Source: Escherichia coli (GTDB lineage Bacteria > Pseudomonadota > Gammaproteobacteria > Enterobacterales > Enterobacteriaceae). From it: a stretch of DNA of 64,000 nt. The stretch lies in NCBI RefSeq assembly GCF_050920415.1, contig NZ_CP169309.1; one strand, given 5' to 3'. This document shows, piece after piece, positions 1-64,000 of the stretch. A model generated the notes under the pieces. The model made no database searches, was not told where the DNA came from, and was given only the letters and a program-made list of their open reading frames with translations. The position numbers and the translations under genes were made by a program. Positions within the stretch are counted from its first letter, which is position 1. The number at the start of each line of letters is the position of its first letter.

Positions 1-731
1 AAATCGCGGCGCATCTGTTGGTTTTTCTCCAGCGTGCTGGCGAGCTGGTTGAAGTCTTGCGCCAGTTTGCCCAATTCATCTTCGCTGGTGGGCGTCACGC
101 GAGTAGTGAAATCGCCCGCTGCCAGTTTGTGTGTACCGTCCACCAGTCGTTTGACCGGAGCCAGCAAACCGCGCGCCAGTGGGAATGTCGCCAGCGCCGC
201 TAACAAGGTAGATAAAGCGACAATCAGCCAACTGGTTTGCCTCTGTTGTCTGTCAAAATTGATGTCGGTATTGCGGGTCAGTCGTTCAACAGGGGAGGCG
301 ATCACCGCACCCACTTCCGCCCCATTGACCATAATGGGCCGCCGTGTGCCGTCTGGTGGAATCGGTGCTCGCGGGCCAACCAGCACTTTGTTGTTTTGAT
401 CAACCACCCAGAATTGCGTGCGCCAACCGTGTGGCGGCATACCGGGGCCGGGCTTATCTTCGTTGTTATCATGCTCCAGCGAACGTAGGATCTGAAATAC
501 AAAGCGATCGTTATTACGCAGGAAGCGCCAGTTCCCGTGCTGGGCGTACTGCTCACCAAGCGCATCGCCGAGCATTTGCAGCCGTTGTTCATTACCATGC
601 TTGATGTAATCGATAAAGCCGCGCTCAAAACTGATACGTACCGCCCAGTGCATCGTGATCAATAAGACAATGCAGGTGGCGAAAATCGCCAGAAACAGTT
701 TGCCGGTAATACCGGGTCGCCAGAACTTCAT
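1..731 (-). CDS. baeS: Envelope-stress sensor histidine kinase BaeS, N-terminal portion (gene continues beyond window start)
   Basis: Reverse complement of 661..731 translates [24 protein letters not shown]; ATG at complement(729..731) overlaps the mdtD stop (ATGA). Absent from ORF track because its stop lies outside the window. Confidence 0.85.
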
Positions 732-2143
732 TGCGCGCTCCTTTTTCGTCGCGAAATAGCGACATTTTGATGCGTATCGTTTGGCACTCTGGCAAAGACA
801 AACGCCGGAAGGGCGATGATAAACGCCATGCTAAGCCAGGTGTACATAAAGACGGTTTGTGTGGTGCTGCTGTCTACGCTGACATGCTGTGAACCAAAAA
901 GCCCCAGCAACAGCCCGGCGATGGTGACGCCGATACTCATCGATAATTGCATAATCATCGACAGCAGGCTGTTGCCGCTGCTCGCCAGATTGTCTGGTAG
1001 ATCTTTCAGCGTCAGGGTGTTCATGGAGGAGAAACGTGTCGAGTTGACCATTCCTTGTAAAAACAGGACGAACGGCAAAACGTAGTACCAGCCCAGCAGC
1101 GCGGTAGTCATAAACAGCAGGGTGACCAGCGACAGGCCCAGCGTGGTCGCCACCAGTACCCGACGATAACCAAAGCGATTCACCACCTGCACTACAATTC
1201 GCTTCATTCCCATGCTGCCGAGCACCATCGGGATCATCATCAATCCGGCATGAAACGGCGAGAAACCGAGGCCAATCTGTAAGAAAACCGGTGTCATAAA
1301 GGGCAACATGCCACTGCCGATACGTCCGGCAAAGCTCCCCGCCAGGCCCAGCGAAAAGGTACGAGTGCGGAACAGTTTCAGACTGAACAGGGCGCGGTTG
1401 TTGTTTCTGGCGTGCAGCAGATAAAGCACCAGTGCCACCACGCCAATCGCTGCCAGTCCGGCAATCGCCTGCGGTGAAAGTCCCGTGCCTTTACTGCCAT
1501 CCAGCGCCAGCGTTAATACCGCCATGCCGACCGCCAGCAACAAAAAACCGGAGAGATCGAAACGCCGCGTCTGCATGGTGTAGTTTGGCATTAACATCAG
1601 CGTGGCGATCGCACCGATAATCCCTACCGGAATGTTGATCAAAAAGATCCAGTGCCAGGACGCGTATTCCACCAGCAGGCCGCCGAGCGCCGGACCAAGC
1701 AGCGGACCGACTTGCCCGGGCAGCGTAACAAAGGTCATCGCCGCCATATATTGCTCGCGCGGTACAATTTTCATCACCGTCAACCTGCCAACCGGCACCA
1801 TCATCGCGCCGCCAACGCCCTGTAACGCGCGTGCCAGCAACAGTTCGTTTAGCGTGCCGGAAAGCGCGCAAAACAGTGAACCGAGAGTAAACAGTACGAT
1901 GGCGGTAAAGAAAATATTGCGCACGCCGACTTTGTCCGCCAGCCAGCCGCTGGCGGGCAGCATCACCGCCACGGTCAGTACATAAGAGACAATGACCATG
2001 TGCATATGCAACGGACTTTCCCCAAGGCTTTGCGCCATTGAGGGAAGGGCGGTGTTTACGATGGTGGTGTCCAGCGACTGCATAAAGAAGCCGAAAGCCA
2101 CAATCCACAATTGCCAGCGGGTGCTGTCGGGAAGATCTGTCAT
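728..2143 (-). CDS. mdtD: MFS-family putative multidrug transporter MdtD
   Basis: 471-aa ORF with many hydrophobic helices; last gene of the mdtABCD order, directly upstream of baeS. Confidence 0.9.
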
Positions 2144-5100
2144 TTACTCGGTTACCGTTTGTTTAGGTTTACGCGAAAAACGCAGCCGCAGACGGTCAAA
2201 AAAGAGATACACCACTGGCGTGGTATACAGCGTCAGAAGCTGGCTCATTACCAGACCTCCGACAATGGTGATCCCCAGGGGTTGGCGCAGCTCCGAGCCG
2301 TCACCGCCCGACAATACCAACGGCAGCGCACCAAACAGCGCCGCCAGGGTAGTCATCATAATCGGGCGAAAACGCAGCAGACAGGCCTGGAAAATAGCTT
2401 CCTGCGGCGTCAGGTTACCGTGCCGTTGGGCTTCGAGCGCAAAATCGACCATCATAATAGCGTTTTTCTTCACGATGCCGATTAATAGCATGATCCCTAT
2501 CAGGGCGATTAGGCTGAACGGGGCATTGAACAGCTCCAGCGCCAACAGCGCTCCAACGCCCGCCGAGGGCAGGGTGGAGAGAATCGTCAATGGATGTACG
2601 TAACTCTCGTAAAGGATACCCAGCACGATATACACCGTGGCGATGGCTGCGATAATCAGGATCACCTGCGAGTTCATCGTCTCCTGGAATACCTGCGCTG
2701 TTCCGGCAAAACTGCCGCGCACCGTCGAAGGCACACCTAGCTGGGTCATTGCGCGGTCAATCGCCGCACTGGCGTCCGAGAGCGATTTTCCGGTCGGCAA
2801 GTTGAACGAGATGGTCGAGGCCGCCGATAATCCCTGATGATTCACCGACAGCGGGGCATTCGCCGGTTGCCATTTAGCGAAATACGACAGCGGGATCGCT
2901 TTTCCTTCGTTATTAATGACGAACATTTTTTCCAGTGCACTGATGTCCTGGGTATAGCGTGGATCCACTTCCATCACCACTTTATACTGGTTCATGGGCT
3001 GGTAAATGGTCGAGATTTGCCGCTGCCCGAAGGCGTTATTCAACAGGCTGTTGGCGGCCTGCACGTCGATTCCCAGTCGTGCCATAGTGTCGCGGTCGTA
3101 AACCAGATTCATCTCCGCGCCGTTATCCTGCTGGTCGGAATTCACGTCCGCCAGTTCCGGTAACGTTGCCAGTTTTTTGCGGATTTTCGGCTCCCATTCG
3201 CGCAGCGCCGCCAGGTCGTCGGACAGCAACGTGTACTGATAACTGGCGTTCGACTGACGTCCGCCAACGCGAATATCTTGCACCGCCATCAGGAACAGAT
3301 TCGCTCCCGGTTCTTTCGCCAGCTTCACCCGTAGACGGTCGATAATTTGCTGCGCCGTTTCGCTGCGCTCGTCGCGTGGTTTGAGAGTGATAAACATCAT
3401 CCCACTGTTCACCCGCGAGCCACCGGTAAAGCCGGTGACATTATCCACTGCCGGATCGTCACGGATAATTTTCATGAAATCCTGCAACTTACCGCGCATC
3501 GCCTGAAACGAAATGCTCTGATCCGCCTGTATCCCGCCCATCAACACGCCGGTGTCCTGCTCCGGGAAGAAGGTTTTCGGGATCGAGATATACAGCCAGA
3601 TATTCAGCGCAATGGTGCCAAGCAGCACTACACCCACCAGACGGGTATGATTGAGCACCCATTTCAGCGACTTGCCGTAGCCTTGTTGCAGAGCAACCAA
3701 CATGCGACCAAAACCACGCAGACGCTTTTGCTCGCGCGGCTTGCTGGCTTTTAGCATCCAGCCGCACATCATCGGCGTTAACGTCAGGGAAACCAGCAAC
3801 GAAATACCAATGGCGACAGAAAGCGTCACGGCAAATTCGCGTAACAGTCGGCCCGGCAATCCGCCCATCAACAGCAGCGGCAGGAACACCGCCACCAGCG
3901 ACAGACTCATCGACAGCACCGTAAAGCCGACTTCGCGAGTACCTTGCAGCGCGGCTTGCAACGGTTTCATCCCCGCTTCCAGATGACGGGCAATGTTTTC
4001 CAGCACCACGATGGCATCATCCACCACAAAGCCAGTGGCGATGGTCAGCGCCATTAACGAAAGATTATTGAGACTGAAACCACACAGATACATCGCGGCA
4101 AACGTACCAATCAGCGAAACCGGCACCGCAACGGCGGGAATAGTAGTGGCGCGACCCGAGCGCAGGAATAAAAACACCACCAGAATCACCAGCGCCACCG
4201 AGATAATCAGCGTTTGCTCGACTTCCTCCAGTGAGGCGCGAATGGTGGGGGAGCGATCCTGGGCAATTTGCAGATCAATCGCCGCCGGAATGGTCTCCTG
4301 CAACTCCGGTAATTTTGCCCGGATGCTGTCAACCGTCTGGATAATATTGGCTTCCGGCAGCTTGCGGATCATCAGCAAAATAGCCGGTTTAGCGTTGGTC
4401 ATCCCGGCGTTGCGCACATCCTGCACCGAATCGGTCACCGTCGCCACATCGCCCAGACGAACCGCGCCGCCGTTGTTGTAATGAATAATCAGCGGTTGGT
4501 ATTCGGTAGCGGTTTTTAGCTCATCATTGGTCTGTATCTGCCAGCGGTGAGTGCCATCTTCCAGCGCCCCCTGCGGTTTACGCACGTTGGCATTGCTGAT
4601 GGCAGTGCGCACATCGTCCAGCGAGACGCCCTGATTAAACAGCGCCTGCGGGTTCAGCCCAACGCGCACGGCGGGCAACGAGCTGCCGCCGACATCGACA
4701 TCACCGACGCCGTCGATTTGCGAAATTGTCGGAGCCAGTTGCGTCGAGGCGAAATCGTACAGTTCACCTTGCGAATAAGTATCGGATGTCAGCGTGAGGA
4801 TCATAATTGGCGCATCCGAAGGATTCGCTTTGCGATAGGTCGGACGGCTTGGCATCCCACTGGGCAGCAAACTTTGCGCGGCGTTGATCGCCGCCTGCAC
4901 ATCGCGCGCCGCGCCGTTGATATCCCGGTCAAAATCAAACTGCAAAATAATACGCGTGCTGCCAAGCGAACTGCTGGAGGTCATTTCACTGACCCCGGCG
5001 ATGCGCCCAAGTGAGCGCTCCAGCGGCGTGGCGACGGAAGACGCCATTGTCTCCGGTGATGCACCGGGCAGCGAGGCGCTGACCATAATCACCGGAAAAT

Positions 5101-5221
5101 CGACCTGTGGCAGCGGGGCGACCGGCAGCATACGGAAACCCAGTATTCCGCACAGGGTAATGGCGACCGACAGTAAAATCGTCGCCACCGGGCGGTAAAT
5201 GAAGAGGGCAAAAAACTTCAC
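2144..5221 (-). CDS. mdtC: RND multidrug efflux pump subunit MdtC
   Basis: 1025-aa ORF with RND-type conserved segments (e.g. [30 protein letters not shown]); adjacent to mdtB. Confidence 0.95.
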
Positions 5222-8200
5222 TTACGCCTCCTCTTCATGACGGACAAAGCGACTTTTGGTCCACAATGCCAGGCGGTCGAACAGCAGATAAATCACCGGC
5301 GTGGTGAACAGCGTCAGCACCTGGCTAACAATCAGGCCGCCGACCATGCCGATGCCTAACGGACGACGTAGTTCCGCGCCGACTCCGGTGCTCAACATCA
5401 GCGGCAGCGCGCCAAGCAGTGCCGCCAGAGTGGTCATCAGGATCGGACGAAAACGCAGCAAACAGGCCTGGTAAATTGCATCGCGCGGCGACATGCCTTG
5501 CTCGCGCTCGGCAGCCAGCGCGAAGTCGATCATCATGATGGCGTTTTTCTTCACAATACCGATCAGCAAAATAATGCCGATGATGGCGATCACATCCAGC
5601 TCACTTCCGGCAATCATTAGCGCCAGCAGTGCGCCAACACCTGCCGTTGGCAACGTCGAGAGAATGGTGATCGGGTGGATAAAGCTCTCGTACAGAATGC
5701 CGAGCACGATATACATCGCCACCACCGCTGCGACAATCAGCCAGACAGTGCTGCCCAATGCCGACTGGAAGGCGAGGGTGCTGCCCTGGAATTGTGTGGT
5801 GATATCCACCGGCAGATTCAGTGTCTTTTCGGTATCCATAATTGCCTGCACCGCATCACCGAGAGAATAGTTATCCGGCACGTTAAAGGAGATGGTCGTT
5901 ACCGGGAACTGATCCAGATGGTTGATGGAGAGCGGCGCAAAACGCTGCTCAATTTTGGCAATTGAGCTTAACGGCACCACGCCACCGTCGCTGCTGGTCA
6001 GGCGAATGGTATCCAGCGCCGCAAGCCCTGGGGTATTTTCGGTATTGTGCTCCAGCACCACGCGATACTGGTTAGCCTGAGTATAAATAGTGGAAATCAG
6101 CCGCTGACCAAACGCGTTGTACAGGGCGTTATCGACGTCCGCCATGCTGATCCCCAGACGGCTGGCGCTGTCGCGATCAACATTGACATACGCCACCAGC
6201 CCTTTGTCCTGCCAATCGCTGGAGACATCAGAAAGCTGCGGCAGCTGCTGGAGTTTTTCCACGAGTTGCGGCACCCAGGTACTGAGCGCATCCAGCGATG
6301 TGGCCTGCAAGGTAAACTGGTACTGGGTGCGGCTGACCTGAGTATCGATAGTCAGATCCTGCGTTGGTTGCAGGAAGAGATCGACACCCGGCACTTTATC
6401 GACCGCCGATTGCAGACGGGAGATAACTTTTTGCACCCGGTCATCACGTTCATCCAACGGTTTGAGGTTGATCTGTAAACGCGCACTGTTCAGCGACGGG
6501 TTAGTGCCATCAACGCCAACAAACGAGGTCAGACTTTGCACTGCCGGATCCTGCAAAATCACATCCGCGACCTGGCGTTGCCGCTGGGCCATATTGGCAA
6601 AGGAGCTGGACTGCGGTGCCTGCAAAGTGCCCTGAATAATGCCGTTGTCCTGTACCGGGAAGAAACCTTTCGGAATGAACACCCACAATAGAACGCTCAG
6701 CAGCAGCGTGCTGAGCGCCACGCTTAAGGTCAGCCACGGATGATTCAGCACTTTCGCCAGTCCACGACCATAGGCGGCAATTATCCTGTCGAACATTTTT
6801 TCCGAGGCCCGGGAGAAGCGGTTCTGTTTACGCAGCGACTCCTGGCTGAGCATCCGCGCGCACATCATCGGTGTCAGGGTCAGCGACACCACGGCTGAGA
6901 TCAAAATCGCTACCGCCAGGGTAATGGCAAATTCGCGGAACAGTCGCCCGACGATATCGCCCATAAACAGCAGCGGGATCAGCACTGCAATCAGTGAGAA
7001 GGTCAGCGAGATTATGGTAAAGCCGATTTCACCCGCGCCCTTGAGCGCCGCCGCCAACGGTTTTTCGCCTTTTTCGATATAGCGGGAAATGTTTTCGATC
7101 ACCACGATGGCGTCATCGACCACGAATCCGGTGGCGATGGTTAACGCCATCAGCGTCAGGTTATTGATTGAAAAATCGAGAAACACCATAACCGCAAAGG
7201 TGCCAATTAACGACAGCGGCACCGCGACGCCAGGAATGATGGTCGCCGGAATATTGCGCAGAAACAGGTAGATAATCATGACTACCAGCGCGATAGCCAT
7301 CATCAGCTCAAACTGGGTATCGTCGACCGATGCGCGGATATTGGTAGTGCGATCGGAAAGTACCGTCACCTTCACCGATTTCGGCAGACTCTCGGTGAGC
7401 TGTGGCAGCATCTGCCGGATGCTGTCGGCGGTAGAGATAATGTTAGCACCGGGCTGGCGCTGAACATTCATCACAATGGCCTGTTCTTTGTTCGCCCATG
7501 CGCCAAGCCAACTGTTTTCTGCGCCTTGTTCAACGGTTGCGACATCACCAAGACGAATCGGCGCGCCGTTCTGGTAGGCGATAATCAACTGGCGATATTC
7601 ATCTGCAGATTGCATCTGGTCGTTCGCGGAAAGCGTGACCGCGCGGGAAGGGCCGTCGAGGCTACCTTTAGCCGAGTTAACGTTAGCGCCGGTAATGGCG
7701 GTGCGCACGGTTTCGCTGGTCAGGCCGAGGGCGGCAATCGCCTGGGCGTTAAGTTTGACGCGAACAGCCGGACGCTGACCGCCGGAAAGCGTCACCAGCC
7801 CGACGCCGGAAATCTGCGAGATCTTCTGCGCGACGCGGGTTTCCACCATGTCTTCCACTTGCGTCATCGGCATGGCGGTTGATGTGACGGCAAGCGTCAT
7901 GATCGGCGGATCTGCCGGGTTCACTTTGCTGTAAACCGGCGGGTTAGGCAGATCGCTCGGCAACAAGTTGGTCGCAGCGTTAATCGCGGCCTGCACTTCC
8001 TGCTCGGCGACATCCAGCGGTAATGTTAGCTGGAACTGCAAAGTGATAACTGACGCGCCGCCGGAACTTTGCGACGACATCTGTTTCAGGCCGGACATCT
8101 GCCCGAACTGGCGTTCGAGCGGTGCGGTAACGGCAGAGGTCATGACATCCGGGCTGGCACCTGGGTAGAGGGTGACCACCTGAATGGTTGGATAGTCCAC

Positions 8201-8344
8201 TTCCGGCAGCGCCGAAACGGGCAGGGCACGATAACCGATAATCCCGGCGAGTAAGATCGCCACCATCAGCAGCGTGGTGGCGACAGGACGCATAATAAAC
8301 AGGCGCGACGGGCCGCCTGTGCTGCTCGGGGGTAACACCTGCAT
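5222..8344 (-). CDS. mdtB: RND multidrug efflux pump subunit MdtB
   Basis: 1040-aa ORF paralogous to the mdtC product; stop/start overlap with mdtA. Confidence 0.95.
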
Positions 8345-9591
8345 CAGGAGCGTGCTCCTTTTTTCACGTATTCGCGGCTGGTGGCTTTCTCTTCCGAAGT
8401 GGTGGCGCTTTGAGCTTCAACCACTTCCACTTTCGCCCCTTCGGTCAGACGATCAATGCCATCCGTCACTACGCGGTCGCCTGCAGAAATACCTGCGCGG
8501 ATCACCACTTTCTGACTGTCCTGAATGCCCGGCGTCACCAGATGTTTGCTGACTTTGTTTTCGCTATTCAGCACCCAGACAAAATGGCCTTCGTTGCCCA
8601 TTTGCAGGGCGGCGGTGGGGATCACCACGGCGTTTTGTTCGGTGTCGACTAACATGCGAGCGTTAACAAACTGATTGGGAAACAGCGCATCATCCTGATT
8701 ATTAAAGCGTGCTTTCACTTTAATCGTACCGGTAGTGGCATCGATTTGGTTATCGAGACTTAACAGCGTGCCTTCACTTAATTTCTTCGAGTTGGTGCGA
8801 TCCCAGGCTTCAACAACCAGCGGTTTTCCGGCTTTTTGCGCCTGTACTACGGTAGTGATATCGCTTTCCGGCAGGGTAAAGAGCAAATCGATAGGATGCG
8901 TCTGGGTGATCACCACAATCCCGGTGGTATCACCACTGGAGATTTGGTTACCAACATCAACCTGCTTGAGACCAACGCGACCATCGACTGGTGCGGTGAT
9001 GCGGCTCCAGTCGAGTTGCAGCTGCGCACTGGCGACGCTCGCTTCATCAGCCTTAATGGTACCTTCGGTTTCACTGACCAGCGCCTGTTGGGCATCCAAT
9101 TCCTGACGGGAGACGAGATTGGTTTTTGCCAGTTGCTGATAACGCGCTAAATCACGGCGGGCGTTGGCTAGCGTGGCTTTATCTTTTGCCAGTTGCCCCT
9201 GAGCTTGTGCTAATGCAACTTTGAACTGGCTGGGGTCAATTTCTGCCAGTAAATCGCCTGCTTTGACCTGCTGACCCTCCTGGAAATGTAATGCCATCAG
9301 TTGACCATCTACGCGACTGCGCACCGTAACGGTGTTAGCAGCGGTAATCGTACCAAGCCCGGTGAGGTAACGCGGAACCGCCTGTTCCACGGCAGTTGCT
9401 GCCTGAACCGGGGCCAATGGGCCGGAACGCATACCACGGCGGCCACCGGCTGGCGACTGCTGTGCTTGCTTCGTCGCACCTGGCGCTGCGCTCTGGGATT
9501 CATTGCGGCCTTGCCAGAACCAGAAAGCGGCGATGGCGGCGATAACCACCACGATTACGATTACCCAACGGGATTTATAACTGCCTTTCAT
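8344..9591 (-). CDS. mdtA: Membrane fusion (periplasmic adaptor) protein MdtA
   Basis: ORF track gives a 464-aa frame; the likely start is the internal ATG at complement(9589..9591), giving [26 protein letters not shown]... (415 aa) with an N-terminal anchor helix. Confidence 0.88.
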
Positions 9592-9644
9592 CGTTAAGAG
9601 TTTCTCTTCCTGAAACGTTTCGCGGAATGATACTAGTGTAGCCA

Positions 9645-9662
9645 GCCAATAAGGGAGAAAAA
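9645..9662 (-). promoter_or_regulatory. Candidate BaeR response-regulator box in the mdtA promoter
   Basis: Minus strand reads TTTTTCTCCCTTATTGGC, a 17/18 match to my recalled BaeR consensus TTTTTCTCCATDATTGGC; ~55-70 nt upstream of the mdtA start. Confidence 0.45.
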
Positions 9663-9814
9663 TGGAGGAATTATGAAACACTGTCGGGAATCGTCTGAAT
9701 GACGGGCACTTTTGCGAGCACGCATCCAGTAATAACACAGGAAACTATTTTATCTACGCGTTAGCGATAGACTGCATTAAGGGCAAAAGGAGGTAGGCCG
9801 ACGATTTCAGCGGG

Positions 9815-9975
9815 ACGCTGAAACGGGAAAGCCCCTCCCGAGGAAGGGGCCTTAAATAAGGAAAGGGTCATGATGAAGTGGATCATCATCGTGGTGCTCT
9901 TAGTCGTTAGCTACCCAGCTTACTAAGACTACCAGGGCGGGGGAAACCCCGCTCTACCCTCACTCCTGAAAGTAT
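9815..9975 (-). ncRNA. Sib-family antisense sRNA (antitoxin), copy 1; boundaries approximate
   Basis: Inferred from the known Sib/Ibs geometry (sRNA fully overlaps the toxin ORF on the opposite strand); minus-strand hairpin GCCCCUUCC-UCG-GGAGGGGC followed by a U-containing tract near 9820-9845 could be its terminator. Confidence 0.4.
9870..9926 (+). CDS. Ibs-family type I toxin, copy 1 (18 aa: MMKWIIIVVLLVVSYPAY)
   Basis: ATG ATG AAG ... TAC TAA read directly; preceded by aaggaaagg Shine-Dalgarno; not in ORF track (below size cutoff). Resembles E. coli IbsA/IbsB peptides. Confidence 0.6.
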   Translation: MMKWIIIVVLLVVSYPAY

Positions 9976-10142
9976 GCCTTCACAATCAGATTGTCAATCC
10001 GCAGGCTTTGTAGTCTGCGATCCTGCCAGCAAATATTCTTTGCGAGACGTTACGCAATAATCACAGATGAAACTATTTTATCTACGCGTTAGCGATAGAC
10101 TGCATTCAGGGCAAAAGGAGGTAGGCCGCCGATTTCAGCGGG

Positions 10143-10303
10143 ACGCTGAAACGGGAAAGCCCCTCCCGAGGAAGGGGCCTTAAATAAGGAAAGGGTCATG
10201 ATGAAGATACTCATCATCGTGGTGCTCTTAGTCATTAGCTTACCGGCTTACTAAGACTACCAGGGCGGGGGAAACCCCGCTCTACCCTCACTCCTGAAAG
10301 TAT
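10143..10303 (-). ncRNA. Sib-family antisense sRNA, copy 2; boundaries approximate
   Basis: By position relative to Ibs copy 2, same repeat unit. Confidence 0.4.
10198..10254 (+). CDS. Ibs-family type I toxin, copy 2 (18 aa: MMKILIIVVLLVISLPAY)
   Basis: Same architecture as copy 1, 328 bp downstream. Confidence 0.6.
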   Translation: MMKILIIVVLLVISLPAY

Positions 10304-10470
10304 GCCTTCACAATCAGATTGTCAATCCGCAGGCTTTGTAGTCTGCGATCCTGCCAGCAAATATTCTTTGCGAGACGTTACGCAATAATCACATGTGAAA
10401 CTATTTTATCTGCAAGTTAGCGATAGACTGCTTGCATGGCGAAAGGAGGTAGGCCGCCGATTTCAGCGGG

Positions 10471-10631
10471 ACGCTGAAACGGGAAAGCCCCTCCCGAGGA
10501 AGGGGCCTTAAATAAGGAAAGGGTCATGATGAAGCTACTCATCATCGTGGTGCTCTTAGTTATTAGCTGGCCAGCTTACTAAGACTACCAGGGCGGGGGA
10601 AACCCCGCTCTACCCTCACTCCTGAAGTTAT
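10471..10631 (-). ncRNA. Sib-family antisense sRNA, copy 3; boundaries approximate
   Basis: By position relative to Ibs copy 3; the 5' flank of this unit is divergent so the sRNA may be altered. Confidence 0.3.
10526..10582 (+). CDS. Ibs-family type I toxin, copy 3 (18 aa: MMKLLIIVVLLVISWPAY)
   Basis: Same architecture; the distal part of this repeat unit diverges after the ORF. Confidence 0.55.
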   Translation: MMKLLIIVVLLVISWPAY

Positions 10632-10799
10632 GTTACTCCACCCTTATTGTCAATCTGTAAGTCCACGTTCTTGCGGGGCGAATAGCAAAACCCTCTGCGC
10701 TTATGGGCCGAATTCTGAAAGTTGCTTTGCCTGCTCTTATTTCATTATTGCAGTCGGTATGATACCGGACCTCAATAATTCTCTAAGAAAGGATTTCTT

Positions 10800-11459
10800 A
10801 TGAGCGAACAAATCACGTTTGCCACCAGCGATTTTGCCAGTAACCCGGAACCACGTTGCCCCTGCATTTTGCTGTTGGATGTTTCTGGTTCGATGAGTGG
10901 TAGACCTATTAATGAACTTAACGCCGGATTGGTTACCTTTCGCGATGAGCTGCTTGCCGATTCGCTGGCCTTAAAAAGAGTGGAACTCGGTATTGTGACG
11001 TTCGGCCCGGTGCATGTGGAACAACCATTTACCAGCGCCGCTAATTTTTTCCCGCCCATCCTGTTTGCCCAGGGCGATACACCAATGGGGGCCGCCATTA
11101 CCAAAGCCCTGAATATGGTTGAGGAGCGCAAACGTGAGTATCGCGCCAATGGTATTTCCTATTATCGTCCGTGGATTTTCCTGATTACCGATGGCGCACC
11201 AACCGATGAGTGGCAGGCTGCTGCCAACAAGGTGTTTCAGGGGGAAGAAGATAAGAAGTTTGCCTTCTTTTCCATCGGTGTTCAGGGGGCGGATATGAAG
11301 ACGCTGGCCCAAATCAGCGTTCGTCAGCCTTTGCCTCTTCAAGGATTACAATTCCGCGAACTGTTTAGCTGGTTATCCAGTTCGCTGCGTTCGGTTTCCC
11401 GCTCCACGCCGGGAATGGAAGTTGTACTGGAAGCGCCAAAAGGCTGGACGTCAGTGTGA
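10800..11459 (+). CDS. yegL: von Willebrand factor A (vWA) domain protein YegL
   Basis: 219 aa; MIDAS-like motif DVSGSMSG near the N-terminus and ITDGAPTD later. Confidence 0.85.
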
Positions 11460-12217
11460 GCTGGCGTCTGGTTTATGCATCAGCCGTTGGAACGTCGCAC
11501 ATCAGCGCTGACTTGTCTTGCCAGGATGCCTGCCAGATGCAGGTTGTCTGGCTAAATGACCAGCAGCCATTATTGACGGTATTTGTCGCTGATGGCGCAG
11601 GCAGCGTTTCGCAGGGTGGCGAAGGTGCGACGCTTGCCGTCAATGAAGCGATGGCTTATATGATGCAAAAAGTGCAGGGCGGGGAATTGGGGCTTAATGA
11701 TGTCCTCGCAACGGATATTGTGCTGACCGTTCGTCAGCGACTTTTTGCCGAGGCGGAAGCTAAAGAATTAGCAGTTCGTGATTTTGCCTGCACGTTTCTG
11801 GGACTGATTTCATCGCCTAACGGCACATTGATTATGCAGATTGGCGATGGCGGCGTGGTGGTAGATTTGGGTCACGATCTGCAATTGCCGCTCACGCCGA
11901 TGGTGGGTGAATATGCCAACATGACGCATTTCATTACCGATGAAGATGCCGTTTCCAGACTTGAAACTTTCACCAGCACTGAGCGTGCGCATAGAGTTGC
12001 AGCATTTACGGATGGTATTCAGAGACTGGCGTTAAATATGCTGGATAATTCTCCGCATGTGCCTTTCTTTACCCCGTTTTTCAATGGACTGGCGTCAGCA
12101 ACGCAGGAACAACTCGATTTATTACCTGAATTGTTAAAGCAGTTTTTGTCCAGCCCAGCGGTAAACGAGCGTACCGATGATGATAAAACGTTAGCACTGG
12201 CTATGTGGACAGAATGA
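11456..12217 (+). CDS. yegK: PP2C-family Ser/Thr protein phosphatase YegK (PphC)
   Basis: 253 aa; GTG start at 11456 overlaps the yegL stop (GTGA); metal-binding-like motifs FVADGAGS and IGDGGVVV. Confidence 0.8.
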
Positions 12218-12281
12218 ACATCGCATGGCGGTTGAAGACAACGGTTCAACCGCCAGTTTAAGCAATCAATATAATGGCTGG

Positions 12282-12743
12282 CTAGCGAACTAATTTTGCT
12301 CTTAGCTCGTCGGCTTCTTCTTTTGGATAGGTGACCAATAAAGGATCAATGGTATAACCACCGTAAATTTTATCCCCGCGCGTATACATCCAGTCTGAAA
12401 TATCTTCTTTCTTGATTTTCCACTCCTGGCCATATTCTACGTTTGTAACAATACCAGGGTCATTGCTTATTATACCAATAAACATGCCGTTAGAATAAGT
12501 GACATCCGTGAGCCAGAAATGCTCGGTTTCTCCGCGATCGGTTATCGGGGCTTTGACTGCGAAAGTATCAGCATCTTTTTTATTCATAACTTCGATGAAT
12601 TGATCGGTTTCTTTCCGCGCATGTTTAATCGCGTCAGACATCGCCTTTTTATCATAACCTCCTGTCACTAACGTATCCGAAATCTCACTAAAGCCCGCGG
12701 TAGTAAAAAATAGCAGACTCAACATAAGTAATATCTTTTTCAT
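12282..12743 (-). CDS. yegJ: Secreted small protein YegJ (DUF2314-like)
   Basis: 153 aa with N-terminal signal-peptide-like MKKILLMLSLLFFTTAGFS; divergent to yegI. Confidence 0.7.
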   Translation of the reverse strand: MKKILLMLSLLFFTTAGFSEISDTLVTGGYDKKAMSDAIKHARKETDQFIEVMNKKDADTFAVKAPITDRGETEHFWLTDVTYSNGMFIGIISNDPGIVTNVEYGQEWKIKKEDISDWMYTRGDKIYGGYTIDPLLVTYPKEEADELRAKLVR

Positions 12744-12943
12744 TTTTTCTCCAGAATCCCTGTGTAGTAAAAGTTAGCAAAAAACCTGTGGAAGTGAATC
12801 ATTATCAGGTTGGAATTGAATTGTATCCTGATGAAATTGCATTATCATTTTTATTCTTGAGTGGGACTCTTCCAATATAGAAATAATTATAATGGGCAGT
12901 GTTATTATTCATTGAAATATAATATGACTGCCCTTGAAACATT

Positions 12944-14890
12944 ATGAAGACAAATATAAAAGTATTTACATCGACAGGTGAATTGACCACTCTCGGGCGT
13001 GAACTGGGCAAAGGCGGCGAAGGCGCGGTTTATGATATCGAGGAGTTTGTCGATAGCGTTGCCAAGATTTATCACACACCTCCACCCGCCTTAAAACAGG
13101 ACAAACTTAGCTTTATGGCTGCGACAGCTGACGCGCAGTTGTTGAATTATGTCGCCTGGCCGCAGGCAACGCTTCATAGTGGACGAGGTGGGAAGGTTAT
13201 CGGTTTTATGATGCCAAAAGTTTCTGGTAAAGAACCGATTCATATGATCTATAGCCCGGCACATCGTCGTCAGAGTTACCCTCATTGCGCGTGGGATTTT
13301 CTCCTCTATGTTGCGCGCAATATTGCTTCATCTTTTGCTACGGTTCACGAGCACGGGCACGTCGTGGGTGACGTAAACCAGAACAGCTTTATGGTAGGCC
13401 GTGACAGCAAAGTGGTGTTGATTGATAGCGACTCCTTTCAGATTAACGCCACTGGAACGCTGCATTTATGCGAAGTCGGCGTGTCGCATTTTACGCCGCC
13501 AGAGCTGCAAACCTTGCCATCATTTGTCGGCTTTGAACGCACCGCGAATCACGATAATTTTGGCCTTGCGTTGCTGATTTTTCACGTATTGTTTGGTGGG
13601 CGGCATCCTTATTCTGGTGTGCCGCTTATCTCTGAGGCGGGTAATGCGCTGGAGACGGATATTGCCCATTTTCGTTATGCCTACGCGTCAGACAATCAGA
13701 GACGTGGCTTAAAACCGCCGCCACGATCGATTCCGCTATCGATGTTACCGGGTGATGTTGCAGCCATGTTTCAGCAGGCATTCACGGAAAGTGGCGTGGC
13801 AACCGGGCGTCCGACGGCAAAAGCGTGGGTTGCGGCACTTGATTTACTACGCCAACAATTAAAGAAATGTACCGTTTCAGCAATGCATGTTTACCCTTGT
13901 CATTTAACCGACTGCCCGTGGTGTGCGCTGGATAATCAAGGCGTTATCTATTTTATTGATCTCGGCGAAGAGGTCATTACCACCAGCGGTGATTTTGTGC
14001 TGGCGAAAGTCTGGGCGATGGTGATGGCGTCAGTAGCACCACCAGCATTGCAACTGCCATTACCCGATCATTTCCAACCAGCTGGCAGGCCGCTTCCTTT
14101 AGGCCTGTTACGGCGTGAATACATTATTCTGATTGAGATCACACTGTCAGCGTTATCGCTGTTGCTTTGCGGTCTTCAGGCAGAACCGCGTTATATTATT
14201 CTGGTGCCTGTGCTGGCGGCTATCTGGATTATTGGCAGTCTGACAAGCAAAGCTTACAAAGCAGAAGTCCAGCACCGTCGTGAGGTATTTAATCGTGCGA
14301 AAATGGACTATGACCATTTAGTCAGCCAGATCCAACAGTTGGGCGGGTTGGAAGGTTTTATCGCCAAACGGACGATGCTCGAAAAAATGAAGGACGAAAT
14401 TCTCGGTTTACCGGAAGAAGAAAAGCGCGCGGTGGCAGCACTTCACGACACCGCAAGGGAACGGCAGAAGCAGAAGTTTCTGGAGGGATTTTTTATTGAT
14501 GTTGCCTCTATTCCCGGCGTTGGCCCTGCGCGTAAAGCGGCGTTACGGTCTTTTGGTATTGAAACAGCAGCAGATGTTACCCGTCGTGGTGTTAAGCAAG
14601 TGAAAGGGTTTGGTGATCATCTGACACAGGCGGTTATCGACTGGAAAGCGAGTTGCGAACGCCGTTTTGTGTTCAGGCCGAATGAAGCGGTAACGCCAGC
14701 AGACAGACAAGCGGTAATGGCGAAAATGACCGCCAAACGACATCGGCTGGAATCGGCGCTGACTGTCGGCGCGACAGAGTTGCAGCGATTCCGCCTTCAT
14801 GCTCCTGCACGGACCATGCCGTTGATGGAACCATTACGTCAGGCAGCGGAGAAACTGGCTCAGGCGCAGGCTGATTTAAGCCGCTGCTGA
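12944..14890 (+). CDS. yegI: Eukaryotic-like Ser/Thr protein kinase-like membrane protein YegI
   Basis: 648 aa; Gly-rich loop GKGGEGAVY, VAKIY, catalytic-loop-like HGHVVGDVNQN, DSDSF; then CPWC, two hydrophobic helices, C-terminal HhH-like GVGPARKAALRSFGIETAADV. Confidence 0.85.
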   Translation: MKTNIKVFTSTGELTTLGRELGKGGEGAVYDIEEFVDSVAKIYHTPPPALKQDKLSFMAATADAQLLNYVAWPQATLHSGRGGKVIGFMMPKVSGKEPIHMIYSPAHRRQSYPHCAWDFLLYVARNIASSFATVHEHGHVVGDVNQNSFMVGRDSKVVLIDSDSFQINATGTLHLCEVGVSHFTPPELQTLPSFVGFERTANHDNFGLALLIFHVLFGGRHPYSGVPLISEAGNALETDIAHFRYAYASDNQRRGLKPPPRSIPLSMLPGDVAAMFQQAFTESGVATGRPTAKAWVAALDLLRQQLKKCTVSAMHVYPCHLTDCPWCALDNQGVIYFIDLGEEVITTSGDFVLAKVWAMVMASVAPPALQLPLPDHFQPAGRPLPLGLLRREYIILIEITLSALSLLLCGLQAEPRYIILVPVLAAIWIIGSLTSKAYKAEVQHRREVFNRAKMDYDHLVSQIQQLGGLEGFIAKRTMLEKMKDEILGLPEEEKRAVAALHDTARERQKQKFLEGFFIDVASIPGVGPARKAALRSFGIETAADVTRRGVKQVKGFGDHLTQAVIDWKASCERRFVFRPNEAVTPADRQAVMAKMTAKRHRLESALTVGATELQRFRLHAPARTMPLMEPLRQAAEKLAQAQADLSRC

Positions 14891-14902
14891 GCCATTTTTC
14901 AA

Positions 14903-16255
14903 TTAACGAAACACCACTTCTGCCCAACGTGCCAGCCCGGCGGTAACCGACCCAAAGTCATCGCCGCCTGCAATCGGAATGCCCGGCAACTGTTCTGCCA
15001 GCGCTTTTTTAATCAGCGGCGATCGGGCGCTACCACCAGTCAGATAGATGACATCCGGTTTTTCCTGGGCGTTATCCAGCGCCAGTTGCACCTGTTCCAG
15101 AATTCGCGCCAGCGGCTGACTGAGGGCGTTTTCCAGCCCTTGTTGGCTAATCAGTGTTGCCAGCTCATCGCTGATAAACGGCAGCGATGCGCGGGTTTCC
15201 GCTGCGCTGGAAAGGGCGATTTTGCTCTCTTCCGCGCTGCGTACCAGCCGATAACTTAAACGCTGACGCCAGACTTTCTGTAACAGGGCCACTTTCTCCG
15301 GTTCGCGGGCGTCGCGTACCAGATCGTTAAGCAGACGACCGTTAGCACTACTGTAGAAATCACTCTGCGCAGGTACATCGTTGATGGCAACTGCATTCCA
15401 CCACGGCAGGATCGGCAGGGCGATGCCTTTTTCAGTTTCGCCACCCATGCCCAGTAATGGCATCAGATTTTTAAACGCCAGTGCGATATCCAGATCGTTA
15501 CCGCCAATACGGCAACCACTGTGACCCAGCAGGCTGGCTTCACGATCGAGGCGCGAACGCCACTGTGGCCCCATTAGCAGTAAAGAACAGTCAGTCGTAC
15601 CACCGCCGATATCCACCACCAGTACGCGTTTTTCTTCCTGCAAGGTGGCTTCGTAATCCAGCCCAGCCGCCACCGGCTCGTACTGGAATACCACGTCCTT
15701 AAACCCGGCACGCTTCGCTGCACGCTCCAGAATCCCTTGTGCCTGGGCGTTTGCCTCATCGCCGCCCAGCCCCTGGAAGTTGATCGGGCGACCAATCACC
15801 GCCTGGGTAATCGCTTCTGGCAGCTGTGTCTGGGCCTGCTTGCGAATGTGCAACATCATTGCGCAGACCAGATCCTCAAACAGCGCCACCTGCTGCGGTT
15901 TTAAGCCGCTGGCACCGAGGAACGATTTTGGTGATTTAACAAACCACACTTCTTCCGGATCATCAATGTACTGCGCCAGTGAGGAAAGGCCGAACTGCAC
16001 GCTTTTCGCCGTGACATCGATATCTTCTTCGCGGTTATAACGAATCGCCCGACGTAATAGCGCCTGCGTTTCATTGTCGTCTGCCGGAACATCATGATGG
16101 CGGTACAGCCATTCGCTTACCGCTTCACGCGTTGGCGCGCAAAGCATTGAAGGCAGCAGCGTGCTGTCGTTTTCCATTTTCAGTAATTGCGGTTTACCGT
16201 CACGCATGACCGCCACTGAACAGTTTGCTGTACCGTAATCAAAACCAATAAACAC
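14903..16255 (-). CDS. yegD: Hsp70/actin-fold ATPase-like protein YegD
   Basis: ORF track frame is 471 aa; probable GTG start at complement(16253..16255) gives ~450 aa beginning (V/M)FIGFDYGTANCSVAV; motifs DYGTAN and DIGGGTTD. Confidence 0.8.
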   Translation of the reverse strand: MFIGFDYGTANCSVAVMRDGKPQLLKMENDSTLLPSMLCAPTREAVSEWLYRHHDVPADDNETQALLRRAIRYNREEDIDVTAKSVQFGLSSLAQYIDDPEEVWFVKSPKSFLGASGLKPQQVALFEDLVCAMMLHIRKQAQTQLPEAITQAVIGRPINFQGLGGDEANAQAQGILERAAKRAGFKDVVFQYEPVAAGLDYEATLQEEKRVLVVDIGGGTTDCSLLLMGPQWRSRLDREASLLGHSGCRIGGNDLDIALAFKNLMPLLGMGGETEKGIALPILPWWNAVAINDVPAQSDFYSSANGRLLNDLVRDAREPEKVALLQKVWRQRLSYRLVRSAEESKIALSSAAETRASLPFISDELATLISQQGLENALSQPLARILEQVQLALDNAQEKPDVIYLTGGSARSPLIKKALAEQLPGIPIAGGDDFGSVTAGLARWAEVVFR

Positions 16256-16388
16256 GAAATAATCCCCATGCCGGTGAAGAAGGGGCGTGACTTTAGCGAA
16301 ATGTTGCCGTCGCGACAACCGGAATATGAAAGCAAAGCGCAGCGTCTGAATAACGTTTATGCTGAAAGCGGATTAACAAGGAGATGCG

Positions 16389-17237
16389 ATGTATACCCTG
16401 AACTGGCAGCCGCCGTATGACTGGTCGTGGATGTTGGGTTTTCTCGCCGCCCGCGCGGTGAGCGGTGTGGAAACGGTCGCTGACGATTTTTATGCCCGTA
16501 GTCTGGCGGTGGGCGAATATCGCGGCGTGGTGACTGCTATTCCGGATATAGCCAGCCATACTCTGCACATAAATTTAAGTGCAGGTTTAGAACCTGTTGC
16601 CGCTGAGTGTCTGGCGAAAATGAGCCGCCTGTTTGATCTGCAATGTCACCCGCAGATTGTTAACGGTGCGTTGGGCAAGTTAGGCGCGGCGCGGCCCGGA
16701 TTGCGTTTACCTGGTTGTGTTGATGCTTTTGAGCAGGGCGTGCGGGCGATTTTAGGCCAACTGGTGAGCGTGGCGATGGCGGCAAAATTGACCGCCAGAG
16801 TGGCACAGCTTTATGGCGAACGGCTGGATGATTTTCCGGAGTATGTCTGCTTCCCCACGCCTCAGCGGCTGGCTGCAGCCGACCCGCAGGCATTAAAAGC
16901 GTTAGGTATGCCGTTGAAACGGGCAGAGGCGCTGATTCATCTGGCAAATGCGGCGCTGGAGGGCACCTTACCAATGATAATACCGGGCGACGTAGAACAA
17001 GCGATGAAAAAACTGCAAACTTTTCCGGGTATCGGGCGCTGGACGGCGAATTATTTCGCCTTGCGCGGCTGGCAGGCGAAAGATGTTTTCCTGCCGGATG
17101 ATTATCTGATTAAACAGCGATTTCCGGGAATGACACCGGCACAAATCCGCCGATATGCCGAGCGCTGGAAGCCTTGGCGTTCTTATGCGCTGTTGCATAT
17201 CTGGTATACGGAAGGCTGGCAACCAGACGAAGCATGA
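16389..17237 (+). CDS. alkA: 3-methyladenine DNA glycosylase II AlkA
   Basis: 282 aa; sequence matches AlkA as I recall it (MYTLNWQPPYDWSWMLGFLAARAV...). Confidence 0.9.
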   Translation: MYTLNWQPPYDWSWMLGFLAARAVSGVETVADDFYARSLAVGEYRGVVTAIPDIASHTLHINLSAGLEPVAAECLAKMSRLFDLQCHPQIVNGALGKLGAARPGLRLPGCVDAFEQGVRAILGQLVSVAMAAKLTARVAQLYGERLDDFPEYVCFPTPQRLAAADPQALKALGMPLKRAEALIHLANAALEGTLPMIIPGDVEQAMKKLQTFPGIGRWTANYFALRGWQAKDVFLPDDYLIKQRFPGMTPAQIRRYAERWKPWRSYALLHIWYTEGWQPDEA

Positions 17238-17244
17238 CGTTGGT

Positions 17245-17334
17245 CGCCGGATGCGGTGCGAGCGCCTTATCCGGCCTGGGGAATGAGCGATTTGTAGGCA
17301 TGATAAGACGCGTTAGCGTCGCATCAGGCAATGG
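17245..17334. repeat. REP/BIME palindromic elements between convergent alkA and dgcE
   Basis: gccggatgcggtgcgagcgccttatccggcc and aggcatgataagacgcgttagcgtcgcatcaggca are classic REP palindromes. Confidence 0.7.
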
Positions 17335-17346
17335 GCAAACGCTCCC

Positions 17347-20300
17347 TCAGTTAATCGCGAAATAACTGTTATTCACCAGCAAATCCAACGGTTGGGCATC
17401 GGCAATCACATCACCATAAATCAGATCAACGCCGATGCCAGAAAGCGTATCCATCACTAAGGGTAAAACAACTGGCCCGGCGATAGTCTTCACCCCGAGT
17501 CGCTGAGCGTGCCCCTGAATAATCGTAATCAGCATCTCATCCATCAAATTACCCTGCACGCTGGCGCATAGCTCACCGTCAAGTAGCAGGTAATCTGCCA
17601 TATTCGCTTTCAGCGTGTTGAAAATTTGCAGATCGCGACCCACCTGGCTGAGCACTATCCGACATCCCGCCAGCCGTAGTTTTTGCACGCTTTCTGCGTG
17701 ATCGAAAACCGCTTCTGCCGGAATAATCAGATGTAATAACCGTGGTGGTAGAGGGCTATTTTCCAGCTGCTCAATTAGTTCATTCACCAGCGAGGCGCTA
17801 CTCAAACCGGCAACAGAAAGGGGGAGGGCGATGCTTAAGCCTTTACTGGCAATCGCTTTTGCGGTCTGCTGGAAAAATTCATTGAGTACCCGGCGGTCAA
17901 GAGCATGGTTAAGCGCCGGATCACTGAAGCTACGACGAAATGTTTGTTCATCAAAAATCTCGCCTTCGCAACCCCAGAGTTTTAGTGATATCAACCACAA
18001 ATTACGCGCTTCCGGGATCCGTGGCGAAGCGACGCCGTGGGCGATCATCATCAACTGATTCTCTTTAATCATCCGCCACTGTTCATCAATCGACATCGCC
18101 GCCCGTTCGCTATGTGCGTCAGCATGCTGCGGTTCGTAAACTGTCACCCGGCCGCGGCCACCATTTTTGGAGGCATAACAGGCGATGTCAGCCTGCGACA
18201 TCACTTCAACCGCCTGATGATTGTTGTCATCAATCAAGGTAATCCCGGCACTGGCACCTACCCGATGTACACGTCCTTCCCATATAAAGTGATAGTCATT
18301 CACGGCACTGATAATGCGTGTAGCGATAAAACGCGCACTTTCGACATTACAATCTGGCAGCAGCAGACCAAATTCATCGCCACCGAGTCGCGCCAGCACG
18401 TCGCTGGAGCGCAGCATACTCAGCATCAATGACGCCAGTTCGCGCAACAAAGCGTCGCCAGCGGCGTGTCCGGCGCTGTCATTCACCGCTTTAAAGCGAT
18501 CAAGATCGATAAACACCAGTGCATGTCGCTGATGTGTACTGTTTACCGTTTGCAGCAGGATGCGTAGTTGCTTCTCAAAACTGGCGCGATTGGCGAGATG
18601 CGTCAGTGCATCATGGGAGGCGCTGTAGCTCAGCTGCCGTAACATTTTGCGTGATTCGGTGACGTCCTGAATCACCAGAACCGAACCAATATTGCTGCCA
18701 TCCAGAGTACTTAGCGGTGTAATACTGTAATGCACGTCGTAGCTGCCGCCGCTTCGACAGTGCAACACTACATCTTGTTCAATCGCGGAACGCGAGGTGT
18801 CGGCACTGTAAATGTTCTCCATTAATGGCCCGTTGTCGCCAAAAGTAATATGCAACACCGTCAGGAGCGGAACACCTAACGCTTCTTCCTGCGTCCAGCC
18901 GCTCATCTTCTCCGCCACTGGATTCATAAAGGTAATTTTCATCGCCATGTCAATACAGACCACGGCTTCGCCGATGGAGTCCAGCGTAATATGCAGGCGC
19001 TCTTTTTCCTGAAACAGTGCCTCGTTAAGCTGTTTCACTTCAGTCATATCCATATTGATGCCAAGCAGGCGTTCAACTTCGCCTTCTTTATTCAGTACCC
19101 GGTTGGCGAGGGCGCGGATATGGCGGATACCGTCTTTCACGGCAATGCGAAATTCCAGTTTAAAGGGAGAGCGCGATTGCAATGAATCGCGAATCACTTT
19201 TTCGGCGTGCTGGCGATCTTCCGGCAGCACGCATTCGTACCACACCTGCCAGTTCGGTTTGATATGCGGAGGAATTTCATACAGCTCGAACATCCGCTTA
19301 TCCCAGCTAAAAATATTCGGCTTTAGCTCCCACTCCCAGATGCCAATCCCGCCCGCTTCGTTAGCCAGCGTGATGCGCTCCATCAGTTGCTGGTTCACCT
19401 GTTCGGTGCGTTTTAGCTCGTTAATGTCTTCAATCTGAGCGATAAAATAGAGCGGCGTACCATCGGTGTGGCGCACCAGTGAGACGGCAAGCAACGCCCA
19501 GACAACATCGCCATTGCGGTTGTAGTAGCGTTTTTCCATTGAATAGGTGTTTATTTCACCGCTTATCAGCTTTTCAACCTGTTGCAGATCTTTATTGAGA
19601 TCCTCCGGCCAGGTCAGTTGCTGAAAGGTAAGTCCGCGCAGTTCTTCCTGACTGTAACCGAGAAACTGGCAGAGCGCTTTGTTGGATTGCAGCCATTGCC
19701 CCTCGGTGCCCACTAATGCCATGCCGATGGCGGAATATTCCATCGCGTTCCGAAAGCGGGTTTCGCTTTCGGAAATGTGTTTGCGTTCCGCACGAAAGGC
19801 ATACATCACCATCGTCATGATGTTGGCGGGCAGCAGGATCAGCAAAAACGGTAGCCACGGCATATGGCTCATCAGGTATGTACGCGGCGTAGCAAGCAGG
19901 GAGGGATCAGCGGCCATCATCAGTGACACCATCATCACCGTGGTAAGGAAGATCAAAAAGGCTTCCATTCGTGGCAGGCGCACGGCGCTCCACATCAACA
20001 GCACAATAATGAAAGTAAAAGGCCACGGCAGATACAGCATCGAAAGCCAGCTTAACGTCAGTGTGATGGCTAACGTGAGCAGCGACTCAAAAAGCAACCT
20101 TGGGTTGCGATGGCGCAGCAGATAGTGTGGTTTAAATAACAATCCCAGCGGCACCAGTGCCAGGGCGCCGATGGATTCTGACAGTACCCATATCAAAAAT
20201 GCCCTGAGAGGATCGTCTCCGGGCGTCAGCAGGATAACCAGAATACCCCCTAACAGAGGTGGAACAATGGCGCTGCCGAGTGCCAGACGCAGCCAGTCAG

Positions 20301-20664
20301 CCAGATTTTGCAAGGGGTTATACCACGGCAGCAATTTACGCAGTAGCACTGCCCCGACCACGGCTTCAACAATATTGATGGTCGTCCAGGTCATGTTCAG
20401 CGAGCTGGTGGAAAAAAGCAGGATGGATGCGGCGATATTTCCCAGCGAGCAGCTCAGCGCTATTCCCGGCCACATGCGCCCGGCATGGCGATAAAACGCC
20501 ACCATCATGATGGACGTCGGGAACCACAGTGGGGCGAGTTGGGTGCCAAACTGCGAAAGCTCAAGCGAGAAAAGGGTGAAGATAAACGAGACTAAACCTA
20601 AACTGACCAGGTGAAGCAGCGGGTGGGGCAGGGCAATTAATACATGCTGTGATTGTTTGCTCAT
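17347..20664 (-). CDS. dgcE: Multi-domain diguanylate cyclase DgcE (YegE): membrane MASE-like N-terminus, PAS domains, GGDEF, degenerate EAL-like C-terminus
   Basis: 1105 aa; intact RLGGDEFGLLL motif; N-terminal hydrophobic region; conserved position next to alkA. Confidence 0.88.
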   Translation of the reverse strand: MSKQSQHVLIALPHPLLHLVSLGLVSFIFTLFSLELSQFGTQLAPLWFPTSIMMVAFYRHAGRMWPGIALSCSLGNIAASILLFSTSSLNMTWTTINIVEAVVGAVLLRKLLPWYNPLQNLADWLRLALGSAIVPPLLGGILVILLTPGDDPLRAFLIWVLSESIGALALVPLGLLFKPHYLLRHRNPRLLFESLLTLAITLTLSWLSMLYLPWPFTFIIVLLMWSAVRLPRMEAFLIFLTTVMMVSLMMAADPSLLATPRTYLMSHMPWLPFLLILLPANIMTMVMYAFRAERKHISESETRFRNAMEYSAIGMALVGTEGQWLQSNKALCQFLGYSQEELRGLTFQQLTWPEDLNKDLQQVEKLISGEINTYSMEKRYYNRNGDVVWALLAVSLVRHTDGTPLYFIAQIEDINELKRTEQVNQQLMERITLANEAGGIGIWEWELKPNIFSWDKRMFELYEIPPHIKPNWQVWYECVLPEDRQHAEKVIRDSLQSRSPFKLEFRIAVKDGIRHIRALANRVLNKEGEVERLLGINMDMTEVKQLNEALFQEKERLHITLDSIGEAVVCIDMAMKITFMNPVAEKMSGWTQEEALGVPLLTVLHITFGDNGPLMENIYSADTSRSAIEQDVVLHCRSGGSYDVHYSITPLSTLDGSNIGSVLVIQDVTESRKMLRQLSYSASHDALTHLANRASFEKQLRILLQTVNSTHQRHALVFIDLDRFKAVNDSAGHAAGDALLRELASLMLSMLRSSDVLARLGGDEFGLLLPDCNVESARFIATRIISAVNDYHFIWEGRVHRVGASAGITLIDDNNHQAVEVMSQADIACYASKNGGRGRVTVYEPQHADAHSERAAMSIDEQWRMIKENQLMMIAHGVASPRIPEARNLWLISLKLWGCEGEIFDEQTFRRSFSDPALNHALDRRVLNEFFQQTAKAIASKGLSIALPLSVAGLSSASLVNELIEQLENSPLPPRLLHLIIPAEAVFDHAESVQKLRLAGCRIVLSQVGRDLQIFNTLKANMADYLLLDGELCASVQGNLMDEMLITIIQGHAQRLGVKTIAGPVVLPLVMDTLSGIGVDLIYGDVIADAQPLDLLVNNSYFAIN

Positions 20665-20982
20665 TACCGCTTTATCCGCAAGACCAGGTCGCCAGTATTC
20701 GTTTCTGTGTTTATGCTAGTACAAAAGTTTTACATTTTATATGCGAATTGCTCATAAAGTGACGTAAAGGCGGATAATTTGCGCAACGACGTATAACATT
20801 TTTTACCTTGCATTAAAACTGAACAACGTAATTTGCCACCGGGAATTCTTCGTCAACAATTAACTCTGAGCGCGCGGCAGCGCTATTCGACTGGTATCAG
20901 GCGGATGAAATCCCTATAATTGCCGCGTTTGGCGCTTCGTCGCCCCCTTCCTAACATCCAGGTTAATCAGGTCGCTAAATAT

Positions 20983-21624
20983 ATGACTGATCAGTCTCAT
21001 CAGTGCGTCATTATCGGTATCGCTGGCGCATCGGCTTCCGGCAAGAGTCTTATTGCCAGTACCCTTTATCGTGAATTACGTGAGCAAGTCGGTGATGAAC
21101 ACATCGGCGTAATTCCCGAAGACTGCTATTACAAAGATCAAAGCCATCTGTCGATGGAAGAACGCGTTAAGACCAACTACGACCATCCCAGCGCGATGGA
21201 TCACAGCCTGCTGCTTGAGCATTTACAAGCATTGAAACGCGGCTCGGCAATTGACCTGCCGGTTTACAGCTATGTTGAACATACGCGTATGAAAGAAACG
21301 GTAAAGGTTGAGCCGAAGAAGGTCATCATTCTCGAAGGCATTTTGCTGCTGACGGATGCGCGTTTGCGTGATGAACTTAACTTCTCAATTTTCGTTGATA
21401 CCCCGCTGGATATCTGCCTGATGCGCCGCATCAAGCGTGATGTTAACGAGCGTGGGCGTTCAATGGATTCCGTGATGGCGCAATATCAAAAAACTGTGCG
21501 CCCGATGTTCCTGCAATTCATTGAGCCATCTAAACAATATGCGGACATTATCGTGCCGCGCGGCGGGAAAAACCGCATCGCCATCGATATATTGAAAGCG
21601 AAAATAAGTCAGTTCTTTGAATAA
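20983..21624 (+). CDS. udk: Uridine/cytidine kinase
   Basis: ORF track frame starts at 20920; the likely start is ATG at 20983 giving [23 protein letters not shown] (P-loop), 213 aa. Confidence 0.9.
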
Positions 21625-21715
21625 GCTTGATAAATTGTGTACCGTTCAGTGATAACCTGGTATGCCCTTGACGTAATTGGCGTTAAGGGAGTGATGCGCG
21701 AAAGGAGAAAATGCC

Positions 21716-22297
21716 ATGCGTCTGTGTGACCGAGATATTGAAGCCTGGCTTGATGAAGGCCGTTTGTCGATCAACCCACGTCCGCCAGTGGAGCGTATTA
21801 ATGGCGCGACGGTGGATGTGCGCCTGGGCAATAAATTTCGTACCTTCCGTGGTCACACGGCAGCGTTTATCGATCTGAGCGGTCCCAAAGATGAAGTGAG
21901 CGCCGCGCTTGACCGCGTGATGAGCGATGAGATCGTACTCGATGAAAGCGAGGCGTTTTATCTTCACCCAGGAGAGCTGGCGCTGGCGGTGACGCTGGAG
22001 TCGGTGACGCTGCCAGCCGATCTGGTGGGATGGCTGGACGGTCGTTCCTCACTGGCGCGTCTGGGGCTTATGGTGCACGTCACCGCGCACCGTATCGATC
22101 CGGGCTGGTCTGGCTGCATTGTGCTGGAGTTCTACAACTCCGGTAAGCTGCCGCTGGCGTTGCGTCCGGGCATGTTAATTGGTGCGCTGAGCTTTGAGCC
22201 GCTTTCCGGCCCGGCGGCGCGACCTTACAACCGCCGTGAAGATGCGAAATATCGCAACCAGCAGGGCGCGGTAGCCAGCCGAATCGATAAAGACTAA
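21716..22297 (+). CDS. dcd: dCTP deaminase
   Basis: 193 aa, [23 protein letters not shown]...; conserved position downstream of udk. Confidence 0.9.
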
Positions 22298-22318
22298 TTC
22301 AGGCCCATTGAGGATACC

Positions 22319-24172
22319 ATGAGACGATTTCTGACGACGCTGATGATACTCCTGGTCGTGCTGGTGGCCGGGTTATCTGCGTTAGTGTTGCTGGTGAATC
22401 CGAATGATTTCCGCGACTATATGGTCAAGCAAGTTGCTGCACGTAGCGGTTATCAATTGCAGCTCGACGGGCCACTGCGTTGGCACGTCTGGCCGCAACT
22501 TAGTATCCTCTCCGGGCGAATGTCTCTCACTGCCCAGGGCGCGAGCCAGCCACTGGTTCGCGCAGACAACATGCGTCTGGACGTGGCGCTTTTACCACTG
22601 CTGAGTCATCAACTGAGCGTTAAGCAGGTGATGCTAAAAGGGGCAGTGATCCAACTGACGCCGCAGACGGAAGCGGTACGCAGCGAAGATGCCCCGGTTG
22701 CACCGCGCGACAATACCTTGCCGGATCTGTCAGACGATCGCGGATGGTCGTTTGATATATCCAGTCTTAAGGTGGCGGACAGCGTGCTGGTGTTCCAGCA
22801 TGAAGATGACGAGCAGGTGACAATCCGTAATATCCGCCTGCAAATGGAACAAGATCCCCAACATCGTGGTTCATTTGAGTTCTCCGGGCGGGTTAATCGC
22901 GATCAGCGCGATCTCACGATATCCCTTAACGGTACGGTAGATGCTTCTGATTATCCGCATGATTTAACGGCGGCTATTGAACAAATTAACTGGCAGTTGC
23001 AGGGTGCCGATTTACCAAAACAAGGTATTCAGGGGCAGGGGAGTTTCCAGGCCCAGTGGCAGGAGTCACATAAACGCCTTTCATTTAACCAAATTAGTTT
23101 GACCGCCAATGACAGTACGCTGAGCGGGCAAGCACAGGTCACGCTGACAGAGAAACCGGAATGGCAGCTGAGACTGCAATTCCCGCAACTGAATCTTGAC
23201 AACCTCATCCCGCTTAAAGAAACAGCGAACGGTGAAAACGGTGCCGCGCAGCAGGGGCAGAGCCAATCCACGTTGCCGCGCCCGGTCATTTCTTCGCGTA
23301 TTGATGAACCGGCCTATCAGGGATTGCAAGGCTTTACGGCTGATATTTTGTTGCAGGCCAGTAACGTGCGCTGGCGCGGAATGAATTTTACAGACGTTGC
23401 CACGCAAATGACCAACAAGTCGGGTTTGCTGGAAATTACTCAACTGCAGGGCAAGCTTAACGGTGGACAGGTTTCGCTGCCGGGCACGCTGGACGCGACA
23501 TCAATAAGTCCGCGGATAATCTTCCAGCCACGGCTGGAAAACGTTGAGATTGGCACCATTCTGAAGGCGTTTAACTATCCGATTTCGTTGACCGGAAAGA
23601 TGTCACTTGCGGGTGATTTCTCCGGTGCTGACATAGATGCCGACGCATTCCGCAACAACTGGCAAGGGCAGGCGCATGTTGAGATGACCGACACACGCAT
23701 GGAAGGGATGAACTTCCAGCAGATGATTCAGCAAGCGGTAGAGCGTAATGGTGGTGATGTGAAGGCCGCTGAAAACTTCGATAACGTGACGCGTCTTGAC
23801 CGCTTTACCACCGATTTGACGTTGAAGGATGGCGTCGTGACGTTAAACGACATGCAAGGTCAATCGCCTGTGCTGGCGCTGACAGGGGAAGGCATGTTGA
23901 ATTTGGCAGATCAAACCTGCGACACCCAGTTTGATATTCGGGTCGTGGGTGGCTGGAACGGGGAAAGCAAACTGATTGATTTCCTCAAAGAAACGCCAGT
24001 ACCGCTGCGGGTTTATGGCAACTGGCAGCAACTTAATTACAGCCTGCAAGTGGACCAGCTGCTACGCAAACATCTACAGGACGAAGCGAAACGTCGCCTG
24101 AATGACTGGGCCGAGCGGAATAAAGATTCCCGCAATGGCAAAGATGTGAAGAAGTTGCTGGAGAAGATGTAA
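22319..24172 (+). CDS. asmA: Outer-membrane assembly protein AsmA
   Basis: 617 aa with an N-terminal anchor helix (MRRFLTTLMILLVVLVAGLSALVLLV); conserved position. Confidence 0.85.
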   Translation: MRRFLTTLMILLVVLVAGLSALVLLVNPNDFRDYMVKQVAARSGYQLQLDGPLRWHVWPQLSILSGRMSLTAQGASQPLVRADNMRLDVALLPLLSHQLSVKQVMLKGAVIQLTPQTEAVRSEDAPVAPRDNTLPDLSDDRGWSFDISSLKVADSVLVFQHEDDEQVTIRNIRLQMEQDPQHRGSFEFSGRVNRDQRDLTISLNGTVDASDYPHDLTAAIEQINWQLQGADLPKQGIQGQGSFQAQWQESHKRLSFNQISLTANDSTLSGQAQVTLTEKPEWQLRLQFPQLNLDNLIPLKETANGENGAAQQGQSQSTLPRPVISSRIDEPAYQGLQGFTADILLQASNVRWRGMNFTDVATQMTNKSGLLEITQLQGKLNGGQVSLPGTLDATSISPRIIFQPRLENVEIGTILKAFNYPISLTGKMSLAGDFSGADIDADAFRNNWQGQAHVEMTDTRMEGMNFQQMIQQAVERNGGDVKAAENFDNVTRLDRFTTDLTLKDGVVTLNDMQGQSPVLALTGEGMLNLADQTCDTQFDIRVVGGWNGESKLIDFLKETPVPLRVYGNWQQLNYSLQVDQLLRKHLQDEAKRRLNDWAERNKDSRNGKDVKKLLEKM

Positions 24173-24193
24173 GTCATCCAGATGACATATGCT

Positions 24194-24231
24194 GTAGGCC
24201 TGATAAGACGCGTAAGCGTCGCATCAGGCAA
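24194..24231. repeat. REP element (left flank of asmA-yegH intergenic insert)
   Basis: aggcctgataagacgcgtaagcgtcgcatcaggca. Confidence 0.7.
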
Positions 24232-24588
24232 TCACGTAGATTACTTTCAGCAAAGATGAATCATCTGTATAAGTAAGATACTTCAGCGAGGGTGTTGGTC
24301 CGGCTGTAAATCGCCGAATCGTTTCCTGTAGGCCGGGGCAGCCCACATGGATGTGGGCTGAGGGCGCGTTTTACAGGGATGTTACCTCGCGCCCGTACCC
24401 GATAGCCGAAAGGAATAAGATGAGGGGACCGCGCTAGCGGCGATTTACCGCCGGGAGCCCGGGTTGCCAGGGTGGTGGCGATTGAGCCACCCTGGCACGT
24501 TCACCGGCTTGAGCGTTCCAAAGTAGCGAGGAACATAAAGTGAACGGAACAGCCTCTAATGTCACATACTCTCCCGGTTGAATGAAAC
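24232..24588. other. GC-rich structured intergenic segment of unknown nature, bounded by inverted REPs
   Basis: Perfect palindromes cccacatggatgtggg and ccagggtgg...ccaccctgg; no convincing ORF. Confidence 0.4.
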
Positions 24589-24625
24589 GCCTGATGCGAC
24601 GCTTACGCGTCTTATCAGGCCTACA
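24589..24625. repeat. REP element (right flank, inverted orientation)
   Basis: gcctgatgcgacgcttacgcgtcttatcaggcctaca, the inverse of the 24194 REP. Confidence 0.7.
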
Positions 24626-24630
24626 TGCCA

Positions 24631-26214
24631 TCACACCTCATACTCCATTTCGCCATCCTTATGCAGCGGAATAATCTGCACCTTCTGCACGCGATGGCTT
24701 TCCACCTGCAATGTTTTAAGCAAATAATCCCCCACCTGAACTTCTTCGCCAGGTTTTGGAATGCGCTGTAAATATTCCATCAGCAGCCCGGCAATGGTGT
24801 GATATTCACGTTTCTCATCCAGCGGCAGTGGTACATATTGCACCAGATCTTCCAGCGGCATATGACCATTCGCTGTCCAGGAACCGTCGGCATTTTTCTG
24901 AATATCATGACGGGCATCGATCTCTTCCACTTCGTTTGGCAAGTTACCAGCAATGGTTTCAGTGACGTCACTTAATGTCACAATCCCTTCCACCGAGCCA
25001 AACTCATCCACCACAAAAGCAAAGTGCGTGCGGGCATTACGGAACTGCTCCAGGGCAGGTAACAACGGTAAAGTTTCCGGGAACACCAGCGGCTGGCGAA
25101 TCAACACCCGCAGGTTGAGCGGTTCGCCACGCAGTGACTGTTGTAGCAGGTCGATAACGTGAACAACACCGAGCAAATCTTCTGCGTCATCGCCGTCGGT
25201 AACGACCAGACGCGTATGCTGATTTCGCTCCAGCAACTGGCGGATTTCTTCTTCCGGCGCGTTGAGATCGATATGCTCAATATCGTGGCGCGACGTCATA
25301 ATGCTGCTGACGGTACGCTGGTTAAGATTAAGTACCCGCTCAATCATCCGCCGTTCCTGCGGATTAAAGATCTGCTGGTTACCATAATCCACCAGCATGG
25401 ACGCGGTTTCGGCATCCAGTTCCGCATCTTCTTTTTGCCCGCTTAACAAGCGCATTACCGCTTCGGTAGTTCGCTGGCGCAGCGTCTGGTTAGCGGAGAG
25501 AAAACGTCGCCGGTTAAAGATGGCAAGTTGATTGAGCGCCTCGATCATTACCGAGAAACCAATGGCAGCATACAGATAGCCTTTCGGAATGACGAAGCCG
25601 AAACCTTCCGCCACCAGGCTAAAGCCAATCATCAACAGGAAACTTAGGCAGAGTATGACGATGGTCGGGTGACTGTTAACAAATTGCGTTAACGGCTTGC
25701 TGGCCATCAGCATCAGGCTGATCGCGATAACCACGGCGGCCATCATGACCAGTAAATGGTCGACCATCCCGACGGCAGTAATCACCGAGTCAAGTGAGAA
25801 GATGGCGTCCAGCACCACAATTTGCGTCACCACGCCCCAGAACTTCGCACCTTTGCGTTGCGTGGGGTTATTGCTGTCTTTCCCCTCCAGCCGTTCGTTC
25901 AACTCCATCGTGGCTTTGAACAGCAGGAAGAAACCACCAAACAGCATGATTAAGTCGCGGGCGCTAAAGGTAAACGAGCGGAAGCTGAACAGTGGTTGGG
26001 TCAGGGTGACCAGCCAGGAGATTGACGCCAGCAGTAACAGGCGCATTAACATTGCCAGCAGCAGCCCGGTAATCCGTGCGCGGTCGCGCTGCTTCGGCGG
26101 TAGTTTTTCGGCGAGGATGGCAATAAAGACCAGGTTATCAATGCCGAGGACCAGTTCGATCACAATCAGCGTGATTAACCCGGCCCAGATAGACGGATCG
26201 GCAATCCATTCCAT
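24631..26214 (-). CDS. yegH: TerC-family membrane protein with CBS and CorC/HlyC-type transporter-associated domains (YegH)
   Basis: ORF track frame is 549 aa; the likely start is complement(26212..26214) giving [18 protein letters not shown]... (~527 aa). Confidence 0.85.
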
Positions 26215-26420
26215 AGTAAGTACAAAACCTATTCGTTGTATGACAAATGTCACAATTCGATCATGGATAAATCGGGGCAAAAATGCAATGTTGCAGCACT
26301 ATTTATCTCATATAATTTGAGGGTTATAACCTCACATTATCCCTGAATTAAAAGTGGCAATAATAAAACATTATTTAAGAAATATCGCATATGGAGACAC
26401 TATATTAATTATTGTCAACC

Positions 26421-26434
26421 TAAAGAAATTCCTA
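26421..26434 (+). promoter_or_regulatory. Candidate RcsAB box upstream of the colanic acid operon
   Basis: taaagaaattccta is ~11/14 matches to my recalled RcsAB consensus TaAGaatatTCctA, ~450 bp upstream of wza. Confidence 0.35.
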
Positions 26435-26655
26435 AAAAACATATTGATTGACACTTAATATAATTCTTAAAAATAGCCAATTGCCGAATTGTTACCTTGC
26501 CTGCTATTCCGTTAGCTGTAACACTTCCTCCTGCATTATTGGAAGCCAATATTCAATTACCATAATGCCACCTTATATCTGGAAAATTAATTCACGGAAT
26601 AACGCTTTTTCATAATCAACTGCATGATGAAAGAGTTAGAAAATCTAAACTAAAT

Positions 26656-26694
26656 CAGTGTATTGGTAGCTAAAAAGCCAGGGGCGGTAGCGTG
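26656..26694 (+). promoter_or_regulatory. JUMPstart element with ops (GGCGGTAGCGTG) in the wza leader; RfaH recruitment site
   Basis: cagtgtattggtagctaaaaagccaggggcggtagcgtg; ops at 26683..26694. Confidence 0.75.
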
Positions 26695-26872
26695 TCTGGA
26701 CGCCTGAAAGACCAGTCTGAATTATTCTGTCAATAGCCTGCGGATGAAATCAATTTTTTTAGGACTGATGCCAGTTAAATTTTTATTCAATTAACTGCAA
26801 GGTAAATGTGCATGGCGACATTGCTATTAATAGTGCACAGGATAATTACTCTGCCAAAGTGATAAATAAACA

Positions 26873-28012
26873 ATGATGAAATCCAAAATGAAATTGATGC
26901 CATTATTGGTGTCAGTAACCTTGATAAGCGGTTGCACAGTACTTCCGGGCAGCAATATGTCGACGATGGGTAAAGACGTCATCAAACAGCAGGATGCTGA
27001 TTTCGATCTCGACAAAATGGTGAATGTTTATCCGCTGACCCCGCGCCTGATTGATCAATTACGCCCACGCCCGAACGTCGCGCGCCCCAATATGACGCTG
27101 GAAAGCGAGATTGCCAATTATCAATATCGTGTCGGGCCGGGCGACGTTCTTAATGTCACCGTCTGGGATCACCCGGAACTCACCACGCCAGCTGGTCAGT
27201 ACCGCAGCTCCAGCGACACCGGCAACTGGGTACAGCCTGACGGCACTATGTTCTACCCGTATATCGGCAAGGTTCACGTGGTGGGGAAAACGCTCGCTGA
27301 AATCCGCAGTGATATTACCGGGCGCTTAGCGACGTACATCGCTGACCCACAGGTGGACGTTAATATCGCCGCCTTCCGCTCGCAAAAGGCCTATATCTCC
27401 GGTCAGGTGAATAAATCCGGTCAACAGGCGATCACCAACGTACCATTGACCATTCTCGACGCCATTAACGCCGCAGGTGGCCTGACCGATACCGCTGACT
27501 GGCGCAACGTGGTGCTAACACACAATGGTCGTGAAGAACGCATTTCTTTGCAGGCGCTGATGCAAAACGGTGACCTCAATCAGAATCGACTGCTTTACCC
27601 CGGCGATATCCTCTACGTGCCGCGTAATGATGATCTGAAAGTGTTTGTGATGGGTGAAGTGAAGAAACAGAGCACCCTGAAAATGGACTTTAGCGGCATG
27701 ACCTTGACTGAAGCCCTGGGCAATGCCGAAGGTATCGACATGACCACCTCCAACGCCAGCGGCATCTTTGTCATTCGTCCGCTGAAAGGCGAGGGTGGGC
27801 GAAACGGCAAGATCGCCAATATCTACCAACTGGATATGTCCGATGCCACGTCGCTGGTGATGGCGACAGAATTCCGCCTGCAGCCTTATGACGTGGTGTA
27901 TGTCACCACCGCCCCGGTTTCCCGCTGGAACCGTCTGATCAATCAGTTGCTGCCAACTATTAGCGGTGTCCGTTACATGACGGATACAGCCAGCGACATT
28001 CATAACTGGTAA
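26873..28012 (+). CDS. wza: Outer-membrane polysaccharide export lipoprotein Wza
   Basis: 379 aa, lipobox-like LISGC near the N-terminus; first gene of the colanic acid cluster. Confidence 0.92.
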
Positions 28013-28017
28013 TCGTC

Positions 28018-28461
28018 ATGTTTAACAACATCTTAGTTGTCTGTGTCGGCAATATTTGCCGTTCCCCGACGGCGGAACGCTTACTGCAACGTTATCACCC
28101 TGAGCTGAAAGTAGAATCCGCTGGTCTCGGCGCACTGGTCGGTAAAGGGGCTGATCCTACTGCCATCAGTGTTGCTGCAGAACATCAACTGTCTCTGGAA
28201 GGTCACTGTGCCCGTCAAATCAGCCGCAGCCTGTGTCGCAACTACGACCTGATTTTGACCATGGAAAAGCGCCATATCGAACGCTTATGCGAGATGGCAC
28301 CTGAGATGCGCGGCAAAGTGATGCTGTTTGGTCACTGGGATAACGAATGTGAAATCCCCGATCCGTATCGCAAAAGCCGGGAAACGTTTGCAGCGGTGTA
28401 CACATTACTTGAACGGTCTGCCCGCCAGTGGGCGCAGGCATTGAACGCAGAGCAGGTATAA
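28018..28461 (+). CDS. wzb: Low-molecular-weight protein-tyrosine phosphatase Wzb
   Basis: 147 aa; N-terminal CVGNICRSP (CX5R P-loop). Confidence 0.92.
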   Translation: MFNNILVVCVGNICRSPTAERLLQRYHPELKVESAGLGALVGKGADPTAISVAAEHQLSLEGHCARQISRSLCRNYDLILTMEKRHIERLCEMAPEMRGKVMLFGHWDNECEIPDPYRKSRETFAAVYTLLERSARQWAQALNAEQV

Positions 28462-28463
28462 CA

Positions 28464-30626
28464 ATGACAGAAAAAGTAAAACAACATGCCGCTCCGGTAA
28501 CGGGCAGTGATGAAATCGATATTGGTCGCTTGGTCGGCACCGTCATTGAAGCGCGCTGGTGGGTAATTGGCATCACCGCCGTATTCGCCCTCTGTGCTGT
28601 GGTTTACACCTTCTTCGCTACGCCGATATACAGCGCCGACGCACTGGTACAAATCGAGCAAAGCAGCGGCAATTCGTTAGTGCAGGATATCGGCTCGGCA
28701 TTAGCCAACAAACCGCCAGCATCGGACGCCGAGATCCAGTTGATTCGCTCGCGTCTGGTGCTTGGTAAAACGGTGGACGATCTTGACCTCGATATTGCGG
28801 TGAGCAAAAACACGTTCCCCATTTTCGGTGCGGGCTGGGATCGCCTGATGGGACGTCAGAACGAGACAGTAAAAGTGACCACCTTTAACCGTCCAAAAGA
28901 GATGGTGGATCAGGTGTTTACGCTTAATGTGCTGGACAACAAAAATTACACTTTGAGCAGCGACGGTGGCTTTAGCGCTCGTGGGCAAGCGGGCCAGATG
29001 CTGAAAAAAGAAGGCGTCACACTGATGGTTGAAGCCATTCACGCCAGCCCGGGCAGTGAGTTTACCGTCACCAAATACTCCACGCTGGGGATGATCAACC
29101 AACTGCAAAACAGCCTGACGGTAACGGAGAACGGCAAAGACGCTGGCGTACTGAGCCTGACTTATACCGGTGAAGATCGCGAACAGATCCGCGACATTCT
29201 TAACAGTATCGCCCGTAACTATCAGGAACAAAATATTGAGCGCAAATCGGCGGAAGCGTCGAAAAGCCTCGCCTTCCTCGCGCAACAGTTACCAGAAGTA
29301 CGCAGCCGCCTTGATGTTGCTGAAAACAAACTGAATGCCTTCCGTCAGGATAAAGATTCTGTTGATCTGCCGCTGGAAGCGAAAGCGGTGCTCGATTCGA
29401 TGGTGAACATCGACGCGCAGTTGAACGAACTGACCTTTAAAGAGGCGGAAATCTCCAAGCTGTACACCAAAGTTCACCCGGCGTACCGCACGCTGCTGGA
29501 GAAACGTCAGGCGCTGGAAGAAGAGAAAGCCAAACTTAACGGTCGCGTAACGGCGATGCCGAAAACCCAGCAGGAAATTGTCCGTCTGACCCGCGATGTC
29601 GAGTCTGGTCAACAGGTCTATATGCAACTGCTGAATAAAGAGCAGGAGCTGAAAATCACCGAAGCCAGCACCGTCGGCGATGTGCGCATTGTTGACCCGG
29701 CAATCACCCAGCCTGGCGTGCTGAAACCGAAGAAAGGGCTGATTATCCTCGGCGCGATTATCCTTGGCCTGATGCTCTCTATCGTGGGTGTGCTGCTGCG
29801 CTCGTTGTTTAATCGCGGCATCGAAAGCCCGCAGGTGCTGGAAGAACACGGCATCAGCGTCTATGCCAGCATCCCGCTGTCGGAATGGCAAAAAGCGCGC
29901 GATAGCGTCAAAACCATCAAAGGGGTTAAACGCTATAAACAGAGCCAGCTACTGGCGGTGGGGAATCCAACCGATCTGGCGATTGAAGCCATCCGTAGTC
30001 TGCGTACCAGTTTGCACTTCGCGATGATGCAGGCACAGAACAATGTGTTGATGATGACCGGGGTTAGCCCGTCAATCGGTAAAACCTTTGTCTGCGCCAA
30101 CCTGGCGGCGGTCATTAGCCAGACCAATAAACGGGTGTTGTTGATCGACTGTGATATGCGCAAAGGCTACACCCACGAGCTGTTGGGCACCAATAACGTC
30201 AATGGCCTGTCGGAAATTCTGATTGGTCAGGGCGATATTACTACCGCTGCTAAACCGACCTCTATTGCCAAATTTGACCTGATCCCGCGCGGTGAGGTGC
30301 CGCCAAATCCTTCCGAACTGTTGATGAGCGAACGCTTTGCGGAACTGGTGAGCTGGGCGAGTAAAAACTATGACCTGGTGTTGATTGATACGCCGCCGAT
30401 TCTGGCAGTGACCGATGCCGCGATTGTCGGGCGGCATGTCGGAACCACGTTGATGGTGGCGCGTTATGCGGTCAACACCTTGAAAGAAGTGGAAACCAGT
30501 CTGAGCCGCTTTGAGCAAAACGGTATTCCGGTGAAAGGGGTGATTCTGAACTCTATCTTCCGCCGCGCCAGCGCGTATCAGGATTATGGCTATTACGAAT
30601 ACGAATATAAGTCGGACGCGAAATAA
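28464..30626 (+). CDS. wzc: Tyrosine autokinase / polysaccharide co-polymerase Wzc
   Basis: ORF track frame starts at 28428; the likely start is ATG at 28464 (MTEKVKQHAAP...), 720 aa; Walker A GVSPSIGKT; C-terminal tyrosine cluster YQDYGYYEYEY. Confidence 0.92.
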   Translation: MTEKVKQHAAPVTGSDEIDIGRLVGTVIEARWWVIGITAVFALCAVVYTFFATPIYSADALVQIEQSSGNSLVQDIGSALANKPPASDAEIQLIRSRLVLGKTVDDLDLDIAVSKNTFPIFGAGWDRLMGRQNETVKVTTFNRPKEMVDQVFTLNVLDNKNYTLSSDGGFSARGQAGQMLKKEGVTLMVEAIHASPGSEFTVTKYSTLGMINQLQNSLTVTENGKDAGVLSLTYTGEDREQIRDILNSIARNYQEQNIERKSAEASKSLAFLAQQLPEVRSRLDVAENKLNAFRQDKDSVDLPLEAKAVLDSMVNIDAQLNELTFKEAEISKLYTKVHPAYRTLLEKRQALEEEKAKLNGRVTAMPKTQQEIVRLTRDVESGQQVYMQLLNKEQELKITEASTVGDVRIVDPAITQPGVLKPKKGLIILGAIILGLMLSIVGVLLRSLFNRGIESPQVLEEHGISVYASIPLSEWQKARDSVKTIKGVKRYKQSQLLAVGNPTDLAIEAIRSLRTSLHFAMMQAQNNVLMMTGVSPSIGKTFVCANLAAVISQTNKRVLLIDCDMRKGYTHELLGTNNVNGLSEILIGQGDITTAAKPTSIAKFDLIPRGEVPPNPSELLMSERFAELVSWASKNYDLVLIDTPPILAVTDAAIVGRHVGTTLMVARYAVNTLKEVETSLSRFEQNGIPVKGVILNSIFRRASAYQDYGYYEYEYKSDAK

Positions 30627-30635
30627 CGAGATCCG

Positions 30636-30745
30636 CTGTCGGATGCGATGCTGACGCATCTTATCCGACCTACGTTCACGCCGCATCAGGCAAGCAAACC
30701 CGCTCCGTAGGCCGGATAAGGCGTTCACGCCGCATCCGGCAACAG
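30636..30745. repeat. BIME (several REP palindromes) between wzc and wcaA
   Basis: gtcggatgcgatgctgacgcatcttatccgacctacg ... cgtaggccggataaggcgttcacgccgcatccggc. Confidence 0.7.
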
Positions 30746-30803
30746 AACCTGTAAACCAGCTTATAAACCGGCAGAACATCTCGATACTCCGGGAGAACAA
30801 CCT

Positions 30804-31643
30804 ATGAAAGACAATCCGCTGATCTCAATCTATATGCCGACCTGGAACCGCCAACAACTGGCGATTCGGGCGATAAAATCGGTCCTGCGCCAGGACTACA
30901 GCAACTGGGAGATGATTATCGTGGATGATTGCTCCACCTCCTGGGAACAGTTGCAACAGTACGTCACCGCCCTCAACGACTCGCGCATTACGTACATTCA
31001 CAACGACATTAACAGCGGGGCGTGCGCGGTACGTAACCAGGCGATTATGCTGGCGCAAGGGGAATACATCACCGGGATCGATGACGATGATGAATGGACA
31101 CCCAACCGCCTGAGCGTCTTCCTCGCCCATAAACAGCAACTGGTCACACATGCGTTCTTGTACGCCAACGACTACGTTTGCCAGGGCGAAGTTTATTCCC
31201 AACCGGCAAGCTTGCCGCTGTATCCCAAATCGCCGTATTCACGCCGCCTGTTCTACAAACGCAATATCATTGGCAATCAGGTTTTTACCTGGGCGTGGCG
31301 TTTCAAAGAGTGTTTGTTCGATACCGAACTGAAAGCGGCACAGGATTACGACATCTTCCTGCGAATGGTGGTGGAGTACGGCGAACCGTGGAAAGTGGAA
31401 GAGGCGACGCAGATCCTGCATATCAATCACGGCGAAATGCAGATCACCTCGTCACCGAAAAAATTCTCCGGGTACTTCCACTTTTATCGTAAGCACAAAG
31501 ACAAATTCGACCGCGCCAGCAAGAAATATCAGTTGTTTACCCTCTACCAGATCCGCAATAAACGCATGACCTGGCGCACCTTGTTGACGCTGCTGTCGGT
31601 GCGTAACGGCAAACGTCTGGCTGATGGAATTCGGGGGCGCTAA
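30804..31643 (+). CDS. wcaA: Colanic acid glycosyltransferase WcaA (GT2)
   Basis: 279 aa; position and family motifs. Confidence 0.88.
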   Translation: MKDNPLISIYMPTWNRQQLAIRAIKSVLRQDYSNWEMIIVDDCSTSWEQLQQYVTALNDSRITYIHNDINSGACAVRNQAIMLAQGEYITGIDDDDEWTPNRLSVFLAHKQQLVTHAFLYANDYVCQGEVYSQPASLPLYPKSPYSRRLFYKRNIIGNQVFTWAWRFKECLFDTELKAAQDYDIFLRMVVEYGEPWKVEEATQILHINHGEMQITSSPKKFSGYFHFYRKHKDKFDRASKKYQLFTLYQIRNKRMTWRTLLTLLSVRNGKRLADGIRGR

Positions 31644-31645
31644 AG

Positions 31646-32134
31646 ATGCTGGAAGATCTGCGCGCCAACAGCTGGAGTTTACGCCCGTGCTGCATGGTTC
31701 TTGCCTATCGCGTTGCTCATTTTTGTTCAGTGTGGCGCAAAAAAAACGTCCTCAACAATCTGTGGGCGGCCCCGCTGCTGGTGCTGTATCGCATTATCAC
31801 CGAATGCTTTTTCGGTTATGAAATCCAGGCCGCCGCGACCATTGGCCGACGCTTTACTATCCATCACGGCTATGCCGTAGTGATCAATAAAAACGTGGTC
31901 GCGGGGGATGATTTCACCATTCGCCACGGCGTCACTATCGGCAATCGTGGTGCCGATAACATGGCATGTCCACACATTGGCAACGGCGTCGAACTTGGTG
32001 CCAACGTCATTATCCTTGGCGATATCACGATTGGTAACAACGTCACCGTGGGGGCGGGCAGCGTGGTGCTCGACGCAATCCCGGACAACGCGCTGGTGGT
32101 GGGAGAAAAAGCGCGAGTGAAGGTAATTAAATGA
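31646..32134 (+). CDS. wcaB: Colanic acid acetyltransferase WcaB (hexapeptide repeat)
   Basis: 162 aa; hexapeptide repeats (IGNRGADN..., IGNNVTVGAGSVV). Confidence 0.88.
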   Translation: MLEDLRANSWSLRPCCMVLAYRVAHFCSVWRKKNVLNNLWAAPLLVLYRIITECFFGYEIQAAATIGRRFTIHHGYAVVINKNVVAGDDFTIRHGVTIGNRGADNMACPHIGNGVELGANVIILGDITIGNNVTVGAGSVVLDAIPDNALVVGEKARVKVIK

Positions 32135-33348
32135 ATATTCTGCAATTTAATGTGCGACTGGCGGAAGGCGGGGCGGCAGGTGTGGCGTTAGATCTCCACC
32201 AGCGCGCGCTGCAACAGGGGCTGGCGTCACATTTTGTCTACGGCTACGGCAAAGGTGGCAAAGAGAGCGTCAGCCATCAGAACTATCCGCAGGTCATCAA
32301 ACATACGCCGCGGATGACCGCGATGGCGAACATTGCCCTGTTTCGTCTGTTTAATCGCGATCTGTTCGGCAATTTCAATGAGTTATATCGCACCATTACT
32401 CGCACACCGGGACCGGTAGTCCTGCATTTTCATGTGCTGCACAGCTACTGGTTGAATCTTAAGAGCGTGGTGCGCTTTTGCGAAAAGGTGAAAAACCACA
32501 AACCGGATGTCACTTTGGTCTGGACACTGCACGATCACTGGAGCGTTACCGGACGCTGTGCTTTTACCGACGGTTGCGAAGGCTGGAAAACGGGCTGCCA
32601 GAAATGCCCGACCTTAAATAACTATCCGCCGGTGAAGATTGATCGCGCGCACCAGCTGGTGGCGGGCAAACGGCAGTTATTTCGCGAGATGCTGGCGCTG
32701 GGCTGTCAGTTTATTTCCCCCAGCCAGCATGTGGCTGATGCTTTCAATAGTCTGTACGGTCCAGGGCGTTGCCGGATTATCAATAATGGCATTGATATGG
32801 CAACCGAAGCGATTCTGGCAGACTTGCCTCCGGTGCGCGAAACCCAGGGCAAGCCGAAAATCGCGGTGGTGGCGCATGACCTGCGTTACGACGGCAAAAC
32901 TAACCAGCAACTGGTGCGCGAGATGATGGCGCTGGGTGACAAAATCGAACTGCATACCTTTGGTAAGTTTTCGCCGTTCACCGCTGGTAACGTGGTTAAT
33001 CACGGCTTTGAAACTGACAAGCGCAAGTTGATGAGCGCGCTTAATCAGATGGATGCGCTGGTGTTCAGTTCTCGCGTCGATAACTACCCGCTGATTTTGT
33101 GTGAGGCGTTATCAATTGGTGTGCCGGTGATTGCCACCCATAGCGATGCGGCGCGGGAAGTGCTGCAAAAATCCGGCGGTAAAACCGTCAGCGAAGAAGA
33201 CGTGCTGAAACTGGTGCAGTTAAGCAAACCGGAAATCGCGCAGGCGATATTTGGTACCACGCTGGCTGAGTTCAGCCAACGCAGCCGCGCCGCCTACAGT
33301 GGACAACAGATGCTGGAGGAGTATGTCAACTTCTATCAGAATCTGTAG
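32131..33348 (+). CDS. wcaC: Colanic acid glycosyltransferase WcaC (GT1/GT4)
   Basis: 405 aa; position. Confidence 0.88.
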   Translation: MNILQFNVRLAEGGAAGVALDLHQRALQQGLASHFVYGYGKGGKESVSHQNYPQVIKHTPRMTAMANIALFRLFNRDLFGNFNELYRTITRTPGPVVLHFHVLHSYWLNLKSVVRFCEKVKNHKPDVTLVWTLHDHWSVTGRCAFTDGCEGWKTGCQKCPTLNNYPPVKIDRAHQLVAGKRQLFREMLALGCQFISPSQHVADAFNSLYGPGRCRIINNGIDMATEAILADLPPVRETQGKPKIAVVAHDLRYDGKTNQQLVREMMALGDKIELHTFGKFSPFTAGNVVNHGFETDKRKLMSALNQMDALVFSSRVDNYPLILCEALSIGVPVIATHSDAAREVLQKSGGKTVSEEDVLKLVQLSKPEIAQAIFGTTLAEFSQRSRAAYSGQQMLEEYVNFYQNL

Positions 33349-34543
33349 CTACCTGCTGCTGCCGCTGATTTACCTGCTGGTTAACGTCAAAATTGCCCAG
33401 CTTGGTGAAAGTTTCCCCATCACCATCGTCACTTTTTTACCTGTCTTGTTACTGCTGTTTTTAGAGCGCATCAGCGTTAAAAAATTGATGATTGCCTTAG
33501 GGATTGGTGCGGGACTCACGGCGTTTAACTACTTGTTTGGTCAGTCGTTGGATGCCAGTAAATACGTCACTTCAACCATGCTGTTTGTCTATATTGTGAT
33601 CATTATTGGCATGGTGTGGAGTATTCGCTTTAAAACGATTTCGCCACACAACCATCGCAAGATATTACGTTTCTTTTATCTGGTGGTGGGGCTGGTGGTG
33701 GCGCTGGCGGCGGTGGAGATGGCGCAAATTATCCTCACTGGCGGCAGCAGTATTATGGAGTCGATTTCGAAATATCTGATTTACAGCAACAGCTATGTGC
33801 TGAATTTCATTAAATTCGGCGGCAAGCGCACAACAGCACTTTATTTCGAACCGGCATTTTTCGCTCTGGCATTAATCTCAATTTGGCTCAGCATCAAACA
33901 GTTTGGTATCAAAACGCCTAAAACCGATGCTATGATTCTCGCAGGGATAATATTATCCGGATCGTTTTCAGGGGTTATGACCTTTATCCTGTTTTATTTG
34001 TTGGAGTGGGCGTTTCAATATCTGAACAAAGAGGCGATTAAGAAAAAGTTACCGTTAGCATTGATTTCTCTGGCTGTATTCCTGGTTGGTGTGGTAATCG
34101 CGTTTCCTTATATTTCCACCCGCTTGGGCGATTTAGGTACGGAAGGATCGTCATCGTATTATCGTATTGTCGGTCCACTGGTGATGGTCGGTTATTCTTT
34201 GAGCCATATTGACGGTGTAGTCAGATTTGGCTCACTTTATGAATATGTCGCATCATTCGGAATATTTAACGGTGCGGATGTCGGAAAAACCATAGACAAT
34301 GGTTTGTATCTGCTGATTATTTATTTTTCCTGGTTCGCAGTGCTTTTATCACTGTGGTACATGGGGAAAGTGATAAAAATGATGATCAACGCTTTTGGTG
34401 ATAATCGCAATTTTCGTGTGCAGCTCTATCTTTTTACTCCGGTGTCGCTGTTTTTTACCGGTTCGATATTTAGCCCGGAATATGCATTTTTAATCGTCTG
34501 TCCGTTTATTTTGCGAAAAGCGTTAAATATACACCCTAAATAA
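33323..34543 (+). CDS. wcaD: Colanic acid polymerase WcaD
   Basis: ORF track frame starts at 33251 inside wcaC; the likely start is ATG at 33323 (MSTSIRICSYLLLPLIYLL...); polytopic membrane protein. Confidence 0.85.
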   Translation: MSTSIRICSYLLLPLIYLLVNVKIAQLGESFPITIVTFLPVLLLLFLERISVKKLMIALGIGAGLTAFNYLFGQSLDASKYVTSTMLFVYIVIIIGMVWSIRFKTISPHNHRKILRFFYLVVGLVVALAAVEMAQIILTGGSSIMESISKYLIYSNSYVLNFIKFGGKRTTALYFEPAFFALALISIWLSIKQFGIKTPKTDAMILAGIILSGSFSGVMTFILFYLLEWAFQYLNKEAIKKKLPLALISLAVFLVGVVIAFPYISTRLGDLGTEGSSSYYRIVGPLVMVGYSLSHIDGVVRFGSLYEYVASFGIFNGADVGKTIDNGLYLLIIYFSWFAVLLSLWYMGKVIKMMINAFGDNRNFRVQLYLFTPVSLFFTGSIFSPEYAFLIVCPFILRKALNIHPK

Positions 34544-34547
34544 TTCG

Positions 34548-34665
<118 letters not shown>

Positions 34666-34669
34666 GAAC

Positions 34670-35416
34670 ATGTTGCTTAGCATAATCACCGTTGCGTTTC
34701 GTAACCTCGAAGGGATAGTCAAAACACACGCCTCGCTGGCGCATCTGGCGCAGGCTGACGATATCAGCTTCGAATGGATTGTTGTCGATGGCGGTTCCAA
34801 TGACGGCACCGGTGAGTATCTGGAAAATCTCAATGGTATCTATAACCTACGCTTTGTCAGTGAACCAGATAAGGGCATCTACGACGCCATGAACAAAGGC
34901 ATTGCGATGGCACAAGGCAAGTTTGCGCTGTTTCTCAACTCGGGCGATATTTTTCATCAGGATGCCGCAAATTTTGTCCGTAGGTTAAAAATGCAAAAAG
35001 ATAACGTGATGATCACCGGCGATGCGCTGCTGGATTTTGGCGACGGGCATAAAATTAAACGTCGCGCCAAACCTGGCTGGTATATTTATCACAGCCTGCC
35101 CGCCAGCCATCAGGCGATATTTTTCCCGGTATCCGGCTTGAAAAAATGGCGTTATGACCTGGAATATAAAGTTTCTTCCGATTATGCGCTGGCGGCCAAA
35201 ATGTATAAAGCCGGTTATGCATTTAAAAAACTCAATGGCCTGGTGTCTGAATTTTCTATGGGTGGGGTATCTACCACCAATAATATGGAATTGTGTGCTG
35301 ACGCGAAAAAAGTCCAACGACAAATATTACATGTGCCTGGCTTCTGGGCTGAATTATCCTGGCATTTACGCCAGCGCACGACGGGTAAGACCAAAGCCTT
35401 ATATAACAAAGTCTGA
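34670..35416 (+). CDS. wcaE: Colanic acid glycosyltransferase WcaE (GT2)
   Basis: 248 aa; position. Confidence 0.88.
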
Positions 35417-35431
35417 ATATAAGGAATACCA

Positions 35432-35980
35432 ATGCAAGATTTAAGCGGTTTCTCGGTGCCGAAAGGGTTCCGGGGCGGCAACTCTATTAAAGTGCAATTG
35501 TGGTGGGCAGTACAGGCAACATTATTTGCCTGGTCGCCACAAGTATTGTATCGCTGGCGGGCATTTTTATTACGTTTATTCGGCGCAAAAATAGGAAAAA
35601 ACGTAGTTATTCGTCCGTCAGTAAAAATTACCTATCCGTGGAAATTAACCTTAGGTGATTACGCGTGGGTCGGCGATGACGTCAATTTATATACCCTCGG
35701 TGAAATAACCATTGGCGCACATTCGGTGATATCGCAAAAAAGTTATTTATGCACCGGGAGCCACGACCATGCAAGTCGACATTTCACCATAAACGCCACG
35801 CCCATTGTGATTGGCGAGAAATGCTGGCTGGCAACCGATGTTTTTGTTGCTCCTGGCGTCACGATCGGCGACGGCACCGTCGTGGGTGCGCGAAGCAGTG
35901 TTTTTAAATCGCTTCCGGCAAATAGAGTTTGCCGGGGGAATCCCGCAGTGGTGATACGCGAACGCGTTGAAACTGAATAA
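35432..35980 (+). CDS. wcaF: Colanic acid acetyltransferase WcaF (hexapeptide repeat)
   Basis: 182 aa; position. Confidence 0.88.
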   Translation: MQDLSGFSVPKGFRGGNSIKVQLWWAVQATLFAWSPQVLYRWRAFLLRLFGAKIGKNVVIRPSVKITYPWKLTLGDYAWVGDDVNLYTLGEITIGAHSVISQKSYLCTGSHDHASRHFTINATPIVIGEKCWLATDVFVAPGVTIGDGTVVGARSSVFKSLPANRVCRGNPAVVIRERVETE

Positions 35981-36006
35981 ATTCAAAAAATACAGAGGAA
36001 TAAGAC

Positions 36007-37128
36007 ATGTCAAAAGTCGCTCTCATCACCGGTGTAACCGGACAAGACGGTTCTTACCTGGCAGAGTTTCTGCTGGAAAAAGGTTACGAGGTGCATGGTA
36101 TTAAGCGTCGTGCATCGTCATTCAACACCGAGCGCGTGGATCACATTTATCAGGATCCGCATACCTGTAACCCGAAATTCCATCTGCATTATGGCGACCT
36201 GAGTGATACCTCCAACCTGACGCGTATTTTGCGTGAAGTGCAGCCGGATGAAGTGTACAACCTGGGCGCAATGAGCCACGTTGCGGTTTCTTTTGAGTCA
36301 CCGGAATATACCGCAGACGTTGATGCGATGGGCACACTGCGTCTGCTGGAGGCGATCCGCTTCCTTGGTCTGGAAAAGAAAACCCGTTTCTATCAGGCTT
36401 CCACTTCTGAACTGTACGGTCTGGTGCAGGAAATTCCGCAGAAAGAAACCACGCCGTTCTATCCGCGATCTCCATATGCGGTCGCCAAACTGTATGCCTA
36501 CTGGATCACCGTTAACTACCGCGAATCCTACGGCATGTACGCTTGTAACGGCATTCTCTTTAACCATGAATCCCCACGCCGTGGCGAAACCTTCGTGACC
36601 CGCAAAATCACCCGCGCAATCGCCAATATCGCTCAAGGGCTGGAGTCGTGCCTGTACCTCGGCAATATGGATTCCCTGCGTGACTGGGGCCACGCCAAAG
36701 ACTACGTAAAAATGCAGTGGATGATGCTGCAACAGGAACAACCGGAAGATTTCGTTATTGCCACCGGCGTTCAGTACTCCGTGCGTCAGTTCGTGGAAAT
36801 GGCGGCGGCACAACTGGGCATCAAACTGCGCTTTGAAGGCACGGGTGTTGAAGAGAAGGGCATTGTGGTTTCCGTCACCGGGCATGACGCGCCGGGCGTT
36901 AAACCGGGTGATGTGATTATCGCCGTTGACCCGCGCTACTTCCGTCCGGCTGAAGTTGAAACGCTGCTCGGTGACCCGACCAAAGCGCACGAAAAACTGG
37001 GCTGGAAACCGGAAATCACCCTCAGAGAGATGGTGTCTGAAATGGTGGCTAATGACCTCGAAGCGGCGAAAAAACACTCTCTGCTGAAATCTCACGGCTA
37101 CGACGTGGCGATCGCGCTGGAGTCATAA
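36007..37128 (+). CDS. gmd: GDP-mannose 4,6-dehydratase
   Basis: 373 aa; N-terminal [27 protein letters not shown] (Rossmann motif). Confidence 0.93.
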
Positions 37129-37130
37129 GC

Positions 37131-38096
37131 ATGAGTAAACAACGTATTTTTATCGCTGGCCATCGCGGGATGGTCGGTTCTGCCATCAAGCGACAGCTCG
37201 AACAGCGCGGTGATGTGGAACTGGTATTACGCACCCGCGACGAACTGAACCTGCTGGACAGCCGCGCGGTGCATGATTTCTTTGCCAGCGAGCGCATTGA
37301 CCAGGTCTATCTGGCGGCGGCGAAAGTGGGCGGGATTGTCGCCAACAACACGTATCCGGCGGATTTCATCTACCAGAATATGATGATTGAGAGCAACATC
37401 ATTCACGCTGCGCATCAGAACGACGTGAACAAACTGCTGTTTCTCGGATCGTCCTGCATCTACCCAAAACTGGCAAAACAGCCGATGGCAGAAGGCGAGC
37501 TGTTACAGGGCACGCTGGAGCCGACCAACGAGCCATACGCCATTGCCAAAATCGCCGGGATCAAACTGTGCGAATCTTACAACCGCCAGTATGGACGCGA
37601 TTACCGCTCTGTCATGCCGACCAACCTGTACGGGCTGCACGACAACTTCCATCCGAATAATTCGCATGTGATCCCCGCATTGCTGCGCCGCTTCCACGAG
37701 GCGACGGCACAGAATGCACCGGACGTGGTGGTATGGGGCAGCGGTACGCCGATGCGCGAATTTCTGCATGTCGATGATATGGCGGCGGCAAGCATTCATG
37801 TCATGGAGCTGGCGCACGAAGTCTGGCTGGAGAACACCCAGCCGATGCTGTCGCACATTAACGTCGGCACGGGTGTTGACTGCACTATCCGCGAGCTGGC
37901 GCAAACCATCGCCAAAGTGGTGGGTTACAAAGGCCGGGTGGTTTTTGATGCCAGTAAACCGGATGGCACACCGCGCAAACTGCTGGATGTGACGCGCCTG
38001 CATCAGCTTGGCTGGTATCACGAAATCTCACTGGAAGCGGGGCTTGCCAGCACTTACCAGTGGTTCCTTGAGAATCAAGACCGCTTTCGGGGGTAA
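37131..38096 (+). CDS. fcl: GDP-L-fucose synthase (GDP-4-keto-6-deoxymannose 3,5-epimerase/4-reductase)
   Basis: 321 aa; [14 protein letters not shown]... Confidence 0.93.
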
Positions 38097-38578
38097 TGAT
38101 GTTTTTACGTCAGGAAGACTTTGCCACGGTAGTGCGCTCCACTCCGCTTGTCTCTCTCGACTTTATTGTCGAGAACAGCCGCGGCGAGTTTCTGCTTGGC
38201 AAAAGAACCAACCGCCCGGCACAGGGTTACTGGTTTGTGCCGGGAGGGCGCGTGCAGAAGGACGAAACGCTGGAAGCCGCATTTGAGCGGTTGACGATGG
38301 CGGAACTGGGGCTGCGTCTGCCGATAACAGCAGGCCAGTTTTACGGTGTCTGGCAGCACTTTTATGACGATAACTTCTCCGGCACGGATTTCACCACGCA
38401 CTATGTGGTGCTCGGTTTTCGCTTCAGAGTAGCGGAAGAAGAACTGTTACTGCCGGATGAGCAGCATGACGATTACCGCTGGCTGACGCCGGACGCACTG
38501 CTCGCCAGTGACAATGTTCACCCTAACAGCCGCGCCTATTTTCTCGCTGAGAAGCGTGCCGGAGTACCCGGATTATGA
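38096..38578 (+). CDS. gmm: GDP-mannose mannosyl hydrolase (Nudix)
   Basis: 160 aa; position between fcl and wcaI. Confidence 0.88.
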
Positions 38579-39798
38579 AAATACTGGTCTACGGCATTAA
38601 CTACTCGCCGGAGTTAACCGGCATCGGCAAATACACCGGCGAGATGGTGGAATGGCTTGCGGCACAAGGTCATGAGGTGCGGGTCATTACCGCACCGCCT
38701 TACTACCCGCAGTGGCAGGTGGGCGAGAACTATTCCGCCTGGCGGTACAAACGAGAAGAGGGGGCCGCCACGGTGTGGCGCTGCCCGCTGTACGTGCCAA
38801 AACAGCCGAGCACCCTGAAACGCCTGTTGCATCTCGGCAGTTTTGCCGTCAGCAGTTTTTTCCCGTTGATGGCGCAACGTCGCTGGAAGCCGGATCGCAT
38901 TATCGGCGTAGTGCCAACGCTGTTTTGCACGCCGGGAATGCGCCTGCTGGCGAAACTCTCTGGTGCGCGTACCGTGCTGCATATTCAGGATTACGAAGTA
39001 GATGCCATGCTGGGGCTGGGGCTTGCCGGAAAAGGCAAAGGCGGCAAAGTGGCACAGCTGGCGACAGCCTTCGAACGTAGCGGACTGCATAACGTCGATA
39101 ACGTCTCCACGATTTCGCGTTCGATGATGAATAAAGCCATCGAAAAAGGCGTGGCGGCAGAAAACGTCATCTTCTTCCCCAACTGGTCGGAAATCGCCCG
39201 TTTTCAATATGTTGCAGACGCCGATGTTGATGCCCTTCGTAACCAGCTTGGCCTGCCGGATAACAAAAAAATCATTCTTTACTCCGGCAATATTGGTGAA
39301 AAGCAGGGGCTGGAAAACGTTATTGAAGCTGCCGAACGCCTGCGCGATGAACCGCTGATTTTTGCCATTGTCGGGCAGGGCGGCGGCAAAGCGCGGCTGG
39401 AAAAAATGGCGCAGCAGCGCGGACTGCGCAATATGCAATTTTTCCCGCTGCAATCTTATGACGCCTTGCCTGCACTGCTGAAGATGGGCGACTGCCATCT
39501 GGTGGTGCAAAAACGCGGCGCGGCAGATGCCGTATTGCCGTCGAAACTGACCAATATTCTGGCGGTAGGCGGTAACGCGGTAATTACCGCAGAAGCTCAC
39601 ACAGAACTGGGGCAGCTTTGCGAAACCTTCCCAGGAATTGCGGTTTGCGTAGAACCGGAATCGGTCGAGGCGCTGGTGGCGGGGATTCGTCAGGCGCTCC
39701 TGCTACCCAAACACAACACGGTGGCACGTGAATATGCCGAACGCACGCTCGATAAAGAGAACGTGTTACGTCAATTTATACATGATATTCGGGGATAA
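38575..39798 (+). CDS. wcaI: Colanic acid glycosyltransferase WcaI
   Basis: 407 aa; position. Confidence 0.88.
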
Positions 39799-39800
39799 TT

Positions 39801-41237
39801 ATGTCGCAGTCGAAACTCTATCCAGTTGTGATGGCAGGTGGCTCCGGTAGCCGCTTATGGCCGCTTTCCCGCGTACTTTATCCCAAGCAGTTTTTATGCC
39901 TGAAAGGCGATCTTACCATGCTGCAAACCACCATCTGCCGCCTGAACGGCGTGGAGTGCGAAAGCCCGGTGGTGATTTGCAATGAGCAGCACCGCTTTAT
40001 TGTCGCGGAACAGCTGCGTCAACTGAACAAACTCACCGAGAACATTATTCTCGAACCGGCAGGGCGTAACACTGCACCTGCCATTGCGTTGGCGGCGCTG
40101 GCGGCAAAACGTCATAGTCCGGACAGCGATCCGTTAATGTTGGTCCTGGCGGCAGATCATGTGATTGCCGACGAAGACGCGTTCCGCGCCGCCGTGCGTA
40201 ATGCCATGCCGTATGCCGAAGCGGGCAAGCTGGTGACCTTCGGCATTGTGCCGGATCTACCTGAAACCGGATATGGCTATATTCGTCGCGGTGAAGTGTC
40301 GGCGGGTGAGCAGGATACGGTGGCCTTTGAAGTGGCGCAGTTTGTCGAAAAACCGAATCTGGAAACCGCTCAGGCCTATGTGGCAAGCGGCGAATATTAC
40401 TGGAACAGCGGTATGTTCCTGTTCCGTGCCGGACGTTATCTCGAAGAACTGAAAAAATATCGCCCGGATATTCTCGACGCCTGCGAAAAAGCGATGAGCG
40501 CCGTCGATCCGGATCTCGATTTTATTCGTGTGGATGAAGAGGCGTTTCTTGCCTGCCCGGAAGAGTCGGTGGATTACGCGGTTATGGAACGTACGGCAGA
40601 TGCCGTTGTGGTACCGATGGATGCGGGGTGGAGCGATGTCGGTTCCTGGTCCTCTTTATGGGAGATCAGCGCCCACACCGCGGAAGGCAACGTTTGCCAC
40701 GGCGATGTGATTAATCACAAAACCGAAAACAGCTACGTGTATGCCGAATCTGGCCTGGTCACCACCGTCGGGGTGAAAGATCTGGTAGTGGTGCAGACCA
40801 AAGACGCGGTGCTGATTGCCGACCGTAACGCGGTGCAGGATGTGAAAAAAGTGGTCGAGCAGATCAAAGCCGATGGTCGCCATGAGCATCGGGTGCATCG
40901 CGAAGTGTATCGCCCGTGGGGCAAATATGACTCTATCGACGCGGGCGACCGCTACCAGGTGAAACGTATCACCGTGAAACCGGGCGAGGGCTTGTCGGTA
41001 CAAATGCACCATCACCGCGCGGAACACTGGGTAGTGGTCGCGGGAACGGCAAAAGTCACCATTGACGGTGATATCAAACTGCTTGGTGAAAACGAGTCCA
41101 TTTATATTCCGCTGGGGGCAAAACACTGCCTGGAAAACCCGGGGAAAATTCCCCTCGATTTAATTGAAGTGCGCTCCGGCTCTTATCTCGAAGAGGATGA
41201 TGTGGTGCGCTTCGCGGATCGCTACGGACGGGTGTAG
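39801..41237 (+). CDS. cpsB: Mannose-1-phosphate guanylyltransferase (ManC/CpsB)
   Basis: 478 aa; [14 protein letters not shown] nucleotidyltransferase motif; C-terminal cupin. Confidence 0.92.
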
Positions 41238-41338
41238 TAGTTGAATAATCAACCGGAATAAATCTCCGGTAAATAATGACAAAAACAAAATTGGCCGTTT
41301 CGGTCAGGGCCAACTATTGCCTGAAAAAGGGTAACGAT

Positions 41339-42709
41339 ATGAAAAAATTAACCTGCTTTAAAGCCTATGATATTCGCGGAAAATTAGGCGAAGAACTGAA
41401 TGAAGATATCGCCTGGCGTATTGGGCGTGCCTATGGCGAATTTCTCAAACCGAAAACCATTGTTTTAGGCGGTGATGTCCGTCTCACCAGCGAAACCTTA
41501 AAACTGGCGCTGGCAAAAGGGTTACAGGATGCGGGCGTTGACGTGCTGGATATCGGCATGTCCGGCACCGAAGAGATCTATTTCGCCACGTTCCATCTCG
41601 GCGTGGATGGCGGCATCGAAGTTACCGCCAGCCATAATCCGATGGATTACAACGGCATGAAACTGGTGCGCGAAGGGGCTCGCCCGATCAGCGGTGATAC
41701 TGGACTGCGCGACGTCCAGCGTCTGGCAGAAGCCAACGATTTTCCTCCCGTCGATGAAACCAAACGCGGTCGCTATCAGCAAATCAACCTGCGCGACGCT
41801 TACGTTGATCATCTGTTCGGTTATATCAATGTCAAAAACCTTACGCCGCTCAAGCTGGTGATCAACTCCGGGAACGGCGCGGCGGGTCCGGTGGTGGACG
41901 CCATCGAAGCCCGCTTTAAAGCCCTCGGCGCACCCGTGGAATTGATCAAAGTACACAACACGCCGGACGGCAATTTCCCCAACGGTATTCCTAATCCATT
42001 GCTGCCGGAATGCCGCGACGATACCCGCAATGCGGTCATTAAACACGGCGCGGATATGGGTATTGCTTTTGATGGCGATTTTGACCGCTGTTTCCTGTTT
42101 GACGAAAAAGGACAGTTTATCGAGGGCTACTACATTGTCGGCCTGCTGGCAGAAGCGTTCCTCGAAAAAAATCCCGGCGCGAAGATCATCCACGATCCGC
42201 GTCTTTCCTGGAACACCGTTGATGTAGTGACTGCCGCAGGCGGCACCCCGGTGATGTCAAAAACCGGACACGCCTTTATTAAAGAACGTATGCGCAAGGA
42301 AGACGCCATCTACGGTGGCGAAATGAGCGCCCACCATTACTTCCGTGATTTCGCTTACTGCGACAGCGGCATGATCCCGTGGCTGCTGGTCGCCGAACTG
42401 GTGTGCATGAAAGGGAAAACGCTGGGCGAACTGGTGCGCGACCGCATGGCGGCATTCCCGGCAAGCGGTGAGATCAACAGCAAACTGGCGCAACCCGTTG
42501 AGGCGATTAATCGCGTCGAACAGCATTTTAGCCGCGAGGCGCTGGCGGTGGATCGCACCGATGGCATCAGCATGACCTTTGCCGACTGGCGCTTTAATCT
42601 GCGCTCCTCCAACACCGAACCGGTGGTGCGCCTGAATGTGGAATCGCGCGGTGATGTGCCGCTGATGGAAGCGCGAACGCGAACTCTGCTGACGTTGCTG
42701 AACGAGTAA
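41339..42709 (+). CDS. cpsG: Phosphomannomutase (ManB/CpsG)
   Basis: ORF track frame starts at 41276; the likely start is ATG at 41339 ([14 protein letters not shown]...), 456 aa; active-site TASHNP. Confidence 0.92.
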
Positions 42710-42763
42710 TGTCGGATCTTCCCTTACCCCATTGCGGGTAAGGGGCTAATAACAGGAACAACG

Positions 42764-44158
42764 ATGACAAATCTAAAAAAGCGCGAGCGAGCGAAAACCA
42801 ATGCATCGTTAATCTCTATGGTGCAACGCTTTTCAGATATCACCATCATGTTTGCCGGGCTATGGCTGGTTTGCGAAGTCAGCGGACTGTCATTCCTCTA
42901 CATGCACCTGTTGGTGGCGCTGATTACGCTGGTGGTGTTCCAGATGTTGGGCGGCATCACCGATTTTTATCGCTCATGGCGAGGTGTTCGGGCAACGACA
43001 GAATTTGCCCTGCTGCTGCAAAACTGGACCTTAAGCGTGATTTTTAGCGCCGGACTGGTGGCGTTCAACAATGATTTCGACACGCAACTGAAAATCTGGC
43101 TGGCGTGGTATGGGCTGACCAGCATCGGGTTGGTGGCGTGTCGTTCGTGTATTCGCATTGGTGCGGGCTGGTTGCGTAATCATGGCTATAACAAGCGTAT
43201 GGTTGCCGTAGCGGGGGATTTAGCTGCCGGGCAAATGCTGATGGAGAGCTTCCGTAATCAGCCGTGGTTAGGGTTTGAAGTGGTGGGCGTTTACCACGAC
43301 CCAAAACCGGGCGGCGTTTCTAACGACTGGGCGGGCAATCTGCAACAGCTGGTCGAGGATGCGAAAGCGGGCAAGATTCATAACGTCTATATCGCGATGC
43401 AAATGTGCGACGGCGCACGAGTGAAAAAACTGGTCCATCAACTGGCGGACACCACCTGTTCGGTGCTGCTGATCCCCGACGTCTTTACCTTCAACATTCT
43501 CCATTCACGCCTCGAAGAGATGAACGGCGTTCCGGTGGTGCCGCTGTACGACACGCCGCTTTCCGGGGTTAACCGCCTGATAAAACGTGCGGAAGACATT
43601 GTGCTGGCAACGCTGATCTTGCTGCTGATCTCCCCGGTGCTGTGCTGTATTGCGCTGGCGGTGAAACTCAGTTCACCAGGGCCGGTTATTTTCCGCCAGA
43701 CACGCTACGGCATGGATGGCAAGCCGATCAAAGTGTGGAAGTTCCGTTCCATGAAAGTGATGGAGAACGACAAAGTGGTGACCCAGGCGACGCAGAACGA
43801 TCCGCGCGTCACCAAAGTGGGGAACTTTCTGCGCCGCACCTCGCTGGATGAATTGCCGCAGTTTATCAATGTGCTGACTGGCGGGATGTCGATTGTGGGG
43901 CCACGTCCGCACGCCGTGGCGCATAACGAACAATATCGCCAGCTCATTGAAGGCTACATGCTGCGCCATAAGGTGAAACCGGGCATTACCGGCTGGGCGC
44001 AGATTAACGGCTGGCGCGGCGAAACCGACACGCTGGAGAAAATGGAAAAACGCGTCGAGTTCGACCTTGAGTACATCCGCGAATGGAGCGTCTGGTTCGA
44101 TATCAAAATCGTTTTCCTGACGGTATTCAAAGGCTTCGTTAACAAAGCGGCATATTGA
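42764..44158 (+). CDS. wcaJ: Undecaprenyl-phosphate glucose-1-phosphate transferase WcaJ (initiating transferase)
   Basis: 464 aa; N-terminal TM helices and C-terminal sugar-transferase domain (SIVGPRPHAV). Confidence 0.9.
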   Translation: MTNLKKRERAKTNASLISMVQRFSDITIMFAGLWLVCEVSGLSFLYMHLLVALITLVVFQMLGGITDFYRSWRGVRATTEFALLLQNWTLSVIFSAGLVAFNNDFDTQLKIWLAWYGLTSIGLVACRSCIRIGAGWLRNHGYNKRMVAVAGDLAAGQMLMESFRNQPWLGFEVVGVYHDPKPGGVSNDWAGNLQQLVEDAKAGKIHNVYIAMQMCDGARVKKLVHQLADTTCSVLLIPDVFTFNILHSRLEEMNGVPVVPLYDTPLSGVNRLIKRAEDIVLATLILLLISPVLCCIALAVKLSSPGPVIFRQTRYGMDGKPIKVWKFRSMKVMENDKVVTQATQNDPRVTKVGNFLRRTSLDELPQFINVLTGGMSIVGPRPHAVAHNEQYRQLIEGYMLRHKVKPGITGWAQINGWRGETDTLEKMEKRVEFDLEYIREWSVWFDIKIVFLTVFKGFVNKAAY

Positions 44159-44159
44159 T

Positions 44160-45638
44160 ATGAGCTTACGTGAAAAAACCATCAGCGGCGCGAAATGGTC
44201 GGCGATTGCCACAGTAATCATCATCGGCCTCGGGCTGGTGCAGATGACCGTGCTGGCGCGGATTATCGACAACCACCAGTTCGGTTTGCTTACCGTGTCG
44301 CTGGTGATTATCGCGCTGGCAGACACGCTTTCTGACTTCGGCATCGCTAACTCGATTATTCAGCGAAAAGAAATCAGCCATCTTGAACTCACCACGCTTT
44401 ACTGGCTGAACGTCGGGCTGGGGATCGTGGTGTGCGTGGCGGTGTTTTTGTTGAGTGATGCCATTGGTGACGTGCTGAATAACCCGGATCTGGCACCGTT
44501 GATTAAAACATTGTCGCTGGCGTTTGTGGTGATCCCCCACGGGCAACAGTTTCGCGCGTTGATGCAAAAGGAGCTGGAGTTCAACAAAATCGGCATGATC
44601 GAAACCAGCGCGGTGCTGGCGGGCTTTACTTTTACGGTGGTTAGCGCCCATTTCTGGCCGCTGGCGATGACCGCGATCCTCGGTTATCTGGTCAATAGTG
44701 CGGTAAGAACGCTGCTGTTTGGCTACTATGGTCGAAAAATTTATCGCCCCGGTCTGCATTTCTCGCTGGCGTCTGTTGCGCCGAACTTACGCTTTGGTGC
44801 CTGGCTGACGGCGGACAGCATCATCAACTATCTCAACACCAACCTTTCAACGCTGGTGCTGGCGCGTATTCTCGGCGCGGGCGTGGCAGGGGGGTACAAC
44901 CTGGCGTACAACGTGGCCGTTGTGCCGCCGATGAAACTGAACCCGATCATCACCCGCGTGTTGTTTCCGGCGTTTGCCAAAATTCAGGACGACACCGAAA
45001 AGCTGCGCGTTAACTTCTACAAGCTGCTATCGGTGGTGGGGATTATCAATTTTCCGGCGCTGCTGGGGCTGATGGTGGTGTCGAATAACTTTGTACCGCT
45101 GGTCTTTGGTGAGAAGTGGAACAGCATTATTCCGGTGCTGCAATTGCTGTGTATTGTGGGGCTACTGCGCTCAGTGGGTAACCCGATTGGCTCGCTGCTG
45201 ATGGCGAAAGCGCGGGTGGATATCAGCTTTAAATTCAATGTATTCAAAACCTTTCTGTTTATTCCGGCGATTGTTATTGGCGGGCAGATGGCGGGCGCAA
45301 TCGGCGTCACGCTTGGTTTCCTGCTGGTGCAGATTATCAACACCATTCTGAGTTATTTCGTGATGATTAAACCGGTGCTCGGTTCCAGTTATCGCCAGTA
45401 CATCCTGAGTTTATGGCTGCCGTTTTATCTCTCGCTACCGACGCTGGTGTTCAGTTATGCGCTGGGCATTGTGCTGAAAGGACAACTGACGCTGGGGACG
45501 CTGCTGGCGGTGCAAATAGTCGCGGGCGTGCTGGCATTTGTGGTGATGATTGTGCTGTCGCGCCATCCGCTGGTGGTGGAAGTGAAGCGTCAGTTTTGTC
45601 GCAGCGAAAAAATGAAAATGCTTTTGCGGGCCGGGTGA
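44160..45638 (+). CDS. wzxC: Colanic acid repeat-unit flippase WzxC
   Basis: 492 aa polytopic membrane protein; position. Confidence 0.88.
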   Translation: MSLREKTISGAKWSAIATVIIIGLGLVQMTVLARIIDNHQFGLLTVSLVIIALADTLSDFGIANSIIQRKEISHLELTTLYWLNVGLGIVVCVAVFLLSDAIGDVLNNPDLAPLIKTLSLAFVVIPHGQQFRALMQKELEFNKIGMIETSAVLAGFTFTVVSAHFWPLAMTAILGYLVNSAVRTLLFGYYGRKIYRPGLHFSLASVAPNLRFGAWLTADSIINYLNTNLSTLVLARILGAGVAGGYNLAYNVAVVPPMKLNPIITRVLFPAFAKIQDDTEKLRVNFYKLLSVVGIINFPALLGLMVVSNNFVPLVFGEKWNSIIPVLQLLCIVGLLRSVGNPIGSLLMAKARVDISFKFNVFKTFLFIPAIVIGGQMAGAIGVTLGFLLVQIINTILSYFVMIKPVLGSSYRQYILSLWLPFYLSLPTLVFSYALGIVLKGQLTLGTLLAVQIVAGVLAFVVMIVLSRHPLVVEVKRQFCRSEKMKMLLRAG

Positions 45639-45710
45639 ATGGTTGTTTTCGGTTCCGACAACGAACACAACAAACACAGCCTCACCTGGCATCAAATTTA
45701 TGAGGAAAAA

Positions 45711-46991
45711 ATGAAATTACTGATTCTGGGCAACCACACTTGCGGCAATCGCGGCGACAGCGCCATCTTGCGCGGCCTACTTGATGCCATCAACATCCTC
45801 AACCCTCACGCCGAAGTGGACGTAATGAGCCGCTATCCGGTCAGTTCTTCCTGGCTGCTCAACCGCCCGGTAATGGGTGATCCGCTGTTCCTGCAAATGA
45901 AACAACACAACAGCGCGGCGGGCGTTGTCGGGCGCGTAAAAAAAGTCCTCCGTCGCCGCTACCAGCACCAGGTATTGCTCTCACGCGTCACCGACACCGG
46001 CAAGTTGCGTAATATCGCCATTGCCCAGGGATTCACTGACTTTGTGCGCCTGCTGTCAGGTTACGACGCCATTATTCAGGTCGGCGGATCGTTTTTTGTC
46101 GATCTCTACGGCGTGCCGCAGTTTGAACACGCGCTTTGCACGTTTATGGCGAAAAAGCCGCTGTTTATGATTGGTCACAGCGTCGGCCCGTTCCAGGATG
46201 AGCAATTTAACCAACTGGCAAACTACGTATTCGGGCACTGCGACGCGCTGATCCTGCGCGAATCGGTCAGCCTGGATCTAATGAAACGCAGCAATATCAC
46301 TACCGCAAAAGTTGAACATGGCGTCGATACCGCGTGGCTGGTCGATCACCACACCGAAGACTTCACCGCCAGCTATGCTGTTCAACACTGGCTGGATGTA
46401 GCCGCACAGCAGAAAACGGTGGCCATTACCCTGCGCGAACTGGCACCGTTCGACAAACGTCTCGGCACCACTCAACAAGCGTATGAAAAAGCCTTTGCCG
46501 GGGTGGTCAATCGCATTCTCGACGAAGGCTATCAGGTCATTGCGCTCTCCACCTGTACGGGCATCGACAGTTATAACAAAGACGACCGCATGGTGGCGCT
46601 CAACCTGCGTCAGCACATCAGCGATCCTGCCCGTTATCACGTGGTGATGGATGAGCTCAACGATCTGGAAATGGGCAAAATCCTCGGTGCCTGTGAACTC
46701 ACCGTCGGTACGCGCCTGCACTCTGCCATTATCTCGATGAATTTCTCCACTCCGGCAATTGCCATCAACTACGAACACAAATCCGCCGGGATTATGCAGC
46801 AGCTTGGGCTACCTGAGATGGCGATTGATATCCGTCATTTATTAGACGGCAGCCTGCAAGCGATGGTTGCGGATACCTTAGGCCAGCTTCCGGAGCTGAA
46901 TACACGACTTAACGAAGCCGTCAGTCGCGAACGCCAGGCAGGAATGCAGATGGTGCAATCTGTGCTCGAGCGCATCGGGGAGGCGAAATGA
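45711..46991 (+). CDS. wcaK: Colanic acid pyruvyl transferase WcaK
   Basis: ORF track frame starts at 45639; the likely start is ATG at 45711 (MKLLILGNHTCGNRGD...), 426 aa. Confidence 0.88.
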   Translation: MKLLILGNHTCGNRGDSAILRGLLDAINILNPHAEVDVMSRYPVSSSWLLNRPVMGDPLFLQMKQHNSAAGVVGRVKKVLRRRYQHQVLLSRVTDTGKLRNIAIAQGFTDFVRLLSGYDAIIQVGGSFFVDLYGVPQFEHALCTFMAKKPLFMIGHSVGPFQDEQFNQLANYVFGHCDALILRESVSLDLMKRSNITTAKVEHGVDTAWLVDHHTEDFTASYAVQHWLDVAAQQKTVAITLRELAPFDKRLGTTQQAYEKAFAGVVNRILDEGYQVIALSTCTGIDSYNKDDRMVALNLRQHISDPARYHVVMDELNDLEMGKILGACELTVGTRLHSAIISMNFSTPAIAINYEHKSAGIMQQLGLPEMAIDIRHLLDGSLQAMVADTLGQLPELNTRLNEAVSRERQAGMQMVQSVLERIGEAK

Positions 46992-48208
46992 AGGTCGGCT
47001 TCTTCTTATTGAAATTTCCGCTGTCGTCGGAAACCTTCGTTCTCAACCAAATCACTGCGTTTATTGATATGGGCTTTGAGGTGGAGATTGTCGCACTGCA
47101 AAAAGGCGATACGCAAAACACCCACGCGGCATGGACGAAATATAACCTTGCCGCCAGAACTAGCTGGTTACAGGACGAACCACAAGGCAAAGTGGCGAAA
47201 CTGCGCCACCGCGCCAGCCAGACCTTACGCGGCATTCATCGTAAAAATACCTGGCAGGCGCTCAACCTCAAACGCTATAGTGCTGAGTCGCGGAACCTGA
47301 TTTTGTCTGCCATTTGTGGTCAGGTCGCAACACCGTTTCATGCTGATGTGTTTATCGCACATTTTGGCCCTGCGGGGGTAACCGCAGCAAAACTACGGGA
47401 ACTGGGTGTCATTCGCGGCAAAATTGCCACTATCTTCCACGGCATTGATATCTCCAGTCGGGAAGTGCTCAACCATTACACTCCCGAATATCAACAACTG
47501 TTTCGCCGTGGCGATTTGATGCTACCGATTAGCGATCTGTGGGCCGCAAGGCTGCAAAAAATGGGCTGCCCGAGGGAAAAAATTGCCGTATCGCGCATGG
47601 GTGTAGACATGACGCGCTTTAGCCCGCGTCCGGTAAAAGCGCCTGCAACGCCGCTGGAAATCATTTCCGTCGCACGCTTAACCGAGAAAAAAGGCCTGCA
47701 TGTGGCGATCGAAGCCTGCCGTCAGTTGAAAGAGCAGGGCGTGGCATTTCGCTATCGCATCCTCGGCATTGGCCCGTGGGAACGACGCCTGCGCACCCTC
47801 ATCGAACAATATCAACTGGAAGATGTGGTAGAGATGCCGGGCTTTAAACCAAGCCACGAAGTGAAGGCGATGCTCGACGACGCGGATGTCTTCCTGTTGC
47901 CTTCGGTAACGGGTGCTGACGGTGATATGGAAGGTATTCCGGTGGCGCTAATGGAAGCGATGGCAGTCGGTATTCCGGTTGTTTCTACTCTGCATAGCGG
48001 AATTCCGGAACTGGTGGAGGCCGATAAATCCGGCTGGCTGGTGCCTGAGAACGATGCTCGTGCACTGGCGCAACGTCTGGCGGCGTTTAGCCAGCTGGAC
48101 ACCGACGAACTTACTACGGTTGTCAAACGTGCGCGCGAAAAAGTCGAACACGATTTTAACCAGCAGGTGATTAACCGAGAACTCGCCAGCTTGTTGCAGG
48201 CTTTATAG
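46988..48208 (+). CDS. wcaL: Colanic acid glycosyltransferase WcaL
   Basis: 406 aa; GT1/GT4-like; position. Confidence 0.88.
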
Positions 48209-48218
48209 AGGAGAACGC

Positions 48219-49613
48219 ATGCCATTTAAAAAACTCTCCCGACGCACCTTCCTGACGGCAAGCTCGGTGCTTGCCTTCCTCCATACCCCTTTCGCTCGCG
48301 CACTTCCTGCCCGACAAAGCGTCAATATCAACGACTACAATCCACACGACTGGATCGCCTCATTTAAACAAGCCTTCAGCGAAGGGCAAACGGTCGTCGT
48401 GCCTGCCGGATTGGTTTGCGACAATATCAACACTGGCATCTTCATCCCCCCTGGCAAAACGTTACACATCCTGGGAAGCCTGCGCGGCAACGGCAGAGGG
48501 CGATTTGTCTTACAGGACGGCAGCCAGGTGACAGGGGAGAAGGGCGGCAGTATGCATAACATCACCCTGGATGTGCGCGGTTCTGACTGCACCATCAAAG
48601 GGCTGGCGATGAGCGGCTTTGGCCCGGTAACGCAGATTTATATCGGTGGCAAAAACAAACGGGTCATGCGCAACCTGACCATCAATAACCTCACCGTTAG
48701 CCACGCTAACTACGCTATCTTACGCCAGGGATTTCATAACCAGATTATCGGTGCCAACATCACCAACTGTAAGTTCAGCGACTTACAGGGCGACGCCATT
48801 GAATGGAACGTGGCAATTAACGACAGTGATATTTTGATCTCCGACCATGTCATCGAGCGCATCAACTGTACTAACGGCAAAATCAACTGGGGCATTGGCA
48901 TAGGCCTTGCGGGAAGCACTTACGATAATAATTACCCGGAAGATCAGGCAGTGAAAAACTTTGTCGTGGCGAATATCACGGGATCGGATTGTCGGCAGTT
49001 GATACATGTTGAAAATGGTAAACATTTTGTTATTCGTAATATCAAAGCCCGCAATATCACGCCGGATTTCAGTAAGAAAGCAGGCATTGATAACGCCACA
49101 GTCGCTATTTACGGTTGTGACAATTTCGTGATTGATAATATTGAAATGATTAATAGCGCCGGGATGTTAATCGGCTATGGGGTAATTAAAGGCAAATATC
49201 TCTCGATACCGCAAAATTTCCGAGTGAATAATATTCAGCTGGATAACACCTACCTTGCTTACAAATTGCGCGGCATCCAAATCTCTGCCGGGAATGCCGT
49301 CTCCTTTGTGGCACTGACTAACATTGAGATGAAGCGTGCGTCGCTTGAGCTACACAATAAACCGCAACACCTTTTTATGCGAAATATCAATGTGATGCAG
49401 GAATCCTCTGTTGGACCTGCATTGAGCATGAACTTCGACATGCGCAAAGACATTCGTGGCGTCTTTATGGCGAAAAAAGAAACACTGCTGTCTCTTGCAA
49501 ATGTTCATGCGGTGAATGAAAGAGGGCAAAGCTCCGTCGATATCGACAGGATAAATCACCATATTGTTAATGTGGAAAAGATTAACTTTAGATTGCCGGA
49601 ACGGAGGGAGTAG
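48219..49613 (+). CDS. wcaM: Colanic acid biosynthesis protein WcaM (secreted, beta-helix-like)
   Basis: 464 aa; signal-like N-terminus; position. Confidence 0.85.
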
Positions 49614-49787
49614 ATTTGCGACCATTCCTGGAAAAATGGAGCCATACTTAGGAACAATGCTACTGCAATCCACAACGAAGCGGCGTAACATCACAAGTAA
49701 TTCAGTAATCAATTCAGGGTAATTGATGCTGGCGAAAAAAATCGAACAAGCTATAATTCAGCAACCATTTTACAGGTGGATGAAATA

Positions 49788-50681
49788 ATGACGAATTTAA
49801 AAGCAGTTATTCCTGTAGCGGGTCTTGGGATGCATATGTTGCCTGCCACTAAGGCGATTCCCAAAGAGATGCTACCGATCGTCGACAAGCCAATGATTCA
49901 GTACATTGTTGACGAGATTGTGGCTGCAGGGATCAAAGAAATCCTCCTGGTAACTCACGCGTCCAAGAACGCGGTCGAAAACCACTTCGACACCTCGTAT
50001 GAATTAGAATCTCTCCTTGAGCAGCGCGTGAAGCGTCAACTGCTGGCGGAAGTTCAGTCCATCTGCCCGCCGGGCGTGACCATTATGAACGTGCGTCAGG
50101 GCGAACCTTTAGGTTTAGGCCACTCCATTTTATGTGCACGACCCGCCATTGGTGACAATCCATTTGTCGTGGTACTGCCAGACGTTGTGATCGACGACGC
50201 GAGTGCCGATCCGCTGCGTTACAACCTTGCTGCCATGATTGCGCGCTTCAATGAAACAGGCCGTAGCCAGGTGCTGGCAAAACGTATGCCGGGTGACCTC
50301 TCTGAATACTCGGTCATCCAGACCAAAGAACCGCTGGATCGCGAAGGTAAAGTCAGCCGCATTGTTGAATTCATCGAAAAACCGGATCAGCCGCAAACAC
50401 TGGACTCAGACATCATGGCCGTTGGTCGCTATGTGCTTTCTGCCGATATTTGGCCGGAACTTGAACGCACTCAGCCTGGTGCATGGGGACGTATTCAACT
50501 GACTGATGCCATCGCTGAACTGGCGAAAAAACAGTCCGTTGATGCCATGCTGATGACAGGTGACAGCTACGACTGCGGTAAAAAAATGGGTTATATGCAG
50601 GCATTTGTGAAGTATGGACTACGCAACCTCAAAGAAGGGGCGAAGTTCCGTAAAGGGATTGAGAAGCTGTTAAGCGAATAA
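49788..50681 (+). CDS. galF: UTP-glucose-1-phosphate uridylyltransferase paralog GalF
   Basis: ORF track frame starts at 49776; the likely start is ATG at 49788 ([30 protein letters not shown]), 297 aa. Confidence 0.92.
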
Positions 50682-50939
50682 TGAAAATCTGACCGGATGT
50701 AACGGTTGATAAGAAAATTATAACGGCAGTGAAGATTCGTGGCGAAAGTAATTTGTTGCGAATATTCCTGCCGTTGTTTTATATAAACAATCAGAATAAC
50801 AACGAGTTAGCAATAGGATTTTAGTCAAAGTTTTCCAGGATTTTCCTTGTTTCCAGAGCGGATTGGTAAGACAATTAGCGTTTGAATTTTTCGGGTTTAG
50901 CGCGAGTGGGTAACGCTCGTCACATCGTAGGCATGCATG

Positions 50940-50978
50940 CAGTACTCTGGTAGCTGTAAAGCCAGGGGCGGTAGCGTG
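50940..50978 (+). promoter_or_regulatory. JUMPstart element with ops (GGCGGTAGCGTG) upstream of the O-antigen operon
   Basis: cagtactctggtagctgtaaagccaggggcggtagcgtg; ops at 50967..50978; ~75 bp upstream of rmlB. Confidence 0.75.
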
Positions 50979-51052
50979 CATTAATACCTCTATTAATCAA
51001 ATCTGGAGCAGTCTATTTCACAGCATGCTCTCTGGCTATATGGAATAAAAAA

Positions 51053-52138
51053 GTGAAGATACTTGTTACTGGTGGCGCAGGATTTATTGGTTCTGCTGTT
51101 GTTCGTCACATAATAAATAATACGCAAGATAGTGTTGTTAATGTCGATAAATTAACCTACGCCGGAAATCTGGAATCGCTCGCTGAAATTTCTGATTCTG
51201 AACGTTATTCATTTGAGCATGCAGATATCTGTGATGCCGCAGCGATGGCTCGTATTTTTTCACAACACCAGCCAGATGCGGTAATGCACCTGGCGGCTGA
51301 GAGCCACGTTGACCGCTCAATAACTGGTCCGGCGGCATTCATTGAAACTAATATTGTAGGTACTTACGTACTTTTAGAAGCAGCGCGCAATTATTGGTCT
51401 GGTCTGGATGATGAAAAGAAAAAAAACTTTCGCTTTCATCATATTTCTACTGATGAAGTGTATGGTGACTTACCCCATCCGGATGAAGTAAATAGCAATG
51501 AAACATTGCCGTTATTTACGGAAACGACAGCATACGCGCCAAGTAGTCCATATTCTGCTTCTAAAGCGTCAAGCGATCATTTGGTTCGCGCATGGAAACG
51601 TACTTATGGTTTACCGACAATCGTGACTAATTGCTCGAACAACTATGGCCCTTATCATTTCCCGGAAAAGCTTATTCCACTGGTTATTCTTAATGCACTG
51701 GAAGGTAAGGCATTACCTATTTATGGCAAAGGAGATCAAATTCGCGACTGGTTGTATGTAGAGGATCATGCTCGTGCGCTATATACCGTAGTTACTGAAG
51801 GTAAAGCGGGTGAAACCTATAACATTGGCGGACACAACGAAAAGAAAAACATCGATGTTGTGCTGACTATTTGTGATTTGTTGGATGAGATAGTCCCGAA
51901 AGAGAAATCTTATCGTGAGCAAATTACTTATGTTGCTGATCGCCCAGGACACGATCGCCGTTATGCGATTGATGCTGAGAAGATTAGTCGCGAATTGGGT
52001 TGGAAACCACAGGAAACGTTTGAGAGCGGGATTCGGAAGACAGTAGAATGGTACCTGTCCAATACAAAATGGGTTGATAATGTGAAAAGTGGCGCCTATC
52101 AATCGTGGATTGAACAAAACTATGAGGGACGCCAGTAA
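51053..52138 (+). CDS. rmlB: dTDP-glucose 4,6-dehydratase
   Basis: 361 aa; [35 protein letters not shown]. Confidence 0.93.
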
Positions 52139-53037
52139 TGAATATCCTCCTATTCGGCAAAACAGGGCAGGTAGGTTGGGAACTACAGCGTGCTCTGGCA
52201 CCTCTGGGTAATTTGATTGCTCTTGATGTTCACTCCACTGATTATTGTGGTGATTTTAGTAATCCTGAAGGTGTAGCTGAAACCGTAAGAAGCATTCGGC
52301 CTGATATTATTGTCAACGCAGCCGCTCACACCGCAGTTGACAAAGCAGAATCAGAACCGGAGTTTGCACAATTACTTAACGCGACAAGTGTCGAAGCGAT
52401 TGCGAAAGCAGCCAATGAAGTCGGCTCCTGGGTTATTCACTACTCTACTGACTACGTATTTCCGGGAACCGGTGAAATACCATGGCAGGAGGCGGATGCA
52501 ACCGCACCGCTAAATGTTTACGGTGAAACCAAGTTAGCCGGAGAAAAAGCATTACAAGAGCATTGTGTGAAGCACCTTATTTTCCGGACCAGCTGGGTCT
52601 ATGCAGGTAAAGGAAATAACTTCGCCAAAACGATGTTACGTCTGGCAAAAGAGCGTGAAGAATTGGCCGTTATTAACGATCAGTTTGGTGCGCCAACAGG
52701 TGCTGAGCTGCTGGCTGATTGTACAGCACATGCCATTCGTGTCGCACTGAATAAACCAGAAGTCGCAGGCTTGTACCATTTGGTAGCCAGTGGTACCACA
52801 ACCTGGCACGATTATGCTGCGCTGGTTTTTGAAGAGGCGCGCAAAGCAGGCATTCCCCTCGCACTCAACAAACTCAATGCGGTACCAACAACAGCCTATC
52901 CTACACCAGCTCGTCGTCCACATAACTCTCGCCTTAATACAGAAAAATTTCAGCAGAACTTTGCGCTTGTCTTGCCTGACTGGCAGGTTGGCGTGAAACG
53001 CATGCTCAACGAATTATTTACGACTACAGCAATTTAA
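52138..53037 (+). CDS. rmlD: dTDP-4-dehydrorhamnose reductase
   Basis: 299 aa; [20 protein letters not shown]. Confidence 0.92.
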   Translation: MNILLFGKTGQVGWELQRALAPLGNLIALDVHSTDYCGDFSNPEGVAETVRSIRPDIIVNAAAHTAVDKAESEPEFAQLLNATSVEAIAKAANEVGSWVIHYSTDYVFPGTGEIPWQEADATAPLNVYGETKLAGEKALQEHCVKHLIFRTSWVYAGKGNNFAKTMLRLAKEREELAVINDQFGAPTGAELLADCTAHAIRVALNKPEVAGLYHLVASGTTTWHDYAALVFEEARKAGIPLALNKLNAVPTTAYPTPARRPHNSRLNTEKFQQNFALVLPDWQVGVKRMLNELFTTTAI

Positions 53038-53094
53038 TAGTTTTTGCATCTTGTTCGTGATGGTGGAACAAGATGAATTAAAAGGAATGATGAA

Positions 53095-53970
53095 ATGAAA
53101 ACGCGTAAAGGTATTATTTTAGCAGGTGGTTCTGGTACTCGTCTTTATCCTGTGACTATGGCAGTCAGTAAACAGCTGTTACCTATTTATGATAAACCGA
53201 TGATCTATTACCCGCTCTCTACACTGATGTTGGCGGGTATTCGCGATATTCTAATTATAAGTACGCCACAGGATACTCCTCGTTTTCAACAACTGCTGGG
53301 TGACGGGAGTCAGTGGGGCCTTAATCTTCAGTACAAAGTGCAACCGAGCCCAGATGGTCTTGCGCAGGCATTTATCATCGGTAAAGAGTTTATCGGTAGT
53401 GATGATTGTGCTCTGGTTCTCGGTGATAATATCTTCTACGGTCACGATCTGCCGAAGTTAATGGATGCCGCTGTTAACAAAGAAAGTGGTGCAACGGTAT
53501 TTGCCTATCACGTTAATGATCCTGAACGCTATGGTGTCGTTGAGTTTGACAAAAACGGTACGGCAATTAGCCTGGAAGAAAAACCGCTACAGCCAAAAAG
53601 TAATTATGCGGTAACTGGGCTTTATTTCTATGATAACGACGTTGTAGAAATGGCAAAAAATCTTAAGCCATCTGCCCGAGGTGAACTGGAAATTACCGAT
53701 ATTAATCGTATCTATATGGAACAGGGGCGTTTGTCTGTCGCTATGATGGGGCGTGGTTATGCATGGCTGGATACAGGGACGCATCAAAGCCTTATTGAAG
53801 CAAGTAACTTCATTGCCACCATTGAAGAGCGTCAGGGATTAAAAGTATCTTGCCCGGAAGAGATTGCTTATCGTAAAGGGTTTATTGATGCTGAGCAGGT
53901 AAAAGTATTAGCCGAACCGCTTATCAAGAATCAATATGGTCAATATTTGCTGAAAATGATCAGCGAATAG
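53095..53970 (+). CDS. rmlA: Glucose-1-phosphate thymidylyltransferase
   Basis: 291 aa; [16 protein letters not shown]. Confidence 0.93.
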
Positions 53971-53984
53971 TATGTGGGAACTCA

Positions 53985-54398
53985 ATGATGGATATTAAAT
54001 TAATCTCTTTGCAAAAACATGGGGATGAGCGTGGTGCATTAATTGCTCTTGAAGAGCAACGAAATATACCTTTCGAAGTCAAAAGAATATATTACATACT
54101 CGAGACTCTTAAGGGAGTAAGACGCGGATTTCATGCGCACAAGGTTACTCGTCAGTTAGCTATTGTAGTCAAGGGAGCTTGTAAATTTCATCTGGATAAT
54201 GGTAAAGAAACAAAGCAGGTGGAACTTAATGATCCAACAATTGCGTTGCTGATAGAACCCTATATATGGCATGAAATGTATGATTTTAGTGATGATTGTG
54301 TGCTGCTTGTAATTGCGGATGATTTCTATAAAGAGTCTGATTATATACGCAATTATGATGATTTTATTAGAAGAGTAAATTCAATTGAGAATTCATAA
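53985..54398 (+). CDS. fdtA: dTDP-4-keto-6-deoxyglucose 3,4-isomerase (FdtA/QdtA-type, WxcM-like cupin)
   Basis: 137 aa; [13 protein letters not shown]...[11 protein letters not shown]...RGFHAHK is typical of FdtA-type isomerases. FdtA versus QdtA cannot be separated by eye. Confidence 0.7.
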
Positions 54399-54852
54399 GC
54401 TAAGTGACGTCCAGACAACATCAATTGGTGATGGAACAACTATCTGGCAGTTTGTTGTAATACTAAAAGGTGCTGTAATTGGTAATAATTGCAACATCTG
54501 TGCAAATACCTTGATTGAAAATAACGTTGTAATTGGTAACAATGTCACAGTCAAAAGCGGTGTGTATATTTGGGATGGCGTTAAAATAGAGGATAATGTT
54601 TTTATTGGTCCTTGTGTAGCATTTACAAATGATAAGTATCCTCGCTCTAAAGTCTATCCTGATGAATTTTTGCACACAATAATACGCAAAGGAGCATCAA
54701 TAGGTGCTAATGCAACCATCCTGCCAGGAATTGAAATTGGTGAAAAAGCAATCGTTGGTGCGGGGAGTGTCGTAACCAAAAATGTACCGCCATGCGCAAT
54801 AGTAGTAGGTAATCCAGCTCGATTTATTAAATGGGTAGAGGATAATGAATAA
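54385..54852 (+). CDS. fdtC: dTDP-3-amino-3,6-dideoxyhexose N-acetyltransferase (hexapeptide repeat, FdtC-like)
   Basis: 155 aa; hexapeptide repeats (IGNNCNI..., IGNNVTV..., IGANATI...); lies between the isomerase and the aminotransferase. Confidence 0.65.
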
Positions 54853-55951
54853 AATTGATTTTTTAGATCTTTTTGCAATTAACCAGCGACAGCACAAAGA
54901 ATTAGTCTCTGCGTTTAGTAGGGTGCTAGATTCTGGTTGGTATATCATGGGCGAAGAACTTGAGCAGTTCGAGAAAGAGTTCGCAGAATACTGTGGAGTT
55001 AAGTATTGCATTGGTGTAGCAAATGGCCTTGATGCGTTGATACTAGTATTGAGGGCATGGAAAGAACTCGGCTATCTAGAAGACGGTGACGAGGTATTAG
55101 TACCGGCAAATACATATATTGCTTCTATTCTTGCTATAACAGAGAACAAACTTGTTCCTGTTCTTGTTGAACCAGATATAGAAACTTATAATATTAATCC
55201 TGCTTTAATTGAAAATTACATTACGGAAAAAACTAAAGCAATATTACCGGTTCACTTATATGGTCTATTGTGCAATATGCCAGAAATTAGTGCAATCGCA
55301 AGAAAATATAATCTGTTGATTCTTGAAGATTGTGCACAAGCACATGGTGCAATACGTGATGGTCGCAAAGCTGGAGCTTGGGGGGATGCTGCAGGATTTA
55401 GTTTTTATCCAGGAAAAAACCTTGGAGCTTTGGGGGATGCGGGAGCTGTTACTACAAATAATGCAGAATTATCCTCAACTATAAAAGCTTTGCGAAATTA
55501 TGGGTCACATAAGAAATATGAAAATATTTATCAGGGATTGAATAGTCGATTGGATGAACTGCAAGCAGCCTTATTGCGTGTAAAAATCCATACATTACCG
55601 GAAGATACTGCGATTCGGCAAAGGATTGCTGAAAAATATATTCGTGAAATAAAAAACCCTGCGATTACGTTACCAGTGTACGAAGGCCAAGGTGCGCACG
55701 TTTGGCATTTATTTGTAGTAAGAATCGCTAATCGTGAAAAATTCCAGTCATACTTATCAGAGAAGGGTATCCAAACCTTAATTCACTATCCATTACCACC
55801 CCATAAGCAGCAAGCATATCAAAATATGTCTAGTCTTAGCCTTCCAATTACTGAGCAAATTCATGATGAAGTCATTTCTTTACCTATAAGTCCGGTAATG
55901 AGTGAAGATGATGTCAATTATGTAATCAAAGTGGTCAATGATTACAAGTAA
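54845..55951 (+). CDS. fdtB: dTDP-3-keto-6-deoxyhexose 3-aminotransferase (DegT/DnrJ/EryC1 family, FdtB-like)
   Basis: 368 aa; PLP-aminotransferase family features; gene context. Confidence 0.7.
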
Positions 55952-57213
55952 TGAAAAAATTTCTTCAGGTAACTATATTATCCGCTATCTATACATTCAT
56001 TAAAATGATTGCGGGTTTTATCATCGGTAAGGTAGTAGCAATTTATACAGGGCCATCAGGGGTAGCAATGCTTGGCCAAGTGCAAAGTTTAATCACAATA
56101 GTTGCAGGTACTACTTCTGCACCTGTAAGCACCGGTCTTGTTCGATATACTGCGGAAAATTGGCAAGAAGGACAGGAAGCATGCGCGCCATGGTGGCGCG
56201 CATGCTTAAGGGTTACTCTGTTTTTATTCTTGCTTATTATTCCCGTTGTTATTTTATTGTCGAAAAATATTAGCGAGTTACTTTTTAGCGATGGACAATA
56301 CACATGGTTAATCATTTTCGCATGTTGTATATTGCCATTCTCCATTTTAAATACATTGATCGCTTCAGTTTTAAATGGTCAACAATTCTATAAGCAATAT
56401 ATATTGGTTGGGATGTTTTCTGTATTCATTTCTACTATGTTTATGATTTTGTTGATTGTAGCTTATAATCTTAAAGGTGCATTGATTGCCACGGCTATAA
56501 ATAGTGCTATTGCTGGTCTTGTATTAGTTTTATTTTGTCTCAATAAATCTTGGTTTAGATTTAAATATTGGTGGGGTAAAACGGATAAAGACAAAATTAT
56601 AAAAATTATTCATTATACTCTGATGGCTTTGGTTTCTGTTATCTCCATGCCTACAGCATTGATGTGTATTAGAAAAATATTGATTGCTAAAACTGGTTGG
56701 GAGGATGCAGGGCAATGGCAGGCCGTATGGAAGATATCTGAGGTCTATCTTGGTGTTGTGACAATTGCTTTGTCAACATATTTCTTACCAAGATTGACAA
56801 TTATAAAAACAAGTTTCCTTATAAAAAAAGAGGTAAATAGTACTATATTATACATAGTATCTATTACTTCATTCATGGCGTTGAGTATCTATTTATTCCG
56901 CGATTTGGTAATAACAGTTTTATTTACTGAACAGTTTCGCTCAGCTCGTGAATTATTTTTGTTACAACTCGTAGGGGATGTAATAAAAATTGCTGGTTTT
57001 CTTTATGCATACCCTCTTCAAAGTCAGGGGCATACTAAACTATTCATCAGTTCAGAAGTGATTTTTTCTATGCTCTTTATCGTTACCACCTATATTTTTG
57101 TTGTAAATTATGGAGTACATGGTGCTAACATAAGTTATGTCATTACATATAGTTTATATTTTGTGTTTGCATTTGTGTTTACTAATTTTATTAATGTCAG
57201 AAGAATTAATTAA
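55951..57213 (+). CDS. wzx: O-antigen flippase Wzx
   Basis: 420 aa with ~12 predicted TM segments; AT-rich codon usage; position in the O-antigen cluster. Confidence 0.8.
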   Translation: MKKFLQVTILSAIYTFIKMIAGFIIGKVVAIYTGPSGVAMLGQVQSLITIVAGTTSAPVSTGLVRYTAENWQEGQEACAPWWRACLRVTLFLFLLIIPVVILLSKNISELLFSDGQYTWLIIFACCILPFSILNTLIASVLNGQQFYKQYILVGMFSVFISTMFMILLIVAYNLKGALIATAINSAIAGLVLVLFCLNKSWFRFKYWWGKTDKDKIIKIIHYTLMALVSVISMPTALMCIRKILIAKTGWEDAGQWQAVWKISEVYLGVVTIALSTYFLPRLTIIKTSFLIKKEVNSTILYIVSITSFMALSIYLFRDLVITVLFTEQFRSARELFLLQLVGDVIKIAGFLYAYPLQSQGHTKLFISSEVIFSMLFIVTTYIFVVNYGVHGANISYVITYSLYFVFAFVFTNFINVRRIN

Positions 57214-57222
57214 AAACAGAGG

Positions 57223-58278
57223 TTGAAATTGAAAATAATTATACCTGTCTTAGGATTTGGCAGGGCTGGTGGTGAAAGAGTTCTTTCTAAGCTGGCAACT
57301 GAATTGATGAATTATGGACATGATGTAAGTTTTGTTGTTCCAGATAATAGAACTAATCCATATTATGCTACCACAGCAAAAATCGTCACGAGTAAATCTA
57401 GTCAAAACCGTGTAAAAATATTGAGAATCATTAAAAATTACTATAATCTGTGGCGTAAATGCATAGAATTAAATCCTGATGCTGTAGTTGCTAGTTTTCA
57501 TTTGACTGCCTATCTTGTCGCATTATTACCAATCACCCGTCGTAAGAAATATTATTATATTCAGGCGTATGAAGTTAATTTTTTTGATAATATAATATGG
57601 AAATTAATAGCGGGTTTAACATATTATTTACCGCTTAAAAAAATACTAAATAGTCCTAATTTGCTTCCTCATAAACATGATGATTTTATAGGAGTAGTTC
57701 CTGCAGGAGTAGATTTAAACGTTTTCTATCCGAAACCATCAAATAGGTTATTAAATGGTCACACATCAATAGGGATTATTGGTAGAAAAGAGAAGCACAA
57801 AGGAACTAGCGAAATTATTTCAGTATTGTGTTCACTGGAAAATAAAGTTGGAATTATAATTAATATTGCGATCTATCTTGAAGAAGTTGATAAGGAGCGT
57901 TTAATTGCTGCCGGGTTTCAGGTTAATTTTTTTCCGATTACTTCTGATTTAGAATTGGCATCTTTTTATCGAAGCAATGACATCATGATTGCAGCTGGGT
58001 TAATTGAAGATGGCGCTTTCCATTATCCTTGTGCTGAATCAATGGCTTGTGGTTGTCTTGTTATTTCAAATTATGCGCCACTTACTGAAACTAACAGTGT
58101 ACTTAAATTAGTCAAGTTTGATGCTTGCAAACTTGGTAAAGCAATTAATCTTTGTCTCAATCTTGACCTAGAAGAAAAAAGCAAAGAAATCCAATCTAAT
58201 ATTTCTGTGTTGAATAAATATGACTGGAAAATTGTTGGTGAAACTTTCAATAGTTTATTGTTAGATGCAAATAAATAG
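57223..58278 (+). CDS. O-antigen glycosyltransferase (GT4-like)
   Basis: 351 aa; E-x7-E-like region EDGAFHYPCAESMACGCLVI. The track start is TTG at 57223; a second TTG at 57229 has better spacing from the agagg Shine-Dalgarno. Confidence 0.7.
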   Translation: MKLKIIIPVLGFGRAGGERVLSKLATELMNYGHDVSFVVPDNRTNPYYATTAKIVTSKSSQNRVKILRIIKNYYNLWRKCIELNPDAVVASFHLTAYLVALLPITRRKKYYYIQAYEVNFFDNIIWKLIAGLTYYLPLKKILNSPNLLPHKHDDFIGVVPAGVDLNVFYPKPSNRLLNGHTSIGIIGRKEKHKGTSEIISVLCSLENKVGIIINIAIYLEEVDKERLIAAGFQVNFFPITSDLELASFYRSNDIMIAAGLIEDGAFHYPCAESMACGCLVISNYAPLTETNSVLKLVKFDACKLGKAINLCLNLDLEEKSKEIQSNISVLNKYDWKIVGETFNSLLLDANK

Positions 58279-58298
58279 TATACGTTGATGGGGAAAAT

Positions 58299-58856
58299 AT
58301 GAATATTGTTAAAACTGATATTCCAGATCTGATCGTTCTTGAACCAAAAGTGTTTAGTGATGAACGCGGCTTTTTTATGGAGAGTTATAATCAGATTGAA
58401 TTTGAGAAGACAATAGGAAGGCACGTAAATTTTGTTCAGGATAATCATTCAAAATCTAGTAAAGGCGTACTACGTGGGTTACATTATCAATTAGCACCGT
58501 ATGCACAGGCTAAATTAGTTCGATGTGTTGTAGGTCAGGTATTTGATGTTGCTGTTGATCTTAGAAAAAATTCACCAACGTTCAAAAAATGGTTTGGAAT
58601 AACCCTTTCCGCAGAAAATAAACGACAATTATGGATACCTGAAGGATTTGCTCATGGTTTCTTGGTGACCAGTGATGAAGCTGAGTTCATTTATAAAACA
58701 ACGAACTACTATGCTCCTGGTCATCAGCAAGCAATTATTTACAATGATCCTATTTTAAACATCGATTGGCCTTTCTGCAGTAGTGCTCTGTCATTATCGC
58801 AAAAAGATCAAGAAGCAAAATTATTTTCAGAATTATTGGACAGTGAACTGTTCTAA
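58299..58856 (+). CDS. rmlC: dTDP-4-dehydrorhamnose 3,5-epimerase
   Basis: 185 aa; FSDERGFFMESY...LRGLHYQ...IPEGFAHGF; separated from rmlBDA by other genes. Confidence 0.9.
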   Translation: MNIVKTDIPDLIVLEPKVFSDERGFFMESYNQIEFEKTIGRHVNFVQDNHSKSSKGVLRGLHYQLAPYAQAKLVRCVVGQVFDVAVDLRKNSPTFKKWFGITLSAENKRQLWIPEGFAHGFLVTSDEAEFIYKTTNYYAPGHQQAIIYNDPILNIDWPFCSSALSLSQKDQEAKLFSELLDSELF

Positions 58857-58923
58857 TAAAGTGTGCCACCTTATCCGTCTGAAGGATAGGTGGTTGCTTA
58901 TATTTTTTGAGTATGTTTGTATA

Positions 58924-59886
58924 ATGACAGAAAATAGTCCGAAATATAAACACGATAAAAGCTTAATAAGTTTTATCTACTTATTTTTTATATTTACACT
59001 TATTGTAGGCTTCATTATCGCAAATACCCAGTTTTTGGGGCGAAGTAGAGACTATGATAATTATATACAGATCTTTTCTGGTGAAGAAGGGGAGGGGGTT
59101 CTTGAATTATTTTATCGCGGATTGATGTTAATAACGACCAGCTATGAAATTATCATTTTTATAATTTTAACATGTTCTTTTTTTATAAAGGCAAGGTTTC
59201 TTGCTAACTATTCGCGTAATTTTTCAGGCTTGACCTTATTCTTTGTTTATTATGCAAGCGTTGCACTTTGGGTTTTAGATTATACTCAATTCAGAAATGG
59301 TCTATGTATTTCCATTTTAATGTTTTCCGTATACTATTTATTTATAAATAAACCGACTTATTTTTATTTCTCGCTATTATGTGCAATTGCAACTCATTGG
59401 TCTGCTTTGCCTTTTTTGCTTTTATATCCTTTTGTCTATTCAAAAAAAATAAGACACCTTGGTTATTTTTGTTTCAGTATTCTTGTTTTGATTGCGATCT
59501 CAGGAGAAGGAAAAGAGATCATTTCTTTTATAAGAAATTTTGGAGTGGGACAAAAAATAGGAAACGAAGCTGGTGTAAATTTAATAAATTCATTATCCCT
59601 TACCGCTATTTTCTGGTTTGTTATTAGTTACATATCAAGCATTGGAAATGAAAGGAGAAATTTAAGACTTTTCTTTTGTTATGGTGTCATGCAATACGTG
59701 ACTTTTAGCCTTTTCTCTCTACCTGTTATGGCTTTCCGTATTTTGGAAATGTATTTTTTCCTTATGTTAACCATTGGGGTGTTTATTAAGCAAAAAAAGA
59801 ATTATTATTTTGTTTTTTGCAAAGTGTTAATTTTATTGTATCTAACATACTATTATCATATGGTTTTTGGAGTGATTAATGTGTAA
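58924..59886 (+). CDS. wzy: O-antigen polymerase Wzy (candidate)
   Basis: Polytopic membrane protein. The ORF track frame (58783) overlaps rmlC; the internal ATG at 58924 (MTENSPKYKHD...) avoids the overlap. Very AT-rich. Confidence 0.6.
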   Translation: MTENSPKYKHDKSLISFIYLFFIFTLIVGFIIANTQFLGRSRDYDNYIQIFSGEEGEGVLELFYRGLMLITTSYEIIIFIILTCSFFIKARFLANYSRNFSGLTLFFVYYASVALWVLDYTQFRNGLCISILMFSVYYLFINKPTYFYFSLLCAIATHWSALPFLLLYPFVYSKKIRHLGYFCFSILVLIAISGEGKEIISFIRNFGVGQKIGNEAGVNLINSLSLTAIFWFVISYISSIGNERRNLRLFFCYGVMQYVTFSLFSLPVMAFRILEMYFFLMLTIGVFIKQKKNYYFVFCKVLILLYLTYYYHMVFGVINV

Positions 59887-60766
59887 GGCTAAGGTGTTGG
59901 CTATAATTGTTACTTACAACCCGGAAATTATTCGTTTGACGGAATGTATTAACTCTTTAGCCCCACAAGTTGAGAGAATAATTCTTGTAGATAATGGCTC
60001 AAATAATAGTCATTTGATAAAAAATATCATTATTAATAACCTTGAAATTATTTTGCTTTCGGAAAACAAAGGCATTGCATTTGCTCAGAACCATTGTGTT
60101 AAGAAGGGTCTGGAAGCAAAAGAGTTTGACTATTTATTTTTCTCAGATCAGGATACTTGCTTTCCTAGCGATGTTATTGAAAAACTTAAGAGTACATTTA
60201 CGAAAAATAATAAAAAAGGTAAAAATGTTGCTTGTGCTTCTCCTTTTTTTAAAGACCATCGTTCAAATTATATGCATCCGTCAGTCAGCCTAAATATTTT
60301 TACGAGTACAAAAGTTATATGTAGTGAAGTAGACGATGATCTTTATCCCTCGCATGTTATTGCTTCTGGGATGTTAATGTCTCGCGAGGCATGGCGCGTC
60401 GTCGGACCATTTTGTGAAAAACTCTTTATAGACTGGGTTGATACAGAATGGTGTTGGCGTGCATTAGCTAATAGTATGATTATTGTTCAGACACCATCAG
60501 TCATCATTTCTCATGAACTTGGGTATGGGCAGAAAATTTTTGCTGGTCGATCTGTTACAATACATAATTCTTTCAGAAATTTTTATAAAATACGTAATGC
60601 AATATACTTAATGCTGCATTCAAATTATAGCTTCAAGTATCGTTATCATGCTTTTTTTCATGCGACAAAGAATATTGTATTTGAAATTTTATATTCGAAA
60701 GAAAAATTAAATTCACTGAAGGTTTGTTTTAAAGCTGTACGTGATGGTATGTTCAATAATTTTTAA
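59879..60766 (+). CDS. O-antigen glycosyltransferase (GT2; rhamnosyltransferase-like)
   Basis: 295 aa; IIVTYNPE...VDNGSNNS...FSDQDTCF (GT2 DxD-type motifs). Confidence 0.7.
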   Translation: MCKAKVLAIIVTYNPEIIRLTECINSLAPQVERIILVDNGSNNSHLIKNIIINNLEIILLSENKGIAFAQNHCVKKGLEAKEFDYLFFSDQDTCFPSDVIEKLKSTFTKNNKKGKNVACASPFFKDHRSNYMHPSVSLNIFTSTKVICSEVDDDLYPSHVIASGMLMSREAWRVVGPFCEKLFIDWVDTEWCWRALANSMIIVQTPSVIISHELGYGQKIFAGRSVTIHNSFRNFYKIRNAIYLMLHSNYSFKYRYHAFFHATKNIVFEILYSKEKLNSLKVCFKAVRDGMFNNF

Positions 60767-60796
60767 TACAAAAATAGTTAGGCTCAAGGTGTTTAA

Positions 60797-61873
60797 ATGG
60801 AAGAAAATAATATGAAGACGGTCGCTGTAGTTGGCACAGTGGGTGTTCCTGCTTGTTATGGTGGGTTTGAATCACTTGTTCAGAATCTAATTGATTATCA
60901 ATCTGATGGTATACAATATCAGATATTTTGCTCTTCAAAAAAATATAATAAAAAATTAAAAAATTATAAAAATGCAGAATTAATCTATTTGCCGATAAAT
61001 GCCAATGGCGTCTCTAGCATAATTTATGACATTATGTGTTTAATTATTTGTTTATTCAAAAGGCCAGATGTTGTTTTAATATTGGGGGTATCTGGTTGTT
61101 TATTTCTACCAATTTATAAACTATTTTCAAAATCAAAGATCATTGTCAACATCGATGGGCTTGAATGGCGTAGAAATAAATGGGGAACGTTTGCTAAGAA
61201 ATTTCTCAAAATATCTGAGGCGATATCTATTAGAATAGCTGATATTATCATTTCAGATAATCAAGCAATAGCTGATTATGTGGAAAATAAGTACAATAAA
61301 AAAAGCGTAGTTATAGCTTATGGGGGAGATCATGCTACTAATCTTAGTACACCGATAGACGATGATCAAAAAAAAGATGGTTATTATTTGGGGCTTTGTA
61401 GGATAGAGCCTGAGAATAATATAGAAATGATTTTGAATGCCTTCATTAATACAGATAAAAAAATTAAATTTATGGGTAATTGGGATAATAGCGAGTATGG
61501 GCGCCAGCTAAAAAAATATTATTCAAACTATCCAAATATCACACTACTAGAACCTAACTATAATATCGAAGAACTTTATAAACTAAGAAAAAATTGCCTT
61601 GCATACATTCATGGACACTCGGCTGGTGGAACAAACCCTTCTTTAGTTGAAGCGATGCATTTTAATATTCCTATTTTTGCTTTCGATTGTGACTTTAATC
61701 GTTACACAACTAATAATTTAGCTCATTACTTTAATGATTCTGAACAACTGACCTCATTAGCAGACAGTTTGTCTTTTGGAAATCTTAAATGTCAAGTATT
61801 AGATTTAAAAAAATATGCTGAAGATATGTATAACTGGAGGCATATAGCTGCTATGTATGAATCTATTTATTAA
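60797..61873 (+). CDS. O-antigen glycosyltransferase (GT4-like with N-terminal DUF1972-like region)
   Basis: 358 aa; E-x7-E-like NPSLVEAMHFNIPIFA. Confidence 0.7.
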   Translation: MEENNMKTVAVVGTVGVPACYGGFESLVQNLIDYQSDGIQYQIFCSSKKYNKKLKNYKNAELIYLPINANGVSSIIYDIMCLIICLFKRPDVVLILGVSGCLFLPIYKLFSKSKIIVNIDGLEWRRNKWGTFAKKFLKISEAISIRIADIIISDNQAIADYVENKYNKKSVVIAYGGDHATNLSTPIDDDQKKDGYYLGLCRIEPENNIEMILNAFINTDKKIKFMGNWDNSEYGRQLKKYYSNYPNITLLEPNYNIEELYKLRKNCLAYIHGHSAGGTNPSLVEAMHFNIPIFAFDCDFNRYTTNNLAHYFNDSEQLTSLADSLSFGNLKCQVLDLKKYAEDMYNWRHIAAMYESIY

Positions 61874-62054
61874 ACGCATTAACAATAATATAATTGACCT
61901 TATATAGCTATCAGAGTAAAAATGTAACGCTGATTTTTTTGTTAAATGATGCGCATTATATATTTAATGATTAAAATACTCTTGATCAAATAAAACTATT
62001 TAATTAATAATGTAAAATTTCATTATGCTATTTAAGATGTGAAAAATAACTTAA

Positions 62055-62125
62055 ATAAATGATGGGATATATTTATATTATCCCGGTTATAGACAAGCCC
62101 AGGGAAAGATCATCAGAAGTACACT
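62055..62125 (+). mobile_element. Fossil fragment homologous to the 5' end of the ISAs1/H-repeat transposase gene
   Basis: tgatgggatatatttatattatcccggttatagacaagcccagggaaag is ~83% identical to 62258..62306 of the downstream transposase gene. Confidence 0.55.
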
Positions 62126-62244
62126 TTTTGTACTAAATAATTCGCATTTTATGTTTAAAAATATGAGATATTCCTCATTACCTGAAGCTGTTTTTTATTG
62201 CTTATACATGATCAAATACTCCTTACATAATTAAGGAGAACAAA

Positions 62245-63381
62245 ATGGAACTTAAAAAATTGATGGAACATATTTCTATTATCCCCGATTACAGACAAGC
62301 CTGGAAAGTGGAACATAAATTATCGGATATTCTACTGTTGACTATTTGTGCCGTCATTTCTGGTGCAGAAGGCTGGGAAGATATAGAGGATTTTGGAGAA
62401 ACACATCTCGATTTTTTGAAGCAATATGGTGATTTTGAAAATGGTATTCCTGTTCACGATACCATTGCCAGAGTTGTATCCTGTATCAGTCCTGCAAAAT
62501 TTCACGAGTGCTTTATTAACTGGATGCGAGATTGCCATACTTCAGATGATAAAGACGTCATCGCAATTGATGGAAAAACACTCCGGCATTCTTATGACAA
62601 GAGTCGCCGTAAGGGAGCGATTCATGTCATTAGTGCGTTCTCAACAATGCACAGTCTGGTCATCGGACAGATCAAGACGGATGAGAAATCCAATGAGATT
62701 ACAGCCATCCCTGAACTTCTTAACATGTTGGATATTAAAGGGAAAATTATCACAACTGATGCGATGGGTTGCCAGAAAGATATTGCAGAGAAGATACAAA
62801 AACAGGGAGGTGATTATTTATTCGCTGTAAAAGGAAATCAGCGTCGGCTTAATAAAGCCTTTGAAGAAAAATTCCCACTGAAAGAATTAAATAATCCAGA
62901 GCATGACAGTTATGCAATTAGTGAAAAGAGTCACGGCAGAGAAGATATCCGTCTTCATATTGTTTGCGATGACCCTGATGAACTTATTGATTTCACGTTT
63001 GAATGGAAAGGACTGAAAAAATTATGCGTGGCAGTCTCCTTTCGCTCAATAATAGCAGAGCAAAAGAAAGAGCCCGAAATGATGGTCAGATATTATATCA
63101 GTTCTGCTGATTTAACCGCTGAGAAGTTTGCGACAGCGATTTGAAATCACTGGCACGTGGAGAATAAGCTGCACTGGCGTCTGGACGTGGTAATGAATGA
63201 AGACGATTGTAAAATAAGAAGAGGAAATGCAGCAGAATTATTTTCTGGGATACGGCACATTGCTATTAATATTTTGACGAATGATAAGGTATTCAAGACA
63301 GGATTAAGACGTAAGATGCGAAAAGCAGCCATGGACAGAAACTATCTCGCGTCAGTCCTTGCGGGGAGCGGGCTTTACTAG
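62245..63381 (+). pseudogene. ISAs1-family (H-repeat-associated) transposase gene interrupted by a single in-frame TGA at 63142..63144
   Basis: ORF track shows 62245..63144 and 63157..63381 in the same frame. Read through the stop they give ~378 codons, typical of H-repeat/ISAs1 transposases (...[29 protein letters not shown]...). Confidence 0.8.
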
Positions 63382-63453
63382 TCCTTCCTCGCTCAGTGAC
63401 AGAATATTGAATGAATAGCATTAAAATTATTAAATAATATGGTTTAATTCGAC

Positions 63454-64000
63454 ATGAACTTTAAGAATATAATTAGAATAATACTACCTTTTTTTATTTT
63501 CTTGAGTATTTTACTTTACTCAGGAAGGGCGGATAGTGTTTTGTTATTTACTATCGAATACACACTTGCAAGTATGGCAATCTTTCTGATAAAAAGAAAG
63601 TTTATAAGCAATATCTTGTGGGGGATTTATCTCTCAATTTTAGGTGTACAGGCAGCATCGCTATTTAGTTCAGGACAATATTTGATGCCTCTTGCCTTGT
63701 CGAATGCTGCAGAAGTTGAATCGCTAGGCATTGGCGAGGTAATCAAGGTTTTTTCTATTTTTATTTTATTTGTTATAGTTTCATTCGTTACGATGCCTTC
63801 TGGTGCTCTAGTCGGCCGTATTAAATATTATAAATTTAATTTTTTCTGTATAGTATTATTGCTTGTGTGTTCTTTCATAAGCACGGGACCGGTATATGCT
63901 TTTTATGAAACAGCAAAATTGTACTATTTACAGCAAACCTTTAAGCCTAGTGAGAAGATCGGTGATGCCGGGAAATCTTTTTTAAAAACAAGTGTTTTTA
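63454..64000 (+). CDS. 3'-truncated ORF encoding a polytopic membrane protein of unknown function
   Basis: ATG at 63454, open to the window end (182 codons, no stop), so absent from the ORF track. MNFKNIIRIILPFFIFLSILLYSG... with >=4 hydrophobic helices; AT-rich. Confidence 0.55.
   Translation, partial: MNFKNIIRIILPFFIFLSILLYSGRADSVLLFTIEYTLASMAIFLIKRKFISNILWGIYLSILGVQAASLFSSGQYLMPLALSNAAEVESLGIGEVIKVFSIFILFVIVSFVTMPSGALVGRIKYYKFNFFCIVLLLVCSFISTGPVYAFYETAKLYYLQQTFKPSEKIGDAGKSFLKTSVF

Follow-up and report, generated by a model that had tools for sequence, protein, structure and literature searches.

The motif TAAAGAAATTCCTA (box 1), in the AT-rich DNA between yegH and wza of this Escherichia coli, is very probably the RcsAB box of the colanic acid promoter, set in an upstream activating region of fixed geometry, and this is the best full explanation of what was found. 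The slime that E. coli and its relatives make under stress is mainly colanic acid, whose promoter is a classic read-out of Rcs envelope stress. The operator itself is already known, and the finding is correct but ordinary: a textbook operator has been recognised from raw sequence alone, with no new biology on the operator itself. The additions are modest: a promoter blueprint in which two boxes stand at set distances from each other and from an extended -10, a sister site (box 2) with stronger conservation than published box 1 and a likeness to the second RcsAB box of rcsA, and a rare allele of box 1.

The wza operator and its rare allele

The window, meaning the whole 64-kb stretch of DNA that was analysed, carries wza followed by wzb and wzc, the rest of the colanic acid cluster up to wcaM, and then galF and an O2/O50-type O-antigen cluster. 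A 792-bp query (26181-26972) matches 4,838 of 5,426 complete E. coli genomes and is flanked by yegH and wza in every case; it is 100% identical to the corresponding region of E. coli MFDS1022581 and about 96-97% identical to that of K-12. An earlier note on this DNA had described the yegH-wza region as AT-rich, which is borne out by a GC content of 33.7% against roughly 49% for the whole window. Its length, given there as about 590 bp from 26281, needs correction: 26281 is the limit of the longest mechanical yegH ORF and not the annotated start, and the yegH start codon lies at 26214 according to RefSeq in both the strain with the identical query region and K-12, so that the intergenic region spans 658 bp (Table 1).

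Table 1. Features of the yegH-wza region, with positions counted along the 64-kb window
Feature	Position	Strand	Basis
yegH, TerC-family inner-membrane protein, divergent neighbour	24631..26214	-	RefSeq of identical-query strain and K-12; ORF list
yegH-wza intergenic region, AT-rich, 658 bp, GC 33.7%	26215..26872		annotation and composition
Box 0, RcsAB-box-like 14-mer TAAGAAATATCGCA, candidate auxiliary site; centre ~-150	26376..26389		PWM, alignment
Conserved TTGTCAA(C/T)(C/A) block, adjoining the left side of box 1	26412..26420	+	alignment
Box 1, RcsAB box TAAAGAAATTCCTA, then A-tract to 26439; predicted centre ~-105	26421..26434	+	K-12 orthology, PWM, conservation
Box 2, RcsAB-box-like TAATATAATTCTTA, then AAAA; 12.3 bits; predicted centre ~-70	26456..26469	+	PWM, conservation
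Predicted -35, TTGCCT, starting 26/27 bp past the end of box 2	26497..26502	+	conservation, promoter scan
Predicted extended -10: TG (26517-18), n, AACACT (26520-25)	26517..26525	+	conservation
Predicted wza 5' untranslated leader, ~340 nt; inferred start 26532 +/- 3	26532..26872	+	conserved promoter
JUMPstart with ops GGCGGTAGCGTG at 26683-26694, RfaH loading site	26656..26694	+	Rfam RF01707
wza, gene 1 of the colanic acid (wza-wcaM) operon	26873..28012	+	annotation and ORF list

The earlier note had placed a motif resembling the RcsAB box at 26421-26434 on the plus strand, and it is there at exactly that position, the sole match to TAAAGAAATTCCTA in the window even when two mismatches are allowed. 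The aligned position in K-12 holds TAAAGAAACTCCTA, which shares 13 of 14 bases with box 1 in a base-for-base alignment. This K-12 sequence is the 'E. coli wza' entry among the curated RcsAB boxes of PMC4381331 (Table S1), where the wza entry cites Wehland & Bernhard 2000 and Stout 1996; the entries of the same table for rcsA, yjbE and flhD were located at their expected places in K-12. Since box 1 aligns with the curated wza box, it is the published operator with one base changed. The correspondence extends to the surroundings: the K-12 box occupies the same locus and the same interval (-452 to -439 relative to the wza ATG), with TTGTCAACC upstream and AAAA downstream, and differs in having C at position 9 where T is found here. 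Box 1 thus lies 439-452 bp upstream of the wza ATG and 207 bp from that of yegH, and upstream of both a conserved core promoter and wza, the first gene of the colanic acid cluster wza...wcaM. The conserved block on its left side has a counterpart in TGTTATCC, which resembles it and adjoins the rcsA box in K-12.

The RcsAB consensus relied on in the earlier note was correct and agrees with TaAGaa|tatTCctA, as quoted from Wehland & Bernhard 2000 in PMC3950696 and PMC4325325. Box 1 matches the consensus TaAGaatatTCctA at 11 of 14 positions, and at four of the five most conserved ones (T1, A3, G4, T10 and C11; PMC4325325). The exception is position 4, which is A, with the G shifted by one base; G is found there in 17 of 18 curated sites, and the published wza box likewise has A. 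The wza promoter has been described as consisting of -10 and -35 sites plus an RcsAB box (PMC2478693), and that source cites Wehland & Bernhard 2000 for RcsAB binding at the K-12 wza box and for the loss of activation on mutation of the box, rcsA or rcsB. The box upstream of cps is bound by phospho-RcsB together with RcsA. The 2000 study by Wehland and Bernhard is said to have shown that RcsAB binds the wza box and that mutating its conserved bases abolishes activation and gives an EPS-negative phenotype.

A scan with a curated matrix, which had been proposed as a check, leads to the same site. The position weight matrix (PWM) was a log-odds matrix built on 18 curated RcsAB sites with the wza entry left out. 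Box 1 scores 15.19 bits, within the leave-one-out range of the curated sites themselves (8.0-20.2 bits); it is the top site in the intergenic region, with no better one elsewhere in it, and over both strands of the 64 kb it ranks second among all loci. When the intergenic DNA was shuffled 2000 times with its dinucleotide content preserved, 0.85% of the shuffles reached this score. Six positions in the window score 11.8 bits or more, and three of them, boxes 0, 1 and 2, fall within 94 bp, a trio found in 0 of 2000 shuffles. The reading of this DNA as an Rcs-activated colanic acid promoter with an RcsAB box is thus supported by K-12 orthology, the curated table and the matrix scan.

The single base that separates box 1 from the published operator is itself unusual. 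Position 9 of the box (26429) is T in this genome and C in K-12 and about 99% of the E. coli genomes that have the region. With a 44-nt probe, 4,306 of 4,335 genomes are K-12-like (three differences from the probe) and 3 are identical to the window. T is the commonest base after A at this position in the curated sites, and the T allele is nearer the consensus, scoring 15.2 bits against 9.4 (9.36) for the K-12 C allele, a gain of 5.8 bits. With the C allele, as in K-12 and most E. coli, box 1 scores below both box 2 (12.3) and box 0 (11.8). The T allele is a rare natural variant that is predicted, from the matrix, to strengthen the published box.

Conservation of the upstream region

A Wza probe retrieved 80 loci from different Enterobacteriaceae species, and 75 upstream regions were aligned, anchored on ops. 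The search pattern demanded the right half of box 1, TC(C/T)(T/G)A, and that of box 2, TC(C/T)TA; these right halves are therefore common to the 68 matching regions by construction. One layout is found in 68 of the 75 species: TGTCAA, box 1, box 2, TTGCCT, 17 bp and TG-n-AACA(A/C)T. The start of box 2 follows the start of box 1 by 34 bp in 43 species, 35 bp in 23 (as in this window) and 32 bp in 2, and the gap from the end of box 2 to the -35 is 27 bp in 58 species and 26 bp in 10. TTGCCT is present in 63 of the 68, and the -10 hexamer is AACAAT in 64 of them and AACACT in Escherichia. The 17-bp spacer and the TG at -15/-14 occur in all 68, neither being demanded by the search pattern. Box spacing is likewise fixed though the pattern did not demand it, and the sequence between the blocks drifts freely. 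Fixed block lengths with drifting sequence in between are the signature of a spatially constrained assembly of activator and polymerase.

Within the boxes, conservation is uneven. In box 1 it covers the right half, demanded by the pattern, and the A-tract, (A/T)TCCTAAAA, with ATCCTA or TTCCTA as the half-site and TCCGA in four species; the left half is variable (TAAAGAA, TCAATAA, TGAGGCT and TACGGTT, for example), and the Citrobacter and Salmonella version, TCAATAAAATCCTA, scores only 3.2 bits. Box 2 is nearly invariant across genera, as TAATATTA(A/T)TCTTA. Its conserved part is again the right half and the A-tract, TCTTAAAA, which is also kept in two Franconibacter regions outside the pattern; the left half, nearly constant elsewhere (TAATATT), is replaced in Franconibacter. 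The right half is the RcsB half-site and faces the promoter (PMC3950696, PMC4325325), and TC(T/C)NA is part of the motif seen in an RcsB crystal structure (PMC7913699). The shared right halves would fit both this promoter-facing half-site and the TC(T/C)NA motif. An A-tract comes after each of the four activating boxes that were compared (boxes 1 and 2 of wza, and those of rcsA and yjbE) and is absent after the repressing flhD box. Conservation of box 0, which scores 11.8 bits on the minus strand and 10.1 on the plus strand, is limited to Escherichia, Citrobacter, Salmonella, Enterobacter and Kosakonia.

The closest parallel to the paired boxes is found at rcsA. The RcsAB binding region of that promoter comprises two boxes, both needed for activation, and its 'box1' overlaps TGAATTGCCATTAATATA (PMC11879457, citing Wehland & Bernhard 2000). 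The published 'box1' is the TTAATATAATTCCGTAA element, which in K-12 precedes the canonical rcsA box TAAGGATTATCCGA by 33 bp and has the 12-mer TTAATATAATTC in common with wza box 2. Both promoters thus have paired boxes whose starts are 33-35 bp apart, one canonical and one of the TTAATATAATTC type, and both are rich in A+T, well upstream of the gene, silenced by H-NS and marked by an A-tract after their activating boxes. However, the order is reversed, the TTAATATAATTC-type element being upstream of the canonical box at rcsA and downstream of it at wza, and the distance to the start is about 170 bp for the rcsA boxes, against a predicted 70 and 105 bp or so for those of wza. A search of the open full text found no mention of box 2 or box 0 of wza and no match to the literal box strings, which is weak evidence of novelty as such sequences usually appear in figures. 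Conserved and similar to rcsA 'box1' as it is, box 2 would be only a mildly new lead.

A second comparison is with the boxes bound by RcsB homodimers, as at rprA, osmC and flhDC P1 (TN(G/A)GAN4TC(T/C)NA; PMC7913699), which have the same right half-site, TC(T/C)NA, as wza. Those boxes work without RcsA and lie next to the core promoter or overlap it, whereas the wza boxes are predicted to lie at -70 and -105 and show the degenerate left halves that RcsA-dependent sites are expected to have.

Core promoter, leader and JUMPstart

The downstream part of the shared layout has the features of a sigma-70 extended -10 promoter: a -35-like hexamer, a 17-bp spacer, TG at -15/-14, A at -11 and T at -7. 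TTGCCT-17-TG-n-AACACT is accordingly predicted to be a weak promoter of this class; genera other than Escherichia have TGCAACAAT at the predicted extended -10. The invariance of the TTGCCT, 17-bp, TG and -10 block argues that it is a real core promoter. A generic promoter scan returned only one match, TTGGAA-16-CATAAT (26539-26566), which was rejected because conservation between genera is lacking there. Scanning the region with the sigma-E consensus, GGAACTT-N15-17-TCAAA, found no sigma-E-type promoter with at least 9 of 12 matches. RegulonDB, as paraphrased in PMC9764084, also assigns a sigma-E promoter to the wza operon; coordinates for the wza start are absent from PMC9764084 and PMC8117528.

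A start at 26532, as predicted from the conserved promoter, would place boxes 2, 1 and 0 at about -70, -105 and -150 and JUMPstart at about +125 to +163. The long untranslated leader claimed in the earlier note is therefore upheld in part. A leader of about 340 nt that includes JUMPstart is predicted, but box 1 lies upstream of the promoter, some 105 bp before the predicted start, and 26281-26872 is not leader throughout, as only about 26532-26872 is predicted to be transcribed. From about 26540 to 26650 the leader is unconstrained across genera, and differences cluster there even in the comparison with K-12. Primary-sequence conservation is strong 3' of JUMPstart, over 26720-26800 and 26836-26872. 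Outside the JUMPstart hairpin, the leader's consensus structure shows no covariation, with compensatory changes in 0 of 14 pairs.

JUMPstart had been placed downstream of box 1, and this is confirmed by a 39-nt plus-strand match to Rfam RF01707, scoring 57.3 bits where the gathering threshold is 35 (E=4e-12). Its hairpin is kept in all 24 aligned species, and the ops sequence GGCGGTAGnnTG is present on the non-template strand of the leader. In these respects wza is like the leaders of rfa, rfb, hly and kps, which likewise carry a 39-nt JUMPstart with a hairpin and have GGCGGTAGCGTG on their non-template strand; there is no difference of note from these leaders, and wza of CFT073 needs relief from H-NS at initiation before RfaH can act (PMC9765446). 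In that strain, ChIP shows H-NS covering the wza promoter, where it blocks initiation, and in an hns stpA double mutant a sigma-70 peak emerges upstream of wza and RfaH gives a signal at the wza ops. This ops is among only eight that lie in nontemplate operon leaders, the same eight that give an RfaH ChIP signal, and wza-wcaM is described as a 'cryptic' locus under RfaH control that still needs a signal for initiation (all PMC9765446).

A probable mechanism and its rivals

The following sequence of events is the likeliest account of the layout. The AT-rich yegH-wza region would be silenced by H-NS. Once the Rcs phosphorelay is active and RcsA, an unstable co-activator, accumulates, it would pair with phosphorylated RcsB, and this heterodimer would bind box 1 (about -105) and probably also box 2 (about -70); both boxes offer an RcsB-type right half (TTCCTA and TTCTTA) and an A-tract towards the promoter. 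Bound RcsAB may then recruit or stabilise RNA polymerase at a poor core promoter, presumably by contacting it. Transcription would begin at about 26532, and RfaH, loading at ops onto the elongating polymerase, would allow read-through of the operon of about 20 kb. The initiation signal of the cryptic wza-wcaM locus comes from the Rcs system. Sequence identity, matrix score, conservation and geometry are direct results of the comparison, from which the start site, the part played by box 2 and the way polymerase is contacted are inferred.

A more specific version is possible, if somewhat doubtful: wza may be driven by a rigid array of two boxes (three in some lineages), in which box 2 is the ancestral anchor at about -70 and box 1 is tunable by lineage, the same pairing being reused in reverse at rcsA. 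If so, natural variation in box 1 would tune the inducibility of the capsule between strains and species, with the rare T allele (+5.8 bits) and the very weak box 1 of Citrobacter and Salmonella as examples.

Might box 2 rather than box 1 be the principal, ancestral Rcs operator, with box 1 in an auxiliary or cooperative role and of a strength that differs between lineages? A score of 8 bits or more is reached by box 2 in 67 of the 68 species (median 13.5) and by box 1 in 43 of 68 (median 11.5), and the highest-scoring site ahead of the promoter is box 2 in 31 species and box 1 in 23. Box 2 also outscores box 1 wherever the latter carries the common E. coli C allele, and its predicted position near -70 is a typical class I distance. 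Yet the right half and the exact spacing of box 1 are equally invariant, in this window box 1 is the better site (15.2 against 12.3 bits), and the published mutational evidence, attributed to Wehland & Bernhard 2000, concerns box 1. This rival is rather unlikely, though it agrees with all the results computed here and is at odds only with that mutational evidence.

A class II arrangement, though mechanistically reasonable, is improbable, and less likely again. Here the box 1 operator would be centred at about -41 to -44 and overlap the -35, the -10 would be the TAATAT/TATAAT within box 2 (26456-26464), transcription would start at about 26468-26471 with a leader of some 400 nt, box 2 would be a core-promoter element, and TTGCCT...TGnAACACT would be a feature of the leader. 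The spacing of 34 or 35 bp between boxes 1 and 2 fits such a geometry, a relaxed scan finds a perfect TATAAT in E. coli at 26459-26464, and activators of the LuxR/FixJ type often bind at about -42. However, the conservation of box 2 resides in the right half and the A-tract (TCTTAAAA) and not in the -10-like left half, which is replaced in Franconibacter and has lost the essential A at -11 (TCATAT) in 5 species. The downstream block of -35, 17 bp, TG and -10, with its spacer and TG present in 68 of 68 species, would be left unexplained, and at rcsA the near-identical TTAATATAATTC element has been described as a box that RcsAB binds, some 170 bp before the start of that promoter (PMC11879457).

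Weakest of all, and hardly credible, is that box 1 is a chance match in AT-rich DNA or a site for H-NS or a yegH regulator with no role in the Rcs response: the consensus is AT-rich and the region 66% A+T, 0.49 matches to the exact 14-mer with up to two mismatches are expected per shuffled window, and the RcsB pattern TNRGAN4TCYNA, which has no discriminating power here, is not enriched in the window (43 found, 59 expected), but box 1 is positionally orthologous to the published box, its matrix score is rarely reached in shuffled DNA, its half-site and spacing are kept in 68 species while the flanks drift, and a yegH-directed role is opposed by its distance from the yegH ATG and by a geometry tied to the wza promoter.

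The boxes are also covered by a minus-strand ORF of 44-49 aa, which many E. coli annotations list as a 'hypothetical protein'. It is unannotated in K-12 and in the strain identical to the window over 26181-26972, and its overlap with the conserved regulatory blocks marks it as a likely over-call.

RcsAB-like boxes at the wza promoter

The published wza RcsAB box (box 1, 26421-26434) has box-like neighbours on both sides, boxes 2 and 0. Box 2 is almost unchanged across 68 species and is better conserved than the published box, and it has TTAATATAATTC in common with the 'box1' element of rcsA's promoter. At rcsA, yjbE and wza (371-418 of L085, the K-12 rcsA upstream sequence, and 343-360 of L086, each in its own coordinates), each activating RcsAB box examined has an A-tract of AAAA or AAAT after it, and the repressing flhD box has none. 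At both rcsA and yjbE, the distance from the box to the start codon downstream is 264 bp. Box 0 agrees on its plus strand with the consensus at five of the five most-conserved positions, and its conservation is limited to Escherichia, Citrobacter, Salmonella, Enterobacter and Kosakonia.

Box 1 itself carries an unusual allele in this strain: position 9 of the box (26429) is T, where K-12 has C, as do about 99% of E. coli genomes; the matrix gives the box 9.4 bits with C and 15.2 bits with T. Across the 792-bp region, an identity of at least 99% is reached by only 12 of 4,838 genomes, so the region belongs to a rare lineage or allele.

Features in and around the wza promoter and the O-antigen cluster (scores from a matrix of 18 curated RcsAB sites, wza excluded)
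Feature	Position	Strand	Score (bits)	Sequence	Remark
Conserved block	26295-26315			TTTATCTCATATAAT	~90-100 bp upstream of yegH start
Box 0, third box-like 14-mer	26376-26389	minus (score)	11.8	TAAGAAATATCGCA	
ORF, 44-49 aa	26415-26549	minus			covers boxes 1-2 and core promoter
Box 2, RcsAB-box-like	26456-26469			TAATATAATTCTTA	A-tract to 26473; starts 35 bp after start of published box
Conserved leader blocks, examples				ATTATTCTGTCAATAG, TTTTTAGGACTGATGCCAGTTA, CACAGGATAATTACTCTGCCAAAGTGATAAATAA	CACAGGATAATTACTCTGCCAAAGTGATAAATAA just before ATG
RcsAB-matrix match	50679-50692		12.0	TAATGAAAATCTGA	at galF stop and galF-rfbB spacer
RcsAB-matrix match	61195-61208		15.9	TAAGAAATTTCTCA	within low-GC O-antigen DUF1972 glycosyltransferase gene
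RcsAB-matrix match	62164-62177		13.2	TGAGGAATATCTCA	between DUF1972 glycosyltransferase gene and ISAs1 transposase pseudogene
O-antigen acyltransferase pseudogenes and ISAs1-family transposase	~54385-54832 and 62245-63381				RefSeq annotation of collinear strain

The wza leader

Between the promoter and the JUMPstart, about 80 bp (26573-26650) hold some 20 differences from K-12, substitutions and indels together, within flanks that are almost identical to it. The same stretch is also unconserved across genera, which suggests either a relaxed spacer or a patch introduced by recombination. On the 3' side of the JUMPstart, the primary sequence of the leader is strongly conserved at 26720-26800 and 26836-26872 among 76 aligned upstream regions, and RNAalifold found no compensatory pairs in these blocks. 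The motif TGTCAAT occurs in the flank of box 1 as well as in the conserved leader blocks.

The yegH side and the O-antigen cluster

Many E. coli genomes in RefSeq, such as O157:H7 Z570, list the minus-strand ORF across the promoter as a 'hypothetical protein'; it has no annotation in K-12 or in a strain that matches the window exactly over 26181-26972, and is probably an annotation artefact. The conserved block near yegH may be part of the promoter or 5' region of this divergent gene.

The three high-scoring matrix matches far from wza are probably driven by composition. In group 1 capsule strains a real RcsAB box occupies the place of the galF-proximal one. According to RefSeq's annotation of the collinear strain, two acyltransferase pseudogenes, both fragmentary, lie within the O-antigen cluster, whose wzx and wzy are of the O2/O50 type, and an ISAs1-family transposase that has an internal stop comes after the cluster.

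Follow-up and report, generated by a model that had tools for sequence, protein, structure and literature searches.

JUMPstart elements were described by Hobbs & Reeves in 1994 in the 5' leaders of polysaccharide gene clusters and are modelled in Rfam as RF01707 (Weinberg et al. 2010), while ops and RfaH have been known since 1996-97. Recruitment of RfaH by the non-template strand of ops DNA is established both structurally and genetically, with base T6 flipped out (PMC5995543, PMC11001881). Mutagenesis singled out C3, G4, G5, T6, A7, G8 and the T11-G12 dinucleotide as the critical bases, and point mutations in ops abolish distal expression in reporter constructs (PMC5995543). RfaH suppresses pausing and Rho-dependent polarity and counteracts H-NS/StpA filaments. 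It also recruits ribosomes to messages devoid of Shine-Dalgarno sequences (PMC6391919), and transcription of the colanic-acid genes has been called a JUMPStart-RfaH antitermination system (PMC9976346).

Bacteroides UpxY, Bacillus LoaP and the phage nut and put sites likewise provide an operon-specific signal for processive antitermination in the leader. These systems involve other factors and other modes of recognition: put and nut work at the RNA level, ops as non-template DNA. Effects of rfaH on O-antigen and colanic acid were reportedly described by Wang in 1998, Navasa in 2014 and Stout in 1996. Group 1 capsule (K30-type) loci likewise carry a JUMPstart after galF, where it drives an RfaH-dependent wza-type operon.

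We analysed a stretch of 64,000 nt from an Escherichia coli genome (contig NZ_CP169309.1), hereafter the window, with a gene layout taken from the RefSeq annotation of NZ_CP169399.1, which is 100% identical over the tested stretches (window = locus + 20000). Two JUMPstart elements were found (Table 1), both of them intergenic and on the coding (non-template) strand of the genes downstream. The first ends 178 nt before the ATG of wza, the first gene of wza-wcaM, and the second lies between galF and rfbB. Unlike K30-type strains, in which colanic acid has given way to a capsule locus with wzi as its first gene, the colanic-acid cluster is intact here, and the galF-proximal JUMPstart serves the O-antigen. 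The Rfam model matched the first element with 57.3 bits (E = 1.6e-10) and the second with 60.0 bits (E = 2.7e-11; both E-values for the whole window), well beyond the gathering score of 35 bits, and both matches cover model positions 1-38 of 38. No RF01707 match was detected elsewhere in the 64-kb window.

Both elements, which an earlier note had placed at these positions on the plus strand as near-identical sequences, are present exactly there. Near-identical is slightly generous for the full length, since the two 39-nt copies agree at 33/39 positions (85%), but it holds for the ops-proximal 21 nt, which are identical; all six mismatches fall within the first 18 nt. The likeness between the copies stops at both element edges and does not reach into the flanks.

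Table 1. Features of the two polysaccharide leaders and of the neighbouring genes, in window coordinates.
Feature	Coordinates	Strand	Description
yegH	24631-26214	-	RefSeq annotation of NZ_CP169399.1; followed by a 658-nt spacer to wza
Second conserved RcsAB-box-like candidate	26376-26389		TAAGAAATATCGCA; footprint vs Citrobacter
RcsAB-box-like candidate activator site	26421..26434	+	TAAAGAAATTCCTA; partly conserved in Citrobacter
40-nt Escherichia/Citrobacter conserved block	~26489..26528	+	Candidate core promoter region; phylogenetic footprint
JUMPstart of the colanic-acid (wza) leader	26656..26694	+	cagtgtattggtagctaaaaagccaggggcggtagcgtg; Rfam RF01707, full length
JUMPstart hairpin, wza copy	26663..26681	+	TTGGT 26663-26667, loop AGCTAAAAA 26668-26676, GCCAG 26677-26681
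ops of the wza leader	26683..26694	+	Exact GGCGGTAGCGTG; pause 3' end U11 = 26693; G1 to wza ATG 190 nt
wza-wzb-wzc-wcaA...wcaM colanic-acid operon	26873..49613	+	RefSeq annotation of NZ_CP169399.1
galF	49788..50681	+	RefSeq annotation of NZ_CP169399.1; 371-nt spacer to rfbB
O-antigen promoter region (putative)	50847..50884	+	-35-like TTGTTT 50847-50852, -10-like GACAAT 50870-50875, spacing 17, TSS-equivalent G 50884
JUMPstart of the O-antigen (rfbB) leader	50940..50978	+	cagtactctggtagctgtaaagccaggggcggtagcgtg; Rfam RF01707, full length
JUMPstart hairpin, rfb copy	50947..50965	+	CTGGT 50947-50951, loop AGCTGTAAA 50952-50960, GCCAG 50961-50965
ops of the rfb leader	50967..50978	+	Exact GGCGGTAGCGTG; pause 3' end U11 = 50977; ends 74 nt before rfbB GTG (51053)
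O2/O50-type O-antigen cluster	51053..61873	+	rfbB, rfbD, rfbA, sugar 3,4-ketoisomerase, acyltransferase, aminotransferase, wzx, glycosyltransferases, rfbC, wzy

The exact ops 12-mer GGCGGTAGCGTG occurred twice in the 64 kb, each time at the end of a JUMPstart, which bears out the earlier claim of an ops inside a JUMPstart on the coding strand of the wza and rfbB (rmlB) leaders. No further site with one mismatch or less was found on either strand of the 64 kb, where 0.32 would be expected by chance. At three mismatches the count (67 sites vs about 50 expected) is uninformative. Four more GGCGGTAG cores were noted at 7427, 26096 and 39561 on the plus strand and at 6917 on the minus strand; all are located outside the two leaders and are devoid of the T11-G12 end.

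On the non-template strand, both ops copies carry the C3:G8 pair, G4, G5, T6, A7 and the T11-G12 pause dinucleotide. They correspond to the exact consensus of the E. coli ops/RfaH sites (rfb, waaQ, wza, hly, kps and tra) and, like these, reside in untranslated leaders; in CFT073, the sites at wzx, wza, rfaQ, tssH and c4518, which RfaH binds, have the same sequence. The only ORF extending over either ops is a 15-codon frame at 50937-50984 (plus strand) across the rfb JUMPstart/ops. It was rejected as a leader peptide, as it lacks a Shine-Dalgarno sequence and other alleles (UPEC, MRE162) do not conserve it, and it probably arose by chance.

Each element is built from a 7-nt CAGU-type lead, a 5-bp stem, a 9-nt loop opening with AGCT, a single G and the ops 12-mer. 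This is the 39-nt build of known JUMPstart elements with no material difference, although relative to the model the wza copy has a U.G in place of the C-G outer pair and an A-rich loop. Compared with K-12 MG1655, the wza JUMPstart is identical at 39/39 positions, while the rfb copy differs by one base (CAGTACTC vs CAGTGCTC); the O-antigen is of the O2/O50 type in the window and O16 in K-12. Both elements thus carry all the sequence-level features that define JUMPstart and ops, and they are confirmed as bona fide, ordinary and already well-known sites of this kind. Nothing in them is biologically new, and for the wza and rfb loci TSS or ChIP data from other E. coli strains have already been published.

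The hexamer GGTAGC is found twice in each element (26665-26670 and 26686-26691; 50949-50954 and 50970-50975), the first time across the 5' stem arm and the start of the loop and the second time inside ops. In Aeromonas and Shewanella, the first GGTAGC is changed to GGAAGC or GGGAGC, with AGC kept. A YCTGA motif (e.g. CCTGAA, TCTGAA or TCTGG) directly follows ops in many genera and was also observed in the wza copy of the window (TCTGGACGCCTGAAAG) but not in the rfb copy.

We consider it very likely that each element is a JUMPstart whose 3' 12 nt (ops) recruit RfaH for the downstream operon. RfaH occupancy and the mechanism at these loci are taken from the literature on homologous loci of K-12 and CFT073. 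In CFT073, the RfaH ChIP-seq signal of the wild type starts at GGCGGTAGCGTG in the O-antigen leader. Conversely, the ops of the wza leader was bound only in a mutant deleted for hns and stpA, in which the signal reached wcaL. The signal was gone in delta-rfaH, and intragenic ops-like sites did not bind RfaH. Because RfaH occupies the wza element only when H-NS and StpA are missing, this element is probably idle under ordinary growth. By analogy with these strains, we infer that both operons depend on RfaH in the strain studied here.

According to this mechanism, RNA polymerase would start upstream of each element, about 83 nt before ops at rfb and, for wza, at an Rcs-activated, H-NS-silenced promoter somewhere upstream of 26656, and would then run into the leader and pause at ops U11. 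In the paused complex, the non-template ops DNA would form a small hairpin with a C3:G8 stem that displays G5 and T6. Autoinhibited RfaH would bind these two bases, open, and stay on the polymerase through the rest of the operon. The polymerase modified in this way would exclude NusG and resist pausing, Rho-dependent polarity and H-NS/StpA roadblocks, while the refolded KOW domain of RfaH would bring in the ribosome on messages whose Shine-Dalgarno sites are poor. Both the 23-kb colanic-acid operon and the AT-rich O-antigen operon would then be expressed over their full length.

The gene content is compatible with such a role. The distal O-antigen genes have a GC content of 31-37%, and the weakest anti-Shine-Dalgarno complementarity among the 21 genes tested was that of wza and rfbB (-1.6 and -3.3 kcal/mol, respectively). 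Low distal GC and weak complementarity of wza and rfbB are both consistent with the RfaH picture. However, because the GC content of the colanic-acid cluster is ordinary (~53%), a rationale based on counter-silencing of AT-rich DNA fits this cluster less well than the O-antigen cluster.

The 5' half of JUMPstart folds into a hairpin. In the wza copy, the stem pairs are U.G, U-A, G-C, G-C and U.G, and the rfb hairpin reached -9.3 kcal/mol in folding when lengthened by two flanking pairs. A JUMPstart stem-loop is already on record in Weinberg et al. 2010, so the covariation reported here is a re-derivation. Species-representative genomes were scanned with a pattern in which only AGCT and GGGCGGTAGCGTG were fixed and both stem arms were left free. 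The scan returned at least 120 loci in Enterobacterales, Aeromonas, Shewanella, Vibrio, Idiomarina and others. Among the 121 pattern matches listed, about 35 chance matches in unrelated phyla were removed by a filter independent of pairing (an AGY motif 3-4 nt before the stem), and 70 distinct elements, including the two of the window, formed the covariation set.

In these 70 elements, stem positions were paired in 94.6% of cells vs 78.9% in shuffles, and 0/500 shuffles reached the observed value. Stem registers that had been slid paired at only 22-61%. Furthermore, cells with a double change numbered 46 vs 12.5 expected, and compensatory changes were found in 4/5 pairs. The hairpin is specific to the sense strand, because G.U pairs are frequent. 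The stem was always located exactly 1 nt from ops, with no indels between them in the 70 elements. Because the covarying stem always ends one nt before ops, its base lies at -13 when polymerase is paused at U11; the literature gives -12 and -13 as the positions where exit-channel pause hairpins are strongest.

These observations leave some room for the 5' half being a functional nascent-RNA hairpin in fixed register with ops, beyond a conserved sequence, a proposal that we regard as speculative and rather unlikely. Such a hairpin might modulate the pause at ops, for instance if it prevented backtracking and thereby kept the non-template ops hairpin on display, or could help the loading of RfaH or of the ribosome. 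In the biochemical and structural ops literature drawn on here, which used the 12-mer, the hairpin half appears without an assigned mechanism. We give a classical hairpin-stabilised pause at ops a low probability: its geometry fits (-13), but the rfaQ ops pause has been used as a non-hairpin control and is insensitive to deletion of SI3, which weakens hairpin pauses, and ops-paused complexes have been described as biochemically distinct from hairpin pauses (PMC11001881).

The same covariation could be taken to mean that the functional unit is a stem-loop of the 5' UTR acting independently of RfaH, in protein binding, stability or processing, with ops incidental. The strength of the pairing signal (94.6% vs 78.9%, with compensatory changes in four of the five pairs), its sense-strand-specific G.U pairs and the classification of JUMPstart as a cis-regulatory RNA by Rfam would all agree with an RNA element. 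However, invariance is highest in the unpaired ops 13-mer, which was fixed by our search pattern yet is invariant in the Rfam consensus too. The constant distance of 1 nt between stem and ops argues for one composite signal, and recruitment of RfaH by non-template ops DNA has been demonstrated structurally and genetically. An RNA element independent of RfaH is thus highly improbable.

Both elements were found at orthologous positions in thousands of genomes. The yegH-wza spacer was present in 4,831 of 5,426 complete E. coli genomes, and the galF-rfbB spacer was matched in 3,719 E. coli genomes of the same set. At the latter locus, the 39-mer is kept in six O-antigen alleles (O2/O50, O16, O6, O176, MRE162 and a divergent UPEC allele), although the flanks are unrelated on both sides in MRE162 and on the downstream side in O6 and O176. 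The likeness between serogroups ends exactly at the last base of ops (50978/50979), and many of the 3,719 matches stop at query position 297-298. In distant genera, the first downstream ORF encodes a Wza, Ugd, GalU/GalF-like, RfbB-like or WecA-like protein in 7/9 of those sampled.

Two Gram-positive-labelled assemblies, a 4155-bp contig of Arthrobacter sp. GMC3 and a contig of an Erysipelotrichia MAG, also carry a JUMPstart of the enterobacterial type. Both are probably contaminating contigs; the one of Arthrobacter sp. GMC3 matches the E. coli galF-rfb spacer.

From these alignments, position 50978 appears to be the 5' recombination boundary of the variable O-antigen cluster, in line with the classical and already known picture of JUMPstart. 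The 39-mer could then be mainly a conserved junction for the swapping of clusters, with no regulatory role of its own, since inter-serogroup likeness ends at 50978 and O6, O176 and MRE162 diverge right after GGCGGTAGCGTG. We give this slightly less credit than the RNA element. In Enterobacterales, Aeromonas, Shewanella and Vibrio alike, the hairpin covaries and ops is invariant, which a passive patch of homology would not maintain. Furthermore, RfaH binds polymerase at these very sites in CFT073, and the wza copy is not at a boundary of cluster exchange. The role as a junction is more plausibly a side effect of strong functional conservation than an alternative to recruitment of RfaH.

To place the rfb element relative to the start of transcription, we relied on the K-12 SMRT-Cappable-seq data (PMC6131387, Supplementary Data 2, NC_000913.3), which report a TSS of rfbB-rfbD-rfbA-rfbC at 2113231 on the minus strand. 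With the ops of K-12 rfb at 2113148-2113137, 83 nt separate this TSS from ops G1 and 56 nt from the start of JUMPstart, both of which lie downstream of the TSS. From promoter to ops, K-12 aligns with the window without indels. The context of the TSS is identical at 32/32 positions, which predicts an equivalent TSS at G50884 and a 5' UTR of 169 nt. We take the TTGTTT and GACAAT hexamers upstream of it as the putative rfb promoter. The promoter block upstream of the TSS is the best-conserved part of the galF-rfbB spacer in the six O-antigen alleles, and MRE162 diverges right after it. For the O-antigen unit of CFT073, RNA-seq places the TSS 67 nt upstream of ops.

The elements had been said in the earlier note to define the likely starts of the transcription units, a reading against which a TSS downstream of the element would have spoken; the K-12 start of rfb is upstream. 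It is correct that the elements mark the 5' ends of the units, but they lie inside the transcribed leader, 56 nt after the TSS in the case of rfb, and are not promoters. That they should be promoters or determinants of transcription start, as their place near the 5' ends of both operons might suggest, is contradicted by the K-12 and CFT073 starts, and no sigma-70-like hexamers overlap either element. RfaH itself acts after initiation in the accounts drawn on here. We attach next to no probability to this explanation. A chance repeat devoid of function, for which nothing speaks beyond the short length, can be dismissed given the Rfam E-values of 1e-10 to 1e-11, the two exact ops copies vs 0.32 expected sites at one mismatch or less, and the orthologous positions in thousands of genomes. 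Recruitment of RfaH at ops is retained as the reading of both elements.

It had also been proposed that the O-antigen operon begins after galF rather than including it. This is right for the main promoter, as the K-12 TSS is located downstream of galF, but not for all transcripts. galF has its own promoters in the wcaM-galF spacer, with K-12 TSSs 24, 89 and 132 nt before its ATG, and in the K-12 table (PMC6131387) 'novel' galF-rfbB-rfbD transcripts start at two of these three sites. No intrinsic-terminator-like site was found after wcaM or galF. Because of the K-12 read-through transcripts and the lack of a terminator-like site after galF, galF is not fully insulated, and the K-12 data indicate that some transcription enters rfb from galF. 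Read-through derived from galF would also cross ops.

Within the O-antigen cluster, a 155-codon ORF encoding an acyltransferase (dTDP-sugar pathway) was observed at 54385-54852 (plus strand), between the ketoisomerase and aminotransferase genes. RefSeq/PGAP splits the same interval into two partial pseudogene fragments in an identical genome, which may be an artefact of annotation. Directly after the cluster are an ISAs1-family transposase pseudogene with an internal stop (62245-63381, plus strand) and then a sulfatase-like gene.

In the wza leader, the distance of 190 nt from ops to wza is the same as for the RfaH-bound wza ops of CFT073. Downstream of JUMPstart the leader is nearly identical to that of K-12 MG1655, while the 80 nt just upstream of the element are the most variable part of the spacer. 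The wza operon is absent from the K-12 SMRT-Cappable-seq transcript data. In wild-type CFT073, RNAP was below background at this operon, and a sigma-70 peak upstream of wza together with RfaH signal downstream appeared only in delta-hns delta-stpA.

Candidate promoter and activator sites were obtained from a phylogenetic footprint against three Citrobacter genomes, in which all three conserved blocks are located upstream of the element (Table 1). The two RcsAB-box-like candidates (26376-26389 and 26421-26434) were judged by what we take to be the RcsAB-box consensus. The sole site that a simple sigma-70 scan returned before the wza element, TTGGAA-16-CATAAT at 26539-26566, was rejected as the wza promoter for lack of conservation in Citrobacter. 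In some genomes a 'hypothetical protein' is annotated in the yegH-wza spacer; this is a 49-codon ORF upstream of the element, read from the opposite strand, and has no bearing on it.

The 178-nt wza leader 3' of ops (26695-26872) is almost invariant relative to K-12. In Citrobacter, too, blocks of it are conserved as far as the start codon, and 26570-26650 is variable. Inside the colanic-acid operon, a full-length algC RNA motif (RF02929, 78 bits) was found at 41285-41334 (plus strand), directly before and overlapping the start of cpsG (phosphomannomutase).

For annotation, the two elements flag two long surface-polysaccharide operons, those of the colanic-acid capsule and of the O2/O50-type O-antigen, as putative RfaH-controlled units. 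Operon prediction, delimitation of the serotype cluster and engineering can profit from the placement of the O-antigen promoter between galF and rfbB.

Elsewhere in the window, three Sib antitoxin RNA genes (RF00113, 138-140 bits each) are arranged in tandem on the minus strand at 9855-9997, 10183-10325 and 10511-10653, 328 nt apart. K-12 presumably has two Sib genes at this locus (sibA and sibB). Because three are present here, this strain may carry an extra copy of the Ibs/Sib toxin-antitoxin system.

Follow-up and report, generated by a model that had tools for sequence, protein, structure and literature searches.

The spacer that follows galF in Escherichia coli encodes a long RNA hairpin, and we put the probability that this hairpin is a factor-independent (intrinsic) transcription terminator on the galF-sense strand at roughly three in four. 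Gene-end signals of this kind are ordinary, but this one is widely conserved and unusually long, its stem having about three times the usual length, a length that is kept across genera. The hairpin marks the boundary between the transcription of galF and the colanic-acid genes and that of the O-antigen operon. Its place between two RfaH/ops operons makes it a natural test case for long stems versus antitermination in Gram-negative bacteria. A literature search found no paper describing a galF terminator. An earlier reading of this DNA (the sequence-only reading) had suggested a possible terminator-like structure after galF; this suggestion is supported by the fold, by a 3′ end mapped in E. coli K-12 and by the conservation of the hairpin in 64 of 81 galF loci.

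The hairpin and its surroundings

The window, i.e. the whole stretch of 64,000 nucleotides that was analysed, is a segment of the E. coli chromosome in which the open reading frames show the colanic-acid genes (wza start 26873 to wcaM end 49613), galF (49788-50681, stop codon taa at 50679-50681, named after the matching E. coli gene in RefSeq), a galF/rmlB spacer of 371 nt and the O-antigen genes, the first of which is rmlB (from 51053). All of these lie on the + strand. Rfam model RF01707 identifies a JUMPstart/ops element on the + strand ahead of wza at 26656-26694 (57.3 bits) and the O-antigen JUMPstart at 50940-50978 (60 bits, E 3e-13), the latter with its ops, GGCGGTAGCGTG, at 50967-50978. 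A block consisting of ttgttt (-35, 50847-50852), a 17-nt spacer and gacaat (-10, 50870-50875) forms invariant columns in an alignment of nine E. coli O-types and is taken, from its sequence, as the probable O-antigen promoter (50847-50875, + strand); the promoter scan made no call at this block. Marolda and Valvano are said to have described in 1998 an O-antigen leader of 173 nt, which agrees with this promoter position. The RefSeq record of MG1655 carries no annotation between galF and rfbB. After the O-antigen glycosyltransferase genes, two ORFs on the + strand (62245-63144 and 63157-63381) read, from their translations alone, as an ISAs1/H-repeat-type transposase split in two, and the true end of the O-antigen operon thus appears to lie outside what this window shows.

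The sequence-only reading had been based on an 8-bp inverted repeat, an internal attcg/cgaat pair and a following gttttat. The two arms of the repeat, aacggcag (50722-50729) and ctgccgtt (50768-50775), are exact reverse complements 38 nt apart, attcg (50735-50739) and cgaat (50759-50763) are both present, and gttttat is found 3′ of the repeat at 50776-50782. The repeat by itself is marginal evidence, as a perfect 8-bp inverted repeat with a gap of 3-60 nt occurs in 117 of 2000 dinucleotide shuffles of 50682-50790. RNA folding, which had been proposed as a check, gave a very stable structure: the + strand RNA forms a 25-bp hairpin at 50720-50777, closed by a loop of 5 nt (-29.9 kcal/mol, z -5.8), a stability reached by no shuffle out of 200. 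The long loop for which the earlier call had been considered weak is absent, since the interior is almost fully paired.

From its base, the stem comprises 10 bp, a bulged U (50730), 3 bp, a G/A mismatch (50734/50764) and 12 bp, and is capped by the loop AGUAA (50747-50751). The 5′ arm spans 50720-50746, with the conserved base AACGGCAG at 50722-50729, and the 3′ arm spans 50752-50777, with CTGCCGTT at 50768-50775. The reverse strand reaches only -18.7 kcal/mol. The K-12 hairpin has the same fold (-33.6 kcal/mol, z -9.0). Helices obtained by top-level parsing of the global minimum-free-energy structure were over-extended through the A/U flanks, and this parsing was replaced by a search with a span of 62 nt.

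The hairpin is encoded on the galF strand, its first position being 39 nt past the stop codon. An A-rich tract, aagaaaattataa (50711-50723, + strand), lies upstream of the G+C-rich stem base, and A-rich flanks recur in other genera. Directly 3′ of the last G-C pair follows UUGUUUUAU, in which six of the first eight residues are U, interrupted by a G; counted from this pair (50724/50773), the U-rich tail UUGUUUUAUAU spans 50774-50784 on the + strand. Pairing is possible between the last four bases of the A tract (50720-50723) and the start of the tail. The G-C base, the U tract, the A tract, the sense orientation and the place after the stop codon together give the anatomy of an intrinsic terminator. 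A simple terminator scan made no call on the long hairpin because of its bulge, its mismatch and its great length, and this is not counted as evidence against a terminator. A long-span terminator finder applied to the whole window returned 109 hits on one strand and 130 on the other; coding DNA rich in G+C triggers it unspecifically, and it was set aside as a comparator.

The distance from the end of the hairpin is ~70 nt to the promoter-like block and 163 nt to the O-antigen JUMPstart, both downstream, which bears out the further suggestion that the hairpin separates galF from the O-antigen unit; it thus lies between two co-directional JUMPstart/ops operons, those of colanic acid and O-antigen. 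As RNA polymerase leaves galF, the nascent RNA would fold into the 25-bp hairpin, which would act on transcripts from the galF promoter and on read-through from the colanic-acid genes. Such read-through is expected to reach the hairpin because the terminator scan found no terminator-like site in the wcaM-galF interval, and the hairpin may also end it. The G+C-rich base (CGGCAG/CUGCCG) abutting the U-rich tract would then cause release of the transcript ahead of the O-antigen promoter, and transcription of galF and the colanic-acid genes would thereby be held apart from the RfaH/ops-controlled O-antigen operon. The analysis directly shows the fold, its covarying conservation, its bias towards the RNA sense strand, its position and a 3′ end within it in vivo (see below); termination of the polymerase at the hairpin, its efficiency and the nuclease behind the 3′ end observed in K-12 are what we infer from these data.

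The JUMPstart RNA shares the intergenic region and the strand of the hairpin, but is a separate element further downstream. It was rejected as an identity for the hairpin, as the window matches RF01707 only at the two places given above. The hairpin contains no ops sequence, and a permissive Rfam scan gave no match above noise, only sub-threshold microRNA-precursor models; these matches arise because it is a generic long hairpin, and indicate no real family. An optional short hairpin of 8 bp is found just after the galF stop (50687-50710, + strand, dG -7.3, p 0.035 versus shuffles) and is significant in only 14 of 63 species. At its place, Salmonella, some Citrobacter and a few other genera have a hairpin of unrelated sequence. 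Near the end of the window, a hairpin at 63688-63748 is not significant (z -1.2).

Conservation in Enterobacteriaceae and variation within E. coli

Conservation was assessed in 80 galF loci of Enterobacteriaceae, one per species, which with the window make 81. The criteria were alignment-free: a single hairpin closed by G-C, of <=62 nt and with dG <= -15, followed at once by at least five U in eight residues. A hairpin with such a U tract is present in 64 of the 81 loci, 17-49 nt after the galF stop, and in 5 of 405 dinucleotide-shuffled controls. The 64 hairpins have medians of 21 bp, 52 nt and -25.6 kcal/mol, their stems range from 15 to 27 bp, and 63 of the 64 sequences are distinct. Most genera outside Escherichia have 4-8 consecutive U right behind the G-C base, at the start of the tail, and an A tract on the upstream side of the stem. 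Conservation of both the hairpin and the U tract argues for use as a terminator.

The CGGCAG/CUGCCG base of the stem is conserved, with compensatory changes. In a MAFFT alignment of 41 sequences, 96.3% of the cells in the ten basal pairs are paired and two-sided changes occur in seven of the ten, a result matched by none of 500 shuffles. In the upper stem the sequence turns over while the pairing stays. On the MAFFT alignment, upper-stem covariation (80.8% of cells paired overall) exceeds the shuffle and slide controls; the register is imperfect and only partly in phase, and upper-stem conservation therefore rests on the alignment-free result. The sense fold is more stable than the antisense fold in 56 of the 64 loci (median difference 5.6 kcal/mol, p 1e-10, 163 G-U pairs), with a slight bias in that the intervals were optimized on the sense strand. 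This strand bias points to selection on the galF-sense RNA and not on the DNA.

The hairpin and U tract are found in 60 of 67 loci with an upstream wcaM versus 3 of 13 without, an association confounded by phylogeny. Most of the loci without wcaM come from Klebsiella and Raoultella, in which galF is the first gene of the capsule locus. Where wcaM does not precede galF (Klebsiella, Raoultella and relatives), the hairpins found downstream are without a U tract, as in K. pneumoniae, with GCGGCAAGG and, further on, CCUGCCGC, after which comes gcaaaacg. In most genera ~285-300 nt separate the galF stop from ops (range +244 to +316), and this steady distance indicates a layout of hairpin, promoter block and JUMPstart of conserved length.

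Of 5426 complete E. coli genomes, 4192 carry the galF-rmlB spacer, generally in a single copy. A dispersed repeat palindrome (REP/BIME and similar) was considered as an identity for the hairpin and rejected, the number of places per genome in these 4192 genomes having a median of 1 and a highest value of 2. Nine O-antigen types were aligned and folded. K-12, BL21, O125 and others retain the hairpin with differing sequences: between the window and K-12, the stem substitutions are U-G to C-G and G-U to A-U, and BL21 has a different apex with the same architecture and a better U tract. In O157 only a 9-bp base is left, and in strain N51 other hairpins stand in its place. Homology between O-types ends at or inside the hairpin, at 50733 in O157, at 50705 in N51 and at 50681, the galF stop, in strain 1-62. 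These breaks place the hairpin where the O-antigen cluster has its left recombination junction, a position relevant to the mapping of serotype switches. In contig SFGN01000205.1, labelled as a Lachnospiraceae metagenome-assembled genome, galF and wcaM are 98% identical to those of E. coli and the 3′ arm of the hairpin is missing (gcgaattttgttttatat); judging from this identity, the contig has probably been mis-binned.

The 3′ end in K-12 and comparison with known hairpins

Mapping of 3′ ends had also been proposed as a check on the structure, and K-12 MG1655 has a strong Term-seq end within the hairpin. Adams et al. (2021; Supplementary file 1 of PMC7815308) place this end at 2113346 on the minus strand and class it as 'orphan'; it recurs in each of their three growth conditions, the read counts for two of these being 82,720 and 47,630. 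The MG1655 record (galF 2113434-2114327, rfbB 2111976-2113061) and the listed rfbB leader ends were used to verify the coordinate convention. The end is the U that closes CGAAUCUUCCU, immediately before GCCGUUGUUU (CUUCCU followed by GCCGUU), 88 nt past the galF stop and equivalent to 50769 in the window. It is located within the 3′ arm instead of the U tract; the upper helix stops 2 nt before it, and another 8 nt remain to the end of the stem. Two further K-12 Term-seq ends lie on the minus strand in the rfbB leader, at 2113139 and 2113181 (~50976 and ~50933 in the window), one at G10 of ops and the other 120 nt upstream of rfbB. The end at G10 adjoins the known RfaH-recruiting pause site.

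As the galF end falls in the 3′ arm and outside the U tract, the mature 3′ end of galF is likely to be made by processing: after release, the RNA would be cut or trimmed to the stable end two nucleotides past the upper helix. Such an end is consistent with this order of events and is no proof of release at the U tract. An exonuclease able to melt the G+C-rich lower stem is not expected to stall at the A+U-rich upper stem, which makes an endonucleolytic cut more plausible, and the in-stem end thus suggests endonucleolytic maturation of a terminator hairpin. RNase III as the maker of this end is a guess from analogy. RNase III-processed 3′ hairpins (phage lambda sib, T7 R1.1-type) share with the galF hairpin a double-stranded stem of at least 20 bp located 3′ of a coding region, and the 25 bp found here provide the roughly two helical turns of double-stranded RNA expected of an RNase III substrate. 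The K-12 end lies exactly 2 nt beyond the G50731-C50767 pair, which is the geometry of a staggered cut with a 2-nt 3′ overhang. A G-C pair is among the two enclosed by the predicted cuts, a property that Altuvia et al. (2018; PMC6212723) describe for RNase III sites in vivo. No end for the partner cut, expected after 50729/50730, appears in the Term-seq table. The supplements of Gordon et al. (2017), the TERMITe supplements and the text of Stead (2011) make no mention of galF.

Canonical E. coli intrinsic terminators share with the galF hairpin the G-C-closed stem-loop, the 3′ U-rich tract, the 5′ A-rich tract and the location on the coding strand shortly after a stop codon. They differ in that the galF stem has 25 bp (median 21 across species), that its U tract is interrupted by a G in Escherichia and that the 3′ end lies within the stem. 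The average stem of an E. coli terminator is 7-8 bp (as cited in PMC10325885); the usual range of ~5-14 bp, which is typical and not strictly defining, is exceeded by the galF hairpin, and its loop of 5 nt is within the usual 3-8 nt. [quoted passage not shown] With 25 bp the galF hairpin exceeds the TerR-type stem length of ~14 bp. Both have an unusually long stem at the end of a long unit with a processive antitermination signal, in the window the JUMPstart/ops at 26656-26694; they differ in host and in antitermination system (conAn RNA and protein versus RfaH here). An RfaH ChIP signal has been reported at wza-wcaM and at the O-antigen locus in strain CFT073 (PMC9765446).

The TerR likeness leads to a tentative and doubtful proposal: that the stem is kept at ~21-25 bp throughout Enterobacteriaceae because it must stop RfaH-loaded polymerase coming from the colanic-acid ops, so that the hairpin would serve as a TerR-like insulator between two RfaH operons, after which an RNase III cut would set the 3′ end of the galF mRNA. 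That a long stem might resist RfaH antitermination is speculative, being drawn from this analogy. Neither of two other K-12 RfaH operon ends that were checked has a comparable stem: waaU/waaL carries a 12-bp hairpin, and nothing significant folds in the wbbL-gnd spacer (z +0.4). With n = 2, no general pattern of long stems at RfaH operon ends emerges.

Alternative readings

Several observations stand against a terminator, namely the K-12 3′ end in the 3′ arm, the G-interrupted U tract of Escherichia, the weak Rho region near galF, a stem about three times as long as is usual in E. coli and the truncated or replaced hairpins of O157 and N51. The first three of these would be accommodated by an RNA processing or stability element, past which polymerase reads until Rho or later signals terminate transcription, nucleases then cutting or trimming back to the hairpin and the galF mRNA being protected. 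We consider this unlikely. Processed ends would be expected to look like the K-12 end, which falls within the stem shortly (2 nt) after the upper helix, and a weak bicyclomycin-sensitive (Rho) region has been reported near galF (Rho score 1.74; PMC7815308); this score is low, however, and was computed over 800-nt windows that take in the O-antigen leader. Coverage upstream and downstream is similar (283 versus 261 reads), in a comparison confounded by the O-antigen promoter. The protective stem-loops of Rho-dependent transcripts (Dar & Sorek, 2018, PMC6061677) likewise have a stable 3′ end a few nucleotides past the helix and a weak bicyclomycin effect nearby, but lack adjacent U and A tracts, whereas the galF hairpin has both, conserved across genera. 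The run of 4-8 U after the G-C base and the upstream A tract in most other genera would be needless for a mere block to exonucleases.

The remaining alternatives are far less probable. The abundance of the Term-seq end and the presence of a long hairpin preceded by an A-rich tract would suit the terminator end of a small regulatory RNA from the galF 3′ UTR, bound by Hfq or ProQ, a reading that is compatible with the hairpin as a terminator and does not exclude it. We nevertheless regard such an RNA as very unlikely, given that the hairpin matches no Rfam family, that a literature search found no link of galF to Hfq, ProQ or RIL-seq and that no internal 5′ end is known. A DNA-level palindrome, acting as a protein-binding site, a cruciform or a recombination junction for exchange of the O-antigen cluster, would account for the homology breaks between O-types at or inside the hairpin (O157, N51 and strain 1-62), yet the pairing uses many G-U pairs, the sense fold is the stronger in 56 of 64 loci, the upper stem conserves pairing without conserving sequence and the U tail is one-sided; this makes it highly improbable. 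There is scarcely any likelihood that the region serves as an antisense promoter or in upstream control of the O-antigen promoter. The promoter scan did find a 10-of-12 match on the minus strand inside the hairpin and pointing into galF (TCGCCA-17-TATAAT, 50745..50717), but four promoter-like sites were found versus 2.5 expected by chance and the -10 is lost outside Escherichia, where aauaauaa or augauaa is found; as for upstream control, the hairpin ends ~70 nt upstream of the -35. In K-12 the -35 of the antisense promoter-like site reads TTGCTG.

Two RNA features elsewhere in the window were also identified with Rfam. An algC RNA motif (RF02929, 78 bits) at 41285-41334 on the + strand overlaps the start of the colanic-acid ORF 41276-42709. 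Three tandem Sib RNA genes (RF00113, 138-140 bits each) lie on the minus strand at 9855-9997, 10183-10325 and 10511-10653; Sib RNAs are the antitoxin RNAs of Ibs/Sib type I toxin-antitoxin loci.

Follow-up and report, generated by a model that had tools for sequence, protein, structure and literature searches.

Gene content of an Escherichia coli O-antigen locus very probably of serogroup O2, with a recombinant rhamnose gene set

The window, by which we mean the whole analysed stretch of 64,000 nucleotides of Escherichia coli DNA, contains 12 O-antigen genes that are all encoded on the + strand and are preceded by a JUMPstart/ops element. The group is bounded by galF and by the remnant of an ISAs1 element. 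A sequence-only reading had already proposed such a locus, and each of its elements was found on the + strand where it had been placed. The features are as follows.

49788..50681, + strand: galF, a conserved gene that flanks the O-antigen locus on its 5' side (TIGR01105, 689 bits, cut-off 659; RefSeq galF)
50940..50978, + strand: JUMPstart and ops (38 of 39 positions match the consensus)
51053..52138, + strand: rmlB (rfbB), dTDP-glucose 4,6-dehydratase (NF007490, 795 bits, cut-off 649)
52138..53037, + strand: rmlD (rfbD), dTDP-4-dehydrorhamnose reductase (NF007440, 655.6 bits, cut-off 308)
53095..53970, + strand: rmlA (rfbA), glucose-1-phosphate thymidylyltransferase (NF012024, 670.8 bits, cut-off 588)
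53988..54398, + strand: fdtA, isomerase (Pfam FdtA PF05523, E 1.8e-46)
54385..54852, + strand: fdtC, dTDP-D-Fuc3N N-acetyltransferase (hexapeptide, left-handed beta-helix; matches 4mzu and 7s43)
54845..55951, + strand: fdtB, PLP-dependent dTDP-3-keto-6-deoxyhexose 3-aminotransferase (DegT family; matches 5u1z and QdtB 3frk)
55951..57213, + strand: wzx, O-unit flippase (RefSeq name; WzxE-like, E 1.6e-57)
57229..58278, + strand: GT4 glycosyltransferase (Pfam Glyco_transf_4, E 5.6e-6; Glycos_transf_1 weak)
58299..58856, + strand: rmlC (rfbC), dTDP-4-dehydrorhamnose 3,5-epimerase (TIGR01221, 262.9 bits, cut-off 155.75)
58924..59886, + strand: wzy, O-antigen polymerase (Pfam EpsG, E 1.1e-17; RefSeq name)
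59879..60766, + strand: GT2 glycosyltransferase (Pfam PF00535, E 7e-12)
60797..61873, + strand: DUF1972-type GT4, wekS in the reference O2 cluster (DUF1972, E 7.5e-32, and Glycos_transf_1)
62245..63381, + strand: ISAs1-family (H-repeat) transposase pseudogene (NF033564, E 3.9e-99; internal stop)
63454..64000, + strand: sulfatase-like, phosphoglycerol-transferase-like gene, 5' part of a split gene, clipped by the window end

The 39-bp JUMPstart consensus reportedly goes back to Hobbs and Reeves in 1994. An exact ops sequence, GGCGGTAGC, lies at 50967-50975, upstream of the first gene. Together, JUMPstart and ops are predicted to form an RfaH-dependent antitermination signal for the operon. The open reading frames and family profiles give the reference layout, rmlBDA-fdtACB-wzx-GT-rmlC-wzy-GT-GT between galF and gnd, with the glycosyltransferases in the order GT4, GT2 and DUF1972-type GT4. 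The chromosome of E. coli MFDS1022581 contains the window at 100% identity, with gnd, ugd and wzzB located just past the window end. The flippase and the polymerase are found within the window, and the chain-length regulator WzzB is encoded downstream in the identical genome. The ISAs1 pseudogene sits between the last glycosyltransferase gene and gnd. Its internal stop, which distinguishes it from the ISAs1 of the O2 reference, is seen on translation and is also recorded by RefSeq ('internal stop'). In the sulfatase-like region, RefSeq annotates two consecutive 'sulfatase-like hydrolase/transferase' coding sequences in different frames, and the second half of the split gene gives only a weak OpgB match (E 4e-6). 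This gene is probably a decayed remnant, and the O2 structure does not need it.

The G+C content is 0.526 in positions 1-49700 (the colanic acid region), 0.442 in rmlBDA and 0.334 in 53985-61873, from fdtA onward. The AT-richness that had been noticed by eye is thus borne out by the calculated values. Horizontal acquisition had been suggested on this basis. The low G+C content agrees with it, but such acquisition is a long-known general property of E. coli O-antigen clusters and is not peculiar to this one.

The amino-sugar branch was previously described as an FdtA/QdtA-type isomerase, a hexapeptide N-acetyltransferase and a DegT-family aminotransferase, and the profile and structure matches (PF05523, 4mzu and 5u1z) place the three proteins in these families. 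All three families are shared with FdtA, FdtB and FdtC of Aneurinibacillus thermoaerophilus, which make dTDP-D-Fuc3NAc for its S-layer glycan. It is exceedingly improbable that the branch instead yields dTDP-D-Qui3NAc by the QdtA/B/C pathway. The isomerase is nearly as similar to QdtA as to FdtA (131 and 146 bits), QdtB and QdtC are also significant matches, and the aminotransferase and acetyltransferase families alone leave the C4 configuration unfixed. However, the closest solved relative of the isomerase is FdtA 2pa7 (E 6e-42), with which it shares two histidines and an Arg/His pair. The histidines, within the motif GFHAHK, align with those replaced in 2pae, 2pak and 2pam, and both are kept. 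The stereochemistry is said, by Thoden et al. in 2015, to be controlled by the residue pair 17/97. In the window isomerase, the equivalent residues are Arg15 and His95, as in FdtA, whereas wild-type QdtA has Tyr17 and Arg97, a rule that derives from two characterised enzymes. An engineered QdtA with the Arg/His pair (4zu7) also outscores wild-type QdtA against the window isomerase. The question of FdtA or QdtA, left to phylogeny in the sequence-only reading, is therefore addressed by these two residues, which support an FdtA-like isomerase. The pair also fits the D-Fuc3NAc known from O2. The fdtA gene is 100% identical to the allele of an O2:K2:H1 genome, and the cluster is more than 99% identical to that of O2, the unit of which contains D-Fuc3NAc (PMC7685785; PMC8969423). 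FdtB has 5u1z (E 2e-142) and QdtB 3frk (E 1e-119) as solved relatives and possesses the Schiff-base PLP lysine, which is conserved in the solved homologues and is the residue replaced in 5u21. FdtC, in comparison with the A. thermoaerophilus pathway, is a short acetyltransferase of 155 amino acids. It is read from a TTG start, with no methionine codon in the open reading frame. Its residues 3-154 pair with residues 2-153 of 4mzu (E 7e-71), in the N-terminal acetyltransferase domain of this bifunctional WxcM-like protein, and 7s43 is also matched. In RefSeq, fdtC is split into two fragments labelled as pseudogenes. We judge this call to be an annotation artefact because the open reading frame is uninterrupted.

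The locus is very probably the Wzx/Wzy-dependent O-antigen gene cluster of E. coli serogroup O2, i.e., the O2 allele of the O2/O50 group. A rhamnose- and Fuc3NAc-containing O-antigen such as that of O2 had been proposed from gene content, and the database comparison that was then called for agrees with this proposal. In the 100%-identical record, RefSeq names wzx an 'O2/O50 family O-antigen flippase' and wzy an 'O2/O50 family O-antigen polymerase'; their nucleotide identities to the O2:K2:H1 genome are 99.5% and 99.4%, and all genes from fdtA through the final glycosyltransferase gene are 99.2-100% identical to those of this strain. Gene order and location between galF and gnd are those of the described O2 clusters (G1674, GU299792, EU549863; O2/O50 group of Iguchi 2015 and DebRoy 2016), and 131 of 5426 complete genomes have the cluster. 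The mass of the O2 repeat unit, 828.34 Da for three Rha, GlcNAc and Fuc3NAc (PMC8969423), agrees with the two sugar pathways encoded here. Neither wzx nor wzy can separate O2 from O50 (PMC5293828; RefSeq naming), and the O50 clusters (U18-41, AB811624, KY115227) are more than 99% identical with the same genes in the same order (PMC5293828). In O50, the backbone is identical, the Fuc3NAc pathway is dead and the polymer has no side branch; the loss of D-Fuc3NAc is due to a His-to-Arg change in fdtB (PMC7685785), where O50 sequences have the codon CGC and O2 sequences have CAC (Table S4, PMC5293828). The window has CAC at 55253-55255, which encodes His137, within the O2 allele string at 55247-55263. 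The O50 string CCGGTTCGCTTATATGG was not found in the window, and the O50 allele was seen in none of the 129-131 carrier genomes. The window FdtB has three substitutions relative to the O2:K2:H1 allele (V294I, L305S and A364V), which could be taken as a sign of an inactive branch, but all three positions vary among the solved homologues, whereas His137, invariant in five of these, and the PLP lysine are retained. The window is thus genotypically O2, since it has His137 at the codon that separates the two serogroups, and it is very unlikely that the cluster specifies O50. It is most unlikely that the cluster represents a new serogroup or a rough, non-functional variant. Over the whole cluster, most O2 genomes are 97.3% identical, and RefSeq has two partial pseudogenes in place of fdtC and also labels ISAs1 a pseudogene. 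Nevertheless, the divergence is limited to the generic galF, the spacer, rmlB, rmlD, rmlA and ISAs1, and each serogroup-specific gene retains the identity to the O2:K2:H1 strain given above. The fdtC frame is free of stops and frameshifts, its product can be aligned with solved enzymes from end to end, and the serotyped O2:K2:H1 strain carries the same fdtC 'pseudogene' call. In addition, wzy is intact in the window, whereas it is frameshifted in the O2:K2:H1 comparison strain.

Within this O2 cluster, it is the rhamnose genes that depart from the usual picture. All four Rml proteins score above the NCBIfam curated cut-offs (RmlB 795/649, RmlD 656/308, RmlA 671/588 and RmlC 263/156 bits). In comparison with the O2:K2:H1 strain, however, rmlB is 94.4%, rmlD 89.4%, rmlA 91.1% and galF 92.2% identical, and galF is 95.7% identical to that of N96. 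The 5' end of the cluster is recombinant because rmlBDA and galF are only 89-95% identical to the compared strain. This 5' variant occurs in 2 of the 131 carrier genomes. Only 2 complete genomes carry the window rml allele set at 100% identity; the match that follows, at 97.3%, belongs to an unrelated O cluster. As had been remarked from the sequence, rmlC stands apart from rmlBDA, at 58299-58856, with the first GT4 gene on one side and wzy on the other. Its G+C content of 0.353 and GC3 of 0.253 resemble those of the neighbouring genes. It is found at 95% identity or more in only about 132 genomes, all other E. coli rmlC genes being 60-80% identical, and the window RmlC has 71% amino-acid identity to a typical adjacent RmlC. 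The displaced rmlC is an O2-specific, low-GC allele.

The cluster encodes three glycosyltransferases, and the unit contains four glycosidic bonds. Therefore, either one enzyme doubles up or a further gene is located elsewhere. For both O2 and O50, it has been reported that a single glycosyltransferase probably forms two Rha-Rha linkages (PMC7685785). The assignment of enzymes to linkages proposed here is inferred. The GT2 matches TIGR01556 'rhamnosyltransferase' with 179 bits, slightly below the cut-off of 200.55, and may be an inverting alpha-L-rhamnosyltransferase that probably makes both Rha-Rha bonds. The assignment uses the anomeric configurations and linkages that Jansson et al. reportedly described for the O2 unit in 1987. 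The protein encoded by 57229..58278, named 'glycosyltransferase family 4 protein' by RefSeq, would by elimination and stereochemistry be the alpha-D-Fuc3NAc transferase. The last glycosyltransferase comes from a Gram-negative host and an O-antigen context, in contrast to the streptococcal GacB, WchF and Cps2T, with which it shares a DUF1972 N-terminal part and a GT-B C-terminal part (Glycos_transf_1). It has the motif GGTNPSLVE, which is similar to the GGTNPGLLE and GGTNPSLLE sequences present in GacB and WchF, where GGTNPxLLE is conserved, and GacB, a DUF1972 GT4, is a proven retaining beta-1,4-rhamnosyltransferase acting on GlcNAc-PP-Und (PMC6802508). By analogy, the last glycosyltransferase is probably a retaining beta-1,4-L-rhamnosyltransferase that acts on GlcNAc-PP-undecaprenol in a GacB-like mode. 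Its match to NF046071 (Cps2T beta-1,4-rhamnosyltransferase, E 1.8e-59) reaches 201.5 bits, under the equivalog cut-off of 500, and it was not accepted as a member of that equivalog.

These genes would allow the O2 unit to be built in the following way. Transcription is predicted to read through from the galF-rmlB spacer, aided by RfaH at JUMPstart/ops. RmlA and RmlB would form dTDP-4-keto-6-deoxy-D-glucose, which RmlC and RmlD would convert to dTDP-L-rhamnose. From the same intermediate, FdtA would produce the 3-keto galacto form, and its amination by FdtB and acetylation by FdtC would give dTDP-D-Fuc3NAc. Assembly would begin on GlcNAc-PP-undecaprenol, supplied by WecA, which is encoded elsewhere. 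The DUF1972 GT4 may add the first, beta-linked rhamnose, the GT2 may add two alpha-linked rhamnoses, and the other GT4 (57229..58278) may attach the alpha-D-Fuc3NAc branch. The pentasaccharide unit would then be flipped by Wzx and polymerised by Wzy, and the chain length would be set by WzzB. The new points are minor, namely the recombinant 5' end, the O2-specific, low-GC rmlC and the misannotation of fdtC. This O2 cluster has already been described, and it is ordinary apart from the rhamnose genes swapped in at its front end.

Twelve co-directional, closely packed genes were read as open reading frames on the + strand after the JUMPstart element (50940-61873). The features of the cluster and its flanks are as follows.

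Upstream of the cluster: galF
50940-50978, + strand: JUMPstart, identical at 38 of 39 positions to the 39-bp consensus, in the form of it that we assume
50967-50975, + strand: ops element GGCGGTAGC, exact, within JUMPstart
First gene, + strand: rmlB (NCBIfam score 795 bits, curated cut-off 649 bits)
Second gene, + strand: rmlD (656 bits, cut-off 308 bits)
Third gene, + strand: rmlA (671 bits, cut-off 588 bits)
Fourth gene, + strand: isomerase, fdtA (Pfam FdtA PF05523, E 1.8e-46)
54385-54852, + strand: hexapeptide-repeat acetyltransferase, fdtC, directly after the isomerase (family search)
Sixth gene, + strand: DegT-family aminotransferase, fdtB, after the acetyltransferase; its closest solved relatives are sugar 3-aminotransferases, QdtB among them
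Seventh gene, + strand: wzx, WzxE-like
57229-58278, + strand: GT4, one of three glycosyltransferases
Ninth gene, + strand: rmlC (263 bits, cut-off 156 bits)
Tenth gene, + strand: wzy, EpsG family
Eleventh gene, + strand: GT2 glycosyltransferase
60797-61873, + strand: last glycosyltransferase, a DUF1972 + Glycos_transf_1 protein
62245-63381: ISAs1 (H-repeat) transposase gene with an internal stop, between the last glycosyltransferase and gnd
From 63454: sulfatase-like, phosphoglycerol-transferase-like gene upstream of gnd, cut at the window end (64000) and continuing at 14598-16225 of L003, the record that extends the window sequence past its end

Each gene call of the sequence-only reading was borne out by the family searches, and the memberships demonstrate two sugar pathways together with the Wzx/Wzy machinery. 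Consensus scans of 50600-62400 gave 51 promoter sites against 49.1 in shuffled sequence, which is uninformative on the operon promoter, and 5 terminator sites against 7.6.

The locus holds the O2 O-antigen gene cluster of E. coli, which has been described before; the form seen here is a rare recombinant whose rmlBDA and galF alleles are foreign. At least 80% of the cluster is present in 131 of the 5426 complete E. coli genomes, and the carrier records name wzx and wzy in RefSeq as 'O2/O50 family O-antigen flippase' and 'O2/O50 family O-antigen polymerase'. Over at least 26000-64000, the window matches the chromosome of E. coli MFDS1022581 (NZ_CP169399.1) at 100% identity, and the cluster of strain N96 is essentially identical (about five single-base differences in 13.3 kb). 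The overall identity to most carriers is only 97.3%, a value that might suggest a new serogroup; this reading was rejected after per-gene comparison with the O2:K2:H1 strain C 237-04. The nine genes from fdtA to the last glycosyltransferase (fdtA, fdtC, fdtB, wzx, GT4, rmlC, wzy, GT2 and the last GT) match that strain at 99.2-100% identity, and the divergence is confined to galF (92.2%), the spacer (94.6%), rmlB (94.4%), rmlD (89.4%) and rmlA (91.1%). The specific block is therefore that of O2/O50, and the exchange is limited to the generic 5' module. The recombination breakpoint separating galF and rmlBDA from the rest lies between rmlA and fdtA. Only two complete genomes have the rml allele set of the window at 100%; the next-best match of this set (97.3%) is in an unrelated O cluster (L004) with an identical RmlD protein. 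E. coli O clusters are well known for mosaic rml genes at their 5' end.

The G+C content is 0.526 over window 1-49700, 0.442 in rmlBDA and 0.334 from fdtA through the last glycosyltransferase, so the AT-richness first judged by eye is real. GC3 is 0.22-0.29 in the central cluster genes versus 0.55-0.58 in wcaL, wcaM and galF. The position of rmlC apart from rmlBDA had also been observed correctly, and both its G+C content and its allele distribution place it with the specific block. Its G+C content (0.353) and GC3 (0.253) are low like those of its neighbours, and the O2:K2:H1 allele matches it at 99.8% identity. Copies with 95% identity or more occur in only about 132 genomes, essentially O2 carriers; all other E. 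coli rmlC genes are 60-80% identical to it, and the protein shares 71% identity with a normal rmlA-adjacent RmlC. The low G+C content and the restriction to O2 carriers make rmlC part of the imported serogroup-specific block, while rmlBDA form part of the 5' module, which is shared and recombines. The published O2 reference cluster already has the displaced arrangement.

The choice between O2 and O50 is decided outside wzx and wzy, which are unable to separate the two (PMC5293828). Both serogroups have the main chain in common, and the D-Fuc3NAc branch is missing in O50 (Liu et al. review, PMC7685785), a loss caused by one His-to-Arg substitution in FdtB (Yang et al. 2018, via PMC7685785). In the Table S4 alignment, O50 sequences carry CCGGTTCGCTTATATGG and O2 sequences carry CCGGTTCACTTATATGG; a second discriminating SNP is also mentioned (PMC5293828). 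The O2 string lies at window 55247-55263 and encodes FdtB His137, and the O50 string was not found in the window. His137 belongs to a VHLYG motif, which does not vary among five solved homologues; the PLP lysine is there as well. The three residues in which the window FdtB differs from the O2:K2:H1 allele are all at positions variable among these homologues. The O50 allele of fdtB is absent from all 129-131 carrier genomes. By genotype, the window is O2. Together with the RefSeq names and the identity of the specific block, His137 supports the O2-type Rha + Fuc3NAc cluster that had been proposed from the sequence.

The isomerase could in principle be of the FdtA or the QdtA type. Overall scores separate the two slightly (146 bits against FdtA, 2pa7; 124-131 bits against QdtA), and a residue signature was derived from the PDB sequences themselves. 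Wild-type QdtA (4o9e) has Tyr17 and Arg97, engineered QdtA (4zu7) has Arg17 and His97, and the corresponding residues of FdtA are Arg and His. The window isomerase has Arg15 (DERG) and His95 (IWHEM), which is the FdtA state, and it scores correspondingly higher against engineered than against wild-type QdtA. This residue pair in QdtA reportedly steers product stereochemistry, as Thoden and co-workers are said to have found in 2015. The pair is supportive, but not conclusive, of a putative FdtA-type enzyme. Independent chemical support for Fuc3NAc comes from the O2 repeat unit mass of 828.34 Da, which corresponds to 3 Rha + GlcNAc + Fuc3NAc (PMC8969423).

In each of the three records inspected, the serotyped O2:K2:H1 strain included, RefSeq (PGAP) splits the fdtC acetyltransferase into two pseudogene fragments labelled 'incomplete'. 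Both fragments lie within one unbroken frame of 155 codons (54385-54852), which starts with TTG, overlaps the end of fdtA and contains no methionine codon. In the solved chain 4mzu, the acetyltransferase domain aligns with residues 3-154 of the product (E 7e-71). The reading as a true pseudogene was rejected because of this unbroken frame, which matches solved enzymes along its whole length. Because O2 strains make Fuc3NAc, which requires the FdtC enzyme, the flag is, almost certainly, an artefact brought about by the unusual start codon, and the miscall is probably systematic.

The O2 unit, reportedly described by Jansson et al. in 1987, is said to contain a beta-L-Rha-(1->4)-GlcNAc bond, two alpha-L-Rha bonds and an alpha-D-Fuc3NAc branch. 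WecA would add the first GlcNAc, after which four further glycosidic bonds would be needed; the cluster encodes only three glycosyltransferases. These linkages and the CAZy mechanisms lead to a consistent division of labour. The retaining DUF1972 GT4 would form beta-Rha from dTDP-beta-L-Rha. It has the motif GGTNPSLVE, related to that of the DUF1972 enzyme GacB, and matches the Cps2T model at E 1.8e-59, below the equivalog cut-off. Retaining beta-1,4-rhamnosyl transfer on GlcNAc-PP-Und has been demonstrated for GacB (PMC6802508). The inverting GT2, which scores 179 bits on TIGR01556 'rhamnosyltransferase', just below its cut-off, may make both alpha-Rha bonds. In O2 and O50, one glycosyltransferase probably makes two different Rha-Rha linkages (PMC7685785). 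Addition of alpha-D-Fuc3NAc would fall to the remaining GT4, also a retaining enzyme. We give about even chances to the joint proposal that the glycosyltransferases split the bonds strictly by stereochemistry, with the DUF1972 GT4 as a Gram-negative counterpart of GacB, one GT2 for both alpha-Rha-Rha bonds of two linkage types and the other GT4 for alpha-D-Fuc3NAc, in a rare recombinant O2 cluster whose specific block carries its own divergent rmlC behind foreign rmlBDA/galF.

The ISAs1 and sulfatase-like genes are both present in the O2:K2:H1 strain, where ISAs1 is intact, unlike the window copy, and the sulfatase-like gene is also split. In the window, the latter forms two CDS in different frames with weak similarity to phosphoglycerol transferase OpgB. 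The known O2 structure requires neither gene. As the O2 unit is not known to have a phospho-substituent, the sulfatase-like gene appears to be the decayed relic of an older cluster. The wzy of C 237-04 (14228-15189 of its record, L002) is frameshifted according to RefSeq, and that of the window is intact; the frameshift points to a fault in sequencing or assembly or, alternatively, to a poorly polymerising strain. Far from the cluster, between mdtA and yegL (9870-10582), RefSeq annotation of the identical genome shows a tandem array of three Ibs-family type I toxin genes (57 nt each), which are ordinary E. coli content.

Among extraintestinal and avian pathogenic E. coli, O2 is one of the chief serogroups, and both the ExPEC4V and the ExPEC10V conjugate vaccine include it; correct sequence-based recognition of O2 is therefore practically valuable. 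The cluster is already known, and the findings change nothing known about O2. Since rmlBDA recombines freely, the match is closer than the whole-cluster identity of 97.3% suggests. For the separation of O2 from O50, the fdtB His137 codon suffices, whereas wzx/wzy typing does not, and the RefSeq pseudogene call for fdtC could mislead automated prediction of Fuc3NAc production.

Follow-up and report, generated by a model that had tools for sequence, protein, structure and literature searches.

The rmlC-wzy spacer of an Escherichia coli O-antigen operon holds an RNA hairpin followed by a T-rich tract, i.e., a terminator-like arrangement placed before genes of the same operon. The question is what such an element does at this position. 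It was studied in the window, i.e., the whole stretch of DNA analysed, with a length of 64,000 nt. The kind of element is already well known and fairly ordinary. In the searchable literature, no published description of this particular hairpin was found, and an O-antigen review and the O2 rfb paper had no mention of terminators, stem-loops, or JUMPstart. A search of the same literature for RNA 3' ends mapped in an O2 strain, by Term-seq or otherwise, gave no result.

Genomic context of the spacer

The O-antigen cluster of the window was assigned to the E. coli O2/O50 type by the annotation of matching genomes. Bases 58300-59900 matched 132 complete E. coli genomes with 95-100% identity. The genes annotated in these matches were rfbC, wzy as "O2/O50 family O-antigen polymerase", and a family-2 glycosyltransferase. 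The gene order of the best match was galF, rfbB, rfbD, rfbA, 3,4-ketoisomerase, acyltransferase, aminotransferase, wzx, and GT4 glycosyltransferase, followed by rfbC, wzy, GT2, DUF1972 glycosyltransferase, an ISAs1 remnant, sulfatase-family genes, and gnd. The placement inside an O-antigen operon, which had been read from the letters of the sequence, was borne out by this annotation.

The rmlC gene is the last gene of the upstream block, fdtA-fdtC-fdtB-wzx-GT4-rmlC, and wzy opens the downstream module, wzy-GT2-DUF1972 GT. The TAA stop of rmlC ends at 58856, and another TAA comes directly after it (58857-58859). With the wzy start placed at the ATG at 58924, as annotated in the RefSeq relatives, 58857-58923 is the exact rmlC-wzy spacer. 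This 67-nt spacer is the largest inside the O-antigen cluster. Its elements are arranged in the order TAA TAA AGTGTG CCACCTTATCC GTCTGAA GGATAGGTGG TTGCTTATATTTTTTG AGTATGTTTGTATA ATG, and the coordinates are given in Table 1.

Table 1. Positions of the features discussed, in window coordinates
Feature	Position	Strand	Basis
JUMPstart element	50940-50978	+	Rfam RF01707, 60 bits vs gathering score 35
ops site GGCGGTAGCGTG, exact match	50967-50978	+	inside JUMPstart
rfbC/rmlC (dTDP-4-dehydrorhamnose 3,5-epimerase)	58299-58856	+	ORF list; RefSeq annotation of 99.9%-identical genomes
Tandem stops TAA TAA and short spacer	58854-58864	+	sequence, alignment
Conserved RNA hairpin G-CCACCT(T)ATCC / GTCTGAA / GGATAGGTGG-T	58865-58894	+	folds, orthologues
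5' arm CCACCTTATCC	58866-58876		
Loop GTCTGAA	58877-58883		
3' arm GGATAGGTGG	58884-58893		
T-rich tail TTGCTTATATTTTTTG	58894-58909	+	sequence, allele comparison
wzy-proximal leader GAGTATGTTTGTATA	58909-58923	+	alignment; AU-rich
wzy (O2/O50 family O-antigen polymerase, EpsG family)	58924-59886	+	ORF list, annotation, homologues

The JUMPstart/ops element was found 75 nt upstream of rmlB. Operons that bear an ops site are transcribed by RNA polymerase modified by RfaH. Because the leader carries JUMPstart and ops, RfaH control of the O2/O50 O-antigen operon is expected. A second JUMPstart/ops element was found in the leader of the colanic acid operon (26656-26694, + strand, 57 bits).

Structure and stability of the hairpin

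Ten Watson-Crick pairs make up the stem, in which one T is bulged. G58865.U58894 can close it as an additional pair, and the loop has 7 nt. Thus counted, the stem has 10-11 bp including 6 G-C pairs, with a G+C-rich base and AU pairs in the middle. The 7-nt loop and the bulge are on the loose side for an intrinsic terminator. The predicted free energy (ViennaRNA) was -13.6 kcal/mol for the 28-mer alone and -15.6 kcal/mol with the G.U pair. In contexts of 95-320 nt, the hairpin dominated the local fold and the pair probabilities were 0.96-1.0, except for one pair at 0.51, which results from two equivalent bulge positions at adjacent T's. The fold of an 81-nt segment had a z-score of -2.64, and 2 of 200 dinucleotide shuffles folded as well.

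Within the low-GC part of the cluster (53985-61873, 7.9 kb), only two hairpins of the + strand reached -13.6 kcal/mol, compared with an expectation of 0.37 from block shuffles. The second of them lies inside wzx. It is a 31-nt perfect GC-rich palindrome (AAGCATGCGCGCCATGGTGGCGCGCATGCTT, 56177-56207, + strand, -25.7 kcal/mol) in a gene of about 33% GC, and the peptide it encodes, EACAPWWRACL, is the same in every Wzx orthologue. E. coli O2 and H605 have the intact palindrome, which synonymous codons break in Enterobacter. It looks like a coincidence of codon choice, i.e., the codons of this peptide happen to be mutual reverse complements.

The base of the rmlC-wzy stem lies 8-9 nt past the rmlC stop, 7-8 nt in the Enterobacter relatives, and 7-9 nt across the orthologues. 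From established footprint sizes, this would be about the leading edge of a ribosome terminating on rmlC.

The sequence-only reading had described a hairpin and a T-rich tract between rmlC and wzy, with a stem of about 10 bp at about 58866-58893, and had proposed the folding free energy as a check. Its coordinates, sequence, and gene names were correct as stated, the ten pairs were found with a bulge in addition, and the energies are those of a stable fold. It had also put the hairpin "immediately after" the rmlC stop. The adjacency holds, and the strict sense of the word does not, since the stem starts 9 nt past the stop.

Strength as a terminator

Terminator strength was scored by a d'Aubenton-Carafa-type discriminant with energies from ViennaRNA. 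The reference set consisted of five terminators, i.e., trpA t, rrnB T1, lambda tR2, T7 Te, and the his attenuator. These five canonical terminators scored +22 to +70, with 6-8 U in the first 8 positions and hybrid energies of -1.4 to -5.3 kcal/mol. The window allele, with the tail UUGCUUAU, scored -21.7, with 5 U in the first 8 and a hybrid of -7.1 kcal/mol. The E. coli H605 version scored -16.6 (4 U, -7.1 kcal/mol), and the Enterobacter versions scored -11.9 to -14.6 (6 U, -3.6 to -4.8 kcal/mol). The nT tail score of the window was 2.66, compared with 3.97-5.51 in the canonical terminators. Its rU:dA hybrid is thus 2-6 kcal/mol more stable than in real terminators, whereas the hybrid energies of the Enterobacter tails (TATTTTGTTTT / TATTTTATTCTT and UAUUUUGUUUU / UAUUUUAUUCUU) are within the range of real terminators. 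In the 64-kb window, the site ranked 57th of 1169 candidates. A consensus terminator scan also flagged it, but the scan gave 8 sites in total against 9.4 in shuffles.

The element shares with canonical Rho-independent terminators a stable sense-strand stem-loop with a G+C-rich base, a free energy of -13.6 kcal/mol compared with -11.8 to -24.5 kcal/mol, and a T-rich sense-strand sequence after a stop codon. It differs in its looser structure, with the 7-nt loop, the bulge, and the mid-stem AU pairs, and in its U-tract. In place of an uninterrupted U-tract of about 7-9 nt abutting the stem, the window has a tract that is interrupted by GC after two U's (UUGC). The distal T6 run would be too far from the stem to serve as a release site, judging from the established mechanism of termination. 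The length of this run is polymorphic among O2/O50 alleles, from T5 to T8 (window 58903-58908; alleles L002, L003, and L120). T6 occurs in about half of the complete genomes and T7 in about half, and the run also splits the two main O2 allele groups. The hairpin family looks like a weak-to-moderate terminator, with a stem that the E. coli alleles have kept and a U-tract that has decayed further in them. A terminator for antisense transcription was considered and rejected, because the minus-strand tail (CACACTTTATTAG) is not U-rich.

In a promoter scan, no plausible promoter of their own was found for wzy and the two downstream glycosyltransferase genes, and promoter-like sites were not enriched (57 vs 53 expected). 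An internal wzy promoter at TATAAT (58919-58924) was rejected as the transcript start would fall inside wzy and no -35 is conserved. Since wzy and the two glycosyltransferases are needed for the O unit and have no plausible promoter of their own, most transcription must read through the hairpin.

These results bear on the two functional suggestions of the sequence-only reading. Of "intrinsic terminator or attenuator", the attenuator is plausible, and the terminator is too strong a word because of the interrupted U-tract, the score, and the need for read-through. A role as a "target for RfaH-mediated read-through" is loosely tenable and uncertain. The ops leader and the precedent between hlyA and hlyB speak for it, and the reported inefficiency of RfaH at intrinsic terminators speaks against it (PMC7819879). 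In E. coli, a terminator located just past a stop codon loses efficiency because of the trailing ribosome (PMC7819879).

Conservation of the hairpin

Orthologous loci were reached via homologues of the O2 Wzy protein and then via their genomic contexts. The hairpin was found in all loci with the syntenic order wzx, GT4, rmlC, a 66-69-nt spacer, wzy, GT2, and DUF1972. These loci belong to Enterobacter mori, Enterobacter sp. UPMP2060, and metagenomic relatives, with Wzy 73-74% identical, and to E. coli H605, with Wzy 87% identical.

Between the window and Enterobacter, the rmlC and wzy codons of conserved 4-fold type were only 48-59% identical at their third positions, whereas the stem columns (22 paired positions and the bulge) were 78-83% identical. 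The binomial P was about 0.007-0.02 per comparison, and the comparisons are not independent. The T-rich tail was kept in all orthologues, with an identity to Enterobacter of 57-64%, i.e., about the neutral level.

Among 6 distinct sequences, 8 of the 11 pairs were invariant, and every change in the stem preserved pairing. E. coli has C-G as the innermost pair, two Enterobacter sequences have U-A, and a third lineage has the intermediate U.G. For the closing pair, E. coli has G.U where Enterobacter has G-C. The T for A at 58887 in the common O2 allele would break a T-A pair. The stem absorbs this change, i.e., A58873, formerly bulged, pairs with the new T, and T58872 becomes the bulge. The A at 58887 is kept in strain FT130, H605, and Enterobacter. 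Overall, 98.5% of the cells were paired, compared with 38-62% when the 3' partners were slid by 1-3 columns. Covariation was not significant, as 101 of 500 shuffles reached the observed score with only six distinct sequences. From these alignments, the conservation of the hairpin is moderately supported, and covariation in the stem is suggestive only.

An extended lower stem between an A-tract and the U-tract, proposed by RNAalifold, was rejected. It is mostly composed of G.U and A-U pairs, with one broken cell in each of two pairs.

Proposed function

The reading that we prefer, tentatively and at a little under an even chance, is that the hairpin is a weak, leaky Rho-independent attenuator, which may also cap and protect the 3' ends that it creates. 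A minority of polymerases would stop at the hairpin, and the hairpin would protect the resulting or processed 3' ends. The rmlB to rmlC part of the mRNA may then exceed the wzy part in abundance or stability, and this inequality may contribute to the low expression of Wzy. Most polymerases would read through, owing to the poor U-tract, the ribosome finishing rmlC at the base of the stem, and RfaH on the elongation complex. Since O-antigen synthesis depends on the genes past the hairpin, termination can only be a minor event.

If functional, the hairpin would help to explain unequal expression from one promoter across the O-antigen operon. Upstream of it are the sugar-nucleotide enzymes, the flippase, and one glycosyltransferase, and downstream is the low-abundance Wzy polymerase. 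Among extraintestinal and avian pathogenic E. coli, O2 is one of the major serogroups, which gives Wzy dosage and O-chain polymerisation some practical interest. Current concepts are unchanged by the hairpin.

The contrast between a conserved stem and a tail at the neutral level can also be read in another way, which we consider unlikely and still worth weighing. The element may serve only RNA stability or processing, without termination, as a hairpin that blocks 3'-to-5' exonucleases after an endonucleolytic cut in the AU-rich wzy leader. The upstream cistrons would then outlive the wzy segment by differential decay, as with the intercistronic hairpins of other operons. A stem conserved above the neutral level with a tail that is not fits this explanation, and so does a U-tract too poor for efficient termination. 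RNase E prefers single-stranded AU-rich sites, and the AU-rich, unstructured segment 58894-58923 resembles such sites. Hairpins without T tails are also common in other spacers of the ops operons of the window. However, T-richness follows the stem in every orthologue and is of terminator grade in Enterobacter, and a pure barrier to exonucleases would not need such a tail.

Link to rmlC and the module junction

More distant relatives of the wzy-GT2-DUF1972-sulfatase module, with Wzy 50-69% identical, have a different upstream block, i.e., an aminotransferase, a long wzx, and an unknown 300-aa gene. In these wzy loci, no hairpin was found, and the spacers fold weakly. Two of the loci, L090 and L091, keep about 20 nt of the wzy-proximal leader (GGGTATATTTATATATTATG / GAGTACTTATACATATCATG) and have no hairpin. 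Therefore, the homology breaks at about 58909, right after the T tract. As the hairpin is absent behind other genes, it belongs to the 3' end of rmlC. Judged from these loci, the hairpin and T tract are an appendage at the 3' end of the rmlC block, and two modules join in the spacer. The GC content falls from 0.35-0.38 to 0.29-0.30 at this junction. The position of the hairpin at the seam of two gene modules gives small but concrete evidence on the assembly of O-antigen clusters.

The same distribution raises the possibility of a relic with little or no present function, i.e., an old operon-end terminator or a junction scar of the rmlC block. It would have been carried along when the block was joined to the wzy-GT2-DUF1972 module and tolerated as too weak to matter. 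We regard this as rather improbable. It agrees with the restriction of the hairpin and T tract to loci in which wzy follows rmlC, with their absence behind other genes, with the wzy-proximal leader kept in L090 and L091 without a hairpin, and with the GC drop at the junction. The E. coli U-tract looks degenerate compared with that of Enterobacter, the length of the T-run varies freely, and covariation did not reach significance, all of which a relic would allow. However, a neutral relic should have decayed, and the stem is 78-83% identical where 4-fold sites are about 50-59% identical. Moreover, all four kinds of stem change keep the pairing. An inherited terminator is also not a habit of rmlC genes, which generally lack a terminator-like hairpin. 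Of 79 diverse rmlC loci, only 1 gave a positive score in the 95 nt that follow the stop, and 8 reached -21.7 or more, i.e., were at least as good as the window site. The idea that rmlC genes generally carry a terminator is not supported by this count. Outside this family, the closest RmlC relatives are at most 65% identical.

Translation and the wzy-proximal leader

The base of the stem at the edge of the terminating ribosome permits a stricter version of the attenuator, to which we give little credence. The hairpin may act as a checkpoint of translation coupling, i.e., it would fold and stop RNA polymerase only when no ribosome follows closely. Such a stop would occur, as part of this same improbable reading, when RfaH-mediated coupling of transcription and translation has failed. 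If true, the wzy-GT module, with its polytopic membrane polymerase, would be expressed only from coupled, RfaH-loaded complexes.

The wzy gene has no good Shine-Dalgarno sequence, and the sole candidate is GAG, 12 nt upstream. RfaH-controlled genes are typically without Shine-Dalgarno elements (PMC7819879), and the GAG-only candidate of wzy fits this habit. The wzy-proximal leader was conserved in the Enterobacter loci at 71-82% compared with the window, and it accompanies wzy even where rmlC and the hairpin are absent.

These features would suit a role in the translation of wzy, which we hold to be very improbable. The hairpin would sequester GC-rich bases, including the Shine-Dalgarno-like AGGTGG in its 3' arm, so that the AU-rich leader stays single-stranded as a ribosome (S1) standby site for a wzy that lacks a Shine-Dalgarno sequence. 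The missing Shine-Dalgarno sequence, typical as it is of RfaH-controlled genes (PMC7819879), and the conserved leader are what this explanation has to offer. However, loci with a homologous wzy and a matching proximal leader manage without the hairpin, and the variable T-run leaves the spacing between hairpin and start unconstrained.

Upstream of the ATG, the wzy frame has no stop for 47 codons (58783-58923), i.e., it runs back across the hairpin and reaches rmlC. Upstream alternative starts, i.e., GTG at 58861 and TTG at 58894, were rejected for want of a usable Shine-Dalgarno spacing. The 333-aa wzy call in H605, which starts inside the hairpin (L084:3001), is probably an annotation artefact. 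A mini-ORF, ATG-TTT-GTA-TAA (58913-58924), overlaps the wzy ATG. It was rejected as a coupling device because a 2-nt indel destroys it in the Enterobacter orthologues.

Occurrence of the element

The 68-nt spacer was searched by blastn with E up to 1. Of 5426 genomes, 132 had a match, each at a single place and always in an O2/O50 cluster. A repeated element of the REP, BIME, or MITE kind was rejected, as the hairpin is a single copy per genome, is limited to O2/O50, and has no REP consensus. No Rfam covariance model matched 58857-58923, at E up to 10 or at gathering thresholds. The exact-arm pattern had no match in 100,044 representative species genomes. A looser pattern gave 24 matches in metagenomes. 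Ten of these were the hairpin locus, i.e., 9 E. coli O2 alleles and 1 Enterobacter-like version, and the other 14 were unrelated chance matches. No attC-like or other recombination-site consensus was seen by eye.

A DNA-level element, i.e., a protein-binding inverted repeat or a recombination hotspot between O-antigen modules, is highly improbable, because, although the hairpin sits exactly where the homology of module combinations breaks, it is single-copy (132/5426 genomes) without attC-like or REP-like consensus, its pattern was not found in the 100,044 representative species genomes, and its G.U-tolerant changes (G.U/G-C and the U.G intermediate) are typical of RNA and not of DNA pairing.

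Comparison with known systems

As an internal attenuator, the hairpin can be compared with known elements in other operons. In hlyCABD, a stem-loop terminator between hlyA and hlyB has been described as RfaH-dependent (PMC9306574). The two cases are alike in having an intercistronic stem-loop in a long, horizontally acquired, ops-bearing operon (PMC9306574). The hly stem-loop splits a highly needed upstream part from a membrane-protein part of lower need, and its read-through is attributed to RfaH (PMC9306574). The difference is that the hly element is experimentally documented, whereas the rmlC-wzy element is predicted, with a poor U-tract and low predicted strength.

The polysaccharide operons offer a second comparison. 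A "stem-loop transcriptional attenuator" has been described after wzc in the colanic acid operon (PMC2516531), and for Klebsiella cps clusters, putative attenuators of the Rho-independent type have been reported between wzc and wbaP (PMC3438125). The wzc attenuators of colanic acid, E. coli group 1 capsule, and Klebsiella cps resemble the rmlC-wzy element in that each is a hairpin where two functional modules of a polysaccharide operon with JUMPstart/ops meet (PMC2516531, PMC3438125). They differ in sequence and in position, i.e., between wzc and the first glycosyltransferase rather than between rmlC and wzy. The O2/O50 operon has the two features expected of an internal attenuator under RfaH/ops, i.e., ops and JUMPstart in the leader and a stem-loop in a spacer at a module border. 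If functional, the rmlC-wzy hairpin would be an O-antigen example for the short list of internal attenuators in RfaH-controlled operons.

Hairpins are also found in other spacers of the two ops operons of the window. A REP-like hairpin lies in the wzc-wcaA spacer (30711-30740, + strand), the site where the literature places the colanic acid attenuator (PMC2516531). This hairpin has no T tail, whereas the rmlC-wzy hairpin is single-copy and T-tailed. Further strong intercistronic hairpins of the + strand lie at 34571-34613 and 42721-42744, and the rmlD-rmlA spacer has a hairpin at 53047-53075 (+ strand, -12 kcal/mol). Among the intercistronic hairpins of the two operons, only the rmlC-wzy element has a T tail. 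Like REP and BIME elements, it is an intercistronic hairpin that could stabilise the upstream mRNA, and unlike them it is unrepeated and has no REP consensus.

Other observations in the window

The algC RNA motif (RF02929, 78 bits) was found at 41285-41334 on the + strand, in a spacer inside the colanic acid cluster.

Downstream of the wzy module, E. coli O2 has an ISAs1-family transposase remnant after the DUF1972 glycosyltransferase gene, with a 371-nt AT-rich gap between them (window 61874-63144). In the Enterobacter relatives (L085-L088, about 5950-6960), a sulfatase-family gene of the LTA-synthase-like kind directly follows the DUF1972 glycosyltransferase. E. coli N96 carries the sulfatase-family gene downstream of the IS, where it is broken into two ORFs.

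Three tandem copies of the Sib antitoxin sRNA (Rfam RF00113, 138-140 bits) were found on the - strand at 9730-10653. The copies are located at 9855-9997, 10183-10325, and 10511-10653, with a 328-nt period, 2.7 units, and 95% matches. The corresponding locus of K-12 has two copies, sibA and sibB. Each Sib copy of the window has its own terminator hairpin, GCCCCTTCCTCGGGAGGGGC.

Follow-up and report, generated by a model that had tools for sequence, protein, structure and literature searches.

The closest described relative of the element considered here is the H-repeat of the Escherichia coli K-12 Rhs elements (ISEc1/H-rpt, as in yhhI beside rhsB), in which a single open reading frame (ORF) of 378 codons occupies an element of ~1291 nt. 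Of 5426 complete E. coli genomes, 5339 carry ISEc1-related copies, the median number per genome being 5. A second point of comparison is a tandem arrangement in APEC O2:K1:H4 strains (e.g., NZ_CP126937), where a full-length but frameshifted second ISAs1 element, referred to here as B, lies between a DUF1972 glycosyltransferase gene and wekS, and a separate ISEc1 copy sits directly upstream of it, flanked by a 10-bp target duplication, CCTTATATAG. Finally, in Salmonella enterica group D2, an H-repeat remnant lies where recombination has joined the parts of the O-antigen cluster (Xiang et al. 1994; reviewed in PMC3715488). The idea that H-repeat remnants act as O-antigen recombination joints is long published (PMC3715488), as is the broader part that IS elements play in diversifying the O antigens of E. 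coli (PMC7685785); we found no paper in the open-access literature specifically on the H-repeat of the O2/O50 cluster.

We analyzed a 64,000-nt stretch of E. coli DNA (the window), the last 14 kb of which constitute an O2/O50 O-antigen gene cluster with the order galF, rfbBDA, fdt genes, wzx, a glycosyltransferase gene, rfbC, wzy, two glycosyltransferase genes, an ISAs1 element, and a wekS-like gene; the remainder holds mdtABCD, yeg genes, and the colanic-acid region, which is its usual content. The assignment follows from O2/O50-type wzx and wzy, together with rml and fdt genes, in the galF-to-gnd interval, and these 14 kb differ by 5 SNPs from a RefSeq locus annotated with an O2/O50 family flippase and polymerase. 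Positions 61880–63460 are 100% identical to 2 RefSeq chromosomes, those of strains MFDS1022581 and N96, both with O2/O50 clusters, and match many O2-type genomes, NGF1 and NC101 among them, at 97.2% identity. The features of interest, all on the + strand, are as follows:

60797..61873, +, DUF1972-family glycosyltransferase gene, the last of the O2/O50 set before the IS region (ORF; identical locus annotated in RefSeq)
61912..62099, +, truncated left part (stump) of the older ISAs1-family element B, with left-end motif CAGAGTAAAAA, leader, and 18 codons (collinear alignment)
62100..63391, +, ISEc1-like element (H-repeat, ISAs1 family) of 1292 nt, an ISEc1/B mosaic (alignment to copies whose ends are known)
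62100..62112, +, canonical left inverted repeat, CAGGGAAAGATCA (identical in K-12 yhhI, APEC copy A, and the O10 ISEc1)
62245..63381, +, transposase pseudogene of 378 codons with one internal stop (translation, Pfam, NF033564, PGAP)
63018..63141, +, B-type patch inside the element (B-type states at 63018, 63048, 63060, 63129, 63132, and 63141)
63142..63144, +, TGA nonsense codon, R300*, derived from CGA (alignment of other copies)
63379..63391, +, degenerate right inverted repeat TAGTCCTTCCTCG, the canonical form being TAATCTTGCCCTG (comparison with other copies)
63392..63395, +, four additional bases, CTCA, separating the right end from the flank that B elements also have, GTGA... (alignment)
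63454..64000, +, 5' part of a wekS-like gene of the LTA-synthase/sulfatase family, which runs past the window end (RefSeq annotation)

The DUF1972 glycosyltransferase gene is 99.5% identical to that of NGF1 and 97.3% identical to that of APEC O2:K1:H4, and the 5' part of the wekS-like gene, which gives weak phosphoglycerol transferase matches in NCBIfam, is 99.5% identical to NGF1 and 87.7% identical to APEC. An earlier note on this DNA had placed the element at the distal end of the O-antigen cluster, which is not the case, as the wekS-like gene separates it from gnd.

With the K-12 H-repeat, the element in the window shares its size and single-ORF architecture, an identical left repeat, and a body of 90–99% nucleotide identity. 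It differs from the K-12 H-repeat in carrying a stop at codon 300, a degenerate right repeat, and B-type patches, in lacking a target duplication, and in lying in an O-antigen cluster rather than in an Rhs element. With the APEC tandem, the window shares O2 genes that are 97–99% identical, the same DUF1972 glycosyltransferase–wekS site, and an older B with the same wekS junction. However, the APEC ISEc1 lies just outside the left end of a full-length B, whereas that of the window interrupts B at nt 188, with the remainder of B lost; furthermore, the APEC ISEc1 has its stop at codon 185, rather than codon 300, and the B–wekS tails of the two loci are ~12% diverged. The group D2 cluster of Salmonella, too, has an ISAs1/H-repeat remnant at the border of segments with different ancestry, but it belongs to a different species and cluster, the junction in the window splits O-unit genes from a wekS-like tail, and in place of a remnant alone the window holds a nested, near-complete element together with a stump.

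Several further features of this region were noted in passing. In both genomes carrying the stop allele of the transposase (L001 13575–15202 and L007 13575–15202), the downstream wekS-like gene is broken too, by a 1-nt deletion relative to NGF1 that leaves ORFs of 945 and 654 nt (window-equivalent position 64370, past the window end), and this lineage has thus lost both the transposase and wekS. Between a window-type genome and NGF1 (L001 and L002), gnd is 94.0% identical while wekS, directly upstream, is 99.2% identical, which implies a further recombination breakpoint between wekS and gnd. At 54385–54831, the PGAP annotation shows the fdtC-like acetyltransferase as a pseudogene in two partial pieces in 3 of 3 O2 genomes examined; in the window, the frame is open all along (~150 codons, apparently with a TTG start), and the pseudogene call looks like an annotation artefact. 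In the mdtA–yegL interval (~9870–10580), three type I toxin genes of the Ibs family are annotated in tandem in a RefSeq genome nearly identical to the window.

As the earlier note had proposed, the ORFs 62245–63144 and 63145–63381 are one frame split by a single TGA and give 378 continuous codons when read through, and this one long ORF (62245–63381) fills an element of ~1.2–1.3 kb, as in the ISAs1 family. The identification as an ISAs1-family (H-repeat/ISEc1) transposase is likewise borne out, with a score of 416.7 bits against NF033564 (cutoff 70) and Pfam matches of the read-through translation to DDE_Tnp_1_assoc (PF13808, residues 8–94) and DDE_Tnp_1 (PF01609, residues 102–343), and PGAP labels the gene in both 100%-identical genomes as an ISAs1 family transposase, pseudo, with an internal stop. 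An autonomous element would have an unbroken transposase ORF; here, the TGA at codon 300 truncates 79 residues, including the last ~44 residues of the DDE domain, just before an HWHVEN motif that, by analogy with IS4-like transposases, should carry the third catalytic acid. A PDB sequence search with the read-through transposase found no solved relative (the sole match, CheY, is a chance one, E = 1.1), and the assignment of the catalytic E thus stays putative. From the domain coverage and this motif, we infer that catalytic function has been lost. The stop probably arose late within the window lineage, because the changes of this lineage in the transposase ORF are still mostly synonymous.

A search for inverted and direct repeats around the element returned only AT-rich chance pairs and the stump repeats and was uninformative, and the ends were therefore defined by alignment to other copies, namely, the K-12 H-repeat (yhhI), APEC copy A with its 10-bp target duplication, and the O10:H32 copy. 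This supplies the repeats and target-site status that the earlier note had left to be defined: the ends fall at 62100 and 63391, the right repeat is degenerate, and a target duplication is absent. Set against the terminal pattern CAGGG...CCCTG, the left end is canonical, while the right end is homologous but degenerate, with CCTCG at its terminus (TCCTTCCTCG vs canonical TCTTGCCCTG; match to the left repeat at 8 of 13 positions), and the B remnant of strain PS1Thumoskin9 has a similar right end (TCTTTCCTCG). The flanks, TAGACAAGCC and CTCAGTGACA, contain no repeat, in contrast to the duplication around the related APEC copy. Overall, the element is 95–97% identical to ISEc1 copies, and no further ISAs1 copy was found within the window.

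Upstream of the element, the earlier note had reported a same-orientation remnant of the transposase gene at 62055–62125. The similarity is real: the local alignment of 61874–62099 with the element scores 84, compared to 23.0 ± 2.6 (maximum 35) for dinucleotide shuffles (z = 23), and a chance resemblance can be rejected on this basis; for the coding part, 62048–62099 vs 62249–62301, a score of 64 was reached by 0 of 1000 shuffles. The extent, however, needs correction. The stump (188 nt) starts at ~61912, is collinear with nt 1–202 of the element, comprising a CAGAG left-end-like motif, the 5' leader, and 18 codons, and ends at 62099, flush with the left end of the intact element (62100, CAGGG); the 26 nt at 62100–62125 are the intact element's own left terminus, as seen from the K-12 H-repeat and copies with known ends. 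Identity to the intact element is ~85% in the coding part and lower in the leader. RefSeq annotates no feature at the stump, and a search with 61874–62099 recovered it at at least 95% identity in 62 genomes, while 69 genomes have in its place a sequence of 88% identity that bears the annotation of an ISAs1 transposase and that in APEC O2:K1:H4 forms the 5' end of B. In all, there are roughly 131 O2/O50-type loci, and 147 loci carry wekS. The 6 bp at the stump/element junction, CAAGCC (62094–62099), are absent from NGF1-type O2 loci.

Traces of B are also present on the right-hand side. The flank 3' of the element (GTGA...AATAGCATTAAA...ATG of wekS) is the one found 3' of B in APEC, O10:H32, and PS1Thumoskin9, all of which have this right junction with wekS in common, and B 3' remnants precede the same wekS-like gene in other O-antigen clusters. 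At the six patch sites, the window and NGF1 agree with B-type copies against three ISEc1 copies, and B-type bases reappear at the right terminus (63377–63390), where they resemble the PS1Thumoskin9 remnant; the B-type support rests on about 10 diagnostic sites, and the B of the window lineage is ~12% diverged from the B copies used for comparison. On the left, B nt 188 meets ISEc1 nt 1 in a transposition junction.

Taking these comparisons into account, the feature is very probably a dead, stranded IS in the O2/O50 cluster, between the last glycosyltransferase gene and the wekS-like gene, that arose as follows. An old ISAs1-family element, B, lay directly upstream of wekS, and an ISEc1-type H-repeat then transposed into it after nt 188 (codon 18), leaving the 188-nt stump that abuts 62100. 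The newcomer and the rest of B were oriented alike and shared ~88% identity, and a homologous exchange between the two would have deleted the rest of B, the product being one mosaic element with B-type patches, B's degenerate right terminus, and B's wekS junction. Lastly, CGA changed to TGA at codon 300 in a rare sublineage (the window and two database genomes). The resident B, the insertion, and the nonsense change have been shown by comparison of homologous loci, and the recombination step is one that we infer. The lack of a target duplication would be due to this ISEc1/B recombination; the history as a whole does not account for the four bases CTCA beyond the right end. The earlier note's suggestion of repeated H-repeat insertion and deletion thus holds, with more than one event of IS insertion and deletion at this site. 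Judged from its sequence, the element is doubly disabled, and with a broken transposase gene and a poor right end it most likely does nothing active. It would persist as a portable block of homology and, lying ahead of wekS, may also be polar on that gene; a promoter/terminator consensus scan of 61700–63600 gave counts at chance level (10 vs 9.5 ± 3.1; 1 vs 0.8) and is therefore uninformative about polarity.

Three other readings of these data deserve consideration. The earlier note took the upstream remnant to be a fossil of the element's own 5' end, and such a fossil, or a partial tandem duplication, would have the observed orientation, collinearity, and ~85% identity across the first 18 codons. 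We nevertheless consider this very unlikely, as the stump matches the 5' end of the full-length B of APEC O2:K1:H4 (L004 6001–6206) at 87.9% over 206 nt, and the adjacent element or any ISEc1 copy at about 71–73% over the same stretch. It is also positionally orthologous to B, both being preceded by the upstream flank ...GACCTTATATAG. Because it is closest to B, shares its site and flank, and B exists as a full-length element in the APEC strains, the stump is the left end of the older, more diverged B. A different challenge concerns the TGA, which could be a sequencing or assembly error, or could be read through (by Trp-tRNA suppression, as selenocysteine, or by programmed recoding) such that a full-length, active transposase is made. 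The frame 3' of the stop is indeed wholly intact, and in E. coli a UGA with A as its next base is not the strongest terminator. However, base 63142, a T in the window, is C (CGA, Arg300) in the NGF1 orthologue and K-12 yhhI, and also in APEC A, the O10 ISEc1, APEC B, and the O10 B remnant, and the stop allele (counting alleles within 99%) is found in 2 of 5426 complete E. coli genomes, plus the window; with CGA in all other aligned copies and so rare an allele, the stop is not a conserved recoding site. Nor is there a recoding RNA signal, as a scan of 61500–64000 against Rfam, recoding elements included, gave no match at E ≤ 1. The same TGA is present in MFDS1022581 and N96, which differ from the window by 5 SNPs elsewhere in the locus and by 41 differences, respectively; it is therefore carried by three independent sequences and is not an assembly error, and the stop, which the earlier note had wanted checked against sequencing error, is real. 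Even if full-length protein were made, the right inverted repeat would still be degenerate. This reading is thus highly improbable and already largely refuted, and of the two options offered by the earlier note, a nonsense pseudogene inactivated by a single C-to-T change in CGA stands, while read-through is unsupported given the CGA elsewhere, the rarity of the allele, and the lack of an RNA family.

The remaining reading accepts B and the insertion, but has the rest of B lost by an IS-mediated adjacent deletion or another illegitimate deletion, the B-like patches being acquired by later gene conversion. The absent target duplication, the four unexplained bases CTCA at the right junction, and an element body that is ISEc1-like almost to its end would all be compatible with such a history. 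However, an adjacent deletion from the element's own right end would retain the canonical CTTGCCCTG, while the actual repeat is B-like and degenerate, and the flank beyond the right end is exactly the one that follows B elsewhere. We therefore regard this alternative as unlikely, and favor, as the simplest account, deletion of the rest of B by homologous recombination with the inserted ISEc1.

We note, however, one further aspect that the simple history proposed above does not explain. The element ORF (62245–63381) differs by 2.5% from its NGF1 orthologue (L002 12359–13495), with 20 synonymous and 7 nonsynonymous codon changes, whereas the flanking genes differ by 0.5–0.8% and the spacer by 0%. 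Among the substitutions in the element, 11 are specific to the window. The excess divergence, synonymous for the most part, probably stems from gene conversion in which other ISEc1 copies were the donors; a donor search for the 1-kb body among the 5426 genomes returned the orthologous O2 copy as nearest (97.3%), and no closer paralogue.

Comparison with the junctions of other strains, a line of inquiry that the earlier note had raised, proved informative about the role of the element in recombination. Between the window and APEC O2:K1:H4, the O2 genes are 97.3–98.8% identical, and the stump, spacer, and wekS of the B–wekS tail are 85–88% identical, such that divergence between these O2 lineages steps from ~1–3% to ~12% at the left end of B. 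Furthermore, the APEC wekS is 95.4% identical to the wekS of O10:H32, compared to 87.7% for the window-type O2 wekS. Thus, the same O2 gene set has been joined to two B–wekS tails, and the element would mark the joint where these different tails meet it. The earlier note had called such elements a likely driver of O-antigen locus exchange; the sharp jump in divergence at the element fits this proposal in general terms and agrees with the published view of H-repeat remnants, and the element may thus have driven such exchange.

A second nested case is seen in O10:H32 (L005, NZ_CP042892), where a ~34-nt ISAs1 left-end stump (CCAGGAAAGATCATCAAGCGTACACTT...) at 3310–3343 is flush with a complete ISEc1 copy, and a B-type 3' remnant (4641–5000) begins 6 nt past this copy and is followed by wekS. 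Three separate ISEc1 insertions are hence seen at the B that precedes wekS: the window lineage has one at B nt 188, APEC O2:K1 has one flush with the left end of B, and O10:H32 has one in a 34-nt ISAs1 left-end stump beside a B remnant. We offer, as a tentative idea that we ourselves rather doubt, that ISEc1-type H-repeats may favor insertion sites within or next to ISAs1 relatives already in place. If this were true, the B–wekS border would keep renewing itself as a recombination hotspot, where O-antigen gene sets acquire alternative tails.

The feature is ordinary biology, already known in kind, and its pseudogene is already annotated by RefSeq; alone, it matters little, as H-repeat/ISAs1 elements and their remnants are well documented in O-antigen clusters. 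The additions made here are modest, comprising the unannotated 188-nt stump of an older element, the ISEc1/B mosaic, the degenerate right end, and the pattern of nested IS elements. The pairing of the same O2 gene set with two 12%-diverged B–wekS tails, exactly at this element, illustrates cleanly how an IS can mark a joint of O-antigen recombination, and comparison of such loci could aid the reading of O2/O50 typing and of the evolution of this locus.
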